Assembly (NCBI GenBank): GCA_943788175.1
Contig: CALSPG010000001.1
Coordinates: 320,001-384,000 of the forward strand
Source of the DNA: an uncultured bacterium
GTDB taxonomy: Bacteria > Fidelibacterota > Marinisomatia > Marinisomatales > UBA1611
DNA: 64,000 nt
Direction of reading: 5' to 3'
Shown: piece by piece, positions 1 to 64,000 of the stretch
How the letters are laid out: each line of letters opens with the position of its first letter
Numbering within the stretch: the stretch's first letter is position 1
The notes under the pieces: generated by a model
The model's database searches: none
What the model was told of the DNA's origin: nothing
Seen by the model: only the letters and a program-made list of their open reading frames with translations
Program-made: the position numbers and the translations under genes

Positions 1-1388
1 ATACAAGCAATTTAATTAGCCAAAGCCCCTCCATTGTCGTAAGTGTGGATAATGAAGATAATATATTACCGAATGGCTTTATTGCTCAGCCTTACGCCGG
101 GCAGCAAGTTAGTGGAGAAGTAGAAATTTTAATCTCGGCTGCAGATAATGTTTCTGTTAGTTCTGTCGCTATTTATATTAATGGAGAATCTGTAGTATCG
201 ATTAGTCAATCTCCTTATTCTTATTTATGGAACACTACAGTAGGTGAAGTAAATGAAGATGCTGAATATATTATATTCGCAAGGATTAACGATTCTAATG
301 ATAACTTCTACAATACACAACCAATCGCCGTTATTGTAAATAATGACACGGAGTTTGTAGATATAATACCACCCGTGATATCAATATTATCTCCCATATC
401 CGGCGCCACTGTAAGTGATTCAACTCAAATCCGTATTTATGCTGATGATAATACTGCAATACAGAATGTTATAATTACCATTGATGACACACTAGAATTT
501 ACTTTAGTTGATAGTCCTTATATAGCACTCTGGAACACGTATACGTACCCTAACGGGTCTCAACATACTATTAGCGCGGTGGCAACTGATAGCAGCAATA
601 ATGAAACAACCAGTCAATCAATTATTGTGAACGTTGATAATTTTTATACTGAAATAATTTCTCTAATTAATCTTGCGCAACAAGTAGGTGCTATTTCACT
701 ATCTTGGGATTCACCCCTAGGAGCTGATACCTATAATATTTTTAGGGATAACGAATTTATTCTATCTACATCAGAGACGTCTTTCACGGATACAAGTATT
801 ACGCCTGGAACAATTTACTGTTATCAAATTTCAGCTGTCAATGGTCAGAATATTTCCGGACCTTTATCTGATTCTGAATGTGGAAAAGCATTATTATCAC
901 CACCAAGTAATTTTAGCGGATCTGCTCTTCAAGACAGTATAACTCTTACTTGGTCAAACAATGAATATGCTGGACAATATAGGCTATATCGAGATGGTAG
1001 TGCTATATATACAGGAACTGACCTAACGTACATTGATAATGAGCTAGAATATAATAATAGTTACAGTTACACAATTTCATGCCTAGATGATATTGGTTTT
1101 GAAGGTCCTCAAACAAATCCAATAATGGTTTCAACCCACATTCAGCTTTTCGCTCCAGAACTATCTTTAGCTGTCGATTCTATTACTTTTGAACTTAATT
1201 GGAGTAGCGTATTTAGTGCTACTTCCTATAAAGTTTACGTTAATAACTCTTTTATAATAGAAACTGATACAACATCATATAGTTATAATGGTTTAAGCGG
1301 AGAAGAAAAATGCTTTAGAGTAAATGCCGTAAATGAATTTGGAACTATAAGTCCCAATTCGAATCAAGAATGCGCTACTCCAGACTAA
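1..1388 (+). CDS. Secreted protein with bacterial Ig-like domains and fibronectin type III repeats (5' truncated)
   Basis: The frame is open from the window edge (TSNLISQSPSIVVSVD...). It has repeated D-x-x-P-P-x-V/SPY-x-x-x-WNT Ig-like modules and FN3 motifs (LSW..., Y-x-Y-x-I-S-A-V). Confidence 0.8.
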   Translation, partial: TSNLISQSPSIVVSVDNEDNILPNGFIAQPYAGQQVSGEVEILISAADNVSVSSVAIYINGESVVSISQSPYSYLWNTTVGEVNEDAEYIIFARINDSNDNFYNTQPIAVIVNNDTEFVDIIPPVISILSPISGATVSDSTQIRIYADDNTAIQNVIITIDDTLEFTLVDSPYIALWNTYTYPNGSQHTISAVATDSSNNETTSQSIIVNVDNFYTEIISLINLAQQVGAISLSWDSPLGADTYNIFRDNEFILSTSETSFTDTSITPGTIYCYQISAVNGQNISGPLSDSECGKALLSPPSNFSGSALQDSITLTWSNNEYAGQYRLYRDGSAIYTGTDLTYIDNELEYNNSYSYTISCLDDIGFEGPQTNPIMVSTHIQLFAPELSLAVDSITFELNWSSVFSATSYKVYVNNSFIIETDTTSYSYNGLSGEEKCFRVNAVNEFGTISPNSNQECATPD

Positions 1389-2188
1389 TTAAATATATCA
1401 TTCCCATTACAAAATTGTAGAGAATGCTGCATAGTTAAATTATCAAACAATGGCGAACTAAAAGATATACTACCTAAATTTGGATTTTTTAGATCCATAT
1501 CAAAATAAATAGGGAAATTATTATTAGTGGGCCTAATTGTGTCTCCATTTACTGTTGTATCTAAAATAGTAGTCTGATAGGTCATCCACCCATTTCCAAT
1601 TAGAGAAATTGAATCTATATTGCAAGCAGAAAACAACATTTTAGAAACGATGGTGTCTCCGATAGCAGAAGTCGAACTATTAGAGTCATCATTGAGCATT
1701 AGCTCATAGCCGTCTGATAAAAAATAACCCTTTTGTTCAAATGAGCCAGAAGATGTGGATATTGTTTGATTATGATCAATACACAGAAAAGTTGAATCGA
1801 AATTCTCCATACTCCAGTTACCACTTACGCTATAGATACGCAATAATAGTGTATCTGAAAGGTCGCTTTCATTACCAATCTTATCAACAGATTGAATAAA
1901 ATAATTATAATATTCTAACCATTCAACATTGCTATCTTTAAAAAAGTTATCTTCAGTTTCAGCAATCTCTTCAACTGCGCTACCACTTTTTGATTTATAA
2001 ATGATATATTTTTGAAAATCATTGTCATTAGAATGTTTCCAAGACAAATTGACTCCAATATTATTTTCATTGATGGTAAACCAGCCCCTGACATTATCTA
2101 CAACTTCAGGTGAATCTTCATCTATGTTGCAGGAAGAAAACAGCGATACAATAATAAGGTATTGAAATAATTTCTGATTATTATTCAT
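1385..2188 (-). CDS. Lipoprotein with FN3-like domain
   Basis: Lipobox-like LFSSC; FN3-like VNLSW...Y.IY...YNYFIQSVDKIGNES. The ATG at 2188 overlaps the end of the upstream small ORF. Confidence 0.65.
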   Translation of the reverse strand: MNNNQKLFQYLIIVSLFSSCNIDEDSPEVVDNVRGWFTINENNIGVNLSWKHSNDNDFQKYIIYKSKSGSAVEEIAETEDNFFKDSNVEWLEYYNYFIQSVDKIGNESDLSDTLLLRIYSVSGNWSMENFDSTFLCIDHNQTISTSSGSFEQKGYFLSDGYELMLNDDSNSSTSAIGDTIVSKMLFSACNIDSISLIGNGWMTYQTTILDTTVNGDTIRPTNNNFPIYFDMDLKNPNLGSISFSSPLFDNLTMQHSLQFCNGNDIFN

Positions 2189-2336
2189 CGCCAACCCAAC
2201 TAATTATAACACTACCAATTAATAGTGTAAATACTAAAACCATCTTTGCAATTGATGAAAAATCTAACTTTAGAGCAATGAACATAGCGATACAACCAAG
2301 TGTAAAGCCTATAAAGTAACCAATTGTAGAGTTCAT
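2181..2336 (-). CDS. Small 51-aa two-helix membrane protein (not in ORF track)
   Basis: Manual translation: MNSTIGYFIGFTLGCIAMFIALKLDFSSIAKMVLVFTLLIGSVIISWVGDE*. Its 3' end overlaps the next ATG (GATGAATAA). Confidence 0.6.
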   Translation of the reverse strand: MNSTIGYFIGFTLGCIAMFIALKLDFSSIAKMVLVFTLLIGSVIISWVGDE

Positions 2337-2406
2337 TTAATTAAATACATTCTTTGATTTTATGAGCGAGTAAAATGTAATTCATATTTTTTATTTTTTC
2401 TTCATA

Positions 2407-3036
2407 CTATTTTCCAAGATCAATTATGTTTTTTCCATGATATTCTTTAGCATTAATCCGAGCATGAACTTCTGAAAAATTTCTATGTGTAATTGAACCT
2501 GCACAAATAATTGATATATCACTTTTTGCGTATTTAATCATATCTAGTAAAACAGCAGAACCAGACAATGCGCTTTTTGAACACCCTGAAGATAAAACAG
2601 AGGAGACTTTTGAATACTTTATTAAGATTCTTAATTGAGATATAATATCATCTGTTTCATCGATTGCTTTATGAAAGGTACAATCAAGACCACTAGCAGA
2701 TTTCACCAAAAGATTGATGACTAGAACGTCTATTAAATTATCTGCATCTAGAGCGCCGAAAACTACCCCAAAAACACCTTGTTTACTAAAATAGCTTATA
2801 TCATCGGACATTTGCCTTATCTCACTGCTATTGTAGCAGAAATCACCATCTCTAGGCCTAATCATTATCTTCATTGGAATCTTTAAAACCTTTAAAAGCC
2901 TAGTAACAAGACTTTTTTGTGGTGTCAAGCCATCTAGGTGTAAATTAGAACATAGCTCAATTCTATCCGCTCCATTCTTTTCTGCAGCGATAGCATCTTC
3001 AAAGGTTTCAACACATGCTTCTCTAATAAAATTCAT
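2407..3036 (-). CDS. cutC: CutC family (copper homeostasis) TIM-barrel protein
   Basis: EACVE...GADRIELCSNL..DGLTP, MIRPRDGDF, TFHKAID motifs. Confidence 0.93.
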   Translation of the reverse strand: MNFIREACVETFEDAIAAEKNGADRIELCSNLHLDGLTPQKSLVTRLLKVLKIPMKIMIRPRDGDFCYNSSEIRQMSDDISYFSKQGVFGVVFGALDADNLIDVLVINLLVKSASGLDCTFHKAIDETDDIISQLRILIKYSKVSSVLSSGCSKSALSGSAVLLDMIKYAKSDISIICAGSITHRNFSEVHARINAKEYHGKNIIDLGK

Positions 3037-3071
3037 TTTTAAAATTTTTTATTAATTTTTATTGTTGAAAA

Positions 3072-4508
3072 TCAACCTTGAAAATTCCAAATATATGTTC
3101 CAACGCTTCCAGCTGTTAGGCTAGAATGAATGCTTTTATCATTTGAATTAATATTGAAATTAATTTCTTTGTCACTATCGTTTAATACAATTACCACTAT
3201 TTTATTTTCTTTTGTGAGGAATGCTACATTAGGTAAATAAGAGATATTAGATGAATTTATACGTTTTGAACCTGGAGGTACAAATTTAGAAACATGCGCT
3301 ATCGCATAATATGCTGTATTTCTTTTTACGTTATTATTAGTAACAGTCACAGCACCTAAACAGTTCCTGCAACCACCTTTTGTATGCGGGTTTTGGTCTT
3401 CATCTGAAGCTAGGTTCCATTCTATTACTGTTTTGCACCAATTCCTAGATGCGCCAATTATTATATTTCTGATATGCCAACGCAAATCACCATACAGATC
3501 GCTAGGAAACCCAACCCACTGTTCAGTAAAATATAAATTTTTATCCGGGTGTGCATCTTTTAGCTCACTTAGGTTATTTATATCTCCACCATATAAATGA
3601 AATGCTGTTCCATCAACAAATTTTCGAGCAACAGCATCATTTAGAATACTAATTGGATAGTTTATATTATCTGCATTATGATCATAAATAATAATTTTCG
3701 TAGAAATATTATTATTTAAAAATGCTGGTCCTAAATGATCTTTTACAAAATTTAATTGTTCTATTGAAGACATGTGCATACTTGGATTATTTCCGTCATG
3801 AAGTGGCTCGTTTTGTACAGTAATGGCATCTATTAGAATATCTTTTTCTGCCATTAGTGTAATATATTTAACAAAGTATTTTGAATACGCTTCGTAAAAC
3901 TCAAGTAGCAGACTCCCACCCTTTGTTTTCATATTACTTTTCATCCATGTTGGAGCAGACCAAGGAGTGGCCATAATTTTTATATTTGGGGAGATAGCTA
4001 AGATTTCTTTTAGTATAGGAATTAAATATCTTTCATCTTGCTTTAAGCTAAACTTTTTCATTTCAATATCAACTTCACCTATTGGAAGATCATTATAAGA
4101 AAAAGGGAACTCGTCAAGATCAGATGCTCCAACACTTATCCGCAAGTAAGACACTCTAATACTTTGATCGTCTTGACCAAAAAGCTCTTCAAGTAAATTT
4201 TTTCTGCTATTAGAGCTCATTTTATAAAGATTTAGTGCACTTCCCCCGTTCAATGAAAAGCCAAACCCATCCATGCTTTGAAAAGGTTGATCAATATTGA
4301 CATCAATATTATTTATAAGACTTATTTTATTTTTCCCAGTATCAACACCTGTACTTTGCTTCGAAAATATTATCGATTTATTTTGATCACTTAACCAGAA
4401 ATCAACTATCGATAACTTTGATTTTTTAGTATAAGGGCTTTTATTGTCCTGCCTACAACCAGTAAACAAAAAAATTGCAGAACTTAAGAGAATAAGTAAA
4501 TAACTCAT
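3072..4508 (-). CDS. Glycoside hydrolase family 30 lipoprotein (beta-1,6-glucanase/glucosylceramidase-like)
   Basis: FQSMDGFG, TPWSAPTWMK, catalytic VQNEP and FTEQ; lipobox FTGC. Confidence 0.9.
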   Translation of the reverse strand: MSYLLILLSSAIFLFTGCRQDNKSPYTKKSKLSIVDFWLSDQNKSIIFSKQSTGVDTGKNKISLINNIDVNIDQPFQSMDGFGFSLNGGSALNLYKMSSNSRKNLLEELFGQDDQSIRVSYLRISVGASDLDEFPFSYNDLPIGEVDIEMKKFSLKQDERYLIPILKEILAISPNIKIMATPWSAPTWMKSNMKTKGGSLLLEFYEAYSKYFVKYITLMAEKDILIDAITVQNEPLHDGNNPSMHMSSIEQLNFVKDHLGPAFLNNNISTKIIIYDHNADNINYPISILNDAVARKFVDGTAFHLYGGDINNLSELKDAHPDKNLYFTEQWVGFPSDLYGDLRWHIRNIIIGASRNWCKTVIEWNLASDEDQNPHTKGGCRNCLGAVTVTNNNVKRNTAYYAIAHVSKFVPPGSKRINSSNISYLPNVAFLTKENKIVVIVLNDSDKEINFNINSNDKSIHSSLTAGSVGTYIWNFQG

Positions 4509-4519
4509 TAGTCTATTCT

Positions 4520-4933
4520 TTATAAGTTTGGGTCATTAAATTTTGAAAGCGTTTTATCAATCTTCACCCATGAAACATGTGTATCAAAATAATTATCAGA
4601 TGAAGGGAATATATCTTTTGAGTTATCAAGATTAGCTAAGGTAATATGAATTTCTGATGGTACTTTCTTAGATTTATAAAAAATGGAACTTCCGCAACCT
4701 AAGCAGAAACCAAATTCAGAATTTTTTGAACTAGAATACCACTTCAAATTTTCTGATTTATCGTGAATTGTTATTTGATTTTTTTCATACCCTATCCACG
4801 TTACGTAACCAGAGCCGTGGCCTTTTTGACATCGAGTGCAATGACAATTAGAGCACCATTTCATTTCACCTTTTAAAATAAAAAGTAATTCACCACATAA
4901 ACAGCTACCAGATCTGTATTCATTCTGCAACAC
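4520..4933 (-). CDS. GFA/CENP-V family Zn-binding protein
   Basis: GSCLCG, CHCTRCQK, FCLGCGS motifs. Confidence 0.9.
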   Translation of the reverse strand: MLQNEYRSGSCLCGELLFILKGEMKWCSNCHCTRCQKGHGSGYVTWIGYEKNQITIHDKSENLKWYSSSKNSEFGFCLGCGSSIFYKSKKVPSEIHITLANLDNSKDIFPSSDNYFDTHVSWVKIDKTLSKFNDPNL

Positions 4934-4950
4934 AGGTCCTTAATAATATT

Positions 4951-5448
4951 TTAAAATATTTTCGCACCTACAGTATTGAGGCGATATTCAAAAAAATCAT
5001 TTGGGTTTAATATTATTTCAGAAGAATTAAGCGACTGTCCTTTTTCTTCGGCCAAATGCTTTTTCCATTTAAGAGCTTGTTCTTTGTTCAACTCAAGAAT
5101 TGAAAACAATCCCTCAGCTACAATATTTTTACCTTTTGCTGATAATGGGAATACAATGTCACCGTCTGTTACTTTGAGTCTCATTTTTTGTAACCCATCT
5201 GTAGTTTTCAATTCTAACCAACAGCCTCTCATTGGGCATACTTCATTAATTAACCCTTCAACCTTGACAGTATTATTAAGGTGTGTATTTTTATTTTTTA
5301 TAAGGTCGGTTAAATTATAGATAATCTTATTATCGGACAATTTACCGTAATAGCCAGAAGCAAATTTCTTATGAAGTAATTCTTTTTCAGTTGATTTACA
5401 GCTGCTAAAAACAATTAAAATAAAAATAATAAATGTAAAAATTTTCAT
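4951..5448 (-). CDS. DUF4920-like OB-fold lipoprotein
   Basis: Lipobox FSSC; VKVEG.I.EVCPMRGCW motif. Confidence 0.75.
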   Translation of the reverse strand: MKIFTFIIFILIVFSSCKSTEKELLHKKFASGYYGKLSDNKIIYNLTDLIKNKNTHLNNTVKVEGLINEVCPMRGCWLELKTTDGLQKMRLKVTDGDIVFPLSAKGKNIVAEGLFSILELNKEQALKWKKHLAEEKGQSLNSSEIILNPNDFFEYRLNTVGAKIF

Positions 5449-5516
5449 ATGTACTAATTTATAAAATCAATTTAAAATATGAAATTGCAACAAAGAAATA
5501 AAATGAACTGATTATT

Positions 5517-5705
5517 TTACTCTTCCTCACTACTGCTATGTTCTTTTTTAATATTTAAATCTTCAAATACAGCATATAAAACAAAACCAAATACACTTGT
5601 TAAAATGACAGCAAGATATTTCCCATCTTGTAACCAGACCAAAAAAAGTACGACAAGTGGAAATAATAAAATATGATTTAAATTTAATTTATCTAGAAAT
5701 TTCAT
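5517..5705 (-). CDS. Small membrane protein
   Basis: 62 aa with two hydrophobic segments and an acidic tail. Confidence 0.55.
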   Translation of the reverse strand: MKFLDKLNLNHILLFPLVVLFLVWLQDGKYLAVILTSVFGFVLYAVFEDLNIKKEHSSSEEE

Positions 5706-5828
5706 TCCTTGGTAAATCTACTATGGTTTTTTGTATGACAAACAAAAAATTTTCAAGGTGTTAAGCTTCCATAAACCTTTGTAGTTTAATCGATATTTAG
5801 TAATTCAAAACGAAACAATATTTTATAA

Positions 5829-6818
5829 ATGATAAAAATGAGTTCAGGTACATTTAATTGGGGAATTATAGGAACAGGCGGAATCGCTAATGCCTTTTGT
5901 GATGATATATCTAGATTAAGCAACCACCGAGTTTCAGCTGTTTTATCTCGAAGTATTGAAAATGCAAAAAAATTTGCAACTGATAGAAAAGACTGTAATC
6001 CTTATGATAATAATATCGCTTTTGTTAATGATGAAAAAATTGATGCTGTGTATGTTGCGACCCCAAATACATTGCATTGCCAACAATCAATTTTAGCTAT
6101 TCAATCTAAAAAACCTGTTTTATGTGAAAAGCCTTTTGCAATGAATTATGATGAAGCGTTTTCTATGATATCCGCATCAAAACAATATTCTACTACTCTT
6201 TTAGACGGCATGTGGATGAGGTATTTACCACATATAAAAACCCTTAAAAGACTTTTATCAGAAGAAAAAATTGGCAATATTGAATCAGTTTACGCTTGTC
6301 ACGGACAAAACCTTCGCTGCTACCCTAACCCAAGGTTATGGACAAAAAATTTAGGTGGTGGATCATTATTAGATTTAGGAATATATGTCATTTCTTTTTC
6401 TCATATGATTTTAGGAAAGCCTGAAAAAATATTTGCTGAATCAGTTTTTACTGAAAAAAATGTAGATGCCAAAACCTCAATGATATTCCAATATGCAAAT
6501 GGTGCTATCGCTAATCTTTCCTGCTCTATGTATGATACTCAACCAAACCGAGCAGTAATTGCTGGTACGAAGGGCTTTATTGAAATAGATCCTACTTTTT
6601 ATGCTCCAACGAGTATGAAACTATGCACAAACGAAGGTGAAATATCAATCTATAAAAATGAATATGAAGGCCATGGACTCAGAGAACAAGCAATCGAGAT
6701 GGAGTACTGCGTAAAAAATAATTTAAACGAATCTTCAAAGATGCTACATCGAGAGTCACTAGAAGTTATTGAGATTATGGATAAAGTAAGAACCGAAATA
6801 GGACTATCGTTCAAATAA
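5829..6818 (+). CDS. Gfo/Idh/MocA family oxidoreductase
   Basis: WGIIGTGGIA, VYVATPN, VLCEKP, GGGSLLDLGIY. Confidence 0.93.
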   Translation: MIKMSSGTFNWGIIGTGGIANAFCDDISRLSNHRVSAVLSRSIENAKKFATDRKDCNPYDNNIAFVNDEKIDAVYVATPNTLHCQQSILAIQSKKPVLCEKPFAMNYDEAFSMISASKQYSTTLLDGMWMRYLPHIKTLKRLLSEEKIGNIESVYACHGQNLRCYPNPRLWTKNLGGGSLLDLGIYVISFSHMILGKPEKIFAESVFTEKNVDAKTSMIFQYANGAIANLSCSMYDTQPNRAVIAGTKGFIEIDPTFYAPTSMKLCTNEGEISIYKNEYEGHGLREQAIEMEYCVKNNLNESSKMLHRESLEVIEIMDKVRTEIGLSFK

Positions 6819-6880
6819 TTAAATAATAATTAACTTTAACCAATTAGTATAAACCCAATTATAATATGTACTTATAGTGA

Positions 6881-7924
6881 TTAATATATAAAATCAATTA
6901 ATACTAGAAGGTCAAATATATTTATATTTTGATCTGAATTAAAATCATAAGATGAATTATTTGGAGATTCATCAAACAGATGATTTACGACTTGATCAAT
7001 ATCTTCACTATTATAGATACCATCGTTATTTGTATCTTCTTGATTATAAATAAAATCTGACAGTTCATACTGAAGAGAGTAATCTATTGCTTCTTGTGTG
7101 GAGCTAAACCCATAATTATCACCATAAAAATATATATGCCCACCACCAATTACTTTTATATGTTCAAAATCACTGGAGACCGAATCATTACTATATGTAT
7201 ACCGTATCGAGACATCACTTAATATTGTATCTATCTCCATCAAATCGTACTGATGGTAACTACTCCAAAATTCTATTGATTCTATTATTGTTAAATACTG
7301 GTCGTCCAAAATATCAACACCATTACCGCCAGGATAATATGAGTTTATTGGGTCTTCAGTTCCATGTATATGAAGAATCGGAATATCTCTGCCCTGATCC
7401 GTACAATCATATCCATCGTCATCTAGAAACATATTGCCGATTACTGAGGTAAAGGCTGTAATTCTATGGGAAAGATCACATGACAGCCTATATGCCATAT
7501 AACCACCATTAGAAGAGCCAAGAACGTAGATTCTTTTGTGATTAATATAATCATAATTTATTAACATGTAATCTATAACATCACTAATAAATTGAACGTC
7601 ATCAAATCTGGTACTATCTAAGATAGCATTCCAAAGTTTTACATTACCGGTACCAGAGTTATTCAAGAACGTACCAGATTCAGGCCTTACTGCAACAAAG
7701 CCTTGATTGGCAATGTAAGAAGCTACTCCATACCATGATGCGCTCGTCTCTCCTAATCCATGTAAAATTATCATCATCGGCAAAGAATCAGAACTTTCAC
7801 TTGGGATGTTAACTCTAAATGATCGTTCGGCACCGTCTGAAATTATTTCTACTTCTTGGGCAAATTGAAAACTGGAAAGCAAAAGTGTAACCAATAAAAT
7901 TTTAAAAACTTTTAATATAAGCAT
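6881..7924 (-). CDS. Secreted PHB-depolymerase/LpqP-like alpha/beta hydrolase with C-terminal dockerin-like repeat
   Basis: Signal peptide, LHG, G-S-S-N-G-G nucleophile elbow, IHGTED, GGGH; two C-terminal D-x-N-x-D EF-hand-like repeats. Confidence 0.8.
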   Translation of the reverse strand: MLILKVFKILLVTLLLSSFQFAQEVEIISDGAERSFRVNIPSESSDSLPMMIILHGLGETSASWYGVASYIANQGFVAVRPESGTFLNNSGTGNVKLWNAILDSTRFDDVQFISDVIDYMLINYDYINHKRIYVLGSSNGGYMAYRLSCDLSHRITAFTSVIGNMFLDDDGYDCTDQGRDIPILHIHGTEDPINSYYPGGNGVDILDDQYLTIIESIEFWSSYHQYDLMEIDTILSDVSIRYTYSNDSVSSDFEHIKVIGGGHIYFYGDNYGFSSTQEAIDYSLQYELSDFIYNQEDTNNDGIYNSEDIDQVVNHLFDESPNNSSYDFNSDQNINIFDLLVLIDFIY

Positions 7925-7959
7925 ATGTAAAGTTATCTTTTTAAATGAAGACTATTGAT

Positions 7960-8421
7960 CTATTTGTATAAAGACGTTAAATGAATTTTCATATCATCAA
8001 AAGAATCAAAAACTTCAGTTGCGCAAGAAAATATCCAAGAGCTTAAATCATCAAGCGGAACGTGATTAACTAAGTATATAGGCTTTTTTAAATAATAAGC
8101 CAAAGTAATTTCACCATGAGTGCCTCCTCCTCTAAATACAGACTTATTCCAGTTTACTATTAAGTAGTCAGACTCCTCTACTACAGCTTTGATATCTATA
8201 TCAATAATCTGACGGATTAGATTTTTATATTTCTTAGGATCAGTTTCTTTCATCTCTCGAAATTGTGTATTGGTAAGATCTGATACTATCTTGCGAGTTT
8301 CTACAACTGGGTTAAACACATCGTGTTCAATTTCATTTTTTAGCCAAGGAGTTATTGAGTCTCTCCAATTAGCACCATCATTTTCGGCATTCTCAATGGG
8401 GCCTGATAAATATGCAATCAT
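7960..8421 (-). CDS. Nucleoside 2-deoxyribosyltransferase-like protein
   Basis: YLSGP...WR...VFNP...D..AV..SD...GT..E pattern. Confidence 0.65.
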   Translation of the reverse strand: MIAYLSGPIENAENDGANWRDSITPWLKNEIEHDVFNPVVETRKIVSDLTNTQFREMKETDPKKYKNLIRQIIDIDIKAVVEESDYLIVNWNKSVFRGGGTHGEITLAYYLKKPIYLVNHVPLDDLSSWIFSCATEVFDSFDDMKIHLTSLYK

Positions 8422-8461
8422 AAAAGCTTTATATTTTTAAGTTCAGAAATTAATTGGAATG

Positions 8462-9148
8462 CTACCACGGTAAAACCTCACCATGTCTTAAAAATTTGCC
8501 GTTTGGAAAATCATCATCAAGAGCAAACTTCTTAATACTTTCAGCACTCTCTTGGACTGTTAATGCAGCATCATAACCACCCATATCAGTTTTAACCCAA
8601 CCGGGACAAATCGAGTTTACTTTTATTTTTTTTCCCATCAACTCTTGGGATAGAACTATTGTCATAGCATTCAATGCAGTTTTGGATAACCTATATGCTA
8701 ATGAACCAGTACCCATACCTTCCAATTGCCCCATACCGCTTGAAATATTAATAATCCTTGAACCAGGTTGCATAAAAGGAGTTATAGCCTTACAAACCCT
8801 TAAAACTCCAACAGTGTTAATGTTGAAAGTTTCCATAATTGATTCCAGATCTGTATCAATAGCATTAATTTTGTGTTTTAAGCCAGGGATTAAGATTCCT
8901 GCATTGTTTATAAGAATATCAACAGAGCTAATTTTACTTTTTAAATTTTTTACCCCATTTTGAACACTTTCGTTTTCGCCAACATCCATAATGACATAGT
9001 CTGCGTTATCATGTTCGAATGAGTCTACAATCATTCGGCCCTGATTTTTATTTCTAACTGTAAAGATCACATTATGATTTTTGGAAAACTGCTCAACCAG
9101 CCCTTTTCCAATACCCCTATTTCCACCCGTTATGAATATATTTTTCAT
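8462..9148 (-). CDS. Short-chain dehydrogenase (carbonyl reductase-like)
   Basis: TGGNRGIG, NNAG, YRLSK, CPGWVKTDMGG. Confidence 0.93.
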   Translation of the reverse strand: MKNIFITGGNRGIGKGLVEQFSKNHNVIFTVRNKNQGRMIVDSFEHDNADYVIMDVGENESVQNGVKNLKSKISSVDILINNAGILIPGLKHKINAIDTDLESIMETFNINTVGVLRVCKAITPFMQPGSRIINISSGMGQLEGMGTGSLAYRLSKTALNAMTIVLSQELMGKKIKVNSICPGWVKTDMGGYDAALTVQESAESIKKFALDDDFPNGKFLRHGEVLPW

Positions 9149-9284
9149 TAAAGTCCTAATTCGTAAATGTGATAAATAAATAAATAATTACACTAAAACT
9201 TAGTACATAAATCATAATTTATTAAAAATACAAATCACATGAATTAATTTATGATATAATAAAAACTAAATTATAGGAGTTTAA

Positions 9285-9764
9285 ATGAAGCCAATACTAA
9301 ACCTAAGTGAAATAACTGATTTTCAAAGTCATGATCAAGGATCATTTTCAGCAAAATATGCAAATATAAGCACCAAAATTGGAGCTGAAAAACTAGGCTA
9401 TAACATCACAATTGTGCCTCCAGGAAAAAAATCATGGCCATTTCACAATCATCATATTAGTGAAGAAATGTTTATTATTTTAAAAGGAAAGGGAACTTTG
9501 CGCTTTGGGGACAAAAAATTTGCTATTAAAAAGGATGACGTTATCGCATGTCCAGTAGGCAGCAGATCTGTAGCTCATCAATTTATTAACGATAGTAAAA
9601 GTGATCTTAAATACCTAGCACTAGGCACAAAAGAAGAACAAGATATTTGTGAATATCCAGATTCTGATAAGGTCTTATCAAGGTCAAACAATAATGGAGA
9701 ATCCATTCTTTGGAATATGTCAAAAAGTGCTGAATCATATGAATATTTTGAAGGTGAAGAATAG
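9285..9764 (+). CDS. Cupin domain protein
   Basis: PPGK.S.PFHNH..EE, AHQ, EYPDSDK. Confidence 0.88.
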   Translation: MKPILNLSEITDFQSHDQGSFSAKYANISTKIGAEKLGYNITIVPPGKKSWPFHNHHISEEMFIILKGKGTLRFGDKKFAIKKDDVIACPVGSRSVAHQFINDSKSDLKYLALGTKEEQDICEYPDSDKVLSRSNNNGESILWNMSKSAESYEYFEGEE

Positions 9765-9881
9765 CTAGAATATATATGTGAAAAATTAAATAATCATCTT
9801 TCCTCCCATTCATATTAATATTATTTTTTTCGCTTTTAAAATATTAATTAATTAGACAATGAGGAATATTAAAAGCCAATT

Positions 9882-10469
9882 ATGATGATTTTAGATAGTT
9901 TATTAGCAGGAACAATTTTATTTACTTCATTTGCAATGAGGACACCAAACATTCAACCAAATCCAGATGATTACGAGTTTAGCTTAGGTTTTAGTAACCA
10001 GTTTTATCATTTAAATCGTCAATGGGAAAGAGAATTAGGAAACAATTATATTGATGATATTTTATGGTTCAAATATGAGTCAAAGTTTTACCTAAAACCT
10101 GAATATCTTGATAAGCAAAGTAAATCCGTTAAATATCTAAAACTGGACTGGAGGAAAACACTCAAATACGTAAATTTTGGTTTTACTACAAGGTCAGATG
10201 ATGACGATCTAAAAAACTATTCTACTTTTTTTTCTGGTCAGGTAAAACGAACTGCTGAAATTAAAAAATGGGTAATTTTGGGGTCTTTTGATGGCTATTT
10301 AGTTCCAAATGATGACGACAATTTTGAGGAGATTTTAGAATATGAAGCTGTATTTGATATAAAATATAAGTTAACTGAAAATATACTTATATATAATCTC
10401 GGGAAGTTTAACAAACTACAAGGACAGAGATATTACAAAGCAAAAATTGGATTAGAATTCAAACTATAG
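9882..10469 (+). CDS. Hypothetical protein, possible beta-barrel outer-membrane protein
   Basis: Alternating aromatic/hydrophobic strands and a C-terminal KIGLEFKL. Confidence 0.5.
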   Translation: MMILDSLLAGTILFTSFAMRTPNIQPNPDDYEFSLGFSNQFYHLNRQWERELGNNYIDDILWFKYESKFYLKPEYLDKQSKSVKYLKLDWRKTLKYVNFGFTTRSDDDDLKNYSTFFSGQVKRTAEIKKWVILGSFDGYLVPNDDDNFEEILEYEAVFDIKYKLTENILIYNLGKFNKLQGQRYYKAKIGLEFKL

Positions 10470-10471
10470 AA

Positions 10472-10858
10472 TTACAATTGATCCATAACAGAACTAACTA
10501 GTTTGTCCACTTTTTCACCTACATGATTTAATTCACTATTTTTTAATACTGATAATAAGCTTGATGCTTTTATTGTTGCAACTGTAGTTGAACCATCTTT
10601 GTTGTCCCAAACAACAAAATTACAAGGCAATAAGATACCCACATTTAAATCAATATTAAGTGATTCGTATGCTGATGGAGGGTGACATGAACCCAAGATT
10701 TTATAACTGCGGAAATCAACTCCAAGTTTATCTTCTAACTTTTCTTTTATGTCAATTTCTGTAATAACACCAAAACCATTATTAAGAAGCTTTTCTCTTA
10801 ATAAATTTTCTACATCTACTATCGTTCCATTGATGATTTTTTTATGTCCATAATCCAT
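10472..10858 (-). CDS. DUF302 family protein
   Basis: GFGVITEID, Y.ILGSC.P, G.LLPCN motifs. Confidence 0.88.
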   Translation of the reverse strand: MDYGHKKIINGTIVDVENLLREKLLNNGFGVITEIDIKEKLEDKLGVDFRSYKILGSCHPPSAYESLNIDLNVGILLPCNFVVWDNKDGSTTVATIKASSLLSVLKNSELNHVGEKVDKLVSSVMDQL

Positions 10859-11044
10859 ATACTTTATACCTTTTTAATACCTTTTAAAACAAAGACAATA
10901 ATACTAACCTAATCATGTAAGATATATCAAATTGTATATTAATATATTTTCAAATATATCAATTATTTAAAAGCGTATTCCTTGATTATAATTAATCAGG
11001 TCTTTGGTTACCTCTCATATAATAATTAAAAGATAATAAAACAT

Positions 11045-12076
11045 CTAATAAGATATTAATAATGAGCCCAAACCGTTTGTTGCCTCCCAAAAGTTATATA
11101 AACTAGTACCATCATCTTCTAATTTCGAAAACCATTCAGCCGTTTCATCAACCTTTAGCCAATCATCCTCTGAAAGTGAATTATCTGTAATAACAATAGC
11201 TAGAAGATTGAATTTTTTTTGAGACTCAGCATAAGTAGGAAATCGTTGTCCTAGACGTTCAATTAATGTTTCTGAAGTAAAAGTAGTTTTTTGATGTGCT
11301 GTAAAATCAAATGTTGTCTCATTTATCGATAAAGCAGTTATATCAGTAAACATATCAAAATTATTCAAATCTTGAATATCTAACATACCCATTAGATATA
11401 ACTCTAATTCATTATAAGGCACACCATTCCCTCCATTAGCAAAGGGCCCAAAACTATCTACTGTATAAGAATTATTTCCATTGTCTAAGAGAGAGGATTG
11501 TTGAAATCCGCCAAGTTGTCCAGGTGTACTACCTCCTGTGAATCCCCAATGACCTGTATATAAGTAAGAGCTTAGTTCTTCTCCCTGTGAATCAACTGAG
11601 TGTGTGGGTAATGCATAGTTTGCCCAATTATGAGCTAATTCATGCAATGCTGGGCCGTATTTTAGATATTCCAAGCCGGTTAATTGCATTACCGCTTTTA
11701 ATTTTCCATTTGAGCCATAATCTAGAGAATTATCATAGATCTGAAATCCTAAACCTGAAATGCTATTAGATACACCAATAAGTTTGCCATAATAATTTAA
11801 ATTTTCAGGGATAGACGGCTCATCAAGTATTAAAAAAATAAAATCATAACTATCAGGGAAAACCTCATAAATATCGTTTATGACTTTTAGCCTTTCTTCA
11901 GTATTTGTAAAGCCATCGTTTCCAACCCATGATTCATATTCGCCGGAACTCATTTTTAAAGATGCTACACGATTATTTTCATGATATGTATATTTAAAAA
12001 TTGTATCAGTGTTGGACTGTTTATCTTCACAACTATAAAAACAGAAAAGTACGAACACTATAGTATATTTTTTCAC
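11045..12076 (-). CDS. Lipoprotein zinc metallopeptidase (HExxH)
   Basis: Lipobox FYSC; HELAHNW, later GHWG and ELYLMG. Confidence 0.7.
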   Translation of the reverse strand: MKKYTIVFVLFCFYSCEDKQSNTDTIFKYTYHENNRVASLKMSSGEYESWVGNDGFTNTEERLKVINDIYEVFPDSYDFIFLILDEPSIPENLNYYGKLIGVSNSISGLGFQIYDNSLDYGSNGKLKAVMQLTGLEYLKYGPALHELAHNWANYALPTHSVDSQGEELSSYLYTGHWGFTGGSTPGQLGGFQQSSLLDNGNNSYTVDSFGPFANGGNGVPYNELELYLMGMLDIQDLNNFDMFTDITALSINETTFDFTAHQKTTFTSETLIERLGQRFPTYAESQKKFNLLAIVITDNSLSEDDWLKVDETAEWFSKLEDDGTSLYNFWEATNGLGSLLISY

Positions 12077-12231
12077 GAATCTGACACCTCATCCTTTTTT
12101 GATATTTTAAAATATTTTTTATCTAATTTAAATTGTAAATCGATTGCTTCTTTTTTAGAAAGTCGTCTGCCACCCACTATCCAGTAAGATTCCCCATTGT
12201 CTACTACTAGTCTACGTTTTTCCTTAGACAT
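12073..12231 (-). CDS. Small 52-aa basic protein (not in ORF track)
   Basis: Manual translation: MSKEKRRLVVDNGESYWIVGGRRLSKKEAIDLQFKLDKKYFKISKKDEVSDS*. It fills the gap between neighbours and has a GTGA overlap with the downstream gene. Confidence 0.65.
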   Translation of the reverse strand: MSKEKRRLVVDNGESYWIVGGRRLSKKEAIDLQFKLDKKYFKISKKDEVSDS

Positions 12232-12232
12232 A

Positions 12233-13201
12233 TTATTTTGTTACTTTACGAACGTTAATTTTGATTGCTAAATGATCTGAATAACCACCCAGAAGTCTGT
12301 TGCCAGCCCAAAAACGATAAGGGTACCTTTTATATTTTCCTTCTTGCTGCCTGTACTTAGGTAAATCTAGTATATATATAGATTTATTTATTACTTTTAG
12401 GTTTCCGTCCTCATTTAACGCCTTATTTATTATGATTTGATCATAAAAATAATCTTTTCCTCTATATAAATAGGTTCCAGTTTTTGGTATACCAATCATA
12501 GGCTCCATTAAACTAATAAACCCTAAATCATATAAAAGTGTAACATTTTCATCAGTAGGGTCTTCATTAAAGTCACCAAGCAAGATAATTTCTGCATTGT
12601 TTTCATTTTTCTGTATCTCTGAAATCTGTTGCATAATTAATAAGGCTGTAGATTTTCTCTTGGGAATTGCCAGTTCTTTACCACCATAATTTGAGGGCCA
12701 ATGGTTTACAAAAATATGCAAAGCTGAATTTTTATATAGACCTTTTACATATAATATATCCCGAGTTTTATCATCCCTTCCTAAATTATTTTTAATTGGC
12801 TTAGATGTAATAATAGAGAATTTATCCTTATCGTAAAGCAAAGCATTATCAATACCTCTCTCATCAGGCGAATCATAATGGATAATACTATAATTTCGAG
12901 AACGGTAAGAATTGTTTAGATCATTTAATACTTTACGATTTTCGACTTCACACAGGCCAAGAACATCTACGTTCAAATCGTAGAGGACCTCTGCAGAATT
13001 CTTTATTTTTAAATCGTAAATTTCCTTTGTTACTCTTTTTCTACCATTTAATGAAAATTCGTCATCTCTTTTATCTGGATCATTTTCTAAGTCAAATAAG
13101 TTCTCAACATTCCAGAACCCTATAGATAAATCACTGTCATTGCGTTGATTCGAAAAAGAAGTGTATATCAAGCATAGGAAAATTATCCAATTTTTTTTCA
13201 T
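12233..13201 (-). CDS. Secreted endonuclease/exonuclease/phosphatase family protein
   Basis: WNVENLFD, LCEVEN, NHWPS, GDFN, SDH motifs. Confidence 0.92.
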   Translation of the reverse strand: MKKNWIIFLCLIYTSFSNQRNDSDLSIGFWNVENLFDLENDPDKRDDEFSLNGRKRVTKEIYDLKIKNSAEVLYDLNVDVLGLCEVENRKVLNDLNNSYRSRNYSIIHYDSPDERGIDNALLYDKDKFSIITSKPIKNNLGRDDKTRDILYVKGLYKNSALHIFVNHWPSNYGGKELAIPKRKSTALLIMQQISEIQKNENNAEIILLGDFNEDPTDENVTLLYDLGFISLMEPMIGIPKTGTYLYRGKDYFYDQIIINKALNEDGNLKVINKSIYILDLPKYRQQEGKYKRYPYRFWAGNRLLGGYSDHLAIKINVRKVTK

Positions 13202-13227
13202 ATAAATTTTTAACCTGTTTTTTTAGG

Positions 13228-13728
13228 CTAATTAGATTTCTTAGGTCCGATATATATTTTTTTTACAAGTGAAACAGGCAGAAAAAACAAAACTTCAAAC
13301 ATAAAATTCAATCTACACGTTTTACTATCAATTATTTCAATTGGGCTTATACTAAAACCTTTACCATCTTTTGTGTTTTTTGGGCTTACTACAAATTTCA
13401 TTGGGCCAATGGTGCGTAATAGATTCCTTATAGTTTTATAGCCTTTTATTTTTTCGTTTGGCATCAAATTATTATCTTCATTGCTCCTGTTAATGATATC
13501 AATAAGTAGAATAACTTTCTCTTTAAATATGACCTTTTCCCACTTAACAGTGCCTTTTTCATAACTAAAACTAGCATCTTTCGACATTAGTGGGTTCGGA
13601 TGAGATTTCCGTAAAGATTCAATTAGTGATAAAAAATGATTTTTCCCGCCAAATAATTTTGCATGATCAGTAATCTGATTTTTCAATTCTAGCTTTTTAT
13701 CAATATCTAGCGAGTCATAATTATTCAT
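13228..13728 (-). CDS. Hypothetical protein
   Basis: 166-aa ORF, co-oriented with neighbours; no motif recognised. Confidence 0.6.
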   Translation of the reverse strand: MNNYDSLDIDKKLELKNQITDHAKLFGGKNHFLSLIESLRKSHPNPLMSKDASFSYEKGTVKWEKVIFKEKVILLIDIINRSNEDNNLMPNEKIKGYKTIRNLLRTIGPMKFVVSPKNTKDGKGFSISPIEIIDSKTCRLNFMFEVLFFLPVSLVKKIYIGPKKSN

Positions 13729-13768
13729 TTTTTTTAAATTCCTTTTTATACTAATTATAAATAATAAC

Positions 13769-14614
13769 TTATTTTAACATAACCATCTTACGAGTTTGTA
13801 TCATATCTTCAACATATAATGTATATAAATACATACCAGCAGCTACTCTTACATTTTTATCATTTTTTCCGTTCCATATAATCGTTTTATATCCTTCAGA
13901 TTGAAAACGATTTAAAAGAGTCCTGATTTTATTACCGTCAATATCAAAAATAGAAATATTAACAAAACTATTCTTTGATAAGTCATATGCTATGTTAGTT
14001 GTAGGGTTAAAAGGGTTTGGATAATTATTACGTAATGTAAATAATTCAGGTTTCAATTTATTTTCAATCGATAGTGATGTGTTTTTAATTTCTAATATTA
14101 TATTTTTGATATACTGGACATCTTCAAAGCTTGCTGGGTTATAAGGGGTCATGCTAAAAGAAGTATCAATAAATCCTTCATTATTGATAAAGAAAACATC
14201 TCTTTGGTTAGCTCCATATTCCGACCAAACAGGATAATTATCTAAACTATCATCTTGAACCCATGGCAGAATTCGCCCATTTAACATTCCATCTAGAGAA
14301 CTGGAATACTGATCCTTACCAATACCAATAAATTTGACATCTAGTATGTTTTCAGATAGAAGTTCTAGATATAAATCATTTAAAAGCTCGAACCGAGCCC
14401 TGCAGGTACCTCAGTATTCGTGAAAAAAGCCAAGTACTAAAACGTTGTCTGTAAAATATGACGGCCCAATTAATTCGCCAAAGGTATCAGAATCAGGATT
14501 TATATCTTCCAAAGTAAAATCGTTCTGACTAAAGAGATTTGCAGAAAATATAATTAAATAAAAAGAAATTATATATGTTCTTAAAACGTTATGAGCAGAT
14601 AACATGATTTTCAA
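13769..14614 (-). CDS. Putative selenoprotein: secreted thioredoxin/AhpC-fold protein (UxxC) with FlgD/T9SS-like C-terminal sorting domain
   Basis: ORFs 14411-14614 and 13769-14287 are in frame. They are joined by one TGA (14411-14413) and 41 stop-free codons: ...DFTLEDINPDS...LVLGFFHEY-U-GTCRARFELLNDLYLEL...VKFIGIG...ILPWVQD...NNYPNPFNP...TRKMVMLK. The start may be the ATG at 14605. Confidence 0.85.
14383..14401 (-). promoter_or_regulatory. Candidate bacterial SECIS hairpin
   Basis: AGGGCUCG-GUU-CGAGCUUU stem-loop 3' of the UGA. The G-initiated apical loop is about 16-17 nt downstream, and the hairpin is GC-rich in an AT-rich gene. Confidence 0.7.
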
Positions 14615-14647
14615 AATTCAAATTATTATAAATGGTTAACACTGAGC

Positions 14648-16234
14648 CTATTTTTCTTTCGATAAAATGATTGGTTTATAACCACCCTCTTTTTTAAACC
14701 ACAATATCATAAAAGAAAAACCTAATGCCATGATTATCGGAAGGCAGGCAGCTATTCGAAGTGTTTTTCGCCCTGTTTGAGGTAAAACATTATTGATACT
14801 TGAGATTTCTCTAATTGTAAGTTCTGGTTGTTTTAAAAAAGCATTTGTTTTTATAGATGTATATGGAATGCCAAATAGATTAGCATCATCAATTATCGGT
14901 TTGTTTTCAAATAATCTATTTTCAATTTTTATTTTTCGGACTAATTCAAGATTGACTTCCATTATCCCTTTAGCATTATAGTGATCTTGGACAGCTCCTA
15001 AAAAAGGAAAACCGAAGATACCTACAGTAAGAAGTCCAATAGCAGATACTGTATTTAAAGTAAGTGCGCCCCCTTTTGGAAATCTTTCTGCAACGAATCC
15101 CAATACAGAAGGCCAATAAAATGTTTGGCCAACAGCATAAATAATAAACGCTACCAAAATAACGATTCCACTAGCATAAGAAAGTGCAAAAAGACCTATA
15201 ATTGAAAAAATTGAACTTATGAGCAACAATCCTAGTGGGCCCATATACTTTAAGGGTATTCCAGCAAAAAAGCGAAGCGTCATCATAATAAAGGCAGAAA
15301 AAACAAGTGCCCATCCAGCATATTCACCCATAGTCGGTTTCATAAGATTTTGAATCCAGCCATCTGTTGCAATTTCAGCAGTAGCAAGCGGAATCATAAG
15401 TAAACAAATAAAGAAAAACATCAATTTTCCTTTTGATTTTATTATAAACCCAAATAAAAAGCCGGTAGAAACACCAACTACTAAAGATATAATTAGGCGC
15501 GTATAAGATCCACCAAACCCACCATTAAAAAGATTCAATTGTGAAAAAAATTCATATCCAATGAATGTTATAGCCAAAGCTGCACCGAGGCCACCAAATT
15601 CACGAAACATTTCTGAAATTGGTATGTTATTCTCAACACGTTCATCGACAGGAAATTTCTTACATAGTAAAAACATAATCGCATAGGCAGTAGTTGGAAT
15701 CAACATAAATAACCAGGCTGGCTTTGACTTTAACCACGTTAATGGAACCGTAGAATCTCCCATGAAAAACAATAAAAAAATAGTTCCTCCAAAAACAATC
15801 CCAGCCGGCCATGACGCGTGAAGAATATTCATAGCTTTCGTTTTTTCATCTCTAAAAACGGATATACAAAGAGGGTTTATTACCGCTTCCACAATTCCAT
15901 GACCTACACCGGCAAAAAAGCATGCCCACCACATACCATCATAGCTATTAACGATATATGTTAGGACTACAGAAAGAATTTGAAAGAAAGAAGCAGTAAG
16001 AATGGAACGCTTGTAACCAACTTTATCGACGACAAGACTAAATAGGATCATCATGATTGCAATTGGCCATAAACCAGCACCTAATAATACACCTACTTGA
16101 CCATCAGATATCCCAAATTCTGCTCCCCAAACTGCTGGAACCATAGCTCTAAATACAAAGCCAACTCCAGCAGCCATAAGTGCTAAAAAGCTAGCAGAGA
16201 GAAGTATTAATTTTTCATTTTTTGTGAAAGTCAT
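14648..16234 (-). CDS. MFS transporter
   Basis: More than 12 hydrophobic segments; VDKVGYK motif A-like; G.GHGIVEA..NP; LHASWPAG. Confidence 0.88.
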   Translation of the reverse strand: MTFTKNEKLILLSASFLALMAAGVGFVFRAMVPAVWGAEFGISDGQVGVLLGAGLWPIAIMMILFSLVVDKVGYKRSILTASFFQILSVVLTYIVNSYDGMWWACFFAGVGHGIVEAVINPLCISVFRDEKTKAMNILHASWPAGIVFGGTIFLLFFMGDSTVPLTWLKSKPAWLFMLIPTTAYAIMFLLCKKFPVDERVENNIPISEMFREFGGLGAALAITFIGYEFFSQLNLFNGGFGGSYTRLIISLVVGVSTGFLFGFIIKSKGKLMFFFICLLMIPLATAEIATDGWIQNLMKPTMGEYAGWALVFSAFIMMTLRFFAGIPLKYMGPLGLLLISSIFSIIGLFALSYASGIVILVAFIIYAVGQTFYWPSVLGFVAERFPKGGALTLNTVSAIGLLTVGIFGFPFLGAVQDHYNAKGIMEVNLELVRKIKIENRLFENKPIIDDANLFGIPYTSIKTNAFLKQPELTIREISSINNVLPQTGRKTLRIAACLPIIMALGFSFMILWFKKEGGYKPIILSKEK

Positions 16235-16306
16235 TTCTGAATGTACCTATAATTAATCGAAGATATATCAACCGATATAAAAAGGATATATAGAGTACAA
16301 GATTGC

Positions 16307-16618
16307 CTAATTTTTAGCACCAATCTCATCTTCAAAACTAAAATACTTAGAGCAAAACTCTTTGACAGTCTTATTGTCGTTGCTTTTGCAATATACTTGT
16401 AAATATATATTATCAACTAGCCACAATGAAAACTTATCCAAATCACCTTCTTCTCTTTGTACTTTTTTTTGTTTAACGTATTCGTTATTTAATGAAATTT
16501 GATTGAGTTTTGCCCATTCACGAAACACAATCTCAATAAATTCAATCTGACTCCACCCTTCTTCTAAAATTTCTTTAATCCTATTAAGACCAATATCTTT
16601 ATAATTATTTTCATTCAT
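16307..16618 (-). CDS. Hypothetical protein
   Basis: 103-aa ORF downstream of the tRNA with protein-like composition. Confidence 0.55.
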   Translation of the reverse strand: MNENNYKDIGLNRIKEILEEGWSQIEFIEIVFREWAKLNQISLNNEYVKQKKVQREEGDLDKFSLWLVDNIYLQVYCKSNDNKTVKEFCSKYFSFEDEIGAKN

Positions 16619-16650
16619 TTTAAAAACTTATAGTATTTATACAGCTGTCG

Positions 16651-16725
16651 TACGCCCGACAGGATTCGAACCTGTGACCTTATGAACCGGAATCATACGC
16701 TCTAATCCAACTGAGCTACGGGCGC
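16651..16725 (-). tRNA. tRNA-Arg(CCG)
   Basis: GCGCCCG acceptor stem, TAGCTCAGTTGG D-arm, anticodon arm TATGA-TTCCGGT-TCATA, GGTTCGAATCC T-arm; CCA not encoded. Confidence 0.96.
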
Positions 16726-16801
16726 ATATATATTCAAAATTACTTAAAAACTAATAAAGTAAATTTAGTAAAAAAATATTGGATCAAGTTAAAAGTGATA
16801 A

Positions 16802-17683
16802 CTAAGGTATGTGCTGTTCAGCAGCTTCGATAGTGTTTTCAACTAACATTGCAATAGTCATAGGTCCAACTCCTCCTGGAACGGGAGTTATAAAGGAAAC
16901 TTTATCAATTACAGAATTATAATCAACATCACCAATAATTTTATAACCCTTATCATTTTCGGCTTCCACCCTATTAATACCTACATCAATAATAATAGAA
17001 CCTTTCTTTATCATATCAGCCTTTAAATAATTAGGCTTTCCAATAGCAGAAATCACCACATCCGCATTTCTTGTATACTGTTCTAAATTTTTTGTTCTGG
17101 AATGACAAATAGTACAGGTACCATTTGACCATTCACCGTTTGAGCTAACGAGAACAGACATCGGCCTACCGACAATGTTACTTCTTCCAATTACAACAAT
17201 GTCCTTTCCACTTAATTCAATATTATAATGTTTAAATATTTTCATTATACCTTTAGGTGTACAAGGTATGAATCTGGGCTTCCCAATAGAAAGCCATCCT
17301 ACATTCTCTGGATGAAAACCATCAACGTCTTTAGTTGAATCAATTGAATTAATAATTTCTTGTGAATCAATATGGCTTGGTAAAGGCATTTGAACAAGAA
17401 TACCATGATAATTCGAATCTTGATTAAGACCACTAATAATCTGTATCAACTCATTTTGTGACACATCAATATCGAGATAAATATTTTTTGATCTCAAGCC
17501 GAGTGATTGGAGCTTCTTTGACTTTGTTTTTACGTATATCTGAGATGCTGGATCATCACCCACTAAAATGACACAGAGACCAGGAATGATATCTTTTTTA
17601 GATAAAATATCTAGTCTTTTCTTAAAAGAATCATAAATAGCAACAGCAGTATCCTTACCAGATAGTACTTTAGAGGTGTCCAT
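16802..17683 (-). CDS. folD: Bifunctional methylenetetrahydrofolate dehydrogenase/cyclohydrolase
   Basis: KDVDGFHP, PCTP, GRSNIVGRP, TPVPGGVGPMT. Confidence 0.97.
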   Translation of the reverse strand: MDTSKVLSGKDTAVAIYDSFKKRLDILSKKDIIPGLCVILVGDDPASQIYVKTKSKKLQSLGLRSKNIYLDIDVSQNELIQIISGLNQDSNYHGILVQMPLPSHIDSQEIINSIDSTKDVDGFHPENVGWLSIGKPRFIPCTPKGIMKIFKHYNIELSGKDIVVIGRSNIVGRPMSVLVSSNGEWSNGTCTICHSRTKNLEQYTRNADVVISAIGKPNYLKADMIKKGSIIIDVGINRVEAENDKGYKIIGDVDYNSVIDKVSFITPVPGGVGPMTIAMLVENTIEAAEQHIP

Positions 17684-17695
17684 TATTAATATCTT

Positions 17696-17986
17696 TTATA
17701 GAGAGTCGTCAATTAGTTCGATAAGTGAAGATATTTTTTCATCAATATCATCATCTTCGGAATCAAATTTTTTCCTAGCGTTAAATAATTCATCAGTTAT
17801 ATTCATCGCAGATAAAATTGCGATTCTATTAGAAGACTGAGTAGAACTAAAGCCAGATTGTACTTCACGCATTTTGCTATCAACATATTCTGCGATTTTT
17901 TTTATGTAAGTTGGGTCAGCCGGAGCTTTTACAGAATATTCTTGACCAAATATTGTTATCTTAATTTGATTATCATCTTCAGACAT
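17696..17986 (-). CDS. zapA: Cell division protein ZapA
   Basis: I.IFGQEY, A.YVD.KM, AILSAMNITDEL. Confidence 0.9.
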   Translation of the reverse strand: MSEDDNQIKITIFGQEYSVKAPADPTYIKKIAEYVDSKMREVQSGFSSTQSSNRIAILSAMNITDELFNARKKFDSEDDDIDEKISSLIELIDDSL

Positions 17987-17991
17987 AATAT

Positions 17992-18174
17992 TTACTTCTC
18001 CACTTTATCTAAAATCTTAATCATATTATTAACATGTTCTTCTATTTTAGAAAGTTTCTGTGATTCTATTACATTACCACTATTATTTTTATTCTTGTCT
18101 TTTTCTGCTCTCAAAGCAGTAACAAGAGAAACAATTTTTTGTTCAAGCTCATTTAATAAATTGGAATCATTCAT
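17992..18174 (-). CDS. Short coiled-coil protein (ZapB-like)
   Basis: LELEQKI..L coiled-coil pattern; sits between pheT and zapA. Confidence 0.55.
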   Translation of the reverse strand: MNDSNLLNELEQKIVSLVTALRAEKDKNKNNSGNVIESQKLSKIEEHVNNMIKILDKVEK

Positions 18175-20546
18175 ACTCTTAATTTAGCATTAAAATTCTT
18201 TTGAGCAATATCTATAATTTCATCAATAATAGGGTTTACATCTTTGTCTTCAAGTGTTTTTTCTTTGTGCTGGAATACCATTTCGAATACGACGCTTTTT
18301 TTATTTTCACCTATACTTTCAGCATCTTCAAATATTTCGACAGGGTAATAATCAATAAGGTCCTCACCGGCTTTATCTTTGATGAGATTTAAAACAGGTT
18401 TTATACTATCAGGTTGGTCCATCACTAAATTTATTCTTCTCGCCATTTTCGGAAGCGCATTTATAGGTTCAAATTTCATCACGCTTTTTGAAAAATTTAA
18501 TTTTTCAATGCAAATATCAAATGCAAACATATCTACCTTATCTACCTTAAGCGTTTTAAATATATTTTTAGATAATTTTCCAAAAGATCCAATTAAATCA
18601 TCTTTATAAGATATAGTAAAACCAAATTCGTAAAATGTGTCCTCACTATCTATTATATCTAAGTTTTTATAGACTTTTTCGCCAAGTAAGGATGCTAAGA
18701 TTCCTTTTAAGGAGAAGATATCGAATAATACTTCATCTGAATGGACTGAGGACTTTTGTTCAATACCAAAAACAATTCCAGCTAAACGAATTTCTTCGCT
18801 CATTTGGTTGAGTTTTTGGCCAGACTGTGTGTGAATATTTGCTAACTCATATAATCTAATTGATTTAATAGAATTTTTTATATTTAAATGTGCAGCTTTA
18901 ATTAGGTTAGGAATCAATGAAGTTCTTAGGTACGCCATATCTTTATTAAGCGGATTTAGCATAGCAATAGAATTATCACCAATTATATTCGCAGTCATTT
19001 TATTTTGAAGAGAATTAGAATAGTGTTGAAAAAAGCCTAAACTAGACATGGTCTCTCTAAATTTTTGTAAATATGACTGAGGATCACTATCTTCTACGAC
19101 CATGTCTCCGTATAAGGAATTGTCTGCTGGAATATTATCATAACCATATATACGCGCAATCTCTTCAATTAAATCTATTTCTCTCGAAATATCTGGACGG
19201 TATGATGCTGGAATACACTCTAATTCACTATCATCTAGTGAAGAAACCTCACAACCAACGCCCTTAAGAATATCTACAATTTTTTTAGGCTTAACTTCTA
19301 AACCAATAATTTGTGTCACTTCAGATAAACGTAAACGAATTACTGGCCTAGTAAACTCATTAGAGATTAAATCTAAATACTCCCCCTGAAATTCCCCATC
19401 CGCATACTTTTCAATTAAAGCAACAATTCGCCAAAAAGCATTTGTAGTAGCCTCAGGGTCAGCACCTCTCTCAAATCTCTTTGAGGCCTCGGTACTTAAT
19501 CGTAAAGATTTGGAAGATTTTCGTACAGTTACAGGATCAAAATAAGCGCTTTCGATAAAAACCGTAGTGGTTTTTTCATCTACAGCACTTTCTAGTCCCC
19601 CCATTACGCCTGCAATGGCAATAGGATTTATGCCATCAGATATAACTAAATGTGTTTCATCGAGTTCTAACGAATTTTGATCAAGTGTTTTTATAGTTTC
19701 TTTTTTCTTAGCTCTGCGTACCAATATTTCATTACTTTGAACCTTTTCCCAATCAAATATATGAGTAGGTTGTCCCATTTCCATTAATACATAATTTGAA
19801 ATATCTACTAAGTTATTTATCGGTCTTTGCCCAACGGCTATTAATCTTTCTTGCATCCATTGTGGACTCGGTTTGATAGAAACATTAGATAAAAGACCAC
19901 CAACATATCGAGAACAGTCATTTTGATCATCAATCGTTAAACTAAAACTAGGTTTAAATTCTTTTACTTTTGAAGTAAATGAATGAGAAACTAATTCTCT
20001 GCCTAAAATAACAGATATGTCTCTAGCTACACCATAGTGAGAAAACGCATCAGGTCTATTTGGAGTTATATCTAGCTCAATATTTAAATATCTATAGCCA
20101 TATTCTTTAAAAAATTCACCTCCAATATTACATGTTTCAGGTAGTACTAATATGCCATCATGTTCATCACTAATATTTAATTCTTTAGCAGAGCAAATCA
20201 TTCCACTAGATTCAACACCTCTTAATTTGATTTTTTCTAATTTAAATCCTCCTGGAAGTACAGATCCCACTTTTGCATAAGCAATTATTTGACCTGCTTG
20301 AACATTTGGTGCTCCACAAACAACTTGATAATTATTCTCTCCGTCGTTTACGCTGCAAACATTTAGCCTATCTGCATTGGGATGTCTTTCAACAGAAAGT
20401 ACTTTTCCAATAATAACATTACTTATTTCACTAAAAGAGTCAGTATACTCTGCCTCTAGACCCACAGAAGATAGTATTTCAGATAATTCTTCAGGCGTTT
20501 CTTTTATGTCAACAAAATCTTTTAACCAATCAATTGAAACTATCAT
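18171..20546 (-). CDS. pheT: Phenylalanine--tRNA ligase beta subunit
   Basis: HPNADRL, VCGAPNV, ITPNRPD, RPDISREIDLIEE. Confidence 0.97.
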   Translation of the reverse strand: MIVSIDWLKDFVDIKETPEELSEILSSVGLEAEYTDSFSEISNVIIGKVLSVERHPNADRLNVCSVNDGENNYQVVCGAPNVQAGQIIAYAKVGSVLPGGFKLEKIKLRGVESSGMICSAKELNISDEHDGILVLPETCNIGGEFFKEYGYRYLNIELDITPNRPDAFSHYGVARDISVILGRELVSHSFTSKVKEFKPSFSLTIDDQNDCSRYVGGLLSNVSIKPSPQWMQERLIAVGQRPINNLVDISNYVLMEMGQPTHIFDWEKVQSNEILVRRAKKKETIKTLDQNSLELDETHLVISDGINPIAIAGVMGGLESAVDEKTTTVFIESAYFDPVTVRKSSKSLRLSTEASKRFERGADPEATTNAFWRIVALIEKYADGEFQGEYLDLISNEFTRPVIRLRLSEVTQIIGLEVKPKKIVDILKGVGCEVSSLDDSELECIPASYRPDISREIDLIEEIARIYGYDNIPADNSLYGDMVVEDSDPQSYLQKFRETMSSLGFFQHYSNSLQNKMTANIIGDNSIAMLNPLNKDMAYLRTSLIPNLIKAAHLNIKNSIKSIRLYELANIHTQSGQKLNQMSEEIRLAGIVFGIEQKSSVHSDEVLFDIFSLKGILASLLGEKVYKNLDIIDSEDTFYEFGFTISYKDDLIGSFGKLSKNIFKTLKVDKVDMFAFDICIEKLNFSKSVMKFEPINALPKMARRINLVMDQPDSIKPVLNLIKDKAGEDLIDYYPVEIFEDAESIGENKKSVVFEMVFQHKEKTLEDKDVNPIIDEIIDIAQKNFNAKLRV

Positions 20547-21526
20547 TAGAACTGCCTTAGAAACCTAACATCACCATTATAAAATAAACGAATATCGTCA
20601 ATATCATGCTTTAACATAGCTATTCTCTCAACACCCATTCCAAAAGCATAACCTCTCCAAACATTAGTGTCATAACCGACGCTTTTAAATACTTCAGGGT
20701 CTACCATACCACAGCCTAGAATTTCCATCCACTGATTACGTTGTTCATCCCAAATATCTACTTCAGCGCTTGGTTCAGTGAAAGGGAAATAGCTAGGTCT
20801 CCAACGCATCTTACGATTTGCACCAAACATTTTCTTTGCAAAATACTCTAGGCAGCCTTTAAGCTGAGAAAAACTAACGTTTTTATCAACGAATAAACCT
20901 TCTACTTGATGAAAAAGGCAATAACTTTTGTAACTAATAGCCTCATTTCTGTATACCCGACCAGGAACTATAAATCTTAAGGGAGGATCCTCTTCTTCCA
21001 TTAAATGAATTTGAACATTTGAAGTATGTGTTCTTAATACAATGTCTTTATCAATGAAAAAAGTGTCCTGCATATCACGAGCAGGGTGATGCTCAGGAAC
21101 ATTTAATGCGCTGAAATTATGATAATCATCATCGATTTCAGGACCGTATGCAACATTGAAACCTATCTCGGAAAATATTTTTTTTATATCAAGCATTGTC
21201 TGTTCTAAAATATGTATTGAACCAGCAGAATAAATCTTCTCTGGCATAAAAATATCGATTTTATTAGAATCAGAAACAGAATTGGAATTACTATTTAAGG
21301 AAGCGAGCTTATCATTTAATTCAATTTTTAACTGGTTTAGCAATTGACCGAACAATGGTTTATCTTCTTTAGAGACTTGACCTAATTGTTTAAACAAATT
21401 TGTAACTAAACCATTACGGCTGAGGTATTTTTGTTTTAACATATCTGTACCTGAGGATTCAGATACAGTAGCAAAATCGGTTAAAAAATCGTTTTTAACC
21501 GATTCAATACTATCTTTTAAAGACAT
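20546..21526 (-). CDS. pheS: Phenylalanine--tRNA ligase alpha subunit
   Basis: HPARDMQDTF, LRTHTS, FPFTEPSAE, AFGMGVER. Confidence 0.98.
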   Translation of the reverse strand: MSLKDSIESVKNDFLTDFATVSESSGTDMLKQKYLSRNGLVTNLFKQLGQVSKEDKPLFGQLLNQLKIELNDKLASLNSNSNSVSDSNKIDIFMPEKIYSAGSIHILEQTMLDIKKIFSEIGFNVAYGPEIDDDYHNFSALNVPEHHPARDMQDTFFIDKDIVLRTHTSNVQIHLMEEEDPPLRFIVPGRVYRNEAISYKSYCLFHQVEGLFVDKNVSFSQLKGCLEYFAKKMFGANRKMRWRPSYFPFTEPSAEVDIWDEQRNQWMEILGCGMVDPEVFKSVGYDTNVWRGYAFGMGVERIAMLKHDIDDIRLFYNGDVRFLRQF

Positions 21527-21530
21527 TAAA

Positions 21531-21878
21531 CTAGTTTTTGACAGAATTCACCAAGTCGGTGAATGACTGCGGATCTTGAAGAGCAAGATCTGCAAGAACT
21601 TTTCTATTTAGTTCAATCCCTTTAACATTCAACGCATTGATAAACGCTGAATATGTTATATCATTAAGTCTACAAGCTGCATTAATACGCACGATCCATA
21701 AACGACGAAACTGACGTTTCCTCTGTCTTCTATCTCTATATGCATATAAACCAGCCTTGACAACTGCGTCCTTCGCAGACTTGAATGTTCGGCTCCGGGC
21801 ACCATAGTAGCCCTTGGCCTGTTTTATTATCTTCCGATGCCTACGATGTCTAGGTACGGAACTATTTGCGCGTGGCAT
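21531..21878 (-). CDS. rplT: 50S ribosomal protein L20
   Basis: [30 protein letters not shown]. Confidence 0.98.
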
Positions 21879-21894
21879 ATTTTAATCTCCTAAA

Positions 21895-22089
21895 CTAAAC
21901 ACATAACATACGTCGAACATTCCTACGATCTCCAGCAGCTACAAAGTCGCTTTGCCTCATATTGCGTTTTGCTTTATTGGAACGACGAACAAGCATGTGT
22001 CTATGGTTTGCTTTGTTTCTCTTAAGTTTACCTGATGCTGTTAATTTAAAACGTTTAGCAGCACCACGTCTTGTTTTCATTTTTGGCAT
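21895..22089 (-). CDS. rpmI: 50S ribosomal protein L35
   Basis: MPKMKTRRGAAKRFKLTASGK. Confidence 0.98.
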   Translation of the reverse strand: MPKMKTRRGAAKRFKLTASGKLKRNKANHRHMLVRRSNKAKRNMRQSDFVAAGDRRNVRRMLCV

Positions 22090-22098
22090 AATAATCCT

Positions 22099-22614
22099 TT
22101 ATTGTTTGGCTGACAAAACAACCGACATCCTTCTTCCTTCTAAGGGGATGTCCTTTTCTACTTCCGCAATAGCGGATAATTCTTCTATTACTCTATCCAT
22201 AACATCCTTTCCAAGGTCGATTCTGGATAATTCCCTACCCCTAAAAATTAATGTAATCTTAAGCTTACATCCATCATTTAAAAACTTTTTTCCCATATTC
22301 AATTTTGTCATTAAATCATGCTCTTCAATACGGGGTCTAAGTCTAATTTCTTTTAACTTAATTACATGCTGTTTCTTTTTGTTTATTTGGATTTTTTTCT
22401 TTTCTTCGTATTTAAGTTTTCCAAAATTCACGATCCTACATACTGGAGGAACGGCATTTGGTGAAACTTCCATAAGATCCAAACCATCATCTTGCGCTTT
22501 TTCAAGAGCATCTTCCGTCAAAACAATTCCTAACTGCTCACCATCTACGCTTATTAAACGAACTTCTTTTGCAGTTATTCTTTCATTTAATCGTTGCGTC
22601 TGTTTTTTAGCTAT
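22099..22614 (-). CDS. infC: Translation initiation factor IF-3 (non-canonical ATA start)
   Basis: The frame extends upstream of the ORF-track start (AKKQTQRLNERITAKEVRLISVDGEQLG) to an ATA at 22614, with AGGAG 8 nt upstream; it overlaps the thrS stop. Confidence 0.93.
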   Translation of the reverse strand: MAKKQTQRLNERITAKEVRLISVDGEQLGIVLTEDALEKAQDDGLDLMEVSPNAVPPVCRIVNFGKLKYEEKKKIQINKKKQHVIKLKEIRLRPRIEEHDLMTKLNMGKKFLNDGCKLKITLIFRGRELSRIDLGKDVMDRVIEELSAIAEVEKDIPLEGRRMSVVLSAKQ

Positions 22615-24553
22615 GAGTCAAACTCCTATCTTTTATTTCATTTACTAGGGTGGAAAGTAATATGTCTTGATTGACAGTTCCTAAATCTCCTGAAAACTTT
22701 CTTCGAACCGAAACAGTGTTATTTTCTTGCTCTTTTGGTCCAACTATTAACATAACATTCACTCTGTTAATCTCTGCTTTCCTAATTTTTGCACCTACCT
22801 TATCGGATCTATCATCTAACATAGCGCGAATATCATGATCAATAAGCTTATTTGTAATGCTTCTTGCATAATCATTAACCTTTTCAGAAACTGGTAAAAC
22901 AGCAACCTGCACTGGAGCAAGCCATAGTGGAAAATTTCCACCAAAGTGTTCTATCAAGAAGCCAATGAACCGTTCATGCGTACTTAATGGTGCTCTATGA
23001 ATACAAATCGGAGTCTGCTGATTTCCATTTTTATCTTTATAACTTAAATCAAATCTTTCAGGCACAACAAAATCAACTTGATTAGTAGCAAGCGTAAACT
23101 CTTTTCCAATAGCACTCCAGACTTGGACATCTATTTTAGGTCCATAAAAAGCTGCTTCGCCAGGAACCTCAATGTAGTTAAAGCCGCCTTCATCGAGAGC
23201 CTCTCGAACCCATTGTTCTGTTTCCAACCAAAGCTCAGGTTCATCAACATACTTATCTCCGAGATGCTTTTTGTCGTGCAAGCTTAGACGCATGGTATAT
23301 TTTTTGATATCAAAAAGTTCAAAATATTCTAAATACATTTTACAAACGTTTATGAACTCTTCTTTGAATTGATCAGCGCTGCAATAAATATGGGCATCAT
23401 TCATTTGTAAACTTCGAACTCGCATTAAACCAAAAAGTTGCCCGGATTTTTCATACCTGTAGCAAGTGCCATATTCAGAAAGCCGAACAGGCATATCTCT
23501 ATAACTTCTTGGAATTGCAGAAAATATTTTATGGTGGTGCGGGCAGTTCATAGGCTTAACATAATAATCTGCGCCGTCAATACTCATCTCTGGGTACATA
23601 GAATCTTTATAGTGTTCGAGATGTCCGGACCGTTCATAGATAGTTCCTTTCGTTAAATGAGGCGTCCTCACCTGATCAAATCCAGCTTTTTTCTCCGTCT
23701 GTTTAGCAAGCCTTTCAAGCTCTTCAATCATAACGGTACCGTTTGGTAACCATAGTGGTAAACCAGGACCAACTTCTTCATCAAAAGCAAAAAGGTTAAG
23801 TTCCTTACCAAGCTTACGGTGATCTCGTTTTTTTGCTTCTTCTAAATTGTGTAAGTGTGTTTTTAATGCATCGTTAGTAGAAAAAACTGTACCATATATT
23901 CTTTGAAGCATTTTATTGTTTTCATCACCGCGCCAGTACGCACCCGATGTTGACAGCAACTTAAAATATTTAATTTTAGAAGTATTTGAAACATGTGGTC
24001 CACGACAAAGGTCCGTAAAGCTAGTCTGTGAATATGCTGATATAATATCATTGGGGTCTATTTCTTTAATAATTTCTACTTTGTAGGACTCACCCATGTC
24101 ATCAAACATTTTGACCGCATCTGATGCAGAAATTTCCATTCTTGATATTTCTTGGGAAGATTTTGCTAACTCTTTCATTCTATTTTCAATATTTTGAATA
24201 ACTTCATCGGTGAAAGGAATATCAACATCGAAATCGTAGTAAAAGCCATTTTCAATAGTTGGACCAATTGTAACCTTAGCTTTAGGGAAGAGGTCTTTCA
24301 CAGCCTGAGCCATAAGGTGTGCTGTTGAATGTAAAAGAGTGTCATGGCCCTCAACAGAATCACCTGTAAAAAGCTCGAGACTACAGTCATTTTCTATAGC
24401 AAAGTTTAAGTCTTTCAAAATGCCGTCTATTTTTGCTACAACAACGGCTCGGGCAAGGCCAGGTCCAATACTATCAGCCACTTCTTGAGGAGTAGTACCT
24501 ACTGTCATACTCTTATAAGAATCGTCTGGAAGTTTTATTTTAATCTTTTTCAT
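22607..24553 (-). CDS. thrS: Threonine--tRNA ligase
   Basis: TGS domain, HSTAHL, DLCRGPH, KPMNCP, AAFYGPKID. Confidence 0.98.
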   Translation of the reverse strand: MKKIKIKLPDDSYKSMTVGTTPQEVADSIGPGLARAVVVAKIDGILKDLNFAIENDCSLELFTGDSVEGHDTLLHSTAHLMAQAVKDLFPKAKVTIGPTIENGFYYDFDVDIPFTDEVIQNIENRMKELAKSSQEISRMEISASDAVKMFDDMGESYKVEIIKEIDPNDIISAYSQTSFTDLCRGPHVSNTSKIKYFKLLSTSGAYWRGDENNKMLQRIYGTVFSTNDALKTHLHNLEEAKKRDHRKLGKELNLFAFDEEVGPGLPLWLPNGTVMIEELERLAKQTEKKAGFDQVRTPHLTKGTIYERSGHLEHYKDSMYPEMSIDGADYYVKPMNCPHHHKIFSAIPRSYRDMPVRLSEYGTCYRYEKSGQLFGLMRVRSLQMNDAHIYCSADQFKEEFINVCKMYLEYFELFDIKKYTMRLSLHDKKHLGDKYVDEPELWLETEQWVREALDEGGFNYIEVPGEAAFYGPKIDVQVWSAIGKEFTLATNQVDFVVPERFDLSYKDKNGNQQTPICIHRAPLSTHERFIGFLIEHFGGNFPLWLAPVQVAVLPVSEKVNDYARSITNKLIDHDIRAMLDDRSDKVGAKIRKAEINRVNVMLIVGPKEQENNTVSVRRKFSGDLGTVNQDILLSTLVNEIKDRSLTHS

Positions 24554-24562
24554 AAATAAAAG

Positions 24563-24636
24563 TGGGCGATGACGGATTCGAACCGCCGGCCTCTACGATG
24601 TCAACGTAGCGCTCTAACCAACTGAGCTAATCGCCC
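24563..24636 (-). tRNA. tRNA-Val(GAC)
   Basis: GGGCGAT acceptor stem, anticodon arm CTACG-TTGACAT-CGTAG, GGTTCGAATCC T-arm. Confidence 0.96.
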
Positions 24637-24662
24637 TTTTCATAATAAAATTACAAAATTTA

Positions 24663-26303
24663 TCACTGAATAAATACATCTCTATAAGTAAAAGGGTCTT
24701 CTAAGATACTTATCGCTTTTGAAATATCATTATCAATTGTTTTTGAAACACTCATCCTACCTTCTTCTCCATCAAAATGCTTCGCAAATTCCATTAGCAT
24801 CCATTCATTGATATCGTTCTTTTCTCTATCAAATTGTGTGATTGCTTTTTCTTCGAAATAAGAATCCAGCAAATCAATTGCTCCGGTTATTGATATATCA
24901 TTGCTATCAAGCAGCATAAGCTTTTCTCTTGCGTCAATATAGTTATTTTCGCCATCGAGCTTGATATCTAGATCTTCTTCATGACTCATTATGTAATTTT
25001 CTATCTTTGATATTAAGACAGGGTCATTTTTAACGCTCTCATAAGAATCATATAAATGTTTATTTTTTTGGACATATGAAAAGAATAGCCCTTTACGAAG
25101 GCTAGCAAAAAGAATTGGCTTCCTTTCATCATTTTCAATTACGTAATCAGGCGTAATTCCTTTTCCACCTTTTACCTCACGCCCACCTACTGTTTCAAAC
25201 AGAGAATCTGCTTTTACAGTGTCTGCTAAAATCTCTTCAGGGAGATACCCATCTCGTTGAATAAGTCTACCACTAGGTATATAATACTTTGCAGTTGTAA
25301 CCTTTAAAGCTTTATTCCTATCTAAATTATATACAGTTTGAACCAAACCTTTCCCAAAAGATTGACGACCTACAACAATACCTCTATCTAAATCTTGCAT
25401 AACTCCAGCGACAATCTCGCTTGCTGAAGCACTGCCACCATTAATTAAAACAGCTATTTGAATATCATCCGATACGATTGGATCGCTTTTGCTGAAATAT
25501 TTTTTATTTGATTGTCTAGCTTTTCCAGAAGTCCAAACTAACAACTCATCTTTTTCAATAAACATATCTAATATTGAAACAGCAGAATTAAGCAAGCCTC
25601 CAGGGTTATCTCTCAAATCTAAAACGATACTAGATAGATCATTGTTTGATAAACTAACAATAGCTTTTTCAACTTCTGCTGCAGAATTCTTGGAAAACCT
25701 ATTTAATCGTATATAACCAATCGTTTCATCTAGCATACCATAATAACTAACATCTTTAACCGGTATATCTTCCCTTGTTAATATAAAATCTAAAGGAGCC
25801 CCCTCACTAAACCTTTCGATAGTAAGTGTAACGTCCGTTCCTTCTTTTCCTCTAATTAACTTAGCAGCATCTTCCATAGACATGGATTTCGTATCATTGC
25901 CATCTATTTTAATTAAAATATCACCAGCCATTATTCCCGCTCTTTTTGCTGGGGAATCTTCTGTTGGAGCTATCACTGTAATAGCATCGTCTCTTTTTCC
26001 AATTTGTATGCCAACACCGCCATATTTACCTTTGGTTAACATGTCTAGATTGCTTTTTTGATCATCAACAAGGTATACCGTATAAGGGTCAAGATCGGAC
26101 AACATATTATCAATACTCATTTTCGTAAACTTTTCAAGGTCTATATCATCAACATAGTGAGTAATTAAATACTTGTATACGCTGTTTATGGTTCTTTGAC
26201 TGTCTTTTATTTTTCTGTATATATCCTGCTTTGTGGCAGCAATCGCAACAAATGAAAAAAAGATTATAAAAATAGTTTTTAATTTTATGTTAAATAATCT
26301 CAT
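24663..26303 (-). CDS. S41 carboxy-terminal processing protease
   Basis: LDPYT, PDZ GVGI, DLRDNPGG, SASASEI, FGKG. Confidence 0.95.
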   Translation of the reverse strand: MRLFNIKLKTIFIIFFSFVAIAATKQDIYRKIKDSQRTINSVYKYLITHYVDDIDLEKFTKMSIDNMLSDLDPYTVYLVDDQKSNLDMLTKGKYGGVGIQIGKRDDAITVIAPTEDSPAKRAGIMAGDILIKIDGNDTKSMSMEDAAKLIRGKEGTDVTLTIERFSEGAPLDFILTREDIPVKDVSYYGMLDETIGYIRLNRFSKNSAAEVEKAIVSLSNNDLSSIVLDLRDNPGGLLNSAVSILDMFIEKDELLVWTSGKARQSNKKYFSKSDPIVSDDIQIAVLINGGSASASEIVAGVMQDLDRGIVVGRQSFGKGLVQTVYNLDRNKALKVTTAKYYIPSGRLIQRDGYLPEEILADTVKADSLFETVGGREVKGGKGITPDYVIENDERKPILFASLRKGLFFSYVQKNKHLYDSYESVKNDPVLISKIENYIMSHEEDLDIKLDGENNYIDAREKLMLLDSNDISITGAIDLLDSYFEEKAITQFDREKNDINEWMLMEFAKHFDGEEGRMSVSKTIDNDISKAISILEDPFTYRDVFIQ

Positions 26304-26922
26304 CTAAAGTCCTGTCTCTAGTAACGTTCCATATATAATTGGAAATTTCATCAACGCTTAAATTACCATCAATTATTACGCATCTGTCACCAAAGTTATC
26401 TACAATTTCTAAATACTTCTGCCTGATATCGTTTTGAAAATCTAAACCAGCGCTTTCAATTCTATCAGAGGATAATCCTTTCCTCCTTTGAAATCCCACC
26501 TCAGGTTCGATATCAATATAAAAAGTCAAATTTGGTTCTATTCCATAGGTTGCAAACTGATTTAATTTAATGAGCCAATCTAAATTAAGACCTCGTCCAC
26601 CACCTTGATATGCTAAAGTAGAGTCCGCATACCTATCCGCAATTATCCATTTCCCAGCTTTCAATGCAGGGGAAATAATATCTTTCGTTAATTGCGCTCT
26701 GCTAGCACACATTAATAATGCTTCTGACCTTGATGACATTTCATCTTCTCGGTTATTTAATAATACTGAACGAATTTCTTCAGATATAGAAGTACCACCA
26801 GGTTCTCTAAGGAATAGAGTCTCTATATTTAATGACTGCAGCTTTTCTACCAGTATTTTTGCCTGTGTAGATTTCCCTGACCCATCAATACCTTCGAAGG
26901 TTATAAAGTGGTTTTTAGTCAA
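26290..26922 (-). CDS. tmk: Thymidylate kinase
   Basis: FEGIDGSGKST, REPGG, DRY..ST.AYQG. Confidence 0.97.
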   Translation of the reverse strand: MTKNHFITFEGIDGSGKSTQAKILVEKLQSLNIETLFLREPGGTSISEEIRSVLLNNREDEMSSRSEALLMCASRAQLTKDIISPALKAGKWIIADRYADSTLAYQGGGRGLNLDWLIKLNQFATYGIEPNLTFYIDIEPEVGFQRRKGLSSDRIESAGLDFQNDIRQKYLEIVDNFGDRCVIIDGNLSVDEISNYIWNVTRDRTLDEII

Positions 26923-27616
26923 AATAAATATTTTTGTCGTCTTTACTTACAAGTAAAACGCACTCACCTTTATATGTTTTTGTTTCAAGAATTTCTAAAA
27001 GGCTAGACAAGGTTCCTCTAATTATTTCCTCATAAATCTTTGTAATCTCTCTGCAAATAACTGCCGGTCTATCACCAAGAATTTCGAATAGCTGCTTAAC
27101 AGTTCTTTTAAGCCTATTACTGTTTTCATAAAAAATGATTGTCGCTTCTACATCTTTTAAATTCTCAATAATCTTTTTACGACCTTTTTTTGGCGGCAAG
27201 AAACCTTCAAATATAAACCTATCGGTAGGTAAACCTGAGCTGACTAAGGATGCTAAAACAGCAGAAGCACCTGGAATAGGCTCTATCTTACTACCAATTT
27301 CAATTGCTCTTCGAACTAGCTTGTAAGCAGGATCTGATATAGCTGGGGTACCTGCATCCGTTATAACCGCCACATCATAATTATCTTTTAAAACCTCCTC
27401 AATTCTCAATAATCGTTGGAATTTGTTGTGTTCATAATAACTTATCATTTTTGTTTTTATATTGTATCGAGATAAAAGAATTTTTGATCTTCTAGTGTCT
27501 TCAGCAGCTATAAGATTAACTGTTTTCAGTATATTAACAGCTCTGAATGTAATATCTTCAAGATTTCCTATCGGAGTGGATACCAGGTACAAAGTACCAA
27601 TATTGTCTTTAATCAA
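26915..27616 (-). CDS. rsmI: 16S rRNA C1402 2'-O-methyltransferase
   Basis: LYLVSTPIGNLEDIT, AEDTR, DAGTP.ISDP, REITK. Confidence 0.96.
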   Translation of the reverse strand: MIKDNIGTLYLVSTPIGNLEDITFRAVNILKTVNLIAAEDTRRSKILLSRYNIKTKMISYYEHNKFQRLLRIEEVLKDNYDVAVITDAGTPAISDPAYKLVRRAIEIGSKIEPIPGASAVLASLVSSGLPTDRFIFEGFLPPKKGRKKIIENLKDVEATIIFYENSNRLKRTVKQLFEILGDRPAVICREITKIYEEIIRGTLSSLLEILETKTYKGECVLLVSKDDKNIYFD

Positions 27617-28964
27617 TTTTTAATTTGTTTAAACATTTTTTTATCGCATCCATGCCAATATTTATATCATCTTTAGTAATATTTAAATGCGGTCTAAAAC
27701 GTATAGATTTTTGCCCTGAACCGAGAACAATAACTTTATTTTCCATTAGCATCGATGCTAGTTCATCCCGATGATTTGAGTCTGGAAGATCAAAAGCGCA
27801 AAATAAACCTTTCCCCCTGGCATTGGACACGAGATCTGAATAATCTGCTTGAATATTTTTCAATTGATCTAGCAGATAATTACCATTTTGTTTTGCATTA
27901 TTCACGAGGTTTTCTTGCTCCATAATTTCTAAATATATTGTAAACCTAACCATATCAACTAAATTCCCTCCCCAAGTGGAATTAATACGACTAGACTCTT
28001 GAAACACATTGTTTTCAACCTCGTTAATTCTATTACCAGCAAATATGCCACAGCACTGGGTTTTCTTGCCAAAGCTTATAATATCTGGTTCCATTGGCAT
28101 GCACCTAGTTTTAGAGCCACAATCACAGACTACTTTACATAAGTGTTGGTGAGCCCACATCTCACCAGTAATTCCAGCACCGGTTTGGACCTCATCAAAA
28201 ATCAATAGCATATCATTTTCTAAGCATAACTGTTTTAATTCTATCAAAAATTCGGGTCTAAAATGATTATCACCGCCTTCACCCTGGATAGGCTCAATAA
28301 TAATACAAGCTATATCATGTGGGTTTTTTAAGATAGCATCTTTAATTTGATTTAAAGAAACAGTTTCTCTCGCTATTACATCAGCTATATTTTCCTCGTT
28401 TAAAGGAAAATTGATATTAGGCGTTGATACGCGAGGCCAATTAAATTTTGGAAAATACATCACTTTTCTTGGATCTGGAGAGTCTGTCAAAGACATCGTG
28501 TATCCAGAACGACCGTGAAAACACTTCTCAAAATGCAATACCTGAGAACCAATTTCACCATGACCTTTTTCAATATTTTTTCTAACTTTCCAATCAAATG
28601 CAGCTTTTAATGCATTTTCTACTGCTAATGCGCCACCTGAGACATAAAATGAATGCGGCAAATAATCTGGTTGCGCTACTCTCCCCATAGTATCTACAAA
28701 TTCTGCCATTGCGATAGAATAGATATCCGAATTAGTAGGTTTATTTATCGCACTCGCAAGAAGCCTGTTTTTATTCTCCAAAACATAAGGATGATTGTAT
28801 CCAACAGATAGTGATGCAAACATAGAAAAAAGATCTAAGTACTTATCACCACTAGTACCATCAACTAACCAGCTACCATGGCTTTTTTCTAAATCAATAA
28901 CTGGAGACATTCCGTCAGCGAGCATATGATTACCTATTACTTTATGAACATCAGAATATTTCAT
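27609..28964 (-). CDS. lat: L-lysine 6-transaminase
   Basis: NKPTNSD, GALAVENALKAAFDWK, FHGRSGY, EPIQGEGGD, FGKKTQ, RINSTWGG. Confidence 0.93.
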   Translation of the reverse strand: MKYSDVHKVIGNHMLADGMSPVIDLEKSHGSWLVDGTSGDKYLDLFSMFASLSVGYNHPYVLENKNRLLASAINKPTNSDIYSIAMAEFVDTMGRVAQPDYLPHSFYVSGGALAVENALKAAFDWKVRKNIEKGHGEIGSQVLHFEKCFHGRSGYTMSLTDSPDPRKVMYFPKFNWPRVSTPNINFPLNEENIADVIARETVSLNQIKDAILKNPHDIACIIIEPIQGEGGDNHFRPEFLIELKQLCLENDMLLIFDEVQTGAGITGEMWAHQHLCKVVCDCGSKTRCMPMEPDIISFGKKTQCCGIFAGNRINEVENNVFQESSRINSTWGGNLVDMVRFTIYLEIMEQENLVNNAKQNGNYLLDQLKNIQADYSDLVSNARGKGLFCAFDLPDSNHRDELASMLMENKVIVLGSGQKSIRFRPHLNITKDDINIGMDAIKKCLNKLKID

Positions 28965-28965
28965 A

Positions 28966-30492
28966 TTAATCTCCTAAATTAAACTCAATACCTTGAGCAA
29001 GGGGTAAATCAGAACCCCAATTAATTGTATTCGTTTGTCGGCGCATATACTGCTTCCAAGAATCAGAACCAGATTCACGACCGCCACCAGTTTCTTTTTC
29101 ACCTCCAAAAGCACCACCAATCTCAGCACCAGAAGTACCAATATTTATATTCGCAATACCACAGTCACTACCTACGGCAGATAGAAAAATTTCTGCATTT
29201 TTAATGTTTAATGTAAACATTGAAGAAGATAACCCTTGAGGCACATCGTTATGCATTGTTATCGCATCCGCTAGGTCATTGTATTTCATAATATAAAGGA
29301 TTGGAGTGAAGGTTTCTTTTTGAACAATACTCCATTCATTATTTGCTTCAATAATTACAGGTTCAACGAATGAACCTTCTTCTGAAATTCGATTTTCGCC
29401 ACATAAAACTTTTCCTCCCATTGATACTGCTTCTTCTATTGCTGCAAAATGATTTGAAACGGCTTTTTCATTTACTACAGGCCCCATTAAAGTGTCTTTT
29501 TTTAAGGGATCTCCAATTTTTACCTGCTTATAAGCAGACATAACTTTATCAATAAGATTATCATAAATATTTTCATGGACAATAACCCTTCGTGTACTCG
29601 TACACCTTTGACCTGCAGTACCAACAGCACCAAATACGATTGCAGGAACAACCATATTCATATCAGCTGATTCATCAACAATAATACAATTATTACCCCC
29701 TAATTCGAGTATTGTCTTTCCGAATCTAGATGAGACTACTTCGCCCACATGTTTTCCGACCTTTGTTGATCCCGTGAACGAAACTAAAGGAACTGTTTTA
29801 TTATTTATCAGGTTTTCGCCAACCGTAGAACCATTTCCAATTACCAAACTGAAGATATCAGGAACATCATTAACCTTTAAAACTTCATTACAAATATTTT
29901 GAACCGCAATTGCACAAAGAGGAGTCTCCTCAGATGGCTTCCAAATGGTTGTATTTCCACAAATAGCGGATAAGAAAGCATTCCAACTCCAAACCGCTAC
30001 TGGAAAGTTAAACGCGCTAATAACACCCACCGGTCCAATTGGATGCCATTGCTCGTACATTCTATGTTGCGGCCTTTCAGAATGCATTGTCTTACCATAA
30101 AGCATTCTTGATTGCCCTACAGCAAAGTCTGCAATATCTATCATTTCCTGAACTTCACCATCACCCTCTTGCTTTATCTTACCCATTTCAAGTGAAACAA
30201 GACTGCCTAACGGGTCTTTATAATCTCTTAAAGCTCCGGCCATCTCTCGAACAAGCTGACCACGAAGTGGCGCAGGCACTTTTCGCCATTCTTTGTAAGC
30301 ATCCTTAGACCTTTTTATAATTTCATTACAGTCATCTATGGTTGATTCATAGACAGAAGCTATAATTTCCCCAGTAGACGGATTTATAGAAGATATTTTT
30401 TTTGAACTACTACCTTTTATCCATCCATTAGGGCCAGAACATGCTCCATAATTATCTTCTTTTATATTAAGTTTTTCTAATATCGTATTCAT
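28966..30492 (-). CDS. ALDH7/Pcd-type aminoadipate-semialdehyde (P6C) dehydrogenase
   Basis: [52 protein letters not shown]. Confidence 0.92.
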
Positions 30493-30507
30493 TTTATCTT
30501 ACCCTAA

Positions 30508-31839
30508 TTATAGTGATGCAACTACATCTTTGACTGCGTTCGAGAGCAATTCTATTTGTTCACTTTCTATTGTTAATGCAGGAGCTAACCTTACAGTAGT
30601 TCTATGTGTTTCTTTTGCGTAAACACCTCTATCCATTAACCCAACGGAAACTTTGTGGCCATCTAAATTTTTCTCATCAAACATTTCAAAGGCTGTTAGT
30701 AGGCCTTTACCCCTAACCTCTTTTATCTTATCAGGATAGTGGTTCTGGATATCTCTAAGGTTATTCATGAGTTGTGCTCCTCTGACTTCTGCTTTTTCAG
30801 CTAAACTAGCATCAACCATGACTTTAATAGCATACGTACCAACAACAGAAGCAAGCGGATACCCACCAAACGTTGAACCTTCAGATCCAGGCGTCAACAA
30901 GCCAAGAACGTCATCTCTTCCAGCTACAAAAGAGACAGGAAGGATTCCTCCACCTGCAGCTTTACCACAGCCCATTATATCTGGAACGACACCGAATAAT
31001 TGGTGTGCGAAATTTCTACCGGTTCTACCAAAACCAGTTTGAACTTCATCCATCGATAATAAAATATTATGCTTTTTACATAGTTCAGAAACTTTAATAA
31101 AATAATCATCATCAGGTACAATTACGCCGGCTTCACCTTGAATTGGTTCAACCATATATGCGGCAATATACTCCCCTTTTTCTTCGAAGAGTCTTTGCAA
31201 TGCAACAACATCATTATAAGGTACTAATTCTATACCCGGGACAAATGGGCCAAAGTTTTCTTTAGAATCAGGATCATCTGAAAATGAAACTGCCGCTAGA
31301 GATCTACCATGGAAATTTCCAGTCGCGCCAACTATAATCGCTTCATTTGCTGGTATACCTTTTACTTCATAACCCCATCTTCTACAAATTTTAAATGAAA
31401 GTTCCCATGATTCTACTCCTGCAACTTTTGGAATAACTCTATCCATACCCGTAATCGCAGTTGCAGATAGTAAAAATGCGCTCATATATTTATGTCTAAT
31501 TGATCTCGGAACAGTCGGAAGTTTTTCTTCTTCTAAGTGTTTAATGACTGCTTTCACAATTGTCTGATTTAACTGGCCTTGATTTACCGCAGAATAACAA
31601 CATAGGCCATCAAGTATCTCTTCTTCTATATATTTAGTAATATCATCAGGATGTGGTTTTCTAGCAATTAAAGTAGAAGAATCCTTCACTTTAGAGATTA
31701 CAACATTTTCAAGAGGAGAATAATTCTGCCCGCCTTTTTCTTTTTCAATTTTTTCATGCTCATGTGGCGTTAAGTCACCGATTTTTATGCCATCGACACT
31801 CAAGTCGTCGCCATAGCCATTTATTAATACCTCTGCCAT
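30508..31839 (-). CDS. rocD: Ornithine aminotransferase-like class III aminotransferase
   Basis: YSAVNQG, RRWGY..KG, NFHGR, FGPFVPG, EPIQGEAG, DEVQTG, GK..GGG, STFGG.PLA. Confidence 0.75.
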   Translation of the reverse strand: MAEVLINGYGDDLSVDGIKIGDLTPHEHEKIEKEKGGQNYSPLENVVISKVKDSSTLIARKPHPDDITKYIEEEILDGLCCYSAVNQGQLNQTIVKAVIKHLEEEKLPTVPRSIRHKYMSAFLLSATAITGMDRVIPKVAGVESWELSFKICRRWGYEVKGIPANEAIIVGATGNFHGRSLAAVSFSDDPDSKENFGPFVPGIELVPYNDVVALQRLFEEKGEYIAAYMVEPIQGEAGVIVPDDDYFIKVSELCKKHNILLSMDEVQTGFGRTGRNFAHQLFGVVPDIMGCGKAAGGGILPVSFVAGRDDVLGLLTPGSEGSTFGGYPLASVVGTYAIKVMVDASLAEKAEVRGAQLMNNLRDIQNHYPDKIKEVRGKGLLTAFEMFDEKNLDGHKVSVGLMDRGVYAKETHRTTVRLAPALTIESEQIELLSNAVKDVVASL

Positions 31840-31888
31840 AAAAACTCTCTATTTTTTGTGATTTATAAAAAAAGAATCAATTAAAGGT

Positions 31889-32758
31889 TTATTCCTCTTC
31901 AATCGAGCTGTCGAGATTATCAACAGGTACTACATTACCACTATTCTCTTGACGGTAAGCCGCATAACCAAGGGTACCGACGATAATGAATAAAACCCAA
32001 AATGTAGCATAACTATATTCACTGCCAGAAAATTTTATGAGATCGGTAAACCTGCCAATAAGTAATGAAATGCGACCCATAACGGCAAAACCGAACGAGG
32101 CGCCAAAACTTATCATTAAGAAATAAATACCTATTTTTGAAGCTTTTCCTAGTAGGCCCTTATGCTCCTTTGAAAAATAAAAATATAGAAGTCCGCATAT
32201 CGTACCGATAAAAATAATTATATTATTAAATATTGATGGAGATGAGAGGCTAAAAACGGGCAAACTAAAGTCAAGAAGATTAACAGCCGTGCCTTTAATT
32301 TGACCAAGAACATTTGAATTCAGATAACCATATGCTTTCAGCCCAGCAGCCATTCCAACAACATATGCGATACCCCAGCGAGCCATCCAACTAAAACTAG
32401 GAATAAGACTAAGCAACATCATCACACCCAATGCTAAGGGTATTAAATAAGTTAAATGTTGGTCGTGCCCTTTATCAATACCACCTGCTGGAAAAATTGA
32501 ACTGGAGAAAAAACTAAGTATATTATAGATAGTATACATAATAGTATCTGGGTCATAATGCTTGGCTGGAAAAAGACGACCAAATAAATTTGGCTGCAGT
32601 TGAGTCCAAAATCCAAGAGACAAAAGATATCCAGCTGAAACACCTACAAAAAGATGTTCAGATGCCTTATAGAATGGGTTATCTTTATAAAGGTAAGAAA
32701 AGATGCCAATCGTTAAAAACGTGGCAACCCAAGCACCTAATATAGTCGAAAATTCCAT
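31889..32758 (-). CDS. Multi-pass membrane protein of GlmL-associated cluster
   Basis: About 7 hydrophobic segments; FSYLYKDNPFYKASEHLFVG motif. Confidence 0.75.
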   Translation of the reverse strand: MEFSTILGAWVATFLTIGIFSYLYKDNPFYKASEHLFVGVSAGYLLSLGFWTQLQPNLFGRLFPAKHYDPDTIMYTIYNILSFFSSSIFPAGGIDKGHDQHLTYLIPLALGVMMLLSLIPSFSWMARWGIAYVVGMAAGLKAYGYLNSNVLGQIKGTAVNLLDFSLPVFSLSSPSIFNNIIIFIGTICGLLYFYFSKEHKGLLGKASKIGIYFLMISFGASFGFAVMGRISLLIGRFTDLIKFSGSEYSYATFWVLFIIVGTLGYAAYRQENSGNVVPVDNLDSSIEEE

Positions 32759-32767
32759 TTTTATTCC

Positions 32768-33622
32768 TTAATACTTTCTTGATCTTTTTCGTTCTATAAA
32801 AAAAGAAATATTACCAAGAACAATAAATAGCACGATTACTAAGTGAGCTACTGATTGCGCATCCATCCCGCTTGTGGCAGAACCTTTTTGATTTATTAAT
32901 GATTCATATTCAGCGGCGCCAGGCATTCCAGCAAGCACACCAATCATTTGACCCGATTGGACATAAGGCATAACCTCATTTACCTGGATAGATGTTACTC
33001 CAGAACTCATTGGTACTCCAGTAGGGTCTGCGGCATACTGCACCCACTCGATTGTACCTGGATAGCCAGCTGAAGCACTAAACAAAAAGTCGAAATCTTT
33101 AAAATTAGTTATTCCATCCATCATAGGAATGTCGTCGACCTTTGTTTGCTTTGCGTCAACAGAAAATAGTTTTCTAATATTACTAACAATCCCTTTAACC
33201 ACTGCCTCCCCGCCAGGTCTATAACCAAGTAAAACATAATCTTCACCGTATGTTTTATTAAACTCGCCTTCTGCAACCTGTTTTAAAGCATCTTGAGCCA
33301 TAAACTGTCCATCAGGCCATAGACAGGTAACATAAACCTTTTGATCATTTCTAAATAAATGTCTCATGATACTAATAGTCATAGGATGATTTTCAGGCTT
33401 TGTACTGGGACTATATTCAATAGAAAGCAAAACATTTGACCCCTTAGGAAGCGCTTCTATAGCATCGTAGACACTTTTTGAAGTATCAGTTGCTCGAATT
33501 GGAAGTCCAATTGGCACAAGCAGAGGGATGATTACAACGACAGCAATAACAATAAATATCCACCTTCTATCGACACTGCCAATTTTTAAAAAAATATCTT
33601 CTATTTTATTCAATTTACTCAC
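32768..33622 (-). CDS. Membrane-anchored alpha/beta protein of GlmL-associated cluster
   Basis: N- and C-terminal TM helices; YGEDYV.LGY.PG, GAAEYE, MDAQSVAH. Confidence 0.75.
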   Translation of the reverse strand: MSKLNKIEDIFLKIGSVDRRWIFIVIAVVVIIPLLVPIGLPIRATDTSKSVYDAIEALPKGSNVLLSIEYSPSTKPENHPMTISIMRHLFRNDQKVYVTCLWPDGQFMAQDALKQVAEGEFNKTYGEDYVLLGYRPGGEAVVKGIVSNIRKLFSVDAKQTKVDDIPMMDGITNFKDFDFLFSASAGYPGTIEWVQYAADPTGVPMSSGVTSIQVNEVMPYVQSGQMIGVLAGMPGAAEYESLINQKGSATSGMDAQSVAHLVIVLFIVLGNISFFIERKRSRKY

Positions 33623-34439
33623 CTATATAAGATCTTTCGATTCCTAGAATATAGCGAATTGAGGTCGCAAAAATACCCAAGCCAATTCCGATCATTATTG
33701 CACGAGCACCAGCAACATTAGGATAAAAATAAATCCATTCTTGTATTGACGGAAGATAAAATATGCCAGGTTGATCTATTGGCCACCCCGTAATAACACC
33801 TCCTATAGTGACAAATGAAATACCCACAGCAACAAAAACGAAAGTGATCTTCATATCTTGTTTCAAACTATTTACATAAACACCAAGACAAAGAACAATT
33901 AAATACATGATAAACCAGGAAGATATAACACCGCCGATAGGAACTCTACCGACCATGATAATAATACCAGAGACTAAAAGCAGCGTCGCTTCAAAATTTC
34001 TTATTCTAAAAGCACGATACGAAGCTGAAGCAACAAAAAACGCCAACAAAGAAAACATTGTTGCTGACATTGGAGAAAAGACATAATCAAACATCCACTT
34101 GAAAAGAGTTCCATCTGAGGTAACGTGAGCACCCCATTGAGCGACAGAATCATCTACTCCCTTTACAAAAAAACCAGCAATAATAGCAAAAACAAAACCA
34201 AAAACAGCAATAACACTATATTGCCAACCTGGTTTTTGATACAGAACTTTCTGCAATTGTAATTTAATTAAATTTAAAGCTCCAAGGATAATCGCAAAAC
34301 TAGCTAGAACATCAAACCACTGAGTTGCATCATCCCCAACAAATTCTTTTACATTTGGTTGATCGATAAACCAACCAAAAAGGGTAATTGAGCCGATTAG
34401 CGTAACGATGAATATAGGTATCTGTCTTTTCCAGAACAT
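33615..34439 (-). CDS. Multi-pass membrane protein of GlmL-associated cluster
   Basis: About 8 TM segments; MFSLLAFFVASASYRAFR. Confidence 0.75.
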   Translation of the reverse strand: MFWKRQIPIFIVTLIGSITLFGWFIDQPNVKEFVGDDATQWFDVLASFAIILGALNLIKLQLQKVLYQKPGWQYSVIAVFGFVFAIIAGFFVKGVDDSVAQWGAHVTSDGTLFKWMFDYVFSPMSATMFSLLAFFVASASYRAFRIRNFEATLLLVSGIIIMVGRVPIGGVISSWFIMYLIVLCLGVYVNSLKQDMKITFVFVAVGISFVTIGGVITGWPIDQPGIFYLPSIQEWIYFYPNVAGARAIMIGIGLGIFATSIRYILGIERSYIGE

Positions 34440-34445
34440 AAACGG

Positions 34446-35309
34446 CTACCTTATTGTTAAATACTCTGTGATATTAAAACCAATTCCAGTTGATTCAAAA
34501 ATCGTCATCATAATCGCTGAAAGAACGATGACAGATATAACAACTAGCTTAATCATATCTTGACCCTTAACACCACCGATAAGCTCAGGCTTTTGACTTA
34601 GATATGCACTGGCCGCAAAAAACTCTTCACCTATTAATGTATAGTCACAGGCAGTAACAAAAAAAGGTATTTGTGCTTGTGAAGCGGTACCTGCTATTTG
34701 AATGGCACCAATAGAATTTCCAGTTTCAGCTAAAATAAGAGACTCGGCATAAAACTTACCCATATACATACAGGCTGCAGGCTTTTCACGCAGCATAATA
34801 CCATTAACGCCGGCAGCATAAGCAAATTGATCATCTGTCAAGTAGTGAACCATATCTTCATTAAACATATCTGGTCTACCCTCAAGCATGTAAGCTTCTC
34901 TGCAAGATTCTCTAGCAGCCTTCATCACGATAGATCTAGAAACAGGAACATTGAGACTAGTTTCATATCGAGCCGTCATCTTTGCGACATGACCAAGAAC
35001 AACCACACCAGCAACTGTTTCAACTTGATCCATGTCCTGAATTCCAGGAACGTAAAGAATCGGTCTACCCATTTCAGTAGAACGACCCACAGCTTCTTCA
35101 ACAGCTTTTAGGGCTGGAATTGGCCTTAGATAAAATTCTTCTCCGCGTTCAGCTGCTCTAATGAAATAAAGAAGAGTCGAACTAAGAGAAACGATAGCGA
35201 AAAGCATTACAAACCTTTCCGTAACGAAATAAGGATGTCCTAGTAGCCAATATGCTAGAAAAACAACTGTAATCGAAGCGATTACAAACCAAAATTTTCT
35301 ATCCTTCAA
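34446..35309 (-). CDS. DUF6754-like membrane protein
   Basis: IPAL.A.EEAVGR.TEMGRP, FAYAAG, AESLILAE, LIGEE.FAASAYLS. Confidence 0.75.
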   Translation of the reverse strand: MKDRKFWFVIASITVVFLAYWLLGHPYFVTERFVMLFAIVSLSSTLLYFIRAAERGEEFYLRPIPALKAVEEAVGRSTEMGRPILYVPGIQDMDQVETVAGVVVLGHVAKMTARYETSLNVPVSRSIVMKAARESCREAYMLEGRPDMFNEDMVHYLTDDQFAYAAGVNGIMLREKPAACMYMGKFYAESLILAETGNSIGAIQIAGTASQAQIPFFVTACDYTLIGEEFFAASAYLSQKPELIGGVKGQDMIKLVVISVIVLSAIMMTIFESTGIGFNITEYLTIR

Positions 35310-35332
35310 ATATTATCCTTAATTCCATCTTA

Positions 35333-35629
35333 CTAATCTAACATCTCAAGACGCTCAATTTCATCTAATAAAATTGATAGAGAATCTTTTTTATTTAACA
35401 GTTCTGCAGCTCTGTAATAACCATCTGTCTGAACAAAACCATTAATTATTGGTCCCATAAAAACCATTAAATGACTTCCAAGAGATGACAATGGCCGTAC
35501 CATTTCTAAAAAAAATATTGATGGCGTAACGAAACCTGAACTATGAATTTTTTTTGCTAATCTATGAATGAAATCAATATCTTGTTGAGATATTTTACCG
35601 TCAAGAATTTCTTTAGTCAAAGACATCAA
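35333..35629 (-). CDS. Small amphipathic protein of GlmL-associated cluster
   Basis: LAKKI...G..TPSIFFLEM.RPLS.LGS; 1-bp gap from the upstream gene. Confidence 0.7.
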   Translation of the reverse strand: MMSLTKEILDGKISQQDIDFIHRLAKKIHSSGFVTPSIFFLEMVRPLSSLGSHLMVFMGPIINGFVQTDGYYRAAELLNKKDSLSILLDEIERLEMLD

Positions 35630-35630
35630 A

Positions 35631-36758
35631 CTAATCAGTCTCTACAACTTCTAAATTAGAACGTGGAATTTCAATCATCTTACCTTCAATATTAATAATT
35701 GCAACTCTAACCATTGTTTCAGACTCCATTTTCCTTAATTCAGACGGAAGCTCTTTTACAGACCCAATTTTACCAAAATTTGGAGATCGGATAACTCTAA
35801 CTAAGCTACCTTCAGTCATACCAGACATTTTTTTTGAATTCTCATCATTATCTTTTTGGCTGCTTGCATCAGTAGGAATAATTATCTCGGGCCTTATTAC
35901 ACCAGCGCGTATTTGAGTAGCACCATTAATTGAGGCTAATCTGTCACTATTTTCTTTCAATAAATCAAATGTTTGCGCTCCCATTTGGATTTTGCCATAA
36001 CCTTCTGTAACTATTAAAGAAGTAACTAAATCCTCAGAGCCAGTTATAGCCACACCAAGCGTGTATCCTAAAATTTCTTCTAAGTCATAGTAATTAAAAC
36101 CGCCAACAACAACACCAGCAACTTTGCATTCTAAGGCTTTTTTGTAGGCTTCTAAACTAATAAAACTACCGCCTACAATTATCATTCCCTCATGTTCAGG
36201 AAGAATCATGTCAGCACTAATTTCAGAACTTCTATCTTCTGAAAGCATCTTGATTTTTCCTCGGCTTTCGCCTCCTATACCAAAGATACCCTGTACAAAA
36301 GAACCGTAGCTTTTTATTACCACACCTTCTTCAGTTATTACCTCATGAACAATACCTCGTATGTAAGCATCAACTTCAACGGGAATTGGAGCTTCTCTAA
36401 TCACAATTTGCCCTGTAATATTGGAAACTGACTCGACTGTGCCATCAACGGGACTATTTACACTGGACTTAAAATATCCAAAGATGCCATTAGTTTGTGC
36501 AATCAAATCATTTTTACTTACCTTAGAACCTTCTTTTGCAATCATAACAGTTTCAACATCGGAAGCATCAATATTCAACTGATTGGCGACGTTAACCATT
36601 TGCACATTTCCTGGCAAATCTGTTTTTGCAATAATATCTTCAGGAGCTACAGTATCTCCAACCGATGTATCAACAGACCCCTTTAGCGGAAGCCTACGCT
36701 CTTTTAAAATTTTTGTTTTCTTTAATACCTTTAAACCTGGTGTATACGAATGAGCCAT
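35631..36758 (-). CDS. Barrel-sandwich-hybrid plus C-terminal KOW-like protein
   Basis: V..GD.V / SPVDGTVESV hybrid motifs; QGIFGIGGE; C-terminal G..VRVIRSP.FGKIG.V. Confidence 0.7.
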   Translation of the reverse strand: MAHSYTPGLKVLKKTKILKERRLPLKGSVDTSVGDTVAPEDIIAKTDLPGNVQMVNVANQLNIDASDVETVMIAKEGSKVSKNDLIAQTNGIFGYFKSSVNSPVDGTVESVSNITGQIVIREAPIPVEVDAYIRGIVHEVITEEGVVIKSYGSFVQGIFGIGGESRGKIKMLSEDRSSEISADMILPEHEGMIIVGGSFISLEAYKKALECKVAGVVVGGFNYYDLEEILGYTLGVAITGSEDLVTSLIVTEGYGKIQMGAQTFDLLKENSDRLASINGATQIRAGVIRPEIIIPTDASSQKDNDENSKKMSGMTEGSLVRVIRSPNFGKIGSVKELPSELRKMESETMVRVAIINIEGKMIEIPRSNLEVVETD

Positions 36759-36759
36759 A

Positions 36760-38577
36760 TTACTTACCTAATTCAGGATATTCATCAACAGCATCAGACC
36801 ATTTTTTAAGATCTGAAATACGTTTTGAAGAAGACTTTTCTATCTGCAGAGGTCTACCACGACCATCAATGATAATTCCAACCTGCCCACCAAATATTTT
36901 AGTATTTATTTGTTCTCCAGTGCCAGCGCCTACATCAACACTTTTTCCTGGAGTTAAAGTAGCTTTGACTTCTTCATAGCCCACTTTAATTCTTATTAAA
37001 TCACCGAAACCAATATCAATGTTTTTCTTATCGCCATTTTTAAATTCTAAATTCACGTTAAGAATTTTTTCACTACCGTTTACCTTGCCAACAGGTGCGA
37101 TACAAGTACCAAGGCGAATTAAACAGTCTTTTTCAAAAACCTCTAGCGCAGCTATCCTAGCCTGCTCAGCAATTTCTTTATTTTCAATATTTGCCATTAC
37201 GCCTAATTGAGGCATCATAAAAATTGAGTCTACAGCTAGTGAAGTAACTCCTTCAGGCAAAAAACTATCAATTAACATTTTTGCTGACTGCTCTCTCCTA
37301 GGTGCATGAGATAAAACGCCACCAGATCCAACAATGAGATCAAGCTCCATCATATCTACAAGAGATTCACCAGAGTCGGATTGCTCAAAAGCATCTGAAA
37401 TAGTTCTTTCTTTTTGAACACCTTTGAGATTTACCGCAAAAGCTTTGTGTTGTATAAACGATAATCTTAATGCTTCCCTGGCTATCGCTTGCTCAATTAC
37501 AAGCTCTTCCAAACTCTGTGGAACTGTTGTTGGGCGAATCATTTTATTACCAATTCTATTGGTTAATTCTTTTTCATCGATATCAAAAGGCACCCAGCGA
37601 AGAACATTAGGCAGCGATGCTTCTGCAAGTACGTTACAAATTGAATAACTCATACCAAGATTTGCGCTGACAGTTCTATTAAACTGATTTTGAAAAACAG
37701 AAAAAATATCGGTAGTCGCCCCTCCAATATCAACGCCAACAACAGAAATATTTTCTTTTTTAGCGACCATTTCAATTAGCGCACCTACTGCACCAGGAGT
37801 CGGCATAATCGGAGCATCTGTCCAACTCATAAGCTTCTTGTATCCAGGAGCTTGTTGCATGACATGTTCCATAAACAAATCATGTATTTTATCTCTAGAT
37901 GGCTTGAGATTTTCTTGCTCTAAAACAGGTCTAATGTTTTCTGTGACATCAAGATCTGTAAGTTTACCAAGTGTCTTTTTTATGTCAGAGGTTGCTTTTT
38001 TATTTCCAGCGTAAATAACGGGTAGCTTATAATTTTGGCCTAATCTTGGTTGTGGATTCGCAGCAGCTAATATTTCAGCTAGTTCAACCACGTGCTTTGT
38101 GGTGCCACCATCAATCCCGCCAGAAAGCAAAATCATATCGGGTCTTAATTGTCTTATTCTAGTAATCTTTTCATGTGGTTTTCTGCCGTCATTAGCGGCA
38201 AGCACATCCATCACTATAGAACCGGCACCAAGGGCCGCCCGCTCAGCGCTTTCTCCAGTCATTGATTTAACAACACCTGCTACCATCATTTGAAGTCCTC
38301 CACCAGCAGAACTAGTAGATATGTAGATATCTACGCCATCATCTTTTTTCTGAGGCGTAATAATATTTTCACCGTCAAGTATTTTTCGACCTGAGAGCTC
38401 TTCAATCTCCATTGTAGCATTTAGAACGCCTCGAGTCACATCTTCAAAAGGAGCCTCAACAGTTGTAGGCGCCTCACCTCTAAAGGTTAAGCGATATTCA
38501 CCATCAACAAATTCAATTAAAATTGCTTTTGTCGTTGTACTTCCGCAATCGGTAGCCAGTATAGAACGAAGTTTCAA
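36760..38577 (-). CDS. Glutamate mutase L (GlmL/MutL)-like ASKHA/actin-fold ATPase
   Basis: DCGSTTTK (phosphate 1), SSAGGGL, LLSGGIDGG, MPTP, VDIGGATTD (phosphate 2), GSGGVLSH. Confidence 0.85.
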   Translation of the reverse strand: MKLRSILATDCGSTTTKAILIEFVDGEYRLTFRGEAPTTVEAPFEDVTRGVLNATMEIEELSGRKILDGENIITPQKKDDGVDIYISTSSAGGGLQMMVAGVVKSMTGESAERAALGAGSIVMDVLAANDGRKPHEKITRIRQLRPDMILLSGGIDGGTTKHVVELAEILAAANPQPRLGQNYKLPVIYAGNKKATSDIKKTLGKLTDLDVTENIRPVLEQENLKPSRDKIHDLFMEHVMQQAPGYKKLMSWTDAPIMPTPGAVGALIEMVAKKENISVVGVDIGGATTDIFSVFQNQFNRTVSANLGMSYSICNVLAEASLPNVLRWVPFDIDEKELTNRIGNKMIRPTTVPQSLEELVIEQAIAREALRLSFIQHKAFAVNLKGVQKERTISDAFEQSDSGESLVDMMELDLIVGSGGVLSHAPRREQSAKMLIDSFLPEGVTSLAVDSIFMMPQLGVMANIENKEIAEQARIAALEVFEKDCLIRLGTCIAPVGKVNGSEKILNVNLEFKNGDKKNIDIGFGDLIRIKVGYEEVKATLTPGKSVDVGAGTGEQINTKIFGGQVGIIIDGRGRPLQIEKSSSKRISDLKKWSDAVDEYPELGK

Positions 38578-38612
38578 ATTAAAATTCTCTAAGTATAAAC
38601 GTTAATTAATGT

Positions 38613-39431
38613 TTATTGATTAAAAACCAGGAGGTAAATATAAATCAAAGGCGATGAAAAAAGTAAGGAATCAAAGCGGTCCAGTATTCCTCCATGCCCT
38701 CTTAAGATATCTCCGGAATCTTTGACTCCAACATCGCGCTTAAGCAGCGACTCCCCAAAATCTCCTAGCTGGCCAAAAACACCAGAGATCAAACCAAAGA
38801 CAATAGCATCAATTAAAGAGTATGTAGGTCCTAAAAAATCAAGCTTATATGCAATCAGAAACGTTAATATAGAAAAGATAAAACCAGAAATCGACCCTAC
38901 CCAACTTTTTTTGGGACTTATTTTGGGAAGAATTTTTTTCTCACCAAATTTTGTTCCAAAAAAGAAAGCGGCTGTATCACATAGCCAGACAGACACAAAC
39001 AATAAAAGCGTAACATTGGAATCAAAAATATGATCTAATTGCCGCAGGTGGATCAATGTTCCAAGCAAGGTTGGTACAAAAATAATCCCCAAAACAGTGT
39101 TTGCAATGTTTTGCAAGGGTTCCTTTTTATTGTTTATTATTTCAATGATAAAAAGACTAATTACAGTCATGCATGCTAGGCCGAGTACTGTAATTTGATG
39201 ATGCGCATAAACGCCAGAGTAAGCTAGTCCGATAAAAACAGTTATAATAAACCCAAATATACGATTTGGATAGCTCCCTTTTATTTCACACATTTTGAAA
39301 AACTCATCAAGGCCTAGCAACATAATCAACGTAGTAACGATGGCAAAAATTGGGTTCCCTACATAAAAACAGCCAACACCCAAGGGGACACCCAAGATTA
39401 AAATTAGCTTTCTACCTTTAAGTTCTTTCAT
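38613..39431 (-). CDS. cdsA: Phosphatidate cytidylyltransferase
   Basis: W.CDT.AFF.G, ISPKKSW.G, GD..ES.LKRD.GVKDSG...GHGG.LDRFDS. Confidence 0.95.
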   Translation of the reverse strand: MKELKGRKLILILGVPLGVGCFYVGNPIFAIVTTLIMLLGLDEFFKMCEIKGSYPNRIFGFIITVFIGLAYSGVYAHHQITVLGLACMTVISLFIIEIINNKKEPLQNIANTVLGIIFVPTLLGTLIHLRQLDHIFDSNVTLLLFVSVWLCDTAAFFFGTKFGEKKILPKISPKKSWVGSISGFIFSILTFLIAYKLDFLGPTYSLIDAIVFGLISGVFGQLGDFGESLLKRDVGVKDSGDILRGHGGILDRFDSLLFSSPLIYIYLLVFNQ

Positions 39432-39451
39432 ATCCTAATTTACTATAATCC

Positions 39452-40360
39452 TCAGGTTAAAATTAGATTATAAGTTCTACACCTTCCTTTGATTAAACTT
39501 ACAGATACAGGCGACGTCCCAATAATCTCCCCATCAATATTTAATTCTCCTTTATCACCTGGATCGATAGAAAACGATTTACATTGAACATATTCGCATG
39601 CATCGTGATCTACATGCGAGCCGTCAAATAGTTTGGGAAATACTGAAAATAACGTGAGACTAGATGCCTTTTTCACAATGATTAGATCTATTAAGCCATC
39701 ATCAATCATTGCATGAGGCGCCATCTTCATATCCTTGCCAACATATTTAGTATTACATGCGATAATAAAAGCGAAATCACCTTCTCTTTCAACTCCATCA
39801 ATCGTTATTTTTGCAACTCTTCGCTTATTTTTAATAATTTCAAAAAATGAAGCAATGTTATAGCGCTGACCACCGAACATGCACGTAGCTTTTCCGCAAA
39901 CACGGAAATATCAGTTGCCATTCCCCAGCCAATGAGGTTTAGTGAAAAGAAATCTTTTTGACCACAGACTTGCTTTCATGACGTCAATTTTTCTAGAGCT
40001 GTTCTCTCGCAATTATTTTCACAGCAGACTCTTGTTTAGTCGCTCCAACAGTCTTCATAAAAGAATTACCCGTACCATTCGGCATTACTGATATAGGGAC
40101 TCTATCCTCTGCCGACCTTGACAACATTCCGTTCAAAACCTCAAACAATGTACCGTCCCCGCCCATGGCGCAAACGGAATCAAAATTAGTTAAATTTTCA
40201 TTTTTCACTATATCTACGGCGTGACCCATTATACTCAGTTTTAATTAAAGTACTTTCTACGCTCATATCTTTTAAAGCACTACATATTAACAGTACTTAT
40301 AGCATTATGAAAATTAATAGTCCCGCTTTTTGGATTAGCAATTAAAAGGACCTTGGTCAT
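39452..40360 (-). pseudogene. Diacylglycerol kinase family lipid kinase, multiply frameshifted (probably sequencing error)
   Basis: Starts [13 protein letters not shown] at 40360. GGDGT..E..NG, P.GTGN, DDG..D and NIDGE motifs lie in different frames, implying at least 5 small indels. Confidence 0.8.
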
Positions 40361-40882
40361 TTTGGGCGATCCCTATGATGCATATAAACACCGTCGCCCC
40401 ATTCAATAACATCAACTTGTACTTTTGTTTTGCCTTCCTTAATAAAACCTAATTTTTTAGCAGCTCCGTAAGAGCAGTCGAGCATTCTTCCTTGGATATA
40501 AGGGCCCCCTATCGTTAATTCTTAAAATCAAAGATTTGCCATTTGCTAAATTTGTAACCCTTGCAACCGTATTCAAGGGGATTGTTTTATGGGCAGCAGT
40601 TAAGCCGTACATATCGTAAATCTCCCCATTTGCAGTAAGCTTCCCATGAAAATCCTCCGCATAAAATGAACTGATACCAACCATCTTTTTTTTATGTTTG
40701 ACATTGGTATTTACTGTTTTGGGATCAATAAAAACTGCCTTGCTTTTAGATTTGTTCTTTTTGAGCGGTGCCCGATATTTTTTTTTAACCTTAGAAGTCG
40801 CCGTTCTTCCGTATCTGGGCGCGCTTGAGCAGGCTGCGAAGACTAAAAAAACCAGAACATAAATGAGCCTTCTATGAATCAT
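40357..40882 (-). CDS. rlpA: RlpA-family septal lytic transglycosylase lipoprotein (one +1 frameshift)
   Basis: Lipobox AAC, TANGE, AAHKT.P, RINDRGP. Removing one G from the G-run near 40505 restores [18 protein letters not shown]...RPK*, whose stop overlaps the DAGK ATG. Confidence 0.85.
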
Positions 40883-41327
40883 TTATTTGCCTCAATGCTT
40901 CGTATAATACTATACCTACGCTCGTTGCCAAATTTAGACTCCGTATATTTCTATTTTTCATTGGTATCGTACAAGCATTCTCAGGATACTTGTTTAGAAT
41001 TTTTTCTGAAATACCAGCAGTCTCACTGCCAAAAATAATAATGTCATTAGATGCATACTTTCTTTTTGTATAAATATTTTTTGATTTTGTCGTCATTAAA
41101 TGAAAATTATTTTTAAAAGTATTTTCACAATACTGATTTAAATCTGGAAAACATTCCCAATTTATGTAATTCCAATAGTCTAACCCTGCTCTTTTTAAAT
41201 ATTTATCACTCATATCAAACCCAAGTTTTCCGACTAAATCTAATTTTACATCGTTTGCGCCACACAAGCGCGCAATGTTTCCGGTATTCGGCGGTATCTG
41301 GGGCTCAAATAATGAAATTGTTAACAT
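40872..41327 (-). CDS. trmL: tRNA (cytidine34-2'-O)-methyltransferase
   Basis: [32 protein letters not shown]. Confidence 0.95.
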
Positions 41328-41329
41328 GT

Positions 41330-42404
41330 TTATTTCACTCGACTAAGCGCATAATTAATCTTCGGTATGCAATAGGGGTCCATAATTAAAGCTGTGGCTA
41401 GACCGTATAGTGATGCTCCTGCATCTCTCACTGCATTCAAATGATGTATTGTCGATATACCACCTGTTGCCATAATCTTTAAATTCATATCGTTAAATAA
41501 ATTGACCAGCTCCAAAGTTCTCGGGAAAATTGCAACACCGCTTAATCCCCCGCCACCGCGAGGAAGGCTACCATTTTTAAAGCCTAAATATTTGATTGTT
41601 TTAAATTGCGTATTGCCGGCATTTATTATCATTCTTTCTTTCGACTTAATGACCTCCCCGATTTTTTTGAGGTGATCATTGTTCCAATCAGGAGATATTT
41701 TTACCGAAACCACAGAATCATTTTTCGCTCTAATATGATTAATCAAAGTTTCTAATTCGTCAATATTCTCACCAATAGTGCTGCCAGTATCTGTATTTGG
41801 ACAACTAATGTTCAATTCAAAAAAATATTCACTAGATTTTAATTTATTCGATAATTTTTCCAACACATTAAATGTTTGTATATAATCATCAAGGTTCTCA
41901 CCACCAATTGAGAGACCAATCGGCTTACTATGGTTCCACAAAGAATTGTCAAAAATTTCCTTAGAAAATTTTTCAACACCTTCCCCAGGAAGACCTAAAG
42001 CATTAACTAAACAAGCTTGTCTTTCAAGCCTAACTTGCTGTAATCGCGGTCTCGAATTTCCTAGTCTCTCTTCTTTCATAATAGTTTTTAGTATTGCGCC
42101 ACCTAATCCAAGCCTTAGCCAAATACCAATCAAATTTTTATCAGATTTAAATGAAGAGGCTATAATAGGCGACTTAAATTTCAGATCAAATACTTCAACA
42201 TCTAAATTGTCTGGTATTGCAAATTGATAAGCTAGACCACCAATAAACTTATCGATTTTAACAAGGTTCCTATCTCCAAACTCAACTATAGATTCAAGAT
42301 CTTGTTTCTTATTAAAGAGTAAATTGATAAAGAGAAGTAATTATTCTTGCTAAAAATCGAGTAGATCTATAAAAAAAAGAAAAAAGGTGTTTTCTTATTA
42401 GCAC
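41330..42404 (-). CDS. pyrD: Dihydroorotate dehydrogenase-like flavoprotein (N-terminal frameshift)
   Basis: LKT, NALGLP, ELNISCPN, VKISPD, GNT, GGLSG, TGGI. The frame extends upstream through LDVEVFDLKFKSPIIAS; the probable GTG start at 42404 is in another frame (shift near 42310-42340). Confidence 0.75.
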
Positions 42405-42410
42405 AACTAA

Positions 42411-44147
42411 TTAATTAACTATGCCTGTACTATCATTATTCGAGCTAGATATCATATTTTCAATAATTTTCGCTCTATACTTTGCAAAGTTATTTTGCTC
42501 TGAGGAGGGGTGCCGTTTACCAAGCCAGTTATAATATTTAAATGCGCTGTCGAGTTCTGCATATTTATAATCATATTGATAACCTAAAAAATAGGCAGCT
42601 GAAGCAGATAGTTCGCTTAAAGAATCTGCAAAAATAACCTCTTTGAAGACACCTAGCGATGAAACTGGGTTCCTAGACCATAATTTTTCTGCTTTAAAAA
42701 ATAATTTTTCTATTGGTCGAGAAAGAGAGTTTTTATTCGCTTTTTTAAATAAGTATGAAGTATAGTCAGAACTAGCATGGTTAGTCTGTAACAAGGTCTT
42801 GTATTTATCAACCATCAATGAATCTTCATTGTTTTCATAAATCATAGCTAACGTAAAAATTGATTTTGGAACAAAAGGAGAAGAAGAATTCAATTCAATA
42901 ATTTTTTCAAAATACACAATCCCTGAATCAATTCTATCAAAACTGAAAGCTTCAATATCGCCTAATAAATAAAGCAACTCTTCAATTGATTTTGAGGGGT
43001 TAGGTTTTTCATGGCTGATTGAATCTGCTACTAACGAATCATTAATGGATGAATCTGGTACAGCTTGGTATTTATTTAGCTGACTTATTGCATCTGTATA
43101 CTTTTCAATCGCATTAATCTTGGTGTCGCAAAATGGTCCAAACTCTGTTCTTCCAAATTCTTTTTTTACCATAGAGAACTTCTCTTTAGCTATTATAGGA
43201 TTCCATTTTTCAGCCAAGTAAATCTGGCCCGTTATATAATATGCTTCTGCAGAAGTCTGCGTTCTTGGATAATCATTAATGATTGATTCTAAACGAACAA
43301 TCGCATTGTCTGTGTCTTCTTGACTAAGGTATAATTTGACAAGTTCTAACTCAAGGTCACCCTTAATATTTTTAAATTTATCATCAACCAGCATGGATTT
43401 GATTTTTCTTTCTACCAATCTATGATCACCTAAAAGTCTAGATATTTTTAAAATTTGTATATGTGCATTTTCAATTTTTTCTTTTGTTAATGAATTTTTA
43501 ATTACTTCTTTATAAGCACTCTCTGCAACATCATATTTTTCATTATTAAAGGCAATATCCGCAAGTTGATTGTAAACAATCCCTTTTTTTGCTCTGTCTT
43601 TGATAACCTTGGCACCTTCTTCTAAATGGAATAAAAAATTACTATTTTGATCCTCAGTTAGATAAATATCCGCTAAGGATAGATGGCTTTGGGCAATGAT
43701 CTTATTTTTATTGGAGGATTTGATAATATTTTGAAGTTCTTCAATCGCTGTTTGCGTTTTTCCTTTTTTCCATTTACAAACGGCAGACCAGTATTTAGCT
43801 TCAGCTACTTGTTCTACGTTACCCTGGTTATAGATTATCTTAAGATTTGAAATTGCATTATCATATTCAGATCTGTAAAACTGAGCTTTAGCCATTAAAA
43901 GAATGGCGTCATTTACATATTTTGATTCAGGGAAATCTGACAGAACAATCTTACACTTCTGAATTGTTTTCCCATAATTATCCATTGCTCTAAGCGGAAC
44001 GGCTTTATCTGATTTCTCGAGGCGAATACGATCGGCTTCATTGAAATATTTTTCTGCATTATAGAAAGTATTGAAATAAGCGCAAGAGGATAGCAATAAA
44101 CTAACCGCTATAGGAATTAAGCGAGGTATTGTCCAAATTCTGTGCAT
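42411..44147 (-). CDS. TPR-repeat lipoprotein (SprE/PorW-like N-terminus)
   Basis: Lipobox LSSC-AYFNTFYNA; multiple TPR-like helices. Confidence 0.75.
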   Translation of the reverse strand: MHRIWTIPRLIPIAVSLLLSSCAYFNTFYNAEKYFNEADRIRLEKSDKAVPLRAMDNYGKTIQKCKIVLSDFPESKYVNDAILLMAKAQFYRSEYDNAISNLKIIYNQGNVEQVAEAKYWSAVCKWKKGKTQTAIEELQNIIKSSNKNKIIAQSHLSLADIYLTEDQNSNFLFHLEEGAKVIKDRAKKGIVYNQLADIAFNNEKYDVAESAYKEVIKNSLTKEKIENAHIQILKISRLLGDHRLVERKIKSMLVDDKFKNIKGDLELELVKLYLSQEDTDNAIVRLESIINDYPRTQTSAEAYYITGQIYLAEKWNPIIAKEKFSMVKKEFGRTEFGPFCDTKINAIEKYTDAISQLNKYQAVPDSSINDSLVADSISHEKPNPSKSIEELLYLLGDIEAFSFDRIDSGIVYFEKIIELNSSSPFVPKSIFTLAMIYENNEDSLMVDKYKTLLQTNHASSDYTSYLFKKANKNSLSRPIEKLFFKAEKLWSRNPVSSLGVFKEVIFADSLSELSASAAYFLGYQYDYKYAELDSAFKYYNWLGKRHPSSEQNNFAKYRAKIIENMISSSNNDSTGIVN

Positions 44148-44206
44148 AAATTGAAATTAAATTTACTTATATGATTAAAGTTAATGTTGAAAATATTTTA
44201 CTCTAA

Positions 44207-44632
44207 ATGTTAAAGTTAAAAAGTTACCTATTTGTATGTTTTATTATCTGCTCTAATCTATTTAGCCAAAAAAGTCGCGACATGGAAAAATTTGGCTTTA
44301 TTGATTTGCGAACAGATAGCATGAGTGTACCATTTTATATTGATGGGATTTTTGTAGGCAAGAATCCTCTCAAAAACCCAATTCCTGTACTCCCGGGTTT
44401 TCACCTAGTTAGTTACCTGCCACCAGAATTGACAAAAAAATACATCGAAGAAGACCTTTCTGATGCTTACAAAAGAGTCTATGTTTCACCAAATGATACA
44501 TTAGAAGTATTTTTATTCTATGATCATTACGTTAGAGAAACCAAAACCTTAGATGCTCAATTCATGGTAAAGAGACTAACGGCGGTTAGTTTGATTTTAA
44601 TGGCAGTTTTTTTGATTTTTCAAATAAGCTAA
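44207..44632 (+). CDS. PEGA-like domain membrane-anchored protein
   Basis: Signal peptide; YIDG.FVGKNP....V.PG.H; C-terminal TM. Confidence 0.6.
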   Translation: MLKLKSYLFVCFIICSNLFSQKSRDMEKFGFIDLRTDSMSVPFYIDGIFVGKNPLKNPIPVLPGFHLVSYLPPELTKKYIEEDLSDAYKRVYVSPNDTLEVFLFYDHYVRETKTLDAQFMVKRLTAVSLILMAVFLIFQIS

Positions 44633-44676
44633 ATTTTTTATTCTAAGCATTAATTTATCATTGTAATTTTAACTAT

Positions 44677-44889
44677 ATGAAACATCACACTTTTGAAGAT
44701 GGCCTGAAATATAGGCATGATTACAAATGGCCAGAGCCAGGAGCAAAAAAAGATTGTCCCAAATGTAATAATTCTCTCGAGCTTGTAGAAAACAGTCCCT
44801 CGTACTACGGCAAGCCGTGGTGGTGCTATAAGTGCAAATGGCAGTTTTCAGAAGAAGATTTCCAAGAAATGAAATCAGAAGAAGAGTAA
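44677..44889 (+). CDS. Small Zn-ribbon protein
   Basis: CPKC...CYKC in 70 aa. Confidence 0.65.
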   Translation: MKHHTFEDGLKYRHDYKWPEPGAKKDCPKCNNSLELVENSPSYYGKPWWCYKCKWQFSEEDFQEMKSEEE

Positions 44890-44894
44890 AACGA

Positions 44895-45280
44895 CTACGC
44901 GAAGCTCACTGCTGGTAAATCAGCGCTAATCGAATCAATAACCCACCTAGCTACAACAGCATCATCTAGATATCCTATTTCTGGTACGATATCTGGGATG
45001 TCATCATCGGATTCACAAAAGTAAGAAATAGCAAAAATAATTCTTTTTTTTATCGATTCTGTTAAATCTGGGTATGTTTGATAAATACTCAAAAGGACTG
45101 AAACATTTTTAATAAGATCTGTTTCGACAATATTTAAATTTTTAGAAGATACAAGGTCATCAAGTTTTAATTAAGTGACTGTATTACTTCGGAAGATTTA
45201 TTTAAATCAATTTTATCAATCAATGTAAGATAATGCGCTTTATCTTCTTCGGTTAATTGAAATATTTTAGATATATTCAT
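44895..45280 (-). CDS. YkvA/DUF1232 family protein (one frameshift)
   Basis: YF...DDDIPD..PEIGYLDD. The ATG at 45280 (MNISKIFQLTEED...) joins this frame if one base is missing near 45170. Confidence 0.75.
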
Positions 45281-45315
45281 TATCTAAATTTTAACAAATA
45301 AAATAAAATATACTA

Positions 45316-45587
45316 ATGGATATTGGCGATAAAATCAAACGACTTTAGAATCTTCTTTAAACATTGATCATTTTGAAATAAAGGACTTTACTGGTAGACA
45401 TCTAAATCATGAACAACATGATGGTGGCTTTCACCTAGAAGCTGTAATCGTTTCCAGCGATTTCAATAATAAATCTTTAATAGATAGACATAAAATGGTA
45501 TATGCCTCACTTGGAGAACTCATGAAACATGAAATTCATGCTTTCAGCATGAAAACGTTTACCAATGATGAATGGGAAAAAAACTAA
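45316..45587 (+). CDS. bolA: BolA family protein (one frameshift; not in ORF track)
   Basis: Manual translation: MDIGDKIK/TLESSLNIDHFEIKDFTGRHLNH...FHLEAVIVSSDFNNKSLIDRHKMVYASLGELMKHEIHAFSMKTFT..EW. The span is 272 nt, one base short near 45340. Confidence 0.85.
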
Positions 45588-45591
45588 GACC

Positions 45592-46017
45592 ATGGGTATT
45601 TTTAGCTCTAGCAGGAAAGAAGAAATAAATCAGCCTGAGGAAATGTCACCTCTCGAATCGGTGACTCATCTTTTTGCTGCAATACAAATTGCTGATCAAC
45701 AAGCTAGTTATGAAGAAAAAGAGTCTTGGATAAATGCTATATCAAAATTATTCCCAGAAAATTCTTCTGAAAGGTCAGAGAAATATTATTCTCAAGCACA
45801 CAAAGTTCTATCGTTGCAAAACAATGAACAAAGGCTAGCATATATTCTATCTACCCTAGAAAGGATTAAAGCACTCTTATCTAAGGATCAAATAGATTCA
45901 ATTGGGCCCATGATTGCAGATATTGTAGAAGCCGATGGTATCGTAATGACTTCTGAAATGGATATTGTTTCTCTCGCTGAGAAAGCACTTGATATAAAGA
46001 TTGAAATCGAAGAGTAA
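45592..46017 (+). CDS. TerB-like helical protein
   Basis: AIQIADQQAS.EE and IVEADG.V..SE paired motifs; likely start MGIF at 45592. Confidence 0.65.
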   Translation: MGIFSSSRKEEINQPEEMSPLESVTHLFAAIQIADQQASYEEKESWINAISKLFPENSSERSEKYYSQAHKVLSLQNNEQRLAYILSTLERIKALLSKDQIDSIGPMIADIVEADGIVMTSEMDIVSLAEKALDIKIEIEE

Positions 46018-46025
46018 CGACTTAT

Positions 46026-46508
46026 TCAACTTCCATAATCAATTACTTTTTGCTTTGCAAGAGCGATTATATTCTCTCTAGTTTTTTTTATCAAATCTTT
46101 TTTGCTTTTATAGTGCCTATCAATCTCATCTTTACTGACTTTTTTCCTCTTTGGCAATTTTTGCAAATCTTTTATAAGTAAACGAACTATTTGATTATGC
46201 TTTTTGTTTTTTATTTCCGGAATTAATTTTTTGGCAAGATTGTATTTACCAGTATAAATGTAAGACCAAACTAAGGGCTTATAATGAACTGTTTTTTTTC
46301 TTGTAAGCTCGCTGCATCTATTAAAAAACTTTATCGCTATTTTCCATTGATTAGTATTGAAAAAAAACAGGCCTGTATTATAATTTTGTTTGAAGTTTCC
46401 CTCTTCAAAAACTGACTGAGGGTCTCCCTCAAAAATGTATTTTTGTCCAAAAATTGGATTTGAAAAAAGTAATATTACAGCACAAAGAGCTATCTGTTTA
46501 TATTTCAT
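46026..46508 (-). CDS. Secreted TPR-like hypothetical protein
   Basis: Signal peptide; YNTG..FF....W..AI..F helical repeat. Confidence 0.55.
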   Translation of the reverse strand: MKYKQIALCAVILLFSNPIFGQKYIFEGDPQSVFEEGNFKQNYNTGLFFFNTNQWKIAIKFFNRCSELTRKKTVHYKPLVWSYIYTGKYNLAKKLIPEIKNKKHNQIVRLLIKDLQKLPKRKKVSKDEIDRHYKSKKDLIKKTRENIIALAKQKVIDYGS

Positions 46509-46509
46509 T

Positions 46510-47478
46510 CTAAATAGCGTTATGACCAACATATGAATTTACAATCTTTTTAAAAACGCCAAGACATTGTCTAATATTATTGCGTTCAGTACTAGAACGA
46601 TCTATAATATTAATTTTCGAAATCCAAGTTTGACTGTTTTTGTCGAAAAAAATTGGTGGTGTCTTTCTTTTCCCAAATAATAGTTCCAGGTGCCTGTTTA
46701 ATTGATTTACTCTACTACCAATAGCCATTTTCTCGTTTTCTAAACCGAAAAACCTGATTTCTTTTTTTCTTGAGAAGAGGAACAAGGTTATCAAAAGGGT
46801 GTTAGGTGTTTCCTCATTCTCTTTATCCGCGAAACCATAATCCCTAGCTTCCTGAACTGACTTTCTAACTCCTCCTAGGATTACTCTCATTCGAGGGATA
46901 GATGATTTTTCAGATGGCAAAATTTCTATACTAATATCTCCCCAATCATGATTCATACTCGTTGACATTTCCTTAAGCCAAAGTTTTGCATATTGTTTTT
47001 CATCAAAAGGTACTAACTCAGAAAAGTCATTTAGAGATTCTACTGATAAAAAATTTATTAATTCTATATCACTAGACAAATGGTTAGTCCATTTTCTAAC
47101 TTTATTTAGAAATAATATTTGCCTATCAAAAGCGGAGAAAGCCCAAACAAAAACAGATTGTACCATAATCAATACTGTGATAATAACTAAATTAAAAACT
47201 CCATTAATTAAGCCAAAAAATGTTGTTACTAAAATAAATAATATTTGAAATATTATAATCGCAAAATGGAGTCGAAAATCAATGTATTGAGATTTAATAC
47301 CATCATTGATAAATCGATGAAAATAAGAAAAATCATTTAAAACCATCATACCTTCTTTATTAATTTTCTCAAGGCACTCTTCAAGCTTTATAAATAAATC
47401 ATTGTCGTTATATTTACTGCTAGATTCAATTAATATAAGCCGCTTTATTATATCATAATTCATAACATCATTGACCAA
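46510..47478 (-). CDS. Hypothetical membrane protein
   Basis: 322 aa with two central TM helices. Confidence 0.6.
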   Translation of the reverse strand: MVNDVMNYDIIKRLILIESSSKYNDNDLFIKLEECLEKINKEGMMVLNDFSYFHRFINDGIKSQYIDFRLHFAIIIFQILFILVTTFFGLINGVFNLVIITVLIMVQSVFVWAFSAFDRQILFLNKVRKWTNHLSSDIELINFLSVESLNDFSELVPFDEKQYAKLWLKEMSTSMNHDWGDISIEILPSEKSSIPRMRVILGGVRKSVQEARDYGFADKENEETPNTLLITLFLFSRKKEIRFFGLENEKMAIGSRVNQLNRHLELLFGKRKTPPIFFDKNSQTWISKINIIDRSSTERNNIRQCLGVFKKIVNSYVGHNAI

Positions 47479-47986
47479 ACCGTGGTTGCTTTAAATAAAA
47501 TTTATAACGGCTTAATGATCGCAGCGTGTCTAATGATTTTCTATGAGAACTCAATGCATAGAGTAAAGAATCAAGTTCATGTTTGATAATTAGCTTTTCT
47601 AGTTCAATATTTAAGTTAGGTTCTCTTGTGTTAGTGGAATCTAATCTCAGACCTTTCTCTTGATTTACTTTTTTTAACATTTCACTGTAACCAAACTCAA
47701 ATTTTATATCTTCAAGTCTTTGAATTAAAACAGAATCCATACTTTCATATTTTTTTTCGATTAAAATTAAAGAGTCCAAAGACCATTCTTTATAGGCTAT
47801 TAATTCTAATGTCGAGATGATGGATTTTTTAATTTTATTAGATTTTTTGTTTTTTATTAATACTTCATCATATTTATTGACAACTTTTTTGGGTGGTAGA
47901 TATTCTCTTTCAGGTCCAAAAATAAAAAGCATAACGACACCAATAGCTATCAGTAGCGCTAGAAATTGAGATAAGTTAAGTTTCAT
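47468..47986 (-). CDS. Hypothetical membrane-anchored helical protein
   Basis: N-terminal TM; overlaps the next gene. Confidence 0.55.
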   Translation of the reverse strand: MKLNLSQFLALLIAIGVVMLFIFGPEREYLPPKKVVNKYDEVLIKNKKSNKIKKSIISTLELIAYKEWSLDSLILIEKKYESMDSVLIQRLEDIKFEFGYSEMLKKVNQEKGLRLDSTNTREPNLNIELEKLIIKHELDSLLYALSSHRKSLDTLRSLSRYKFYLKQPRFGQ

Positions 47987-48019
47987 TTATTTATTAATTG
48001 TTAAGTTTTGTATTCAAGT

Positions 48020-48142
48020 ATGAGCCAAAAACTTATTATAATATTAGTTATTTTATCATCTATTGCATTGTGGTGGTTTAACATCTTCCCAGTCTTATTA
48101 CTGATACTACCAATAATGTATATAAAAAGCCTCAAAGACTAA
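48020..48142 (+). CDS. 40-aa hydrophobic small protein (not in ORF track)
   Basis: MSQKLIIILVILSSIALWWFNIFPVLLLILPIMYIKSLKD* occupies most of the intergenic gap. Confidence 0.45.
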   Translation: MSQKLIIILVILSSIALWWFNIFPVLLLILPIMYIKSLKD

Positions 48143-48146
48143 AATA

Positions 48147-50726
48147 TTAATAGACTTCATACTGATACATCCAGTGCCAAGGGCTAAAATCCGTTCGTAC
48201 AGTATCTTGAATAAAGCTTTTTAGACGTATTGCTTCTAAATCTATAGTTTGTTCGCCTACATTTGTTTTTAAGGTTAATTTAGCTTCATTTTCACCTATT
48301 TTAAGTTTTGAACGATCTATTAAAATTTTTACAGATGTTGCTGACTGTACAATACCCTCATTTGGGACTGCTTTTATCCATTTCACAGCTGGGTCAATTG
48401 ACCAGGTCAGCGTTCCTCCACCAAAGTTTCTAATGTTAAAAGTTTGTGTTGCCTTTGTAGAATCAAAAGATAAATATTTTGTATCAATATATAAGGATGG
48501 CTTGGCAACAATTAACTCGACTGGAATCACTTTTGAACCTGCGTTCGATTGAATATTAATATTTCCATAATATTTCCCTGTTTTTAAACCTGACCTTTTA
48601 ACTTTTACAGCACAATTAGATTTTTTCTTTGTAGAGCCTTTTCTTTTATCGAAATACAACCAATTTTCATTAGCTGATAAAGACCACATTAATAAACCAC
48701 CACCATTATTAATTATCGAAAACTCTAACATGTTTTTCTCTGTAATAAAATTTAAAGTCTTTGTTGAGACTTGAATCAAAGGTGTTTTATTGACGATTAC
48801 TTTGCATGGTCCTGAAACATTTGAATTCTCTTTATTAAATGAATCTTCAACTTTAATTAAAAATTTATCACCCACAATAAGGTTGTTCCACCAATCATAC
48901 TTACCTTTATTAGGTACATGCTCTTCAATTAGACTCCAATTGGCACCACCATCAACACTAACATGTAAATTAACTAAAGGAACCCAATCATTTGTATTCC
49001 AAGTTATTTCTACATTTTTAACTTCTTGGTATGCAAGACCTTTGGTAGGTGAATTTATTTTTAGTTCAGTATTTTTAGATAAGTTCGAAAGTCCAGTTTC
49101 TATTAAATTTGTAATTTGATTTTTAATTGCTAAATCTGATTTACCATGTTGGTTAATTAATCGATTTTCATTTTTTGAAGAAGACCAATAATTGTTATTT
49201 AAAGAAACATCATCATTATTTGAATAGCTAGAAATTTCTTCGCCACCGTGATAAAAACGAAGTTGAAAATTTTCTACAGCAGGTTTTACAACCAACACGC
49301 TATCATCTGATGGCAGATAGGTAGATTTAAAGTAATGTTTCAAATAATAGTCATTTGAAGAAACAAGATTCATTTTTTTTATAGACCAATCTACATATTG
49401 CTCAGTACTATCTAATAGCCCAGTGTGCTTTCTATACTTCAACCAACTATTCGAATTCTTCCCTGCTAGAGAATTCCAACCGCATTGAAAGGGAGCGTTT
49501 AAATACGTTAAAGTCTGCTCCCTGGAGTTTTGCACTTCAAATACTGGAGACCAAACGCTTTTACCTGTACAAGGCTGCCAACTAAATTCATTTCCACCAT
49601 CATTTGAATTATAATCAAAACTTATCCAACCAATTCTACCAAAAGGTACTTCTCTTTTGATTTTTCGTTCAAAATTATTTACCCATCCACTACCGCTATA
49701 TTCAATATCTGACCAATTTGACCATATATTATTATATCTAAAATTATCAAGAACAGTCGTTTTATAATTATCAATAAAATTACTATTAGATATCTCTATA
49801 AAAGGACGCGAACTTTTTGTCCAAGAGTTAAGATGTCCATTCTCGCTCCAATCGGTTAACTCAAGACCATAACCGCCATTTGTTTGTATCGTGCAATACT
49901 CCATATTTACCTTACTACCACCACCAACCAAAATTCCATTTGAACGATTATTAATAATGTCAGCATAAGTAATAATACTTATACCTGGTGAAAGGACAAG
50001 TCCATGTCTGTTTTGACTTATATATATATTTGATGCTGTCAAATGTCCATAGTTAACAATGCCATTATCTAAATTCCGATGAACTTTCATATTGTTAATT
50101 GTTACCATACCATAGGTATTATTTACTAGTCCAACACCTCCCCCTCTATTTATGTCTACCCAATCAAGATTTATATTACCTTTTTCAATTAAGAGAGAGA
50201 CATTTTCGCATTGACTAATAGTGACATTTTCAATTTCAATTAAGTCGTTATTTTTGCTTTCAATATAAATGCCATTATTATTGCAAAATTGAATTTTAGT
50301 ATTGGAAACTTTAATTGGGGATTTAATTTCTAAGCCTTTTTCAGCGTTTGATATTTTCAAAAAGTTAATATTGCTCTTGGAATGAGAGGATTCAAATTTT
50401 ATTCCATCCCAATATTTTTTTTCACTTAAAGTGCCGCGCGGCCCAATGTAAACGAGATCATCAGCACTTCCTAAAATATTAAGAGCACCTAAAACTAAAA
50501 TTTGAATGCGAGTTGTATCTTCATTATTAGGAACTTTATTTTGCACATATATACTAACGCCAGCATTTATTGTTAGGACTGAATTTGGTTGAACAATGAC
50601 ATTTTCACTCAGCGTTCTATTGCGAGTCCAAGTAGTATTTTTTTTTATTATAATATCAGCATAGGAAATATCATTTACAGCAATGATCCAAAATAAATGA
50701 ATAAGTATCTTATATCTAAATGCCAT
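48147..50726 (-). CDS. Secreted protein with right-handed beta-helix repeats and C-terminal BACON-like domains
   Basis: Signal peptide; N..NGI repeats; two I.N.GGG.L.W...W modules. Confidence 0.75.
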   Translation of the reverse strand: MAFRYKILIHLFWIIAVNDISYADIIIKKNTTWTRNRTLSENVIVQPNSVLTINAGVSIYVQNKVPNNEDTTRIQILVLGALNILGSADDLVYIGPRGTLSEKKYWDGIKFESSHSKSNINFLKISNAEKGLEIKSPIKVSNTKIQFCNNNGIYIESKNNDLIEIENVTISQCENVSLLIEKGNINLDWVDINRGGGVGLVNNTYGMVTINNMKVHRNLDNGIVNYGHLTASNIYISQNRHGLVLSPGISIITYADIINNRSNGILVGGGSKVNMEYCTIQTNGGYGLELTDWSENGHLNSWTKSSRPFIEISNSNFIDNYKTTVLDNFRYNNIWSNWSDIEYSGSGWVNNFERKIKREVPFGRIGWISFDYNSNDGGNEFSWQPCTGKSVWSPVFEVQNSREQTLTYLNAPFQCGWNSLAGKNSNSWLKYRKHTGLLDSTEQYVDWSIKKMNLVSSNDYYLKHYFKSTYLPSDDSVLVVKPAVENFQLRFYHGGEEISSYSNNDDVSLNNNYWSSSKNENRLINQHGKSDLAIKNQITNLIETGLSNLSKNTELKINSPTKGLAYQEVKNVEITWNTNDWVPLVNLHVSVDGGANWSLIEEHVPNKGKYDWWNNLIVGDKFLIKVEDSFNKENSNVSGPCKVIVNKTPLIQVSTKTLNFITEKNMLEFSIINNGGGLLMWSLSANENWLYFDKRKGSTKKKSNCAVKVKRSGLKTGKYYGNINIQSNAGSKVIPVELIVAKPSLYIDTKYLSFDSTKATQTFNIRNFGGGTLTWSIDPAVKWIKAVPNEGIVQSATSVKILIDRSKLKIGENEAKLTLKTNVGEQTIDLEAIRLKSFIQDTVRTDFSPWHWMYQYEVY

Positions 50727-50781
50727 AGTAACTAAAATTTAAAAATAATGAAACAATAAGACCTCGAATTTTATAAATTAT

Positions 50782-51229
50782 TTAAATGGCTATTTTAACT
50801 TTGCCAACAAGCCTATCATTATATTCTTCCGCCAAATCATATGCTTCTTGATAAGAGAGCTTGACTTCTTTTTGTTTAATTACCCGTTTAAGAATATTTG
50901 AGACAAGATACCCATAAAGAGAATATTCTACCATTTTTTTATTGTCTGCTGCTAGGCTCATAATACCTAGGCTAGAATTTCCGCACATATAACAACTCAA
51001 TTTAAAACGTCTATTCATAAAATTTTTTTCATACATTAATGATTCTTCCATTTTTTCTTGATCATTAAGAATTCTAAAAAAATGAGATTTTGGTATTTCA
51101 ACTCCAGATCTAATGGCTTTCCAACTGGATTTATGTTTAACAACTTTGATTTGTTTTGAACTCGTCTGAGCATTACCGAGATTAGATACTAAGATAAAAA
51201 ATGAACAGAAAATATTTATTTATCGACAT
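50782..51229 (-). CDS. Hypothetical secreted protein (one frameshift in T-run)
   Basis: The ATG at 51229 (MSINKYFLFIF) joins the open frame ILVSNLGNAQTSSKQ...QEKMEES after removing one T near 51200. Confidence 0.55.
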
Positions 51230-51347
51230 TTATAAATTTGAATTATTTGTAAACAGAAAAATTTATTTTATTTATATTTTATTAAAAACCAGATTAAAAC
51301 TTAAAATAGTATTTATTATAAATGGCATATCATAATTAATTTTTATT

Positions 51348-51941
51348 GTGTCATTTCATGAAAATAATCCTAAAAAAATCTTTTCAGATGAATGGAAAGA
51401 ACTTCAGATTGCTGTAAAAGATGCGAGCCATGATTATCATCTCATGACTTTATCCACATCTACAAACAATAAGCCAGAATCAAGAACGGTAGTGTTGAGG
51501 CATGCAGACCAAGAAAATTATTTATTATGCTTTCATACTGATACGAGAAGCCCAAAATATGATCAGTTAAAAAACAATCCAGATGTATCAATTCTATTTT
51601 ACAGCGTAAATAAAAGGACACAATTGAGAATTATAGGCCAAGCTAGTCATTGCGAAGACGACGAGCTATTAGAATCAAAGTGGATGGGTATGAATAAAAA
51701 CAGTAGGGAGTGTTACTTAGGTGAAATTGCGCCTAGTGAAAAAATACCAAATGGTAAAATAATTAATGAAGTTATCAATAAAGGTCAGGATACAAATAAA
51801 TTTTTGGGTTTGGAAAATTTTACCAGGATAGATATTAAAATTTCCTCTATTGAAATTCTACGGCTCCACCATTTGGGTCACAAGAGGTTGTTTTGTAATT
51901 TAGAAAAAAACCCAATTGACTACCAGTGGTTAGCTTCATGA
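51348..51941 (+). CDS. Pyridoxamine 5'-phosphate oxidase-like FMN-binding protein
   Basis: LST...PESRTVVLR, FHTD.RSPK, QLRI.G. Confidence 0.85.
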   Translation: MSFHENNPKKIFSDEWKELQIAVKDASHDYHLMTLSTSTNNKPESRTVVLRHADQENYLLCFHTDTRSPKYDQLKNNPDVSILFYSVNKRTQLRIIGQASHCEDDELLESKWMGMNKNSRECYLGEIAPSEKIPNGKIINEVINKGQDTNKFLGLENFTRIDIKISSIEILRLHHLGHKRLFCNLEKNPIDYQWLAS

Positions 51942-53063
51942 ACTATTTAACTAAAAAGTATACAAGCCTAGCATCACTTCTTTTAATAACTCTAATTACA
52001 ACTTCGTGCTCAAGGTTGTATTTTGGTCCAAATAATCCTGCAAAATTTTCTACGAGCCAGCCCAATGAGCTTGGTCCAATCGTTAGTGTTTGGGAAGATG
52101 GTATGCGTACGACCGGACAACGAAATGAATTTGAGTGGTGGTACTTTGACGGAAAACTAGAAGACGGGTCAATACTAGTTGCTTATTTTTGGAAAGTTCA
52201 TTTTATTGCAGATCAATATTTCATCGGGTTTAACTATCGAGATCCTCAAGGAAATGACTTTTTCAAAATGAAATATTTTAAGAAAAAAAACGTGAAATTT
52301 TCACCTGATAGTTGCGATGTCGTTTTTGGTGAAAACCATTTTAAAGGCAATTTAGAATCATACAGTATTAAAATAAATCCGGATGATTTTGATGGAATTG
52401 GTTTTGATTTAAAACTCTCATCAAAACTAAAACCATATAGGCCGCAAGATGGAATAATTAAAGCAGGTGATGATTACTTTGCATGGCTTGCTGCTGTACC
52501 AAATGGTTCTATTGATGGTGATTTAGTTGTAACCGGCCAAAAGACTTCAATAACTGGCAGTGGATATCACGATCATAATTGGGGCAATACACCGTTTGCA
52601 ACACCTTTTTGATAATTGGGTATGGTTTAGAGGTGAAATTGAAGATAAAACCGTTGTAGCAGCTGTATTATACATGACAGATAAACGTGGCGGTTATGAT
52701 GTTCCAATTTTGTATGTAGCTGATAGTGATAGTGTTCATATCAATCGCTTCGGTGAATCCGGTTTGTATTCAAAAAAATCCGCTCGAATAGAAGGTCTTT
52801 ACAATAAAAAAAACGAACCCTTGTTTAATGCGCTCGATATGATAACAGAAAATGGTTACAAGGTTAACATAAAAGGAAAAAGTGTTCTTGATAACTCTGC
52901 CCTTTTTAAAAGAATGGGAATGCCCTTGCCTCTGCGCTTAGCGATGAATGCCGCAAAAATCGACCCATTTTACACTCGTTTTGATAGTGATATGACGCTA
53001 AAAATAAAAGACGAAGAACCATTAAATGGGTTTGGCGTCTTTGAGATCATGGACTTAAAATGA
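51938..53063 (+). CDS. AttH/CrtC-like lipocalin-fold lipoprotein (one frameshift near 52595)
   Basis: FEWWYFD, GSGYHDHNWG, then DNWVWFR in the next frame. Removing one T (CCGTTTGCAA) joins ORFs 51926-52612 and 52560-53063. Confidence 0.75.
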
Positions 53064-53945
53064 TTACCCCTGCTTTATGTTTTCAACATGTAACTAAAAG
53101 TTTTGAGAATATAGTTGCGCTCGATAGTATTTCCATTAATGTTCCGCCCAACTCCATTTTTGGTTTGCTTGGACCTAATGGTAGTGGGAAATCAACCCTA
53201 ATGAGAATACTTTCAGGTCTGATTAAGACATGGGATGGAAATATAAGCATATCCGGCGAAGATTATTCCTCTAGCACACAAGGTTACATAAATAAACTTG
53301 GCTTTCTTATTGAAGCACCTTCTTTTTATGAATATCTTTCTGCTATTGAAAATTTGAAAATTCTTTCGAGGTTAACAAACCTTAATAACGATAAAATTGA
53401 AGAAGCGTTAGATGTAGTTAATCTAACTGATAGATCATACGATAAGGTCAAAACATTTAGCTATGGAATGAAACAAAGATTAGGGTTGGCACAGTGCCTG
53501 CTTCATGACCCTGAAATGCTTATACTTGATGAACCCAACAATGGATTAGATCCATCAGGGATTAGAGAAATGAGTAAGATTATTAACAACCTTCACAAAA
53601 ATGGGGAAAACCATCTGTGTCAGTACCCATATTTTAAGCGAAGTTGATACACTATGTACACATGCGGCCGTTCTTAAAAAAGGAAAACACATTGCTACGG
53701 TAAAACTAGATGATGACTATCATGCAGATACTACTTATTTACTAAATGTAGACAATGCCTCTAGCAGTTTCAAGTTACTTAGTACAGATAAAAATTTCGA
53801 CTTGAAATTCGTTGATGACAATAGTTTGATAGTAAAAACCAGAGTACAAGATGCCGTTAAAGTAATTAGGGAAAAAATATCAGAAACAAATACAGTTCAC
53901 TCTCTGTCCAAACAATCTAATTTGATAGTGTATTTTGATGATTAA
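53060..53945 (+). CDS. ABC transporter ATP-binding protein (one frameshift near 53605)
   Basis: GPNGSGKST, FSYGMKQR, LILDEP; the H-loop STHILSEV is in the next frame after the G4 run. Confidence 0.9.
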
Positions 53946-54777
53946 AAATTTACTTATTAATGAATTCATAAAGGTCTCATACAAAAAAAGGACTTACATA
54001 AGCTTCGCTTTAATTACTGTTCTCATTCCCTTTATTGTACTTGCGGTAAAAAGTGGTGGTGGATCTCTTGAAAGCAAATTATATGGCCAACTTGCTGATT
54101 CATTCATTTTTGTTGGTAGCCTAGTAAATGGGAATCTATCCGCTTACATTATTATCGCAATCTTAATAAGCCATATGCCTTTTTTGAGCACTATAGTTGC
54201 CTCAGAGATTGTATCTGGCGAATACTCCAAAGGTACATTTAGAATGTATCTTACGAGACCTGTAAGCAGAAACCTTGTTCTGTTTTCTAAACTAATTATT
54301 GTTCTCGGCTATACAACATTAATGATGTTCTATTTTGTGATGTACACTCTACTTGTAAGTAGGTTGATCATTGGTAACGGTGACCTAGTCGTTTTTCATG
54401 AAGGATTATTGGTGCTTGATGCTTACGACACGGTTTGGAGGTTTTTTCTTAGTTTTTGGTTATCTAATATTTTAATGCTGACTGTGACCTGCTTGTGCTT
54501 TATGATTAGCACTTTATCAAAAAATAGCGTCACACCAATTATCGTAACCATTTCAATCGTTTTTGTAGGGACAGCAGTTGCTTTTATCCCAATTGAGTTT
54601 TTTGAGCTTTTAAACCCCTACTTATTTACCGGTTATATTGATCTTTTTTTAACAGCATTTCATGATCCACTACCCAAACACTTATTTATTCAAGAAGCTA
54701 TTGTTTGTGGTATATGGTCAACAGTGTTTATTGTAACATCATTTTACTATTTTAATAGATGCGACATATTAGACTAA
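53935..54777 (+). CDS. ABC-2 type exporter permease
   Basis: 6 TM segments; SGEYSKGT...LTRPVSR...SKL. Confidence 0.88.
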   Translation: MMIKNLLINEFIKVSYKKRTYISFALITVLIPFIVLAVKSGGGSLESKLYGQLADSFIFVGSLVNGNLSAYIIIAILISHMPFLSTIVASEIVSGEYSKGTFRMYLTRPVSRNLVLFSKLIIVLGYTTLMMFYFVMYTLLVSRLIIGNGDLVVFHEGLLVLDAYDTVWRFFLSFWLSNILMLTVTCLCFMISTLSKNSVTPIIVTISIVFVGTAVAFIPIEFFELLNPYLFTGYIDLFLTAFHDPLPKHLFIQEAIVCGIWSTVFIVTSFYYFNRCDILD

Positions 54778-55490
54778 TTATATACCTAGTATTACTAGGT
54801 TTTCTATCCTCCTCAAGAGCATATACGAGAAGCGTAGATCAAATTATTAAGAAAACTCAGGATCAATTTGAGATGGCTGATAATTACCAGGTCACTATGA
54901 AAATCCAACTCAAAGTTCCTGGTTTTCGTATGCCAAAGAAAAAATATAAAGTTTTTTTTAAACAGCCTAATAAACTCAAAATTAAATCTCGCGGATTTGG
55001 AATGCTGCCAAAAACAGGTATTTTTACTTCTCCGCAAGATAATTTTGATAATTTGAAAAATATGCGCTTTCTTAGCAGCAGAAATAGTGAGGGTAAAATA
55101 TTTATCAAAGGTGATGTTATTATCGATAGCTTAAAACTAAAGATGCCAAATGATTATGCTAAATTAGGTTTTAAACCAAGTGTAACCGTAAAAATAGATA
55201 CAAATAAATGGGTCATAGACAACATCATAACAGAGCTAGATACTCTTAAACTTGTTGAGATTACAAATGAATACAAAATTATAGATAAAAAATTCATAAT
55301 GCCCTCTGCTTCTACTGTTCAGTATTTTATAAAGGATGCAAAACTATCTGGCTGGCTTAAAAAAGACATTACAAGTATTGTTGGCCAGAACCCACTTGAA
55401 AAATCTAATGATATGGTTGAAGGAAAAATATCTATTATATACGAAGATTATATAATAAATAAAGGCATCAAAGATAAAATTTTTGACTAG
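54759..55490 (+). CDS. LolA-like periplasmic protein
   Basis: Signal peptide; FKQPNKLKI, ID..KW motif; C-terminal Y.IN.GI.D.IF. Confidence 0.6.
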   Translation: MRHIRLIIYLVLLGFLSSSRAYTRSVDQIIKKTQDQFEMADNYQVTMKIQLKVPGFRMPKKKYKVFFKQPNKLKIKSRGFGMLPKTGIFTSPQDNFDNLKNMRFLSSRNSEGKIFIKGDVIIDSLKLKMPNDYAKLGFKPSVTVKIDTNKWVIDNIITELDTLKLVEITNEYKIIDKKFIMPSASTVQYFIKDAKLSGWLKKDITSIVGQNPLEKSNDMVEGKISIIYEDYIINKGIKDKIFD

Positions 55491-55494
55491 TTAC

Positions 55495-56832
55495 TCAGAA
55501 AGTAAAATTAATAGAGACACCAGGGGCTAAAGTTTTATTTTGAGCTAGTAGTGTTGGGTTAATTGTAAGTGCCATATCGTTTTTAATAAAACTGTTTCTA
55601 CTTGATACATCAGAACTTATATTTTTTCTAGAGAAGTACCACCCTGCAGTAATACTGGCTACATCCAAAAACCTAGATGACCGTTCACCATAATCTATTC
55701 CGGTTATCAATGCCGTACCAACCCAAGCAAGATATGCAGACCCTGCTCCCAGCCCAACAATTTTCTCTTGCCCTTGCGTAAGACTTCCGTACTTTTTATT
55801 TAATCTATCAGCTAAATATAAAAACCCATTTATTCCAACCATTGTAAGCATTGTTTGATCTTTGTAATGATTGATTTCCACGGCATAACCTAAAAGCAAA
55901 CTATTCATATAGCCTAAACCCATCGATAAATTTAAAAATGCTACATCACCCTCTGTAATTGATAAATTATTAAGAGCTATATTTTTTGCCATCTTACCAC
56001 CAGCCAAGGCACCAGCATAAACTAAAGACGTTGTCCATCGAGCAAAGTTCTCAGGGTTTTTTTGAGACCAATCAGCCCAATCAGTTTGCTGAATTACGCC
56101 AATGGTGTTTAATGCTCCCAGGTTGATACCCAAAGATATTAAAAACGACTGACCATTAGAGAGTTTCCACGTTGTATATGTTTTATCTGCTAAGATTGCT
56201 CCATAAGGAACAGAGAACATGGTATAGCCAAGTGCTATTTTTCCGTCAGGGTCAAACTCACCCCAATTTTCTAGCCCGACCATACTGATGATTGGTATAA
56301 TTGAATAAAAGCCTAAGTTTGCACCAGCAAATTGCAAGTATGAGCGCCCCAGGGGTAAATCCATTGTCCTTGTATAACTTGAGCTTAAAGAATAAGATGT
56401 AGCAAAAGCTAACAATTTAAAACCTACGTACTGATCTGCTGTCTGATCCCAATTAAAAAGGTAAGGTATTCCTTCTCCATAAAGGGTATTACCAATACCC
56501 ATCGCACCGTAGATTGTTCTCCACCTGGCTTCTTGGTTTAGAGGTTTTTTTACAACATTATTTTGGGAAACTATACCGTTATTTTGATTATTTTCAATCG
56601 ATTTAGTTATTTTCTTATTGTTTATAGAATCAACATCATCAATAGGAATAACCAGTTCACCAAATTCAGTATTAAGCTTATAAGTAGAATCTGTTTTTGC
56701 AATTAGTGAACCCGTAATTTTATTGCCATTTTTAAGGTCAACTATTATTTCCTTTTCTTGAGAAAAAGAAAATGAAAACAGAAATAATGATATAAATAAT
56801 GCTGTACGTCTTTTATAATTATTACTAATCAT
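55495..56832 (-). CDS. Hypothetical membrane/outer-membrane protein with Gly-rich helices
   Basis: Signal peptide; N-terminal LKNG..ITG small beta domain; many Gly-rich hydrophobic helices; C-terminal F. Confidence 0.6.
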   Translation of the reverse strand: MISNNYKRRTALFISLFLFSFSFSQEKEIIVDLKNGNKITGSLIAKTDSTYKLNTEFGELVIPIDDVDSINNKKITKSIENNQNNGIVSQNNVVKKPLNQEARWRTIYGAMGIGNTLYGEGIPYLFNWDQTADQYVGFKLLAFATSYSLSSSYTRTMDLPLGRSYLQFAGANLGFYSIIPIISMVGLENWGEFDPDGKIALGYTMFSVPYGAILADKTYTTWKLSNGQSFLISLGINLGALNTIGVIQQTDWADWSQKNPENFARWTTSLVYAGALAGGKMAKNIALNNLSITEGDVAFLNLSMGLGYMNSLLLGYAVEINHYKDQTMLTMVGINGFLYLADRLNKKYGSLTQGQEKIVGLGAGSAYLAWVGTALITGIDYGERSSRFLDVASITAGWYFSRKNISSDVSSRNSFIKNDMALTINPTLLAQNKTLAPGVSINFTF

Positions 56833-56903
56833 ATATTAATCTAGAAACATTAAATTTAAATTCTATACAACAATTAGGACCAAGCTTTAAAAATACTTAA
56901 AAA

Positions 56904-58841
56904 ATGAACAAAATTCTTTGGAACCCGAATCTGGATAGTAAAAATAACCTTGAAGAGTTTAAGTACCTAATTAACAGTAAATACGCTCTTAGCTTGGACA
57001 GTTACCAAGAACTTTATGAGTGGTCTGTAAAGAACATTCCTGATTTTTGGAATAATGTCATTACCTATTCAGATATCCAATATAGCGGGGACTCAACAAC
57101 CGTATTAGAAGATTTAGCCATGAAACCCGCTGCTAATTGGTTTCCTAATATTTCACTTAATTTTGCAGAAAATTTATTAAATGAAAGAAGCGATCATCTA
57201 GCAATCATATCAAAAAGTGAAAACTCTGATTTAATCAAAATCACTTATAATGAGCTTTATCTTAAAGTTGCCAAATTAGCTAATTCATTAAAAAAACTTG
57301 GTATTAAACCAGGTGATAGGGTTGCTGCTATTCTTCCAAATTCGCACGATGCAGTTATTGCAATGCTTGCTACCACTTCCATTGGAGCAATCTGGAGCTC
57401 ATGTTCTCCTGATTTTGGAATCGCATCAGTAACAGACAGGTTTAAACAAATAGAACCTAAAATTATATTTTCTATCCATTCATATTATTATAATGGAAAA
57501 TTATTTGATTTTCGAAAAAAATTAAATTCAATTGTTCAAAATCTATCTTCTTTAGAAAAAATAATTATCTCAAAACCTGCTGAAGAAGAATCGAATAAAA
57601 ATGAAAATTTTTTAAACTTATTAGATTTATTAGATAACAATTGCGATGAGATACAATTCGAAAGGTTTCCTTTTAATCACCCTGCCTTCATTTTATATAC
57701 CTCAGGAACTACTGGTTTACCAAAGTCAATCGTACACGGTGCAGGTGGAACATTATTGCAACATAAAAAGGAGCTACTTCTACATTGTAATGCATCCAAG
57801 GATGACATTGTATTTTACTATACAACGTGTGGATGGATGATGTGGAATTGGCAAGTAAGCTTTTTATCCACAGGTTCAACAATTGTTCTTTATGACGGTT
57901 CACCTTTTTTTCCTGATCCAACAGCGATGTGGAATCTCATTGATGAGCTAGATATAACAATTTTTGGCACTAGCGCGAAATTTATTGATGCATGCAAAGC
58001 ACACGACCTTTCCCCTAATGGTTTTGCAAAGTTAGATTCTTTAAAGCAAATACTATCGACTGGGTCTCCGCTCGTTCCTGAAAGTTTTGATTATGTGTAC
58101 GAAAAAGTAAAAAAAGATATTATACTTGGTTCTATATCTGGTGGAACTGATATTATTTCTTGCTTCGCTTTAAATAGTCCTTCTGTTCCTGTATATCGAG
58201 GAGAATTACAATGTCGAGGGTTGGGTATGGACGTTGATGCTTTCGATGATAACGGGAACTCTGTTCAAAATAAAAAAGGTGAACTTGTTTGCAAATCCCC
58301 TTTCCCATCCATGCCAATATCTTTTTGGAATGATGAAAATGGAGAAAAATATTATAATGCATATTTTAATAAATTTAAAAACGTTTGGGCTCATGGAGAT
58401 TTTATTGAAATCAATGATCACGGTGGTGTAGTAATCTATGGACGAAGCGATGCAACGCTTAATCCAGGCGGAGTAAGAATTGGCACATCGGAATTATACA
58501 GGGTTGTAGAATCATTTTTTGAAGTAGAGGATAGCTTAGTTATTGCTCAAGAGTGGGAAAATGATCAACGAATAATATTATTTTTAAAACTTAAAGAACC
58601 TCATGCCTTTTCAGAAAAATTCGTTGACACCATTAAGAAGACTATTAGAACCTCCCTCTCTCCAAGACATGTACCTTCAATCATACTTCAGATAGAAGAT
58701 ATCCCGTATACAATCAGCGGAAAAAAAGTTGAGCTTGCTGTTAAAAAGATTATTGAAGGTAAAGAAGTTGTAAATCAAGATGCTCTTAGCAACCCTGAAT
58801 CGCTTGACTTTTATAGATCTATTCCAGAACTATCCTCATAA
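56904..58841 (+). CDS. Acetoacetate--CoA ligase
   Basis: LNFAENLL, WSSCSPDFG, YTSGTTGLPK, WMMWNW, SISGGTD, GRSDATLNPGGVRIGT, SGKKVE. Confidence 0.95.
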   Translation: MNKILWNPNLDSKNNLEEFKYLINSKYALSLDSYQELYEWSVKNIPDFWNNVITYSDIQYSGDSTTVLEDLAMKPAANWFPNISLNFAENLLNERSDHLAIISKSENSDLIKITYNELYLKVAKLANSLKKLGIKPGDRVAAILPNSHDAVIAMLATTSIGAIWSSCSPDFGIASVTDRFKQIEPKIIFSIHSYYYNGKLFDFRKKLNSIVQNLSSLEKIIISKPAEEESNKNENFLNLLDLLDNNCDEIQFERFPFNHPAFILYTSGTTGLPKSIVHGAGGTLLQHKKELLLHCNASKDDIVFYYTTCGWMMWNWQVSFLSTGSTIVLYDGSPFFPDPTAMWNLIDELDITIFGTSAKFIDACKAHDLSPNGFAKLDSLKQILSTGSPLVPESFDYVYEKVKKDIILGSISGGTDIISCFALNSPSVPVYRGELQCRGLGMDVDAFDDNGNSVQNKKGELVCKSPFPSMPISFWNDENGEKYYNAYFNKFKNVWAHGDFIEINDHGGVVIYGRSDATLNPGGVRIGTSELYRVVESFFEVEDSLVIAQEWENDQRIILFLKLKEPHAFSEKFVDTIKKTIRTSLSPRHVPSIILQIEDIPYTISGKKVELAVKKIIEGKEVVNQDALSNPESLDFYRSIPELSS

Positions 58842-59572
58842 TGAAAGACATCTATCTATATCCTGATCTCTATGATGCCCTTCATCACAACATAGAGACA
58901 GACAAAAATGTTATTACCCACTATGCAAAAAAATGTAATGGCCCTGTTTTAGAGTTAGCCTCTGGCACAGGAAGATTATCAAAATACATTACAGATCTAG
59001 GACTGCCATACACGGGTATAGACAACAGCCAATCATTTCTAGATGTCTCCATCGAGAATCTAGGTAGCAGTGGAACATTCTTACTTCGTGACATGCGTGA
59101 TTTTCATCTAAATAAAAAATTTAATTTTATATTTATCGGTTTCAATTCGTTCTTGCACAACTTAACAGATAAAGACGCAGTAAGCTGCCTTACATCAATT
59201 AAGACTCACTTGAATGATGGCGGATTATTCTTGCTATCTATTTTTCAACCTGACCACAGTTTTCTTTACAGAGATGAATATCTTTATGAAGCTAGAACCT
59301 TTTTTGATTATCATGGTAAACAATGCAGGATGATGGAGAGAAACTCATTTGATGATGAAACGCAAATTAACAGCTTAACATGGCAGCTGGAGATTGATGG
59401 GGATCTTTCAGATGAATCGTACTCCTTTAAGCAGAGAATGTACTACCCGCATAAGATGGACTTATTATTTCAGGGAACAGGATTCTCAATTCAAGAAAAG
59501 TTTGGTGACTGGAATATGAACCCCTTAGGAGAGGAAAGCCCACTGCAGATCTACATCTGCAAATGTGAGTAG
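58841..59572 (+). CDS. Class I SAM-dependent methyltransferase
   Basis: VLELASGTGR, GID.S, DMRDF. Confidence 0.9.
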   Translation: MKDIYLYPDLYDALHHNIETDKNVITHYAKKCNGPVLELASGTGRLSKYITDLGLPYTGIDNSQSFLDVSIENLGSSGTFLLRDMRDFHLNKKFNFIFIGFNSFLHNLTDKDAVSCLTSIKTHLNDGGLFLLSIFQPDHSFLYRDEYLYEARTFFDYHGKQCRMMERNSFDDETQINSLTWQLEIDGDLSDESYSFKQRMYYPHKMDLLFQGTGFSIQEKFGDWNMNPLGEESPLQIYICKCE

Positions 59573-59575
59573 ATA

Positions 59576-60406
59576 TTAACCTTTTTTAATAGGTTCTCTA
59601 TAGGTCTGAAATGGTATCAACAACAGGTTTTTCAGACTAGTGTGGTCTTTTTTATCCATATGAGTGTCTAAACCATATACCAAAGATGTCACATCTTCTT
59701 CATATACCGCAGTGCCAAAAATATGATCCCAAAAAGAGAAAATATTACCATAGTTTGTATCTGTATATGGCTGAACGTAATGGTGGTGAACTTTATGAAA
59801 GTGCGGTGTGACGAATACATATGATAAAAGCTTATCTACCCCTCTTGGCATTTGTATGTTAGCATGAGTTAAGTGTGCAAAAAAAGCAGAGATAGTCTGA
59901 TAAAACATAACAAGTCCAAACGCTGGACCAACAACAAGAACAGCAAGTGTTGTAAAAGCCAATCGAAGAATATTCTCACCTGGATGATGCCTCAATCCGC
60001 TAGTAACATCAACATTTGTATCAGAGTGATGGATAATATGAAATCTCCACATCCACCTTACCTTGTGTTCAAGAAAGTGAATCAACCAAGCTCCAATTAG
60101 ATCCATTAAGGCAAGTCCAATAATAACATACAGCAAAACGGGAAGATCGATCATATGTAATATTCCAAATTGATTACGTTGAGTATAGTCAACGGCAGCG
60201 ACGATCAACGCAGCACCAAAAAGATTAATAACCAGTGTTATGAGTGTAAAGGTGATGTTAATAGCGGCGTGTTTTCTTTTATGATAATTAAATCGAAATA
60301 AAGGAGATAGGGCCTCTATAATTAAAAAAAACGATAACCCTGAAACTAAAAATAGAGTTCTTACACTAGTAGGTATATTTTCAAAATAGGTTAAAACTTC
60401 TTGCAT
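59576..60406 (-). CDS. Sterol desaturase/fatty acid hydroxylase family protein
   Basis: His boxes HFLEH, HIIHH, RHHP, HKVHH; NYGNIFSFWD. Confidence 0.92.
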   Translation of the reverse strand: MQEVLTYFENIPTSVRTLFLVSGLSFFLIIEALSPLFRFNYHKRKHAAINITFTLITLVINLFGAALIVAAVDYTQRNQFGILHMIDLPVLLYVIIGLALMDLIGAWLIHFLEHKVRWMWRFHIIHHSDTNVDVTSGLRHHPGENILRLAFTTLAVLVVGPAFGLVMFYQTISAFFAHLTHANIQMPRGVDKLLSYVFVTPHFHKVHHHYVQPYTDTNYGNIFSFWDHIFGTAVYEEDVTSLVYGLDTHMDKKDHTSLKNLLLIPFQTYREPIKKG

Positions 60407-60422
60407 TTGATAATACTCTAAA

Positions 60423-63400
60423 TTATTTCAAAAGAACCATTTTTTTCATTTGATTATACGTCCCAGCGCGAATAGTATAAATGTACATTCCTGCACCAAC
60501 CGGTAATCCCTTATCATTGGTTGCATTCCATACGGTTGTATGATATCCAGCTGAGATATTGCCCTGGATTAATGTTCTTACTTTCCTTCCCATCATATCA
60601 TAAACGCTAATTGTCACCATCGACTGCTCAGGGATTGCATAGCGTATCTGCGTGCTAGGGTTAAATGGATTGGGATAATTCTGTTCCAATGCAAACACAG
60701 TAGGTACAGTCACCTGTTCAGATGATGAGAGAACTGCTGCTGCGATATCGGAAGCATCGCTCTCATTACCAGCACTATCAACCGCTGTAATCCAGTATTC
60801 ATATAATCCTTGAGTACCTTCATGGTCAACATAAAAAGAGTCTGTTGTGGTAAAGACCATCGCAAGATCAGCACTGTTAAGATCGTTTTTGTAAATATTA
60901 TGATAACTAAAATCCTCATCTACCTGCGTGTTCCATTGTAATACAACGCTAGAACCGCTCTCAAGCGCAGTTAATCCTTGAGGCACTGTTGGGTGTAGAT
61001 TGTCAACAGAAAAGCCTGTCACAGGTTCAGAGACATGGTATAGTGCTACATCTTCAGTATGAGCTGTTACTCTAAACGTACTATGGTGAACGCCATGAGT
61101 AGTAGAGTCTCCAAGTGTTGGAACGACAAGACTGTACTCATCCTCCGTACCAATCCAAGGTACTGTCGCAATAAAATCCCAGAGATCTGATGTGTCAGCT
61201 TGGAACTCTACTGGAGAATGGTACCAAGAAAAACCACCTCCGCTATTATTACCAAAGTAGCTTGTAAAAGTAACATCATAGTATTCATCACTATCTATTA
61301 GATAAAGAGAAAATACCGGAGTACCGGCAAGTTGCTGGACTAGTGTTTGATTTACATTATATCCCGATTGCAATATCGCAGCATTTAATGACGTATATGC
61401 TAGATCTGAATGGCTTTCATCTAAAGTAGCGCCCCATCTCCAACTTGTTCCAGATGGTCCATTCGGATCGTAACTATCTTGTGAGAAAATATTAAAGATG
61501 CCCTGATTACTAGCCCTAGTTAGCCAGACCGTTTCTGAAATACGGTCTTGATTTTCTTCTAAAGTCCAGTCTGCGTTATTCTCTTTGGTAAAATATACAA
61601 TGTCTGGTTCTGGATTTACTTTTCTCCATGCAGAAAACTGAGTAAATAGTAATGATGGATCTACCTGACCAGGCTTCCATACGATTTGCATCTGCTTACC
61701 CTGGTCATTTGCTACGTCTCTTAAACTTAATATCTCCGGACGGTGGTCTGCGATATAAACTGTAAACTGCTCACTTACAACATACTCACTATCCGATACA
61801 CTCAAGGTAAATACATACTCCCCATCTTGCTCTGGCTGACCTACGATCTTCGATCCATCTAATGATATCCACGAAGGTGTTCCTTCAAGGGTAAAAAAGA
61901 TATCAGAGTCTATATCATCTGCATAGATCCAGTGCTCTAGTCCTGATGTAATGTCCCCCATAGCGTGGAAATGATCCATCGTAAAAAATGGAGCATCATT
62001 CACAGCAATGACATCAATAGTAAACTCCTCTACATCAGACGCTCTGCTCATATTATCATTAGCAACAACAACGATCTCTGCTGTTCCATTCCAATCAGCA
62101 TCTGGAGTGATATAAAGAAGTGTATCGTCTACAAAAGCAGATACTCTGTCCTGGGAGCTATAGGCATAAACACTTAGTTCAGCATTATCAATGTCACTAG
62201 CAAATACGGCAAGAACCAGTGTCGAGTCTTCAGACATCGATGTATCTGCAAAAGCAGATAACACCGGAGCATCATTCATCGGCTCTACAAAAAGATGTAT
62301 CATCGCAGTATCAGATAGAAAATCAGCTGCGCCATCAGTGGTGCCATTATCTGTTACAGAAAATAGAAAACTATCTGCACCAAAAAAGTTCACATCAGGC
62401 GTGTAAGTAAACTCTCCGGAGGTATCAATTACGCTTAGAGTGCCGTTCGACGTGCTTAAAGTAATACTATAGCTTAAATCTTGCATCTCTTGCTGTGTAG
62501 GGGAATAATCTCCGTCTTCAGCATGTAGTTCTCCATGAAGCGTATCATCCTCTGCTATCATAAAATGATCACCTATTGCTACTGGTTTATCATTCACTTC
62601 GGTCACTTCTATGGTAACCATAGCGGGTTCACTGTAGGCTTCACCATCATAGGCTACATACTTAAACGAGTCTAAACCAAAAAAATTATTGTAAGGGGAA
62701 TATGTAACGGTAGAATCTGTTATGAAAACGACCTCCCCATGAAATGGACCATCTAAGATCGTATAGCTGATAGTGTCATTATCAGCGTCCTGTGAAATAA
62801 GATCAATATTTACTGGCACATCCTCAACGGATGAAGATGAAAATGAATTTGCCACTGGAGGTTGATTTTGATTTGACTCACCCCCCGCTAACCAGTAAAC
62901 CATCTGCTCTAATAACTGATCCTCCACGCCGGAACGCATGCCGCTAGTAACATAACTAGTGCTAGCAATGTACAAACCACCTAAATATCCGGTCCTACCA
63001 TTACTGCCATGATCATGAACGATTATAGGATAAGCATCATCAATATTATTAAAACCACCTAGCTTTTCGGCACCTGGATCAATAGATGTTGCATATTCAG
63101 TATAATTGCAGGTTGGAGTAAAATTTGAGATACCATTGGTCACTGGATGGTCATTTTGAACTATAGAAATTTGCCCTGGTTGTTGATATTGGTAACCCGG
63201 ATTCTGCGCGTAAGGAGTAATCGCGGCTAGATCAGCATTGCCAGTATAATATGATTGTGTCTCATAAATAAACCAGCTTAAAATGAGTATACCGCCACCA
63301 TTTTGTAAATATGTATTCAAGTTAGGATAAAAATTAGATGACCATGTAGTATATCCTCCATCTCCATGTCCTGAACCACCAATAATTATAACATCATAAT

Positions 63401-64000
63401 CAGAGATTTCCGAAATTTCATCTGCTTGGTTTAAAGTCAAAGTGACCGCAGAAAAGTCAAAATAGGTATCATCATTTAATTGCGCTGCAACCAATTCTTT
63501 AGTGCCAAGGTTAGAATTACTGACAACGGCAACCTTAATGGAAGATGCATTTTCTTCATTCCAAGACGCACCGTTAATAACAGCATTGTTATTATTTGAA
63601 CTTAAATCATTCGCTGTGCTACCCTGACCTTCATTAAAGCGCCAATAGCAAACTAAATTTCCAGCAGAATTGTAACCAGAGGTATTCGAACTAAGATTTA
63701 CGTGATTATAAATTGCATTTACCTCGCTACTAGGTATTGATTTATTCCAGATTGCAACATCGTCTAAACTCCCATTTAAAAAGTATTGCGGGTTAGATGA
63801 ATAGCTTTTTTTAGCACCAAGCTCGAGATTTCGAGTATTGTTTCCATTCGCGGTTAATCCTGATATTGAAACACTAGATTCTTCATCTAAAGAGCCGTTG
63901 ATATAAATTTTAGATGAGCCATTATCGGTGGTAATAAGAATATGGTACCAAGTTTCAATCTGAGGAGAAAAACTTGAACTCATTTCTGGCCAATTCCCCG
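60423..64000 (-). CDS. Large surface protein: LamG, Ig/cadherin-like repeats, FN3, FlgD/T9SS-like C-terminal domain (5' truncated)
   Basis: WYHI...IYING...G.LDDVAIWN (LamG); repeated VNDAP/F.G.DSF modules; QNYPNPFNP...KKMVLLK. Confidence 0.85.
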   Translation of the reverse strand, partial: GNWPEMSSSFSPQIETWYHILITTDNGSSKIYINGSLDEESSVSISGLTANGNNTRNLELGAKKSYSSNPQYFLNGSLDDVAIWNKSIPSSEVNAIYNHVNLSSNTSGYNSAGNLVCYWRFNEGQGSTANDLSSNNNNAVINGASWNEENASSIKVAVVSNSNLGTKELVAAQLNDDTYFDFSAVTLTLNQADEISEISDYDVIIIGGSGHGDGGYTTWSSNFYPNLNTYLQNGGGILILSWFIYETQSYYTGNADLAAITPYAQNPGYQYQQPGQISIVQNDHPVTNGISNFTPTCNYTEYATSIDPGAEKLGGFNNIDDAYPIIVHDHGSNGRTGYLGGLYIASTSYVTSGMRSGVEDQLLEQMVYWLAGGESNQNQPPVANSFSSSSVEDVPVNIDLISQDADNDTISYTILDGPFHGEVVFITDSTVTYSPYNNFFGLDSFKYVAYDGEAYSEPAMVTIEVTEVNDKPVAIGDHFMIAEDDTLHGELHAEDGDYSPTQQEMQDLSYSITLSTSNGTLSVIDTSGEFTYTPDVNFFGADSFLFSVTDNGTTDGAADFLSDTAMIHLFVEPMNDAPVLSAFADTSMSEDSTLVLAVFASDIDNAELSVYAYSSQDRVSAFVDDTLLYITPDADWNGTAEIVVVANDNMSRASDVEEFTIDVIAVNDAPFFTMDHFHAMGDITSGLEHWIYADDIDSDIFFTLEGTPSWISLDGSKIVGQPEQDGEYVFTLSVSDSEYVVSEQFTVYIADHRPEILSLRDVANDQGKQMQIVWKPGQVDPSLLFTQFSAWRKVNPEPDIVYFTKENNADWTLEENQDRISETVWLTRASNQGIFNIFSQDSYDPNGPSGTSWRWGATLDESHSDLAYTSLNAAILQSGYNVNQTLVQQLAGTPVFSLYLIDSDEYYDVTFTSYFGNNSGGGFSWYHSPVEFQADTSDLWDFIATVPWIGTEDEYSLVVPTLGDSTTHGVHHSTFRVTAHTEDVALYHVSEPVTGFSVDNLHPTVPQGLTALESGSSVVLQWNTQVDEDFSYHNIYKNDLNSADLAMVFTTTDSFYVDHEGTQGLYEYWITAVDSAGNESDASDIAAAVLSSSEQVTVPTVFALEQNYPNPFNPSTQIRYAIPEQSMVTISVYDMMGRKVRTLIQGNISAGYHTTVWNATNDKGLPVGAGMYIYTIRAGTYNQMKKMVLLK

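Follow-up and report, generated by a model that had tools for sequence, protein, structure and literature searches.

An in-frame UGA predicted to encode selenocysteine unites a signal peptide, a UxxC thioredoxin fold and a type IX sorting domain in an uncultured marine bacterium

The window analysed here is a stretch of 64,000 nucleotides from an uncultured bacterium of the phylum Fidelibacterota (assembly GCA_943788175.1, contig CALSPG010000001.1, positions 320,001 to 384,000). On its minus strand, translation table 11 yields two open reading frame fragments that share a frame, one of 67 aa (14614..14411) and one of 172 aa (14287..13769), and a single TGA at 14411-14413 is the sole interruption of the frame 14605..13769. 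This is the arrangement described by the original prediction, which joined the fragments across the TGA into a product of about 281 residues. Readthrough gives 281 residues from TTG 14614 or 278 residues from ATG 14605, and every motif quoted for the product is found in it. The first half runs ...DFTLEDINPDSD...VLVLGFFHEY-U-GTC-RARFELLNDL...VKFIGIGKD, with DFTLED also present, and the second half runs ...ILPWVQDD...NYPNPFNP...TRKMVMLK to the stop codon. The locus very probably contains a single unbroken gene whose product is a secreted selenoprotein of 278 residues, with selenocysteine at UGA-65, type IX export and thiol-disulfide chemistry. Its parts, all on the minus strand, are as follows.

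13769..14605, minus strand: whole predicted selenoprotein gene, 278 codons, from ATG 14605-14603 to TAA 13771-13769, with an alternative in-frame start at TTG 14614.
14525..14605, minus strand: predicted Sec-type signal peptide, residues 1-27, MLSAHNVLRT-YIISFYLIIFSANLF-SQ.
14090..14524, minus strand: thioredoxin-fold redoxin domain with a U-G-T-C active site, from the NF053656 match, the AF2 model, Foldseek and the ResA profile alignment.
14411..14413, minus strand: UGA, predicted selenocysteine codon, residue 65 from the ATG.
14383..14401, minus strand: SECIS-like hairpin, core GGGCUCG-GUU-CGAGCUU, from the 31-locus alignment and RNAalifold.
14024..14089, minus strand: linker from the redoxin to the sorting domain, with no family match; model residues 177-201, most of the linker, have pLDDT below 50.
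13781..14023, minus strand: predicted T9SS type A C-terminal sorting domain, NYPNPFNP...GMYLY...TRKMVMLK, from the TIGR04183 match.

The ATG at 14605 is the start common to a 278-aa public prediction and to the ortholog from the same genus (L046), which has an identical start and stop and is 94% identical. Comparison of the whole frame with this ortholog gives a dN/dS of 0.138 (31 synonymous differences, 19 non-synonymous); of all these, only three fall upstream of the TGA.

A nonsense mutation or an assembly error, leaving a pseudogene or two unrelated small genes, would account for a frame that is split under table 11 and for the high share of fragments among public predictions: 51 of the 71 close ones are C-terminal pieces called as separate genes, which bears out the expectation that gene callers would split the gene. 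We regard this explanation as extremely improbable. Purifying selection across the whole frame, expressed in the dN/dS given above, argues against it, as do a curated domain model that runs across the TGA and a single-domain fold, predicted with confidence, that does so too (described below). TGA occupies one and the same alignment column in all 31 loci that were retrieved from related genomes of different genera, within the shared context F-F-G-H-E-Y-U-x-x-C-R-x-R-F-G-x-L-N. The letters across the TGA are also identical in assembled contigs from three studies, comprising two DNA runs (2014 and 2024, from different studies), which may include the source of the window itself, and two RNA-library runs from a third study, whose contigs say nothing on transcription or its level. 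The runs that contain the stretch carry the label marine metagenome. A sequencing or assembly change from TGG, TGC or TGT, which the original prediction had named as a way for it to fail, is accordingly not what these independent assemblies show.

The same codon recurs when the family is sampled more widely. The NCBIfam model NF053656, which describes the redoxin domain, has matches in 38 of 61 related genomes, and each of the 29 matches above its cut-off contains exactly one in-frame TGA. All 54 rows of that search comprise 48 with one TGA, one with two, one with TAG and TAA, and four without; two of these four lie entirely to one side of the site, and the other two are weak (33.5 and 22.1 bits). 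An even sample of 301 genomes across the phylum has the family in 63, and the 100 matches listed there include 86 with one TGA, 13 with two and one with none.

The identity of the residue at this codon was approached through homologues in which the position is occupied by a sense codon. A profile built from 30 domain sequences was compared with 1.84 billion representatives and gave 1490 hits, the best 150 of which were aligned back to the profile as 156 stretches. At the selenocysteine column these stretches divide into 62 with CxxC, 25 with WxxC, 60 gaps and nine degenerate cases, the gaps being fragments that start after the TGA. The pairing of UGA with Cys that the original prediction looked for is therefore present among these best 150 of the 1490 representatives; named Cys-form homologues come from Phycisphaeraceae and Myxococcota assemblies.

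The tryptophan entries deserve separate consideration, since they are what would be expected if TGA were reassigned to Trp or another standard residue, or if the family truly had Trp at this position. Trp appears in 25 of the best 150 representatives and in the remaining 20 of the 71 close public predictions. None of these 20 lies on a contig longer than 3039 bases, and the fragments occur on contigs of up to 507 kb. One 90%-identity cluster mixes members of 259 aa carrying W59 with members of 58 aa that end just before W59. In 54 genomes with the family, the DNA matches that span the site all read TGA and never TGG; with the query P0008, TGA is found in 62 of 64 rows and the remaining two cover later residues only. 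Metagenome gene callers may choose code 4 for short contigs. The short contigs, the mixed cluster and the lack of TGG in the 54 genomes indicate that the public Trp is a TGA translated with a Trp-reading table. The window itself is not recoded, as 40 open reading frames of at least 200 aa cover 75.6% of it under table 11 and five of the 40 end in TGA. Together with Cys as the residue of the sense-codon homologues and a full selenocysteine machinery in the genome, these data leave Trp or another standard residue at this codon with hardly any probability.

That machinery was searched for across the genome and all four of its components score above their cut-offs. The tRNA-Sec reaches 57.3 bits against a cut-off of 47, and ARAGORN assigns it the anticodon tca. 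The selA match (467 bits) adjoins that of selB (316 bits), and selD, at 396 bits, has one TGA of its own.

Bacterial selenocysteine insertion also involves an element in the message, and a candidate lies just downstream of the codon. In the alignment of the 31 loci (A1) the TGA occupies columns 7-9 and the hairpin columns 19-37, corresponding to 14401-14383 of the window. RNAalifold recovers the stem unaided, with five pairs, each of which has double-sided changes among the 31 loci. Taken as an eight-pair helix, 84.7% of cells pair, as against 28.6-58.5% when the partner is slid. Cells with double changes number 26, against 6.3 in shuffles, and the observed score was reached in none of 500 shuffles. 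The outermost pair (columns 19 and 37) is formed in only 14 of the 31 sequences, so that the well-supported stem begins 10 nt past the UGA. The 22-nt core forms a hairpin at this place in all 31 sequences. Its support is comparative: the 77 nt after the TGA, folded as a single sequence, do no better than shuffles (z 0.08), and when 13700-14700 was compared with Rfam at E up to 10, only chance-level hits came back, none of them to a SECIS family. The spacing and the loop are both similar to those of the E. coli fdhF element, which lies about 11 nt from its UGA and carries G-U in its loop.

The hairpin appears to have left its mark on the protein. The apex GGUU is invariant in the 31 loci and is encoded by CGG-UUC, two codons that are rare here. 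In the long open reading frames of the window CGG accounts for 16 of 525 Arg codons and TTC for 138 of 829 Phe codons; at the apex, 25 of the 31 loci have CGG and 26 have TTC. The paired changes in the stem alter residues, as in AGC..GGC (S..G), AAU..GAU (N..D) and, in this gene, GCU..GAG (A..E). Cys forms mostly read C-R-x-Q-F and the Sec forms of this clade C-R-x-R-F, with Arg (CGG) at the place that Gln usually takes in the Cys forms. The locus would be a clean example of a readthrough hairpin shaping protein sequence. L072, the sole relative from the same class with the Cys form, still has CGG-TTT-GG and folds differently, and as a single sequence it is uninformative on loss of the hairpin. 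Conservation of the column, pairing with Cys, the hairpin, the machinery and the independent contigs support, at the level of sequence, the assignment of TGA-65 as a selenocysteine codon.

The domain that carries this residue belongs to a curated family. NF053656 (redoxin_TUGYCR) covers residues 31-175 of the product P0001 and scores 115.5 bits by hmmscan, above its cut-off of 100, and a six-frame search of the genome with the same model gave 109.4 bits with one TGA. The match spans model positions 2-145 of 146. The motif in the name of the family, T-U/C-G-Y-C-R, is represented here by Y-U-G-T-C-R, in which U, G, C and R are kept and T and Y are not; relatives also vary at the T and Y places, and the U/C-G-x-C-R core is retained. 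Cys forms of the family read ...T-C-x-Y-C-R-x-Q-F and the Sec forms of this clade ...Y-U-G-T-C-R-x-R-F. The general Pfam families all stay under their gathering cut-offs of 23.5-27, with Thioredoxin_8 at 18.9 bits, AhpC-TSA at 16.7 and Redoxin at 13.3. The resemblance to this group lies only in the fold and in remote sequence similarity.

The AF2 model of the domain is confident (pLDDT 91.6, pTM 0.88) and has a strand at 31-36, U at 41 and a helix at 42-60. Selenocysteine is thus placed at the end of a strand and the start of a helix, where redoxins have CxxC, as was originally predicted from the letters alone. The highest-ranked Foldseek matches are ResA, a DsbE, other thiol-disulfide oxidoreductases, DsbF and CcmG (TM 0.70-0.74). 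The sequence profile run against the PDB finds ResA at E 1.4e-5 and aligns U with the first Cys of the ResA CxxC. The Pro of the L-P-W motif is invariant in 30 of 30 sequences and aligns with the conserved Pro of F-P-V in ResA. The full-length model is poor (pLDDT 64.6, pTM 0.52) and was used only for the order of the parts: a leader helix (4-24), the thioredoxin fold, a disordered linker and a six-strand domain (203-276).

The fold and the location of U come from the model and alignments; the chemistry, redox direction and substrate are what such a site would suggest. One alternative is a selenium-dependent peroxidase, in the style of a peroxiredoxin or glutathione peroxidase, that clears peroxides at the cell surface. 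Selenocysteine is a good peroxide-reactive residue. Matches to AhpC/TSA exist, although they are weak (16.7-24.9 bits), the source record of one Cys homologue calls it a 'peroxiredoxin family protein', and peroxiredoxins and a glutathione peroxidase do occur in the fold list. They rank lower there than the ResA, DsbE, CcmG and DsbF types, which are the best matches in both sequence and fold. The peroxidatic motif PxxxTxxC/U is absent from the sequence, in which the site reads GFFHEY-U-GTC. In the tables of an ocean sampling study (PMC2398784) and a 2026 review (PMC13188914), selenocysteine peroxiredoxins are entered as TxxU and the thiol:disulfide type as UxxC, and the UxxC here sits at the CxxC position. 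Peroxidase activity therefore seems unlikely, and the tabulated motifs point to a thiol-disulfide oxidoreductase in which selenocysteine would be the attacking residue.

The likeness to ResA, TlpA, DsbE (CcmG) and DsbF extends to the fold, the placement of the active site and work outside the cytoplasm. There are also clear differences. That group has Cys and a membrane anchor, whereas this protein has selenocysteine, a cleavable leader and a C-terminal sorting tail; identity is only 17-20%, and the Pfam families of the group are below cut-off. ResA acts in cytochrome c maturation, and nothing at this locus ties the gene to that pathway. Etrx proteins act in repair. The surface-exposed Etrx lipoproteins of Streptococcus pneumoniae (PDB 4hqz and 2yp6), found among the sequence matches as well as the fold matches, are likewise members of the thioredoxin family displayed outside the cell, but they have Cys and a lipid anchor in a Gram-positive envelope in place of selenocysteine and a sorting tail.

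Export was part of the original prediction, which recognised a signal peptide at the N-terminus and a FlgD/T9SS-like domain at the C-terminus. The predicted leader, residues 1-27, has a basic residue followed by a hydrophobic core, with an 11-residue hydropathy peak of 2.1-2.4 at residues 10-12, and relatives have a comparable hydrophobic leader that ends just ahead of a conserved Q-x-DF-x-LED. At the other end, TIGR04183 matches the C-terminal 81 residues at 32.8 bits against a cut-off of 23. PF13860 (FlgD_ig) is just above its cut-off (27.4 against 27) and PF18962 is 0.6 below gathering (26.4 against 27). Both ends of the protein are consequently as had been described. The genome encodes PorU (583.6 bits, cut-off 420) and SprA (586.9 bits, cut-off 200). 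Apart from PorU and the tail of this gene, it yields another 49 hits that fall at the sorting-domain end of the model for PorU, which imply a working sorting system for this tail. In its leader and TIGR04183 domain, and in a genome with PorU, SprA and many sibling cargo proteins, the protein resembles type A cargo of type IX secretion. It differs from other such cargo in being a predicted selenoenzyme and in the motor genes GldL and GldM being undetected with models tuned to Bacteroidota.

These last searches bear on where the protein would finally reside. A selenoprotein that is periplasmic or simply released, with a C-terminal beta domain that is an Ig-like module and not a working type IX signal, would fit the lack of GldL and GldM matches in this 92% complete genome and the scores of GldK (42.9 against 350 bits, with a model likewise tuned to Bacteroidota) and of a PorV-like match (131 against 250 bits) below their cut-offs. 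The misses of GldL and GldM carry little weight and do not establish absence, since control genomes gave no match either. The near-threshold scores of PF18962 and PF13860 could be taken the same way. A natural reductant of the DsbD/CcdA type, represented in the genome by a match of 71.8 bits, works in the periplasm, and we know of no electron donor for an enzyme outside the outer membrane. Three relatives (L021, L022 and L032) are redoxin-only, with no tail by Pfam (run on L021), and a Cys near the end of their leaders suggests lipoprotein signals. Against a periplasmic or freely released protein stand TIGR04183 above its cut-off, PorU and SprA well above theirs, the 49 further sorting-domain matches, and retention of the tail in the longer relatives as well as in the ortholog and paralog. 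We judge this location to have a low probability, perhaps one chance among several, and we favour sorting to the surface by the type IX route. Leader, sorting domain and gene content give a well-founded indication that the protein would be secreted. As to the overall proposal of an exported, probably surface-sorted selenocysteine enzyme, its selenocysteine part is upheld by conservation, Cys pairing and machinery, and surface sorting is a step that we infer from the tail and its partners in the genome, given the PorV-like and Gld results.

The architecture had been presented as one not recognised as characterised, and this holds in part. The family itself is not unrecognised, since NF053656 is named 'TUGYCR motif thioredoxin fold (seleno)protein'; its fusion to a sorting tail was not found in the literature searched. 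We know of no described selenoprotein that is type IX cargo. Selenoproteins are costly, and a selenoenzyme with a surface-sorting tail would be unusual. The literature search returned no paper containing TUGYCR, only an unrelated match for selenoprotein with 'type IX secretion', and none for selenocysteine with 'Por_Secre_tail'.

Related marine families have been described. The ocean sampling study (PMC2398784) reports several marine UxxC families, Prx-like or Trx-like, along with UxxU variants and domain fusions, and the 2026 review (PMC13188914) lists a 'Prx-like thiol:disulfide oxidoreductase, UxxC/UxxU'. These families share with the present one, so far as the consulted parts of the two sources describe them, UxxC, a thioredoxin-like fold, a marine origin and weak similarity to PF00578, and UxxU variants are seen in this family too. 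The NF053656-type family may be among the groups of PMC2398784, a comparison based on the text and tables of that paper. One candidate, 'Prx-like 2' of PMC2398784, which has similarity to PF04592, was set aside as no PF04592 match was obtained at E up to 10. A sorting tail is not mentioned in the searched parts of either source, and in the searched parts of PMC13188914 'secret' and 'signal peptide' have no occurrences and the review and its table have no 'NF0536' entry. A 2022 preprint deals, in the part consulted, with other selenoprotein families and has no bearing on this one. As far as these searches reach, the protein is a fresh member of a curated family, and its combination of a leader with a sorting tail is apparently undescribed in the literature searched.

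Relatives indicate that the module is not confined to this architecture. A second copy in the genome, on contig C8, encodes 259 aa with F-T-U-G-T-C, one TGA and the same tail. The commonest form among relatives has an N-terminal UxxC module, a right-handed beta-helix and the tail (about 510 aa). Others have a lamin-tail domain and the tail, leucine-rich repeats, or the redoxin alone (probably a lipoprotein). In the same class, a set of cousins carries U-x-G-U, as either UAGU or UGGU, together with a type I dockerin module. Since the same module precedes various passenger domains, it would act as a portable redox head on exported proteins. The occurrence of a selenocysteine module ahead of beta-helix, lamin-tail, leucine-rich-repeat and, in the UxxU cousins, dockerin domains suggests that redox chemistry outside the cell is widespread in the lineage.

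We propose that UGA-65 is decoded as selenocysteine during translation, the cis and trans parts for which are present, and that the hairpin 10 nt downstream, with its invariant GGUU apex, would recruit SelB with Sec-tRNA(Sec). The leader would carry the protein through the Sec translocon to the periplasm, where the thioredoxin-fold domain would fold. The domain and gene content suggest that the type A sorting domain then passes the protein to the type IX translocon (SprA) and that PorU either sets it free or anchors it to the cell surface. Selenocysteine would replace the exposed, attacking first Cys of the CxxC and may cycle through a selenylsulfide with Cys-68. The UxxC module would be a portable redox head in relatives and is the only passenger in this genome.

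A broader reading can be put forward only tentatively, and we think it has clearly less than an even chance of being right. Working selenoenzymes may be displayed on, or shed from, the surface of uncultured marine bacteria that form an abundant group, the UxxC module (UxxU in cousins) serving as a portable extracellular head that opens or reshuffles disulfides in external substrates, for example dissolved proteins, or in its own Cys-rich passengers, without the usual periplasmic electron supply. If so, type IX secretion would be a route for spending selenium outside the cell.

Every one of the 71 close public predictions examined misannotates the gene; as these are 51 fragments and 20 Trp readthroughs, none of them named as a selenoprotein, marine selenoproteome counts and secretome lists for the lineage are too short.

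The neighbouring genes give no functional link, with an MFS transporter upstream and FolD and PheST further upstream. Downstream lie a 166-aa open reading frame without a family and a gene for an endonuclease/exonuclease/phosphatase protein.

The genome that carries the window gene (G000) also holds a predicted second selenoprotein of the redoxin_TUGYCR family (NF053656), and the gene for its selenium donor enzyme, selD, itself contains a TGA codon.
Contig C8, 48131-48895 (locus L020, 1435-2214), plus strand: second family gene, matching NF053656.
Contig C7, 396580-397506, minus strand: selD, with one in-frame TGA.
The product of the C8 gene, read through its single TGA, would be a 259-residue protein with a leader, the active-site stretch F-T-U-G-T-C and then a sorting tail of the same type as that of the window gene; it scores 88.3 bits against NF053656, under the cut-off of 100 bits. 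Because of its one in-frame TGA, selD (selenophosphate synthetase) probably encodes another selenoprotein.

Variation in the use of selenocysteine (Sec) is seen across the family. Two TGA codons occur in 13 of the 100 matches listed for the phylum sample, and a single listed match lacks TGA altogether.
L069 (455-1114), L070, L071 (415-1098) and L073, from genomes G303, G330, G083 and G216 of the same class: cousin loci.
L072, genome G247, contig C43, minus strand: Cys-form relative, the one listed match of the sample without TGA.
The cousins possess a U-x-G-U motif encoded by two Sec codons (UGGU in L073, UAGU in the others), and at the C-terminal end, in place of the sorting tail, they have a dockerin type I module, which matches PF00404 at 34 bits (cut-off 22.9). 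The Cys form is a longer protein whose C-terminal end is the redoxin domain, with H-C-G-T-C-Q-V-R-F at the active site. Its DNA retains CGG-TTT-GG downstream of the Cys codon, perhaps a relic of the SECIS-like hairpin that follows the Sec codon in the selenoprotein genes.

The public protein sets examined for the window gene and its close relatives (P0172-P0240) misread the Sec codon in a systematic annotation artefact. Full-length calls with tryptophan at this codon are found on contigs no longer than about 3 kb; other calls are fragments, most of which start at the first start codon past the TGA, as do all of those on longer contigs (up to 507 kb). This pattern is useful for flagging hidden selenoproteins.

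Two open reading frames lie downstream of the selenoprotein gene in the window, and neither matched a Pfam family at an E-value of 0.001.
13228-13728, minus strand: 166-residue frame, directly downstream.
11045-12076, minus strand: 343-residue frame, past the phosphatase gene.

The sorting tail has company in G000, where at least 50 open reading frames carry a C-terminal sorting domain of the same kind, one at the far end of the window; a match to the secretion protein SprA is also present.
Window 60450-60815 (contig C1, 380450-380815), minus strand: sorting-domain end of a 1319-residue frame.
Contig C7, 328244-334275, plus strand: SprA match, in several pieces.
The SprA pieces have separate open frames, and a short one (328662-329009) has an internal TGA; the break may reflect a frameshift, an assembly fault or further read-through.

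Follow-up and report, generated by a model that had tools for sequence, protein, structure and literature searches.

The window analysed here, 64,000 nucleotides from an uncultured bacterium of the phylum Fidelibacterota, contains at positions 31889-38577 seven open reading frames (ORFs), A to G, all on the minus strand (Table 1). Their tight, co-oriented arrangement, to which the first-pass annotation had drawn attention, is borne out by the ORF coordinates: the spacings along A to G are 1, 1, 23, 6, -8 and 9 nt, and thus range from -8 to 23 nt. A CdsA gene lies 35 nt upstream of A. At the other end, G is separated from the next gene (30508-31839) by 49 nt, the distance at which aminotransferase genes had been said to begin; the genes there encode OAT, piperideine-6-carboxylate dehydrogenase and lysine 6-transaminase. 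Hydropathy analysis gave no membrane segments for A, B and C, three for D, about seven for E, two for F and at least four for G, in agreement with the four membrane proteins counted earlier. None of the seven proteins belongs to an ABC_tran or permease family of Pfam, and the anti-phage defence models of PADLOC returned no family for any of them. Comparison of the 15 pairs among B to G with hhalign gave probabilities of 9.2% or less, indicating no paralogy between subunits. A further gene, H, which is seen in other loci, had no tblastn match in the source genome.

Table 1. Coordinates (in the window) and features of the seven ORFs.
Gene	Position	Strand	Length (aa)	Features
A	36760-38577	-	605	ASKHA ATPase, family PF13941 (MutL/GlmL-like)
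B	35631-36758	-	375	Constant partner of A; barrel-sandwich hybrid, swivelling beta/beta/alpha and KOW/SH3-like domains
C	35333-35629	-	98	Conserved hydrophobic hairpin and C-terminal helix
D	34446-35309	-	287	DUF6754 protein
E	33615-34439	-	274	Polytopic membrane protein, ~7 hydrophobic segments
F	32768-33622	-	284	Two membrane helices (N- and C-terminal) flanking an alpha/beta domain of ~215 aa
G	31889-32758	-	289	Polytopic membrane protein

Protein A is a member of PF13941 (MutL; E = 3.1e-123, 412.3 bits against a gathering cut-off of 27), and the three nucleotide-binding motifs that had been described as intact can all be read in its translation: TDCGSTTTK, VDIGGATTD and VGSGGVLSHAP, which we take to be the phosphate 1, phosphate 2 and adenosine motifs of ASKHA proteins, respectively. 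With GlmL/MutL and Or-4 it shares this Pfam family and the ASKHA fold over residues 6-470. However, its best NCBIfam matches, GlmL (NF040745; 219.1 bits, cut-off 475) and Or-4 (NF040744; 198.9 bits, cut-off 600), are both under the cut-off, as is TIGR01319 (151.6 bits, cut-off 204.05), and A differs further in a conserved additional C-terminal domain of about 135 aa that bears an invariant CX6C motif. Judged by its sequence, A is not a GlmL equivalog. Its identity to orthologues in other loci, across phyla, is 58-81%, with C11, C485 and C492 invariant; DCGST occurs in all 47 A ORFs compared, and CX6C in 44 of the 47. Sequence and profile searches of the PDB matched no chain to A, the sole return of the profile search being a segment of a fumarate-reductase Fe-S subunit at a non-significant E of 0.55.

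The model of B (pLDDT 84.8) contains the barrel-sandwich and KOW domains that had been recognised from the sequence, together with a central swivelling domain that had been overlooked. In VIA searches, residues 152-295 matched PTS enzyme I (2wqd; Z 9.1, rmsd 2.6, 101 residues aligned), and the swivelling domain also matched 5hv1 and 2e28 (Z 8.6 and 8.2); residues 51-123 matched NqrA (4u9o; Z 7.6) and region 49-123 matched RnfC (8ahx; Z 7.5); and residues 313-374 matched a KOW domain (5ohq; Z 8.9), this SH3-like domain also resembling NdhS/PsaE (Z 7.5-8.1). The modelled B therefore has the swivelling beta/beta/alpha fold of the mobile domain of PEP-utilising enzymes, superposing over residues ~152-296 on the phosphohistidine domain. 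Unlike these enzymes, it has no match to the PEP-utilizers Pfam family and no invariant His or Cys as a possible phosphoryl carrier, and His is absent even from the nearly invariant columns (25 sequences from several phyla, mean column identity 53%); its nucleotide-binding partner, moreover, would be an ASKHA protein instead of an ATP-grasp or PEP-binding domain. The resemblance to RnfC and NqrA, peripheral subunits of the Rnf and Na+-NQR complexes, lies in the N-terminal barrel-sandwich and a weak match to RnfC_N (E = 0.0095, 16.4 bits against a cut-off of 25.6). This match is under the cut-off and is accompanied by no further domain, neither flavin nor Fe-S, so that B cannot be placed among these proteins, and D to G match no membrane subunit of either complex. 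Conserved cofactor motifs in B or in D to G did not extend beyond single residues. Searches of the PDB by sequence or profile returned nothing for B, and the Atlas returned only clusters of B's own kind, unnamed or weakly named.

The small protein C matched no family; P36, E42, G51 and P60 are invariant in its alignment, and it is present in 46 of 99 loci, where it adjoins A or D. Protein D is a clear DUF6754 member (PF20539; E = 2.8e-115, 384.3 bits against a gathering cut-off of 27) and consists of a highly conserved Rossmann-like domain in the cytoplasm, preceded by two N-terminal membrane helices and followed by a C-terminal one (model pLDDT 77.9). Thirty-seven columns are invariant among 30 diverse members, and the cytoplasmic domain is 43-59% identical among representatives of 50% clusters. 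Its best VIA match, universal-stress-protein-like (Z 6.8), is within background; Foldseek against the PDB gave no match at E <= 0.001, and PDB searches by sequence or profile also returned nothing. Among the 120 longer D relatives listed, 16 have an extra Pfam domain N-terminal to DUF6754, namely fn3 (8), a PQQ-type beta-propeller (6), a parvulin PPIase (1) or a PMT_2/DUF2142 glycosyltransferase-like domain (1), whereas 104, like D of this locus, have no recognised ectodomain. E adjoins D in 93 of the 99 loci, and G is found in 83. Pfam searches with 27 E members gave nothing beyond noise, weak matches to ABC membrane families occurring in only 3-8 of the 27 (best E 0.0074), and 25-27 members each of F and G gave scattered weak matches and no family. 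In F, Q256, H260 and N271 are invariant in helix 2; because an invariant DRR precedes helix 1 and the C-terminal tail is basic, the alpha/beta domain probably lies outside the cytoplasm. An Atlas search with this putative outer domain yielded no usable match and no named look-alike.

How is this gene set distributed? A was detected in 130 of the 201 phylum genomes surveyed, against 133 for B and 128 for D; all three occurred together in 125 and none in 67, among the latter the genomes of families f19, f20, f23, f26, f28 and f30, although, because genomes of one phylum are related, these counts overstate the independence of the co-occurrences. Eight of the nine mixed genomes are 65-87% complete, and in the ninth (G193, 93%) B lies about 800 nt from a contig end. 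Even among the 13 genomes of genus g6, each about 1 Mb in size, 12 carry D, 12 carry B and 12 carry A. The order A-B-C-D-E-F-G, as such or shifted, is seen in 17 of 20 phylum loci. In 79 loci from other genomes, E, F or G stands beside D in 76 and A or B lies within 10 kb in 44, the gene orders including ABCDEFG, CABDEFG, DEFGCAB and a divergent BA|DEFG. D-E-F-G travels as one block: at least 623 species genomes, from several phyla, have it. MAGs with the labels Singulisphaera, Isosphaeraceae and Ignavibacteria also carry the set. Because the set recurs in this way, in the phylum and across other phyla, the arrangement is more than chance. These profiles and neighbourhoods, which the first-pass annotation had proposed as a check, mark the set as a conserved unit: on the genomes compared, the seven genes are one copy of a widespread, highly conserved gene set, whose conservation is on par with that of housekeeping proteins.

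Within this unit, two parts can be distinguished. Fusion of A with B recurs in many lineages: frames of 993-1028 aa hold both in six phylum genomes, and PF13941 is present in 63 of 64 longer relatives of B. (One of the 64, P0424, is a B-D fused ORF that we rejected as a probable miscall or read-through; it contains only half of DUF6754, with an ectodomain-like stretch after B.) The membrane block, in turn, has no ATPase nearby in 20 of the 79 loci, and in genomes whose D-E-F-G locus has no A-B nearby, B was found elsewhere in five of five (E = 1e-160 or better). The D:B copy ratio in five genomes was 4:1, 4:1, 5:1, 6:1 and 1:1. Thus, the earlier description of one seven-gene machine holds as regards a co-occurring set, but it did not recognise that there are two modules or that their copy ratio is many to one.

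Genes flanking the set differ among lineages. LAT and/or the dehydrogenase, both lysine-catabolic, follow it in 8 of 20 phylum loci, and CdsA is directly upstream here and in about 10 of the 20. Outside the phylum, the neighbours are PlsX/FabH, a TonB-dependent receptor with ExbB, DUF4388, PPDK or restriction-modification genes; PlsX is directly downstream in three planctomycete loci, Wzz-like genes adjoin B in three loci, and a PMT_2 gene is near one further locus (L095). M28 peptidases (three loci), Opp-type ABC ATPases (two), the glycine-cleavage P protein (three) and methionine gamma-lyase were also encountered. A hint of expression comes from four metatranscriptome runs, taken from two studies, whose contigs fill between 26 and 29 of the 30 bins at 27000-41000. 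Ocean RNA-library contigs bridge the OAT/G (in three runs), G/F, F/E and D/C junctions; such contigs can include DNA and are no proof of a single transcript. Depth at 39142-40542 was 0-1.4 in all four runs, an uncovered stretch that carries no evidential weight. Scans of 27000-42500 found 63 promoters (54 +/- 6.7 in shuffled sequences) and 11 terminators (9.5 +/- 3.4), no excess in either case.

We consider that the best reading of these data, and a fairly probable one, is that one cytoplasmic ATPase module is shared by, and serves, inner-membrane modules of four subunits each. The cytoplasmic module would consist of A, the ASKHA ATPase, and B, its obligate partner; C, the small protein with the hydrophobic hairpin, would be a likely membrane-side adaptor. 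The membrane module D-E-F-G would present the conserved Rossmann-like domain of D to the cytoplasm and the conserved domain of F on the outer face, where D of other species may also display its variable ectodomains. Binding and hydrolysis of ATP might close and open the two lobes of A; this movement might be relayed by the swivelling domain of B to the cytoplasmic domain of D or, less likely in view of the missing invariant His or Cys, B might carry a phosphoryl group; and the membrane module might then perform work on a target at the cytoplasmic membrane or beyond it. A single A-B module would be common to all D-E-F-G paralogues of a cell, by analogy with the energising components of ECF, TonB and PTS systems, the last of which likewise has one general cytoplasmic unit for several membrane units. 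The docking of the modules, the use of ATP, the direction of work and the substrate we infer only. Against a coupling of the modules stand the 20 of 79 unlinked loci and the background-level matches of the D cytoplasmic domain. A complex prediction for B with C and D residues 28-287 (score 0.00, mark 0.32) speaks neither for nor against it. Because ectodomains are fused to D, we would sooner expect the substrate to be a macromolecule or a component of the envelope than a small amino acid.

Might A instead be a genuine B12-mutase reactivase of the GlmL/MutL type, serving a mutase encoded elsewhere, with the membrane genes as unrelated neighbours? According to PMC4682846, GlmL acts as a chaperone that reactivates glutamate mutase. 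The PF13941 membership of A and its top NCBIfam matches fit this idea, as do the two methylmalonyl-CoA-mutase-type large subunits and the separate 134-aa B12-binding protein encoded in the source genome. Nevertheless, the scores of A are far under every NCBIfam cut-off, and GlmL is encoded with GlmS/GlmE and is accessory to coenzyme-B12-dependent glutamate (methylaspartate) mutase, whereas no mutase adjoins A: as had been stated earlier, no B12-binding or mutase gene is present among the 16 ORFs scanned at 27609-44147. The source genome has one PF13941 gene and no true copy of glutamate mutase E (GlmE), the only signal being a weak cross-match on a methylmalonyl-CoA-mutase-type gene. Across the 201 phylum genomes, GlmE occurs in a single one, which lacks A (and any PF13941 gene), B and D, and 200 of the 201 have B12-binding domains, all 67 genomes devoid of A, B and D among them. 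The ATPase is thus an orphan with respect to B12 mutases, as the first-pass annotation had supposed; it tracks B and D-E-F-G instead, and the A-B fusions also speak against a reactivase, which we regard as highly improbable. The same annotation had inferred a membrane complex such as a non-ABC ATP-driven transporter or sensor, with amino acids or peptides as substrate; in one version, it would be an importer that supplies the lysine/ornithine catabolic genes next door. This remains of interest given the catabolic genes 49 nt after G, their recurrence in 8 of 20 phylum loci, the bridged G/OAT junction and, elsewhere, the peptidase, Opp-type and amino-acid-degrading neighbours. However, only part of one phylum shows this adjacency, none of the subunits is similar to a solute-binding protein or known permease, and the ectodomains fused to D are typical of macromolecule contacts. 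Together with the blocks that have no ATPase nearby, the differing neighbours elsewhere leave the amino-acid link as a lineage-specific synteny, as far as gene order can tell, and we consider such an importer unlikely.

An envelope or secretion helper, in which the Hsp70-like ATPase and the membrane module act on proteins, glycans or lipids at the outer surface of the cytoplasmic membrane, whether by exporting, inserting, folding or modifying them, is a possibility that we hold at a rather low level of expectation. In eukaryotes, Hsp70 (ASKHA) motors operate at translocons, mtHsp70 at TIM23 and BiP at Sec61/Sec63, and the coupling of an ATPase with the actin/Hsp70 fold to a membrane complex of several subunits would be analogous, although the seven-gene set includes no J-domain or nucleotide-exchange partner and the topology here would be cytoplasmic. 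The parvulin PPIase, BamB-like beta-propellers, fn3 and GT-C-like domain fused to D, the CdsA, PlsX, Wzz-like and PMT_2 neighbours, and the retention of the set in genomes of about 1 Mb all point in this direction. This support is circumstantial throughout; most of the longer D relatives listed, and D itself, have no recognised ectodomain, and no Pfam match to the Sec, YidC, Tat, Lol, Lpt or flippase families was obtained. A redox or regulatory unit, in which the CX6C motif of A (with C11) binds a metal or Fe-S cluster and A-B gates or reduces the membrane module, seems very improbable to us. It would account for the invariant cysteines and would accord with the weak fumarate-reductase match and the RnfC/NqrA- and NdhS/PsaE-like folds of B, but that match is not significant, the folds are common ones, a cluster held by a single chain would need more than two or three cysteines, and B and D to G conserve no cofactor motif beyond single residues.

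For the shared ATPase module and its membrane modules, a wider claim can be made only tentatively, and we regard it as doubtful: that they represent a primary membrane energiser of a new class, to be set beside the ABC, P-type and rotary ATPases, in which an actin/Hsp70-fold ATPase and a swivel-domain transducer power four-subunit modules. One motor would then serve as many as six modules with different outer domains, and the class would be found in many phyla that have been little studied. Should the ATPase truly power the membrane module, ATP would be coupled to work at the bacterial membrane in a new manner. Our searches of open-access PMC and bioRxiv found no paper on the seven-gene system, DUF6754/PF20539, PF13941 or TIGR01319, and for six of the seven proteins no relative has been characterised. 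Their conservation, their retention in streamlined ocean genomes of about 1 Mb and their presence in at least 623 species genomes together suggest an undiscovered core membrane function. Existing annotations of genes such as A read "glutamate mutase L" or "methylaspartate mutase"; because these name a function that A very probably lacks in this setting, metabolic reconstructions are likely to be misled by them.

The evidence supports the view that genes A to G form a conserved functional unit, in which A (a PF13941 ASKHA ATPase) and its partner B make up one cytoplasmic putative ATPase module and D, E, F and G a membrane module. As the first-pass annotation had claimed, the ORF listing gives seven co-oriented, tightly spaced ORFs, all on the minus strand, and the intergenic spacings from A to G are 1, 1, 23, 6, -8 and 9 nt in order. 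By hydropathy, there are three membrane segments in D, approximately seven in E, two in F and at least four in G, and zero in A, B and C. The close relatives of A are records titled Candidatus Marinimicrobia or Neomarinimicrobiota (Fidelibacterota), of marine sample origin. A phosphatidate cytidylyltransferase (CdsA) gene is located 35 nt upstream of the set, and an ornithine aminotransferase (OAT) gene 49 nt downstream, followed by the genes for piperideine-6-carboxylate dehydrogenase and lysine 6-transaminase; these three constitute a lysine/ornithine catabolic trio.

Coordinates of the features discussed (window positions unless a locus, L, is named)
Feature	Coordinates	Strand	Length and profile matches
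A	36760-38577	minus	605 aa; PF13941 (MutL) 3.1e-123, residues 6-470
B	35631-36758	minus	375 aa; RnfC_N match below threshold, nothing else
C	35333-35629	minus	98 aa; no family match
D	34446-35309	minus	287 aa; DUF6754 2.8e-115
E	33615-34439	minus	274 aa; no family match
F	32768-33622	minus	284 aa; no family match
G	31889-32758	minus	289 aa; no family match
Ornithine--oxo-acid transaminase	trio within 27609-31839	minus	TIGR01885, 382 bits (cut-off 378)
L-piperideine-6-carboxylate dehydrogenase	trio within 27609-31839	minus	NF050084, 774 (cut-off 730)
L-lysine 6-transaminase	trio within 27609-31839	minus	TIGR03251, 639 (cut-off 521)
Lipid kinase gene, whole	39452-40372	minus	
Lipid kinase, N-terminal KVLLIANPKSG piece	40280-40372	minus	
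Lipid kinase, GGDGT piece	39993-40244	minus	
Lipid kinase, YegS_C piece	39452-39910	minus	
Gene H, example	L006 14575-15009		
Gene H, example	L068 5420-6145		
Gene H, example	L069 5766-6239		
B12-binding protein	L005 6168-6572		134 aa
Response-regulator-DUF4388-DnaJ-TPR protein	L081 3108-5492		

How consistently are these genes inherited together? Co-occurrence had been proposed at the outset as one check on the seven genes, and it is borne out: A, B and D are found together in 125 of the 201 phylum genomes and one block running from A to G in 17 of the 20 phylum loci fetched. Individually, D was found in 128 genomes, B in 133 and A in 130, and 67 have none of the three; because the sampled genomes are relatives, these counts are not independent events. 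No genome among the 201 carries A without B or D. Eight of the nine mixed cases (G002, G092, G104, G114, G120, G133, G139, G142 and G193) are 65-87% complete, and in the other, G193 (93% complete), B lies approximately 800 nt from a contig end. All of A, B and D are missing from six families (53 genomes together). The three phylum loci with C-D-E-F-G only all belong to genus g48, whose complete genome G017 carries A and B approximately 1.07 Mb from D.

Beyond the phylum, DUF6754 is found in 2,111 representatives of 50% clusters (E <= 0.001), and at least 623 loci were confirmed when one genome per species was scanned for the pattern. According to their record titles, the carriers among the matches listed include Zixibacteria, WOR-3, Eisenbacteria, Fermentibacteria/Aegiribacteria, Ignavibacteria, Riflebacteria, Stahlbacteria and Planctomycetota (Phycisphaerales, Isosphaeraceae and Singulisphaera), together with single MAGs titled Bacillota and Deltaproteobacteria. 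When 79 kept loci were searched with profiles made from the phylum sequences, E, F or G was found beside D in 76, and A or B within 10 kb in 44. The gene orders were ABCDEFG (19 loci), CABDEFG (7), DEFGCAB (3), divergent BA and DEFG (2) and others, and D-E-F-G stood alone in 20. Because such loci exist, and because B is encoded elsewhere (E 1e-160 or better) in all five of the D-E-F-G-only genomes examined, the system consists of two modules, (C)A-B and D-E-F-G, which are often, but not always, linked. Four genomes with one B each carry 4, 4, 5 and 6 copies of D, some of them as tandem D-E-F-G repeats, and a fifth carries one. The evidence as a whole supports co-inheritance of the modules, with one A-B pair for several membrane modules. 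Three tandem D-E-F-G repeats (L079, L090 and L091; G201 chromosome, ~2.063-2.071 Mb) belong to Zixibacteria, Ignavibacteria-type and WOR-3 genomes, and a single A-B pair lies beside or apart from each of them. An additional gene, H, lies ahead of C in 15 loci from several lineages, three listed in the table and 12 further ones, and has zero matches in the own genome. Its product, of ~140 aa, combines two membrane helices with a C-terminal SRLDxxRG motif, which is conserved.

In six phylum genomes, A and B are also joined into a single open frame (993-1028 aa), and PF13941 is present on 63 of the 64 longer relatives of B. Forty-six of the 63 are 974-1022 aa long and 44-48% identical to B, one of them being titled Planctomycetota; 14 longer relatives are distant, at 24-31% identity. 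These last, P0431-P0444, form a second fused A-B family of 920-1053 aa with one member titled Cloacimonadales and single members bearing helix-turn-helix, Biotin_lipoyl or zinc-ribbon domains. The lone B-DUF6754 ORF of the 64, P0424, covers DUF6754 profile positions 2-128 only, with an fn3-like stretch separating the two parts, and we treated it as a miscall instead of a genuine B-D fusion.

We considered whether A might serve a B12 mutase, since its family includes GlmL, described as a chaperone that reactivates glutamate mutase (PMC4682846). A scored 219 bits against the GlmL equivalog profile (cut-off 475), 199 against the Or-4 profile (cut-off 600) and 152 against TIGR01319 (cut-off 204). 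It is the single PF13941 gene of its own genome (92% complete), in which a true GlmE was not found; the sole match, at 2e-6, falls on a gene whose match to methylmalonyl-CoA mutase is 7.6e-209. Elsewhere this genome does encode B12 proteins, namely a B12-binding protein of 134 aa and another protein of ~1185 aa. Across the 201 phylum genomes, GlmE occurs in one, G163, in which PF13941, B and D were all not found, so that the earlier description of A as an orphan with regard to B12 mutases stands. B12-binding domains were found in 200 of the 201, with or without the system, and so do not account for where A occurs. On these results, A very probably does not act as a helper of glutamate mutase here. 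The 134-aa protein is encoded alone on contig C5, with D-Tyr-tRNA deacylase on one side and a TPR protein on the other; the two methylmalonyl-CoA-mutase-type large subunits are far away, on contigs C6 and C7.

The first-pass annotation had also linked the set to amino acids or peptides through its neighbours. LAT and/or piperideine-6-carboxylate dehydrogenase is indeed downstream in 8 of the 20 phylum loci, but this synteny is limited to one phylum. CdsA is upstream in 16 of the 20 (directly adjoining in approximately 10), and its cluster comprises 33 loci, of Marinimicrobia type only. When the 1,567 ORFs of 99 loci were clustered all against all, A-G and H were the sole genes to recur across lineages. 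A Pfam scan of 90 of the 143 flanking ORFs from L055 onward, mostly under non-Marinimicrobia record titles, gave flanking genes that differ by lineage: acyl-CoA dehydrogenases and DUF4388 in WOR-3/Stahlbacteria; M28 peptidase, alpha/beta hydrolase and DUF364; PlsX/FabH in three planctomycete loci; a TonB-dependent receptor, ExbB and glycine-cleavage P protein in three loci; Opp ATPases and Wzz-like genes in Riflebacteria-type loci; and PPDK in Zixibacteria. No common functional theme emerges among these 90. The DUF4388 (PATAN-type) proteins lie downstream of G in L056, L058, L059 and L075, and L081 encodes a response-regulator-DUF4388-DnaJ-TPR protein close to the block.

The model of B (pLDDT 84.8) has three parts: a barrel-sandwich hybrid, in which the lobe of residues 49-123 superposes on NqrA and RnfC (Z 7.5-7.6, where Z under 8 is common background); a central swivelling beta/beta/alpha domain; and a KOW/SH3-like end (Z 8-8.9). 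The swivelling domain matches PTS enzyme I (2wqd, Z 9.1, rmsd 2.6 over 101 residues), rifampin phosphotransferase (5hv1, Z 8.6), the pyruvate kinase C-terminal domain (2e28, Z 8.2), and aconitase X and RraA (Z 8.0). B is strongly conserved: its N-terminal YTPGL is invariant, and its motifs include QGIFGIGGE and NGATQIRAGVIRPE. In the alignment of B sequences, neither His nor Cys occupies an invariant position. Between the compared loci, A shows 58-81% identity, with C11, C485 and C492 invariant. In the model of D (pLDDT 77.9), a Rossmann-like domain stands between two N-terminal helices and one C-terminal helix; the best structural matches of D, universal stress proteins at Z 6.8, are within background. 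Residues 170-201 of D are nearly invariant yet poorly modelled, which would be consistent with a surface that becomes ordered only once a complex is formed. In 16 of the 120 longer D relatives listed, an fn3, PQQ-type beta-propeller, parvulin PPIase or PMT_2-like domain precedes DUF6754; the other 104 have no recognised extra domain. Because such domains act outside the cytoplasm, we expect the conserved domain of D to lie inside it, and because these ectodomains are fused to D, we lean towards a target larger than an amino acid. In F, an invariant DRR stands ahead of helix 1 and a basic tail follows helix 2, so that the domain of ~215 aa should, to judge from the sequence, face outward; Q256, H260 and N271 of helix 2 are invariant. 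We propose that nucleotide-driven motion would arise in A and that B would pass it, possibly via C, to the cytoplasmic domain of D. We found no paper on these gene families in open-access PMC or bioRxiv.

Of the sampled words, 37-76% are present in four marine metatranscriptome runs, which belong to two studies. Contigs of these runs reach 26-29 of the 30 bins of 27000-41000 and span the OAT/G, G/F, F/E and D/C junctions; RNA libraries may hold DNA, and a contig across genes is not proof of a single transcript. Upstream of CdsA, a YegS/diacylglycerol-kinase-like lipid kinase gene is broken over at least three reading frames. One RNA-library contig differs in this region by 1-nt deletions at 39875, 39878 and 40500, so the split may come from misassembly or mark a strain-level pseudogene.
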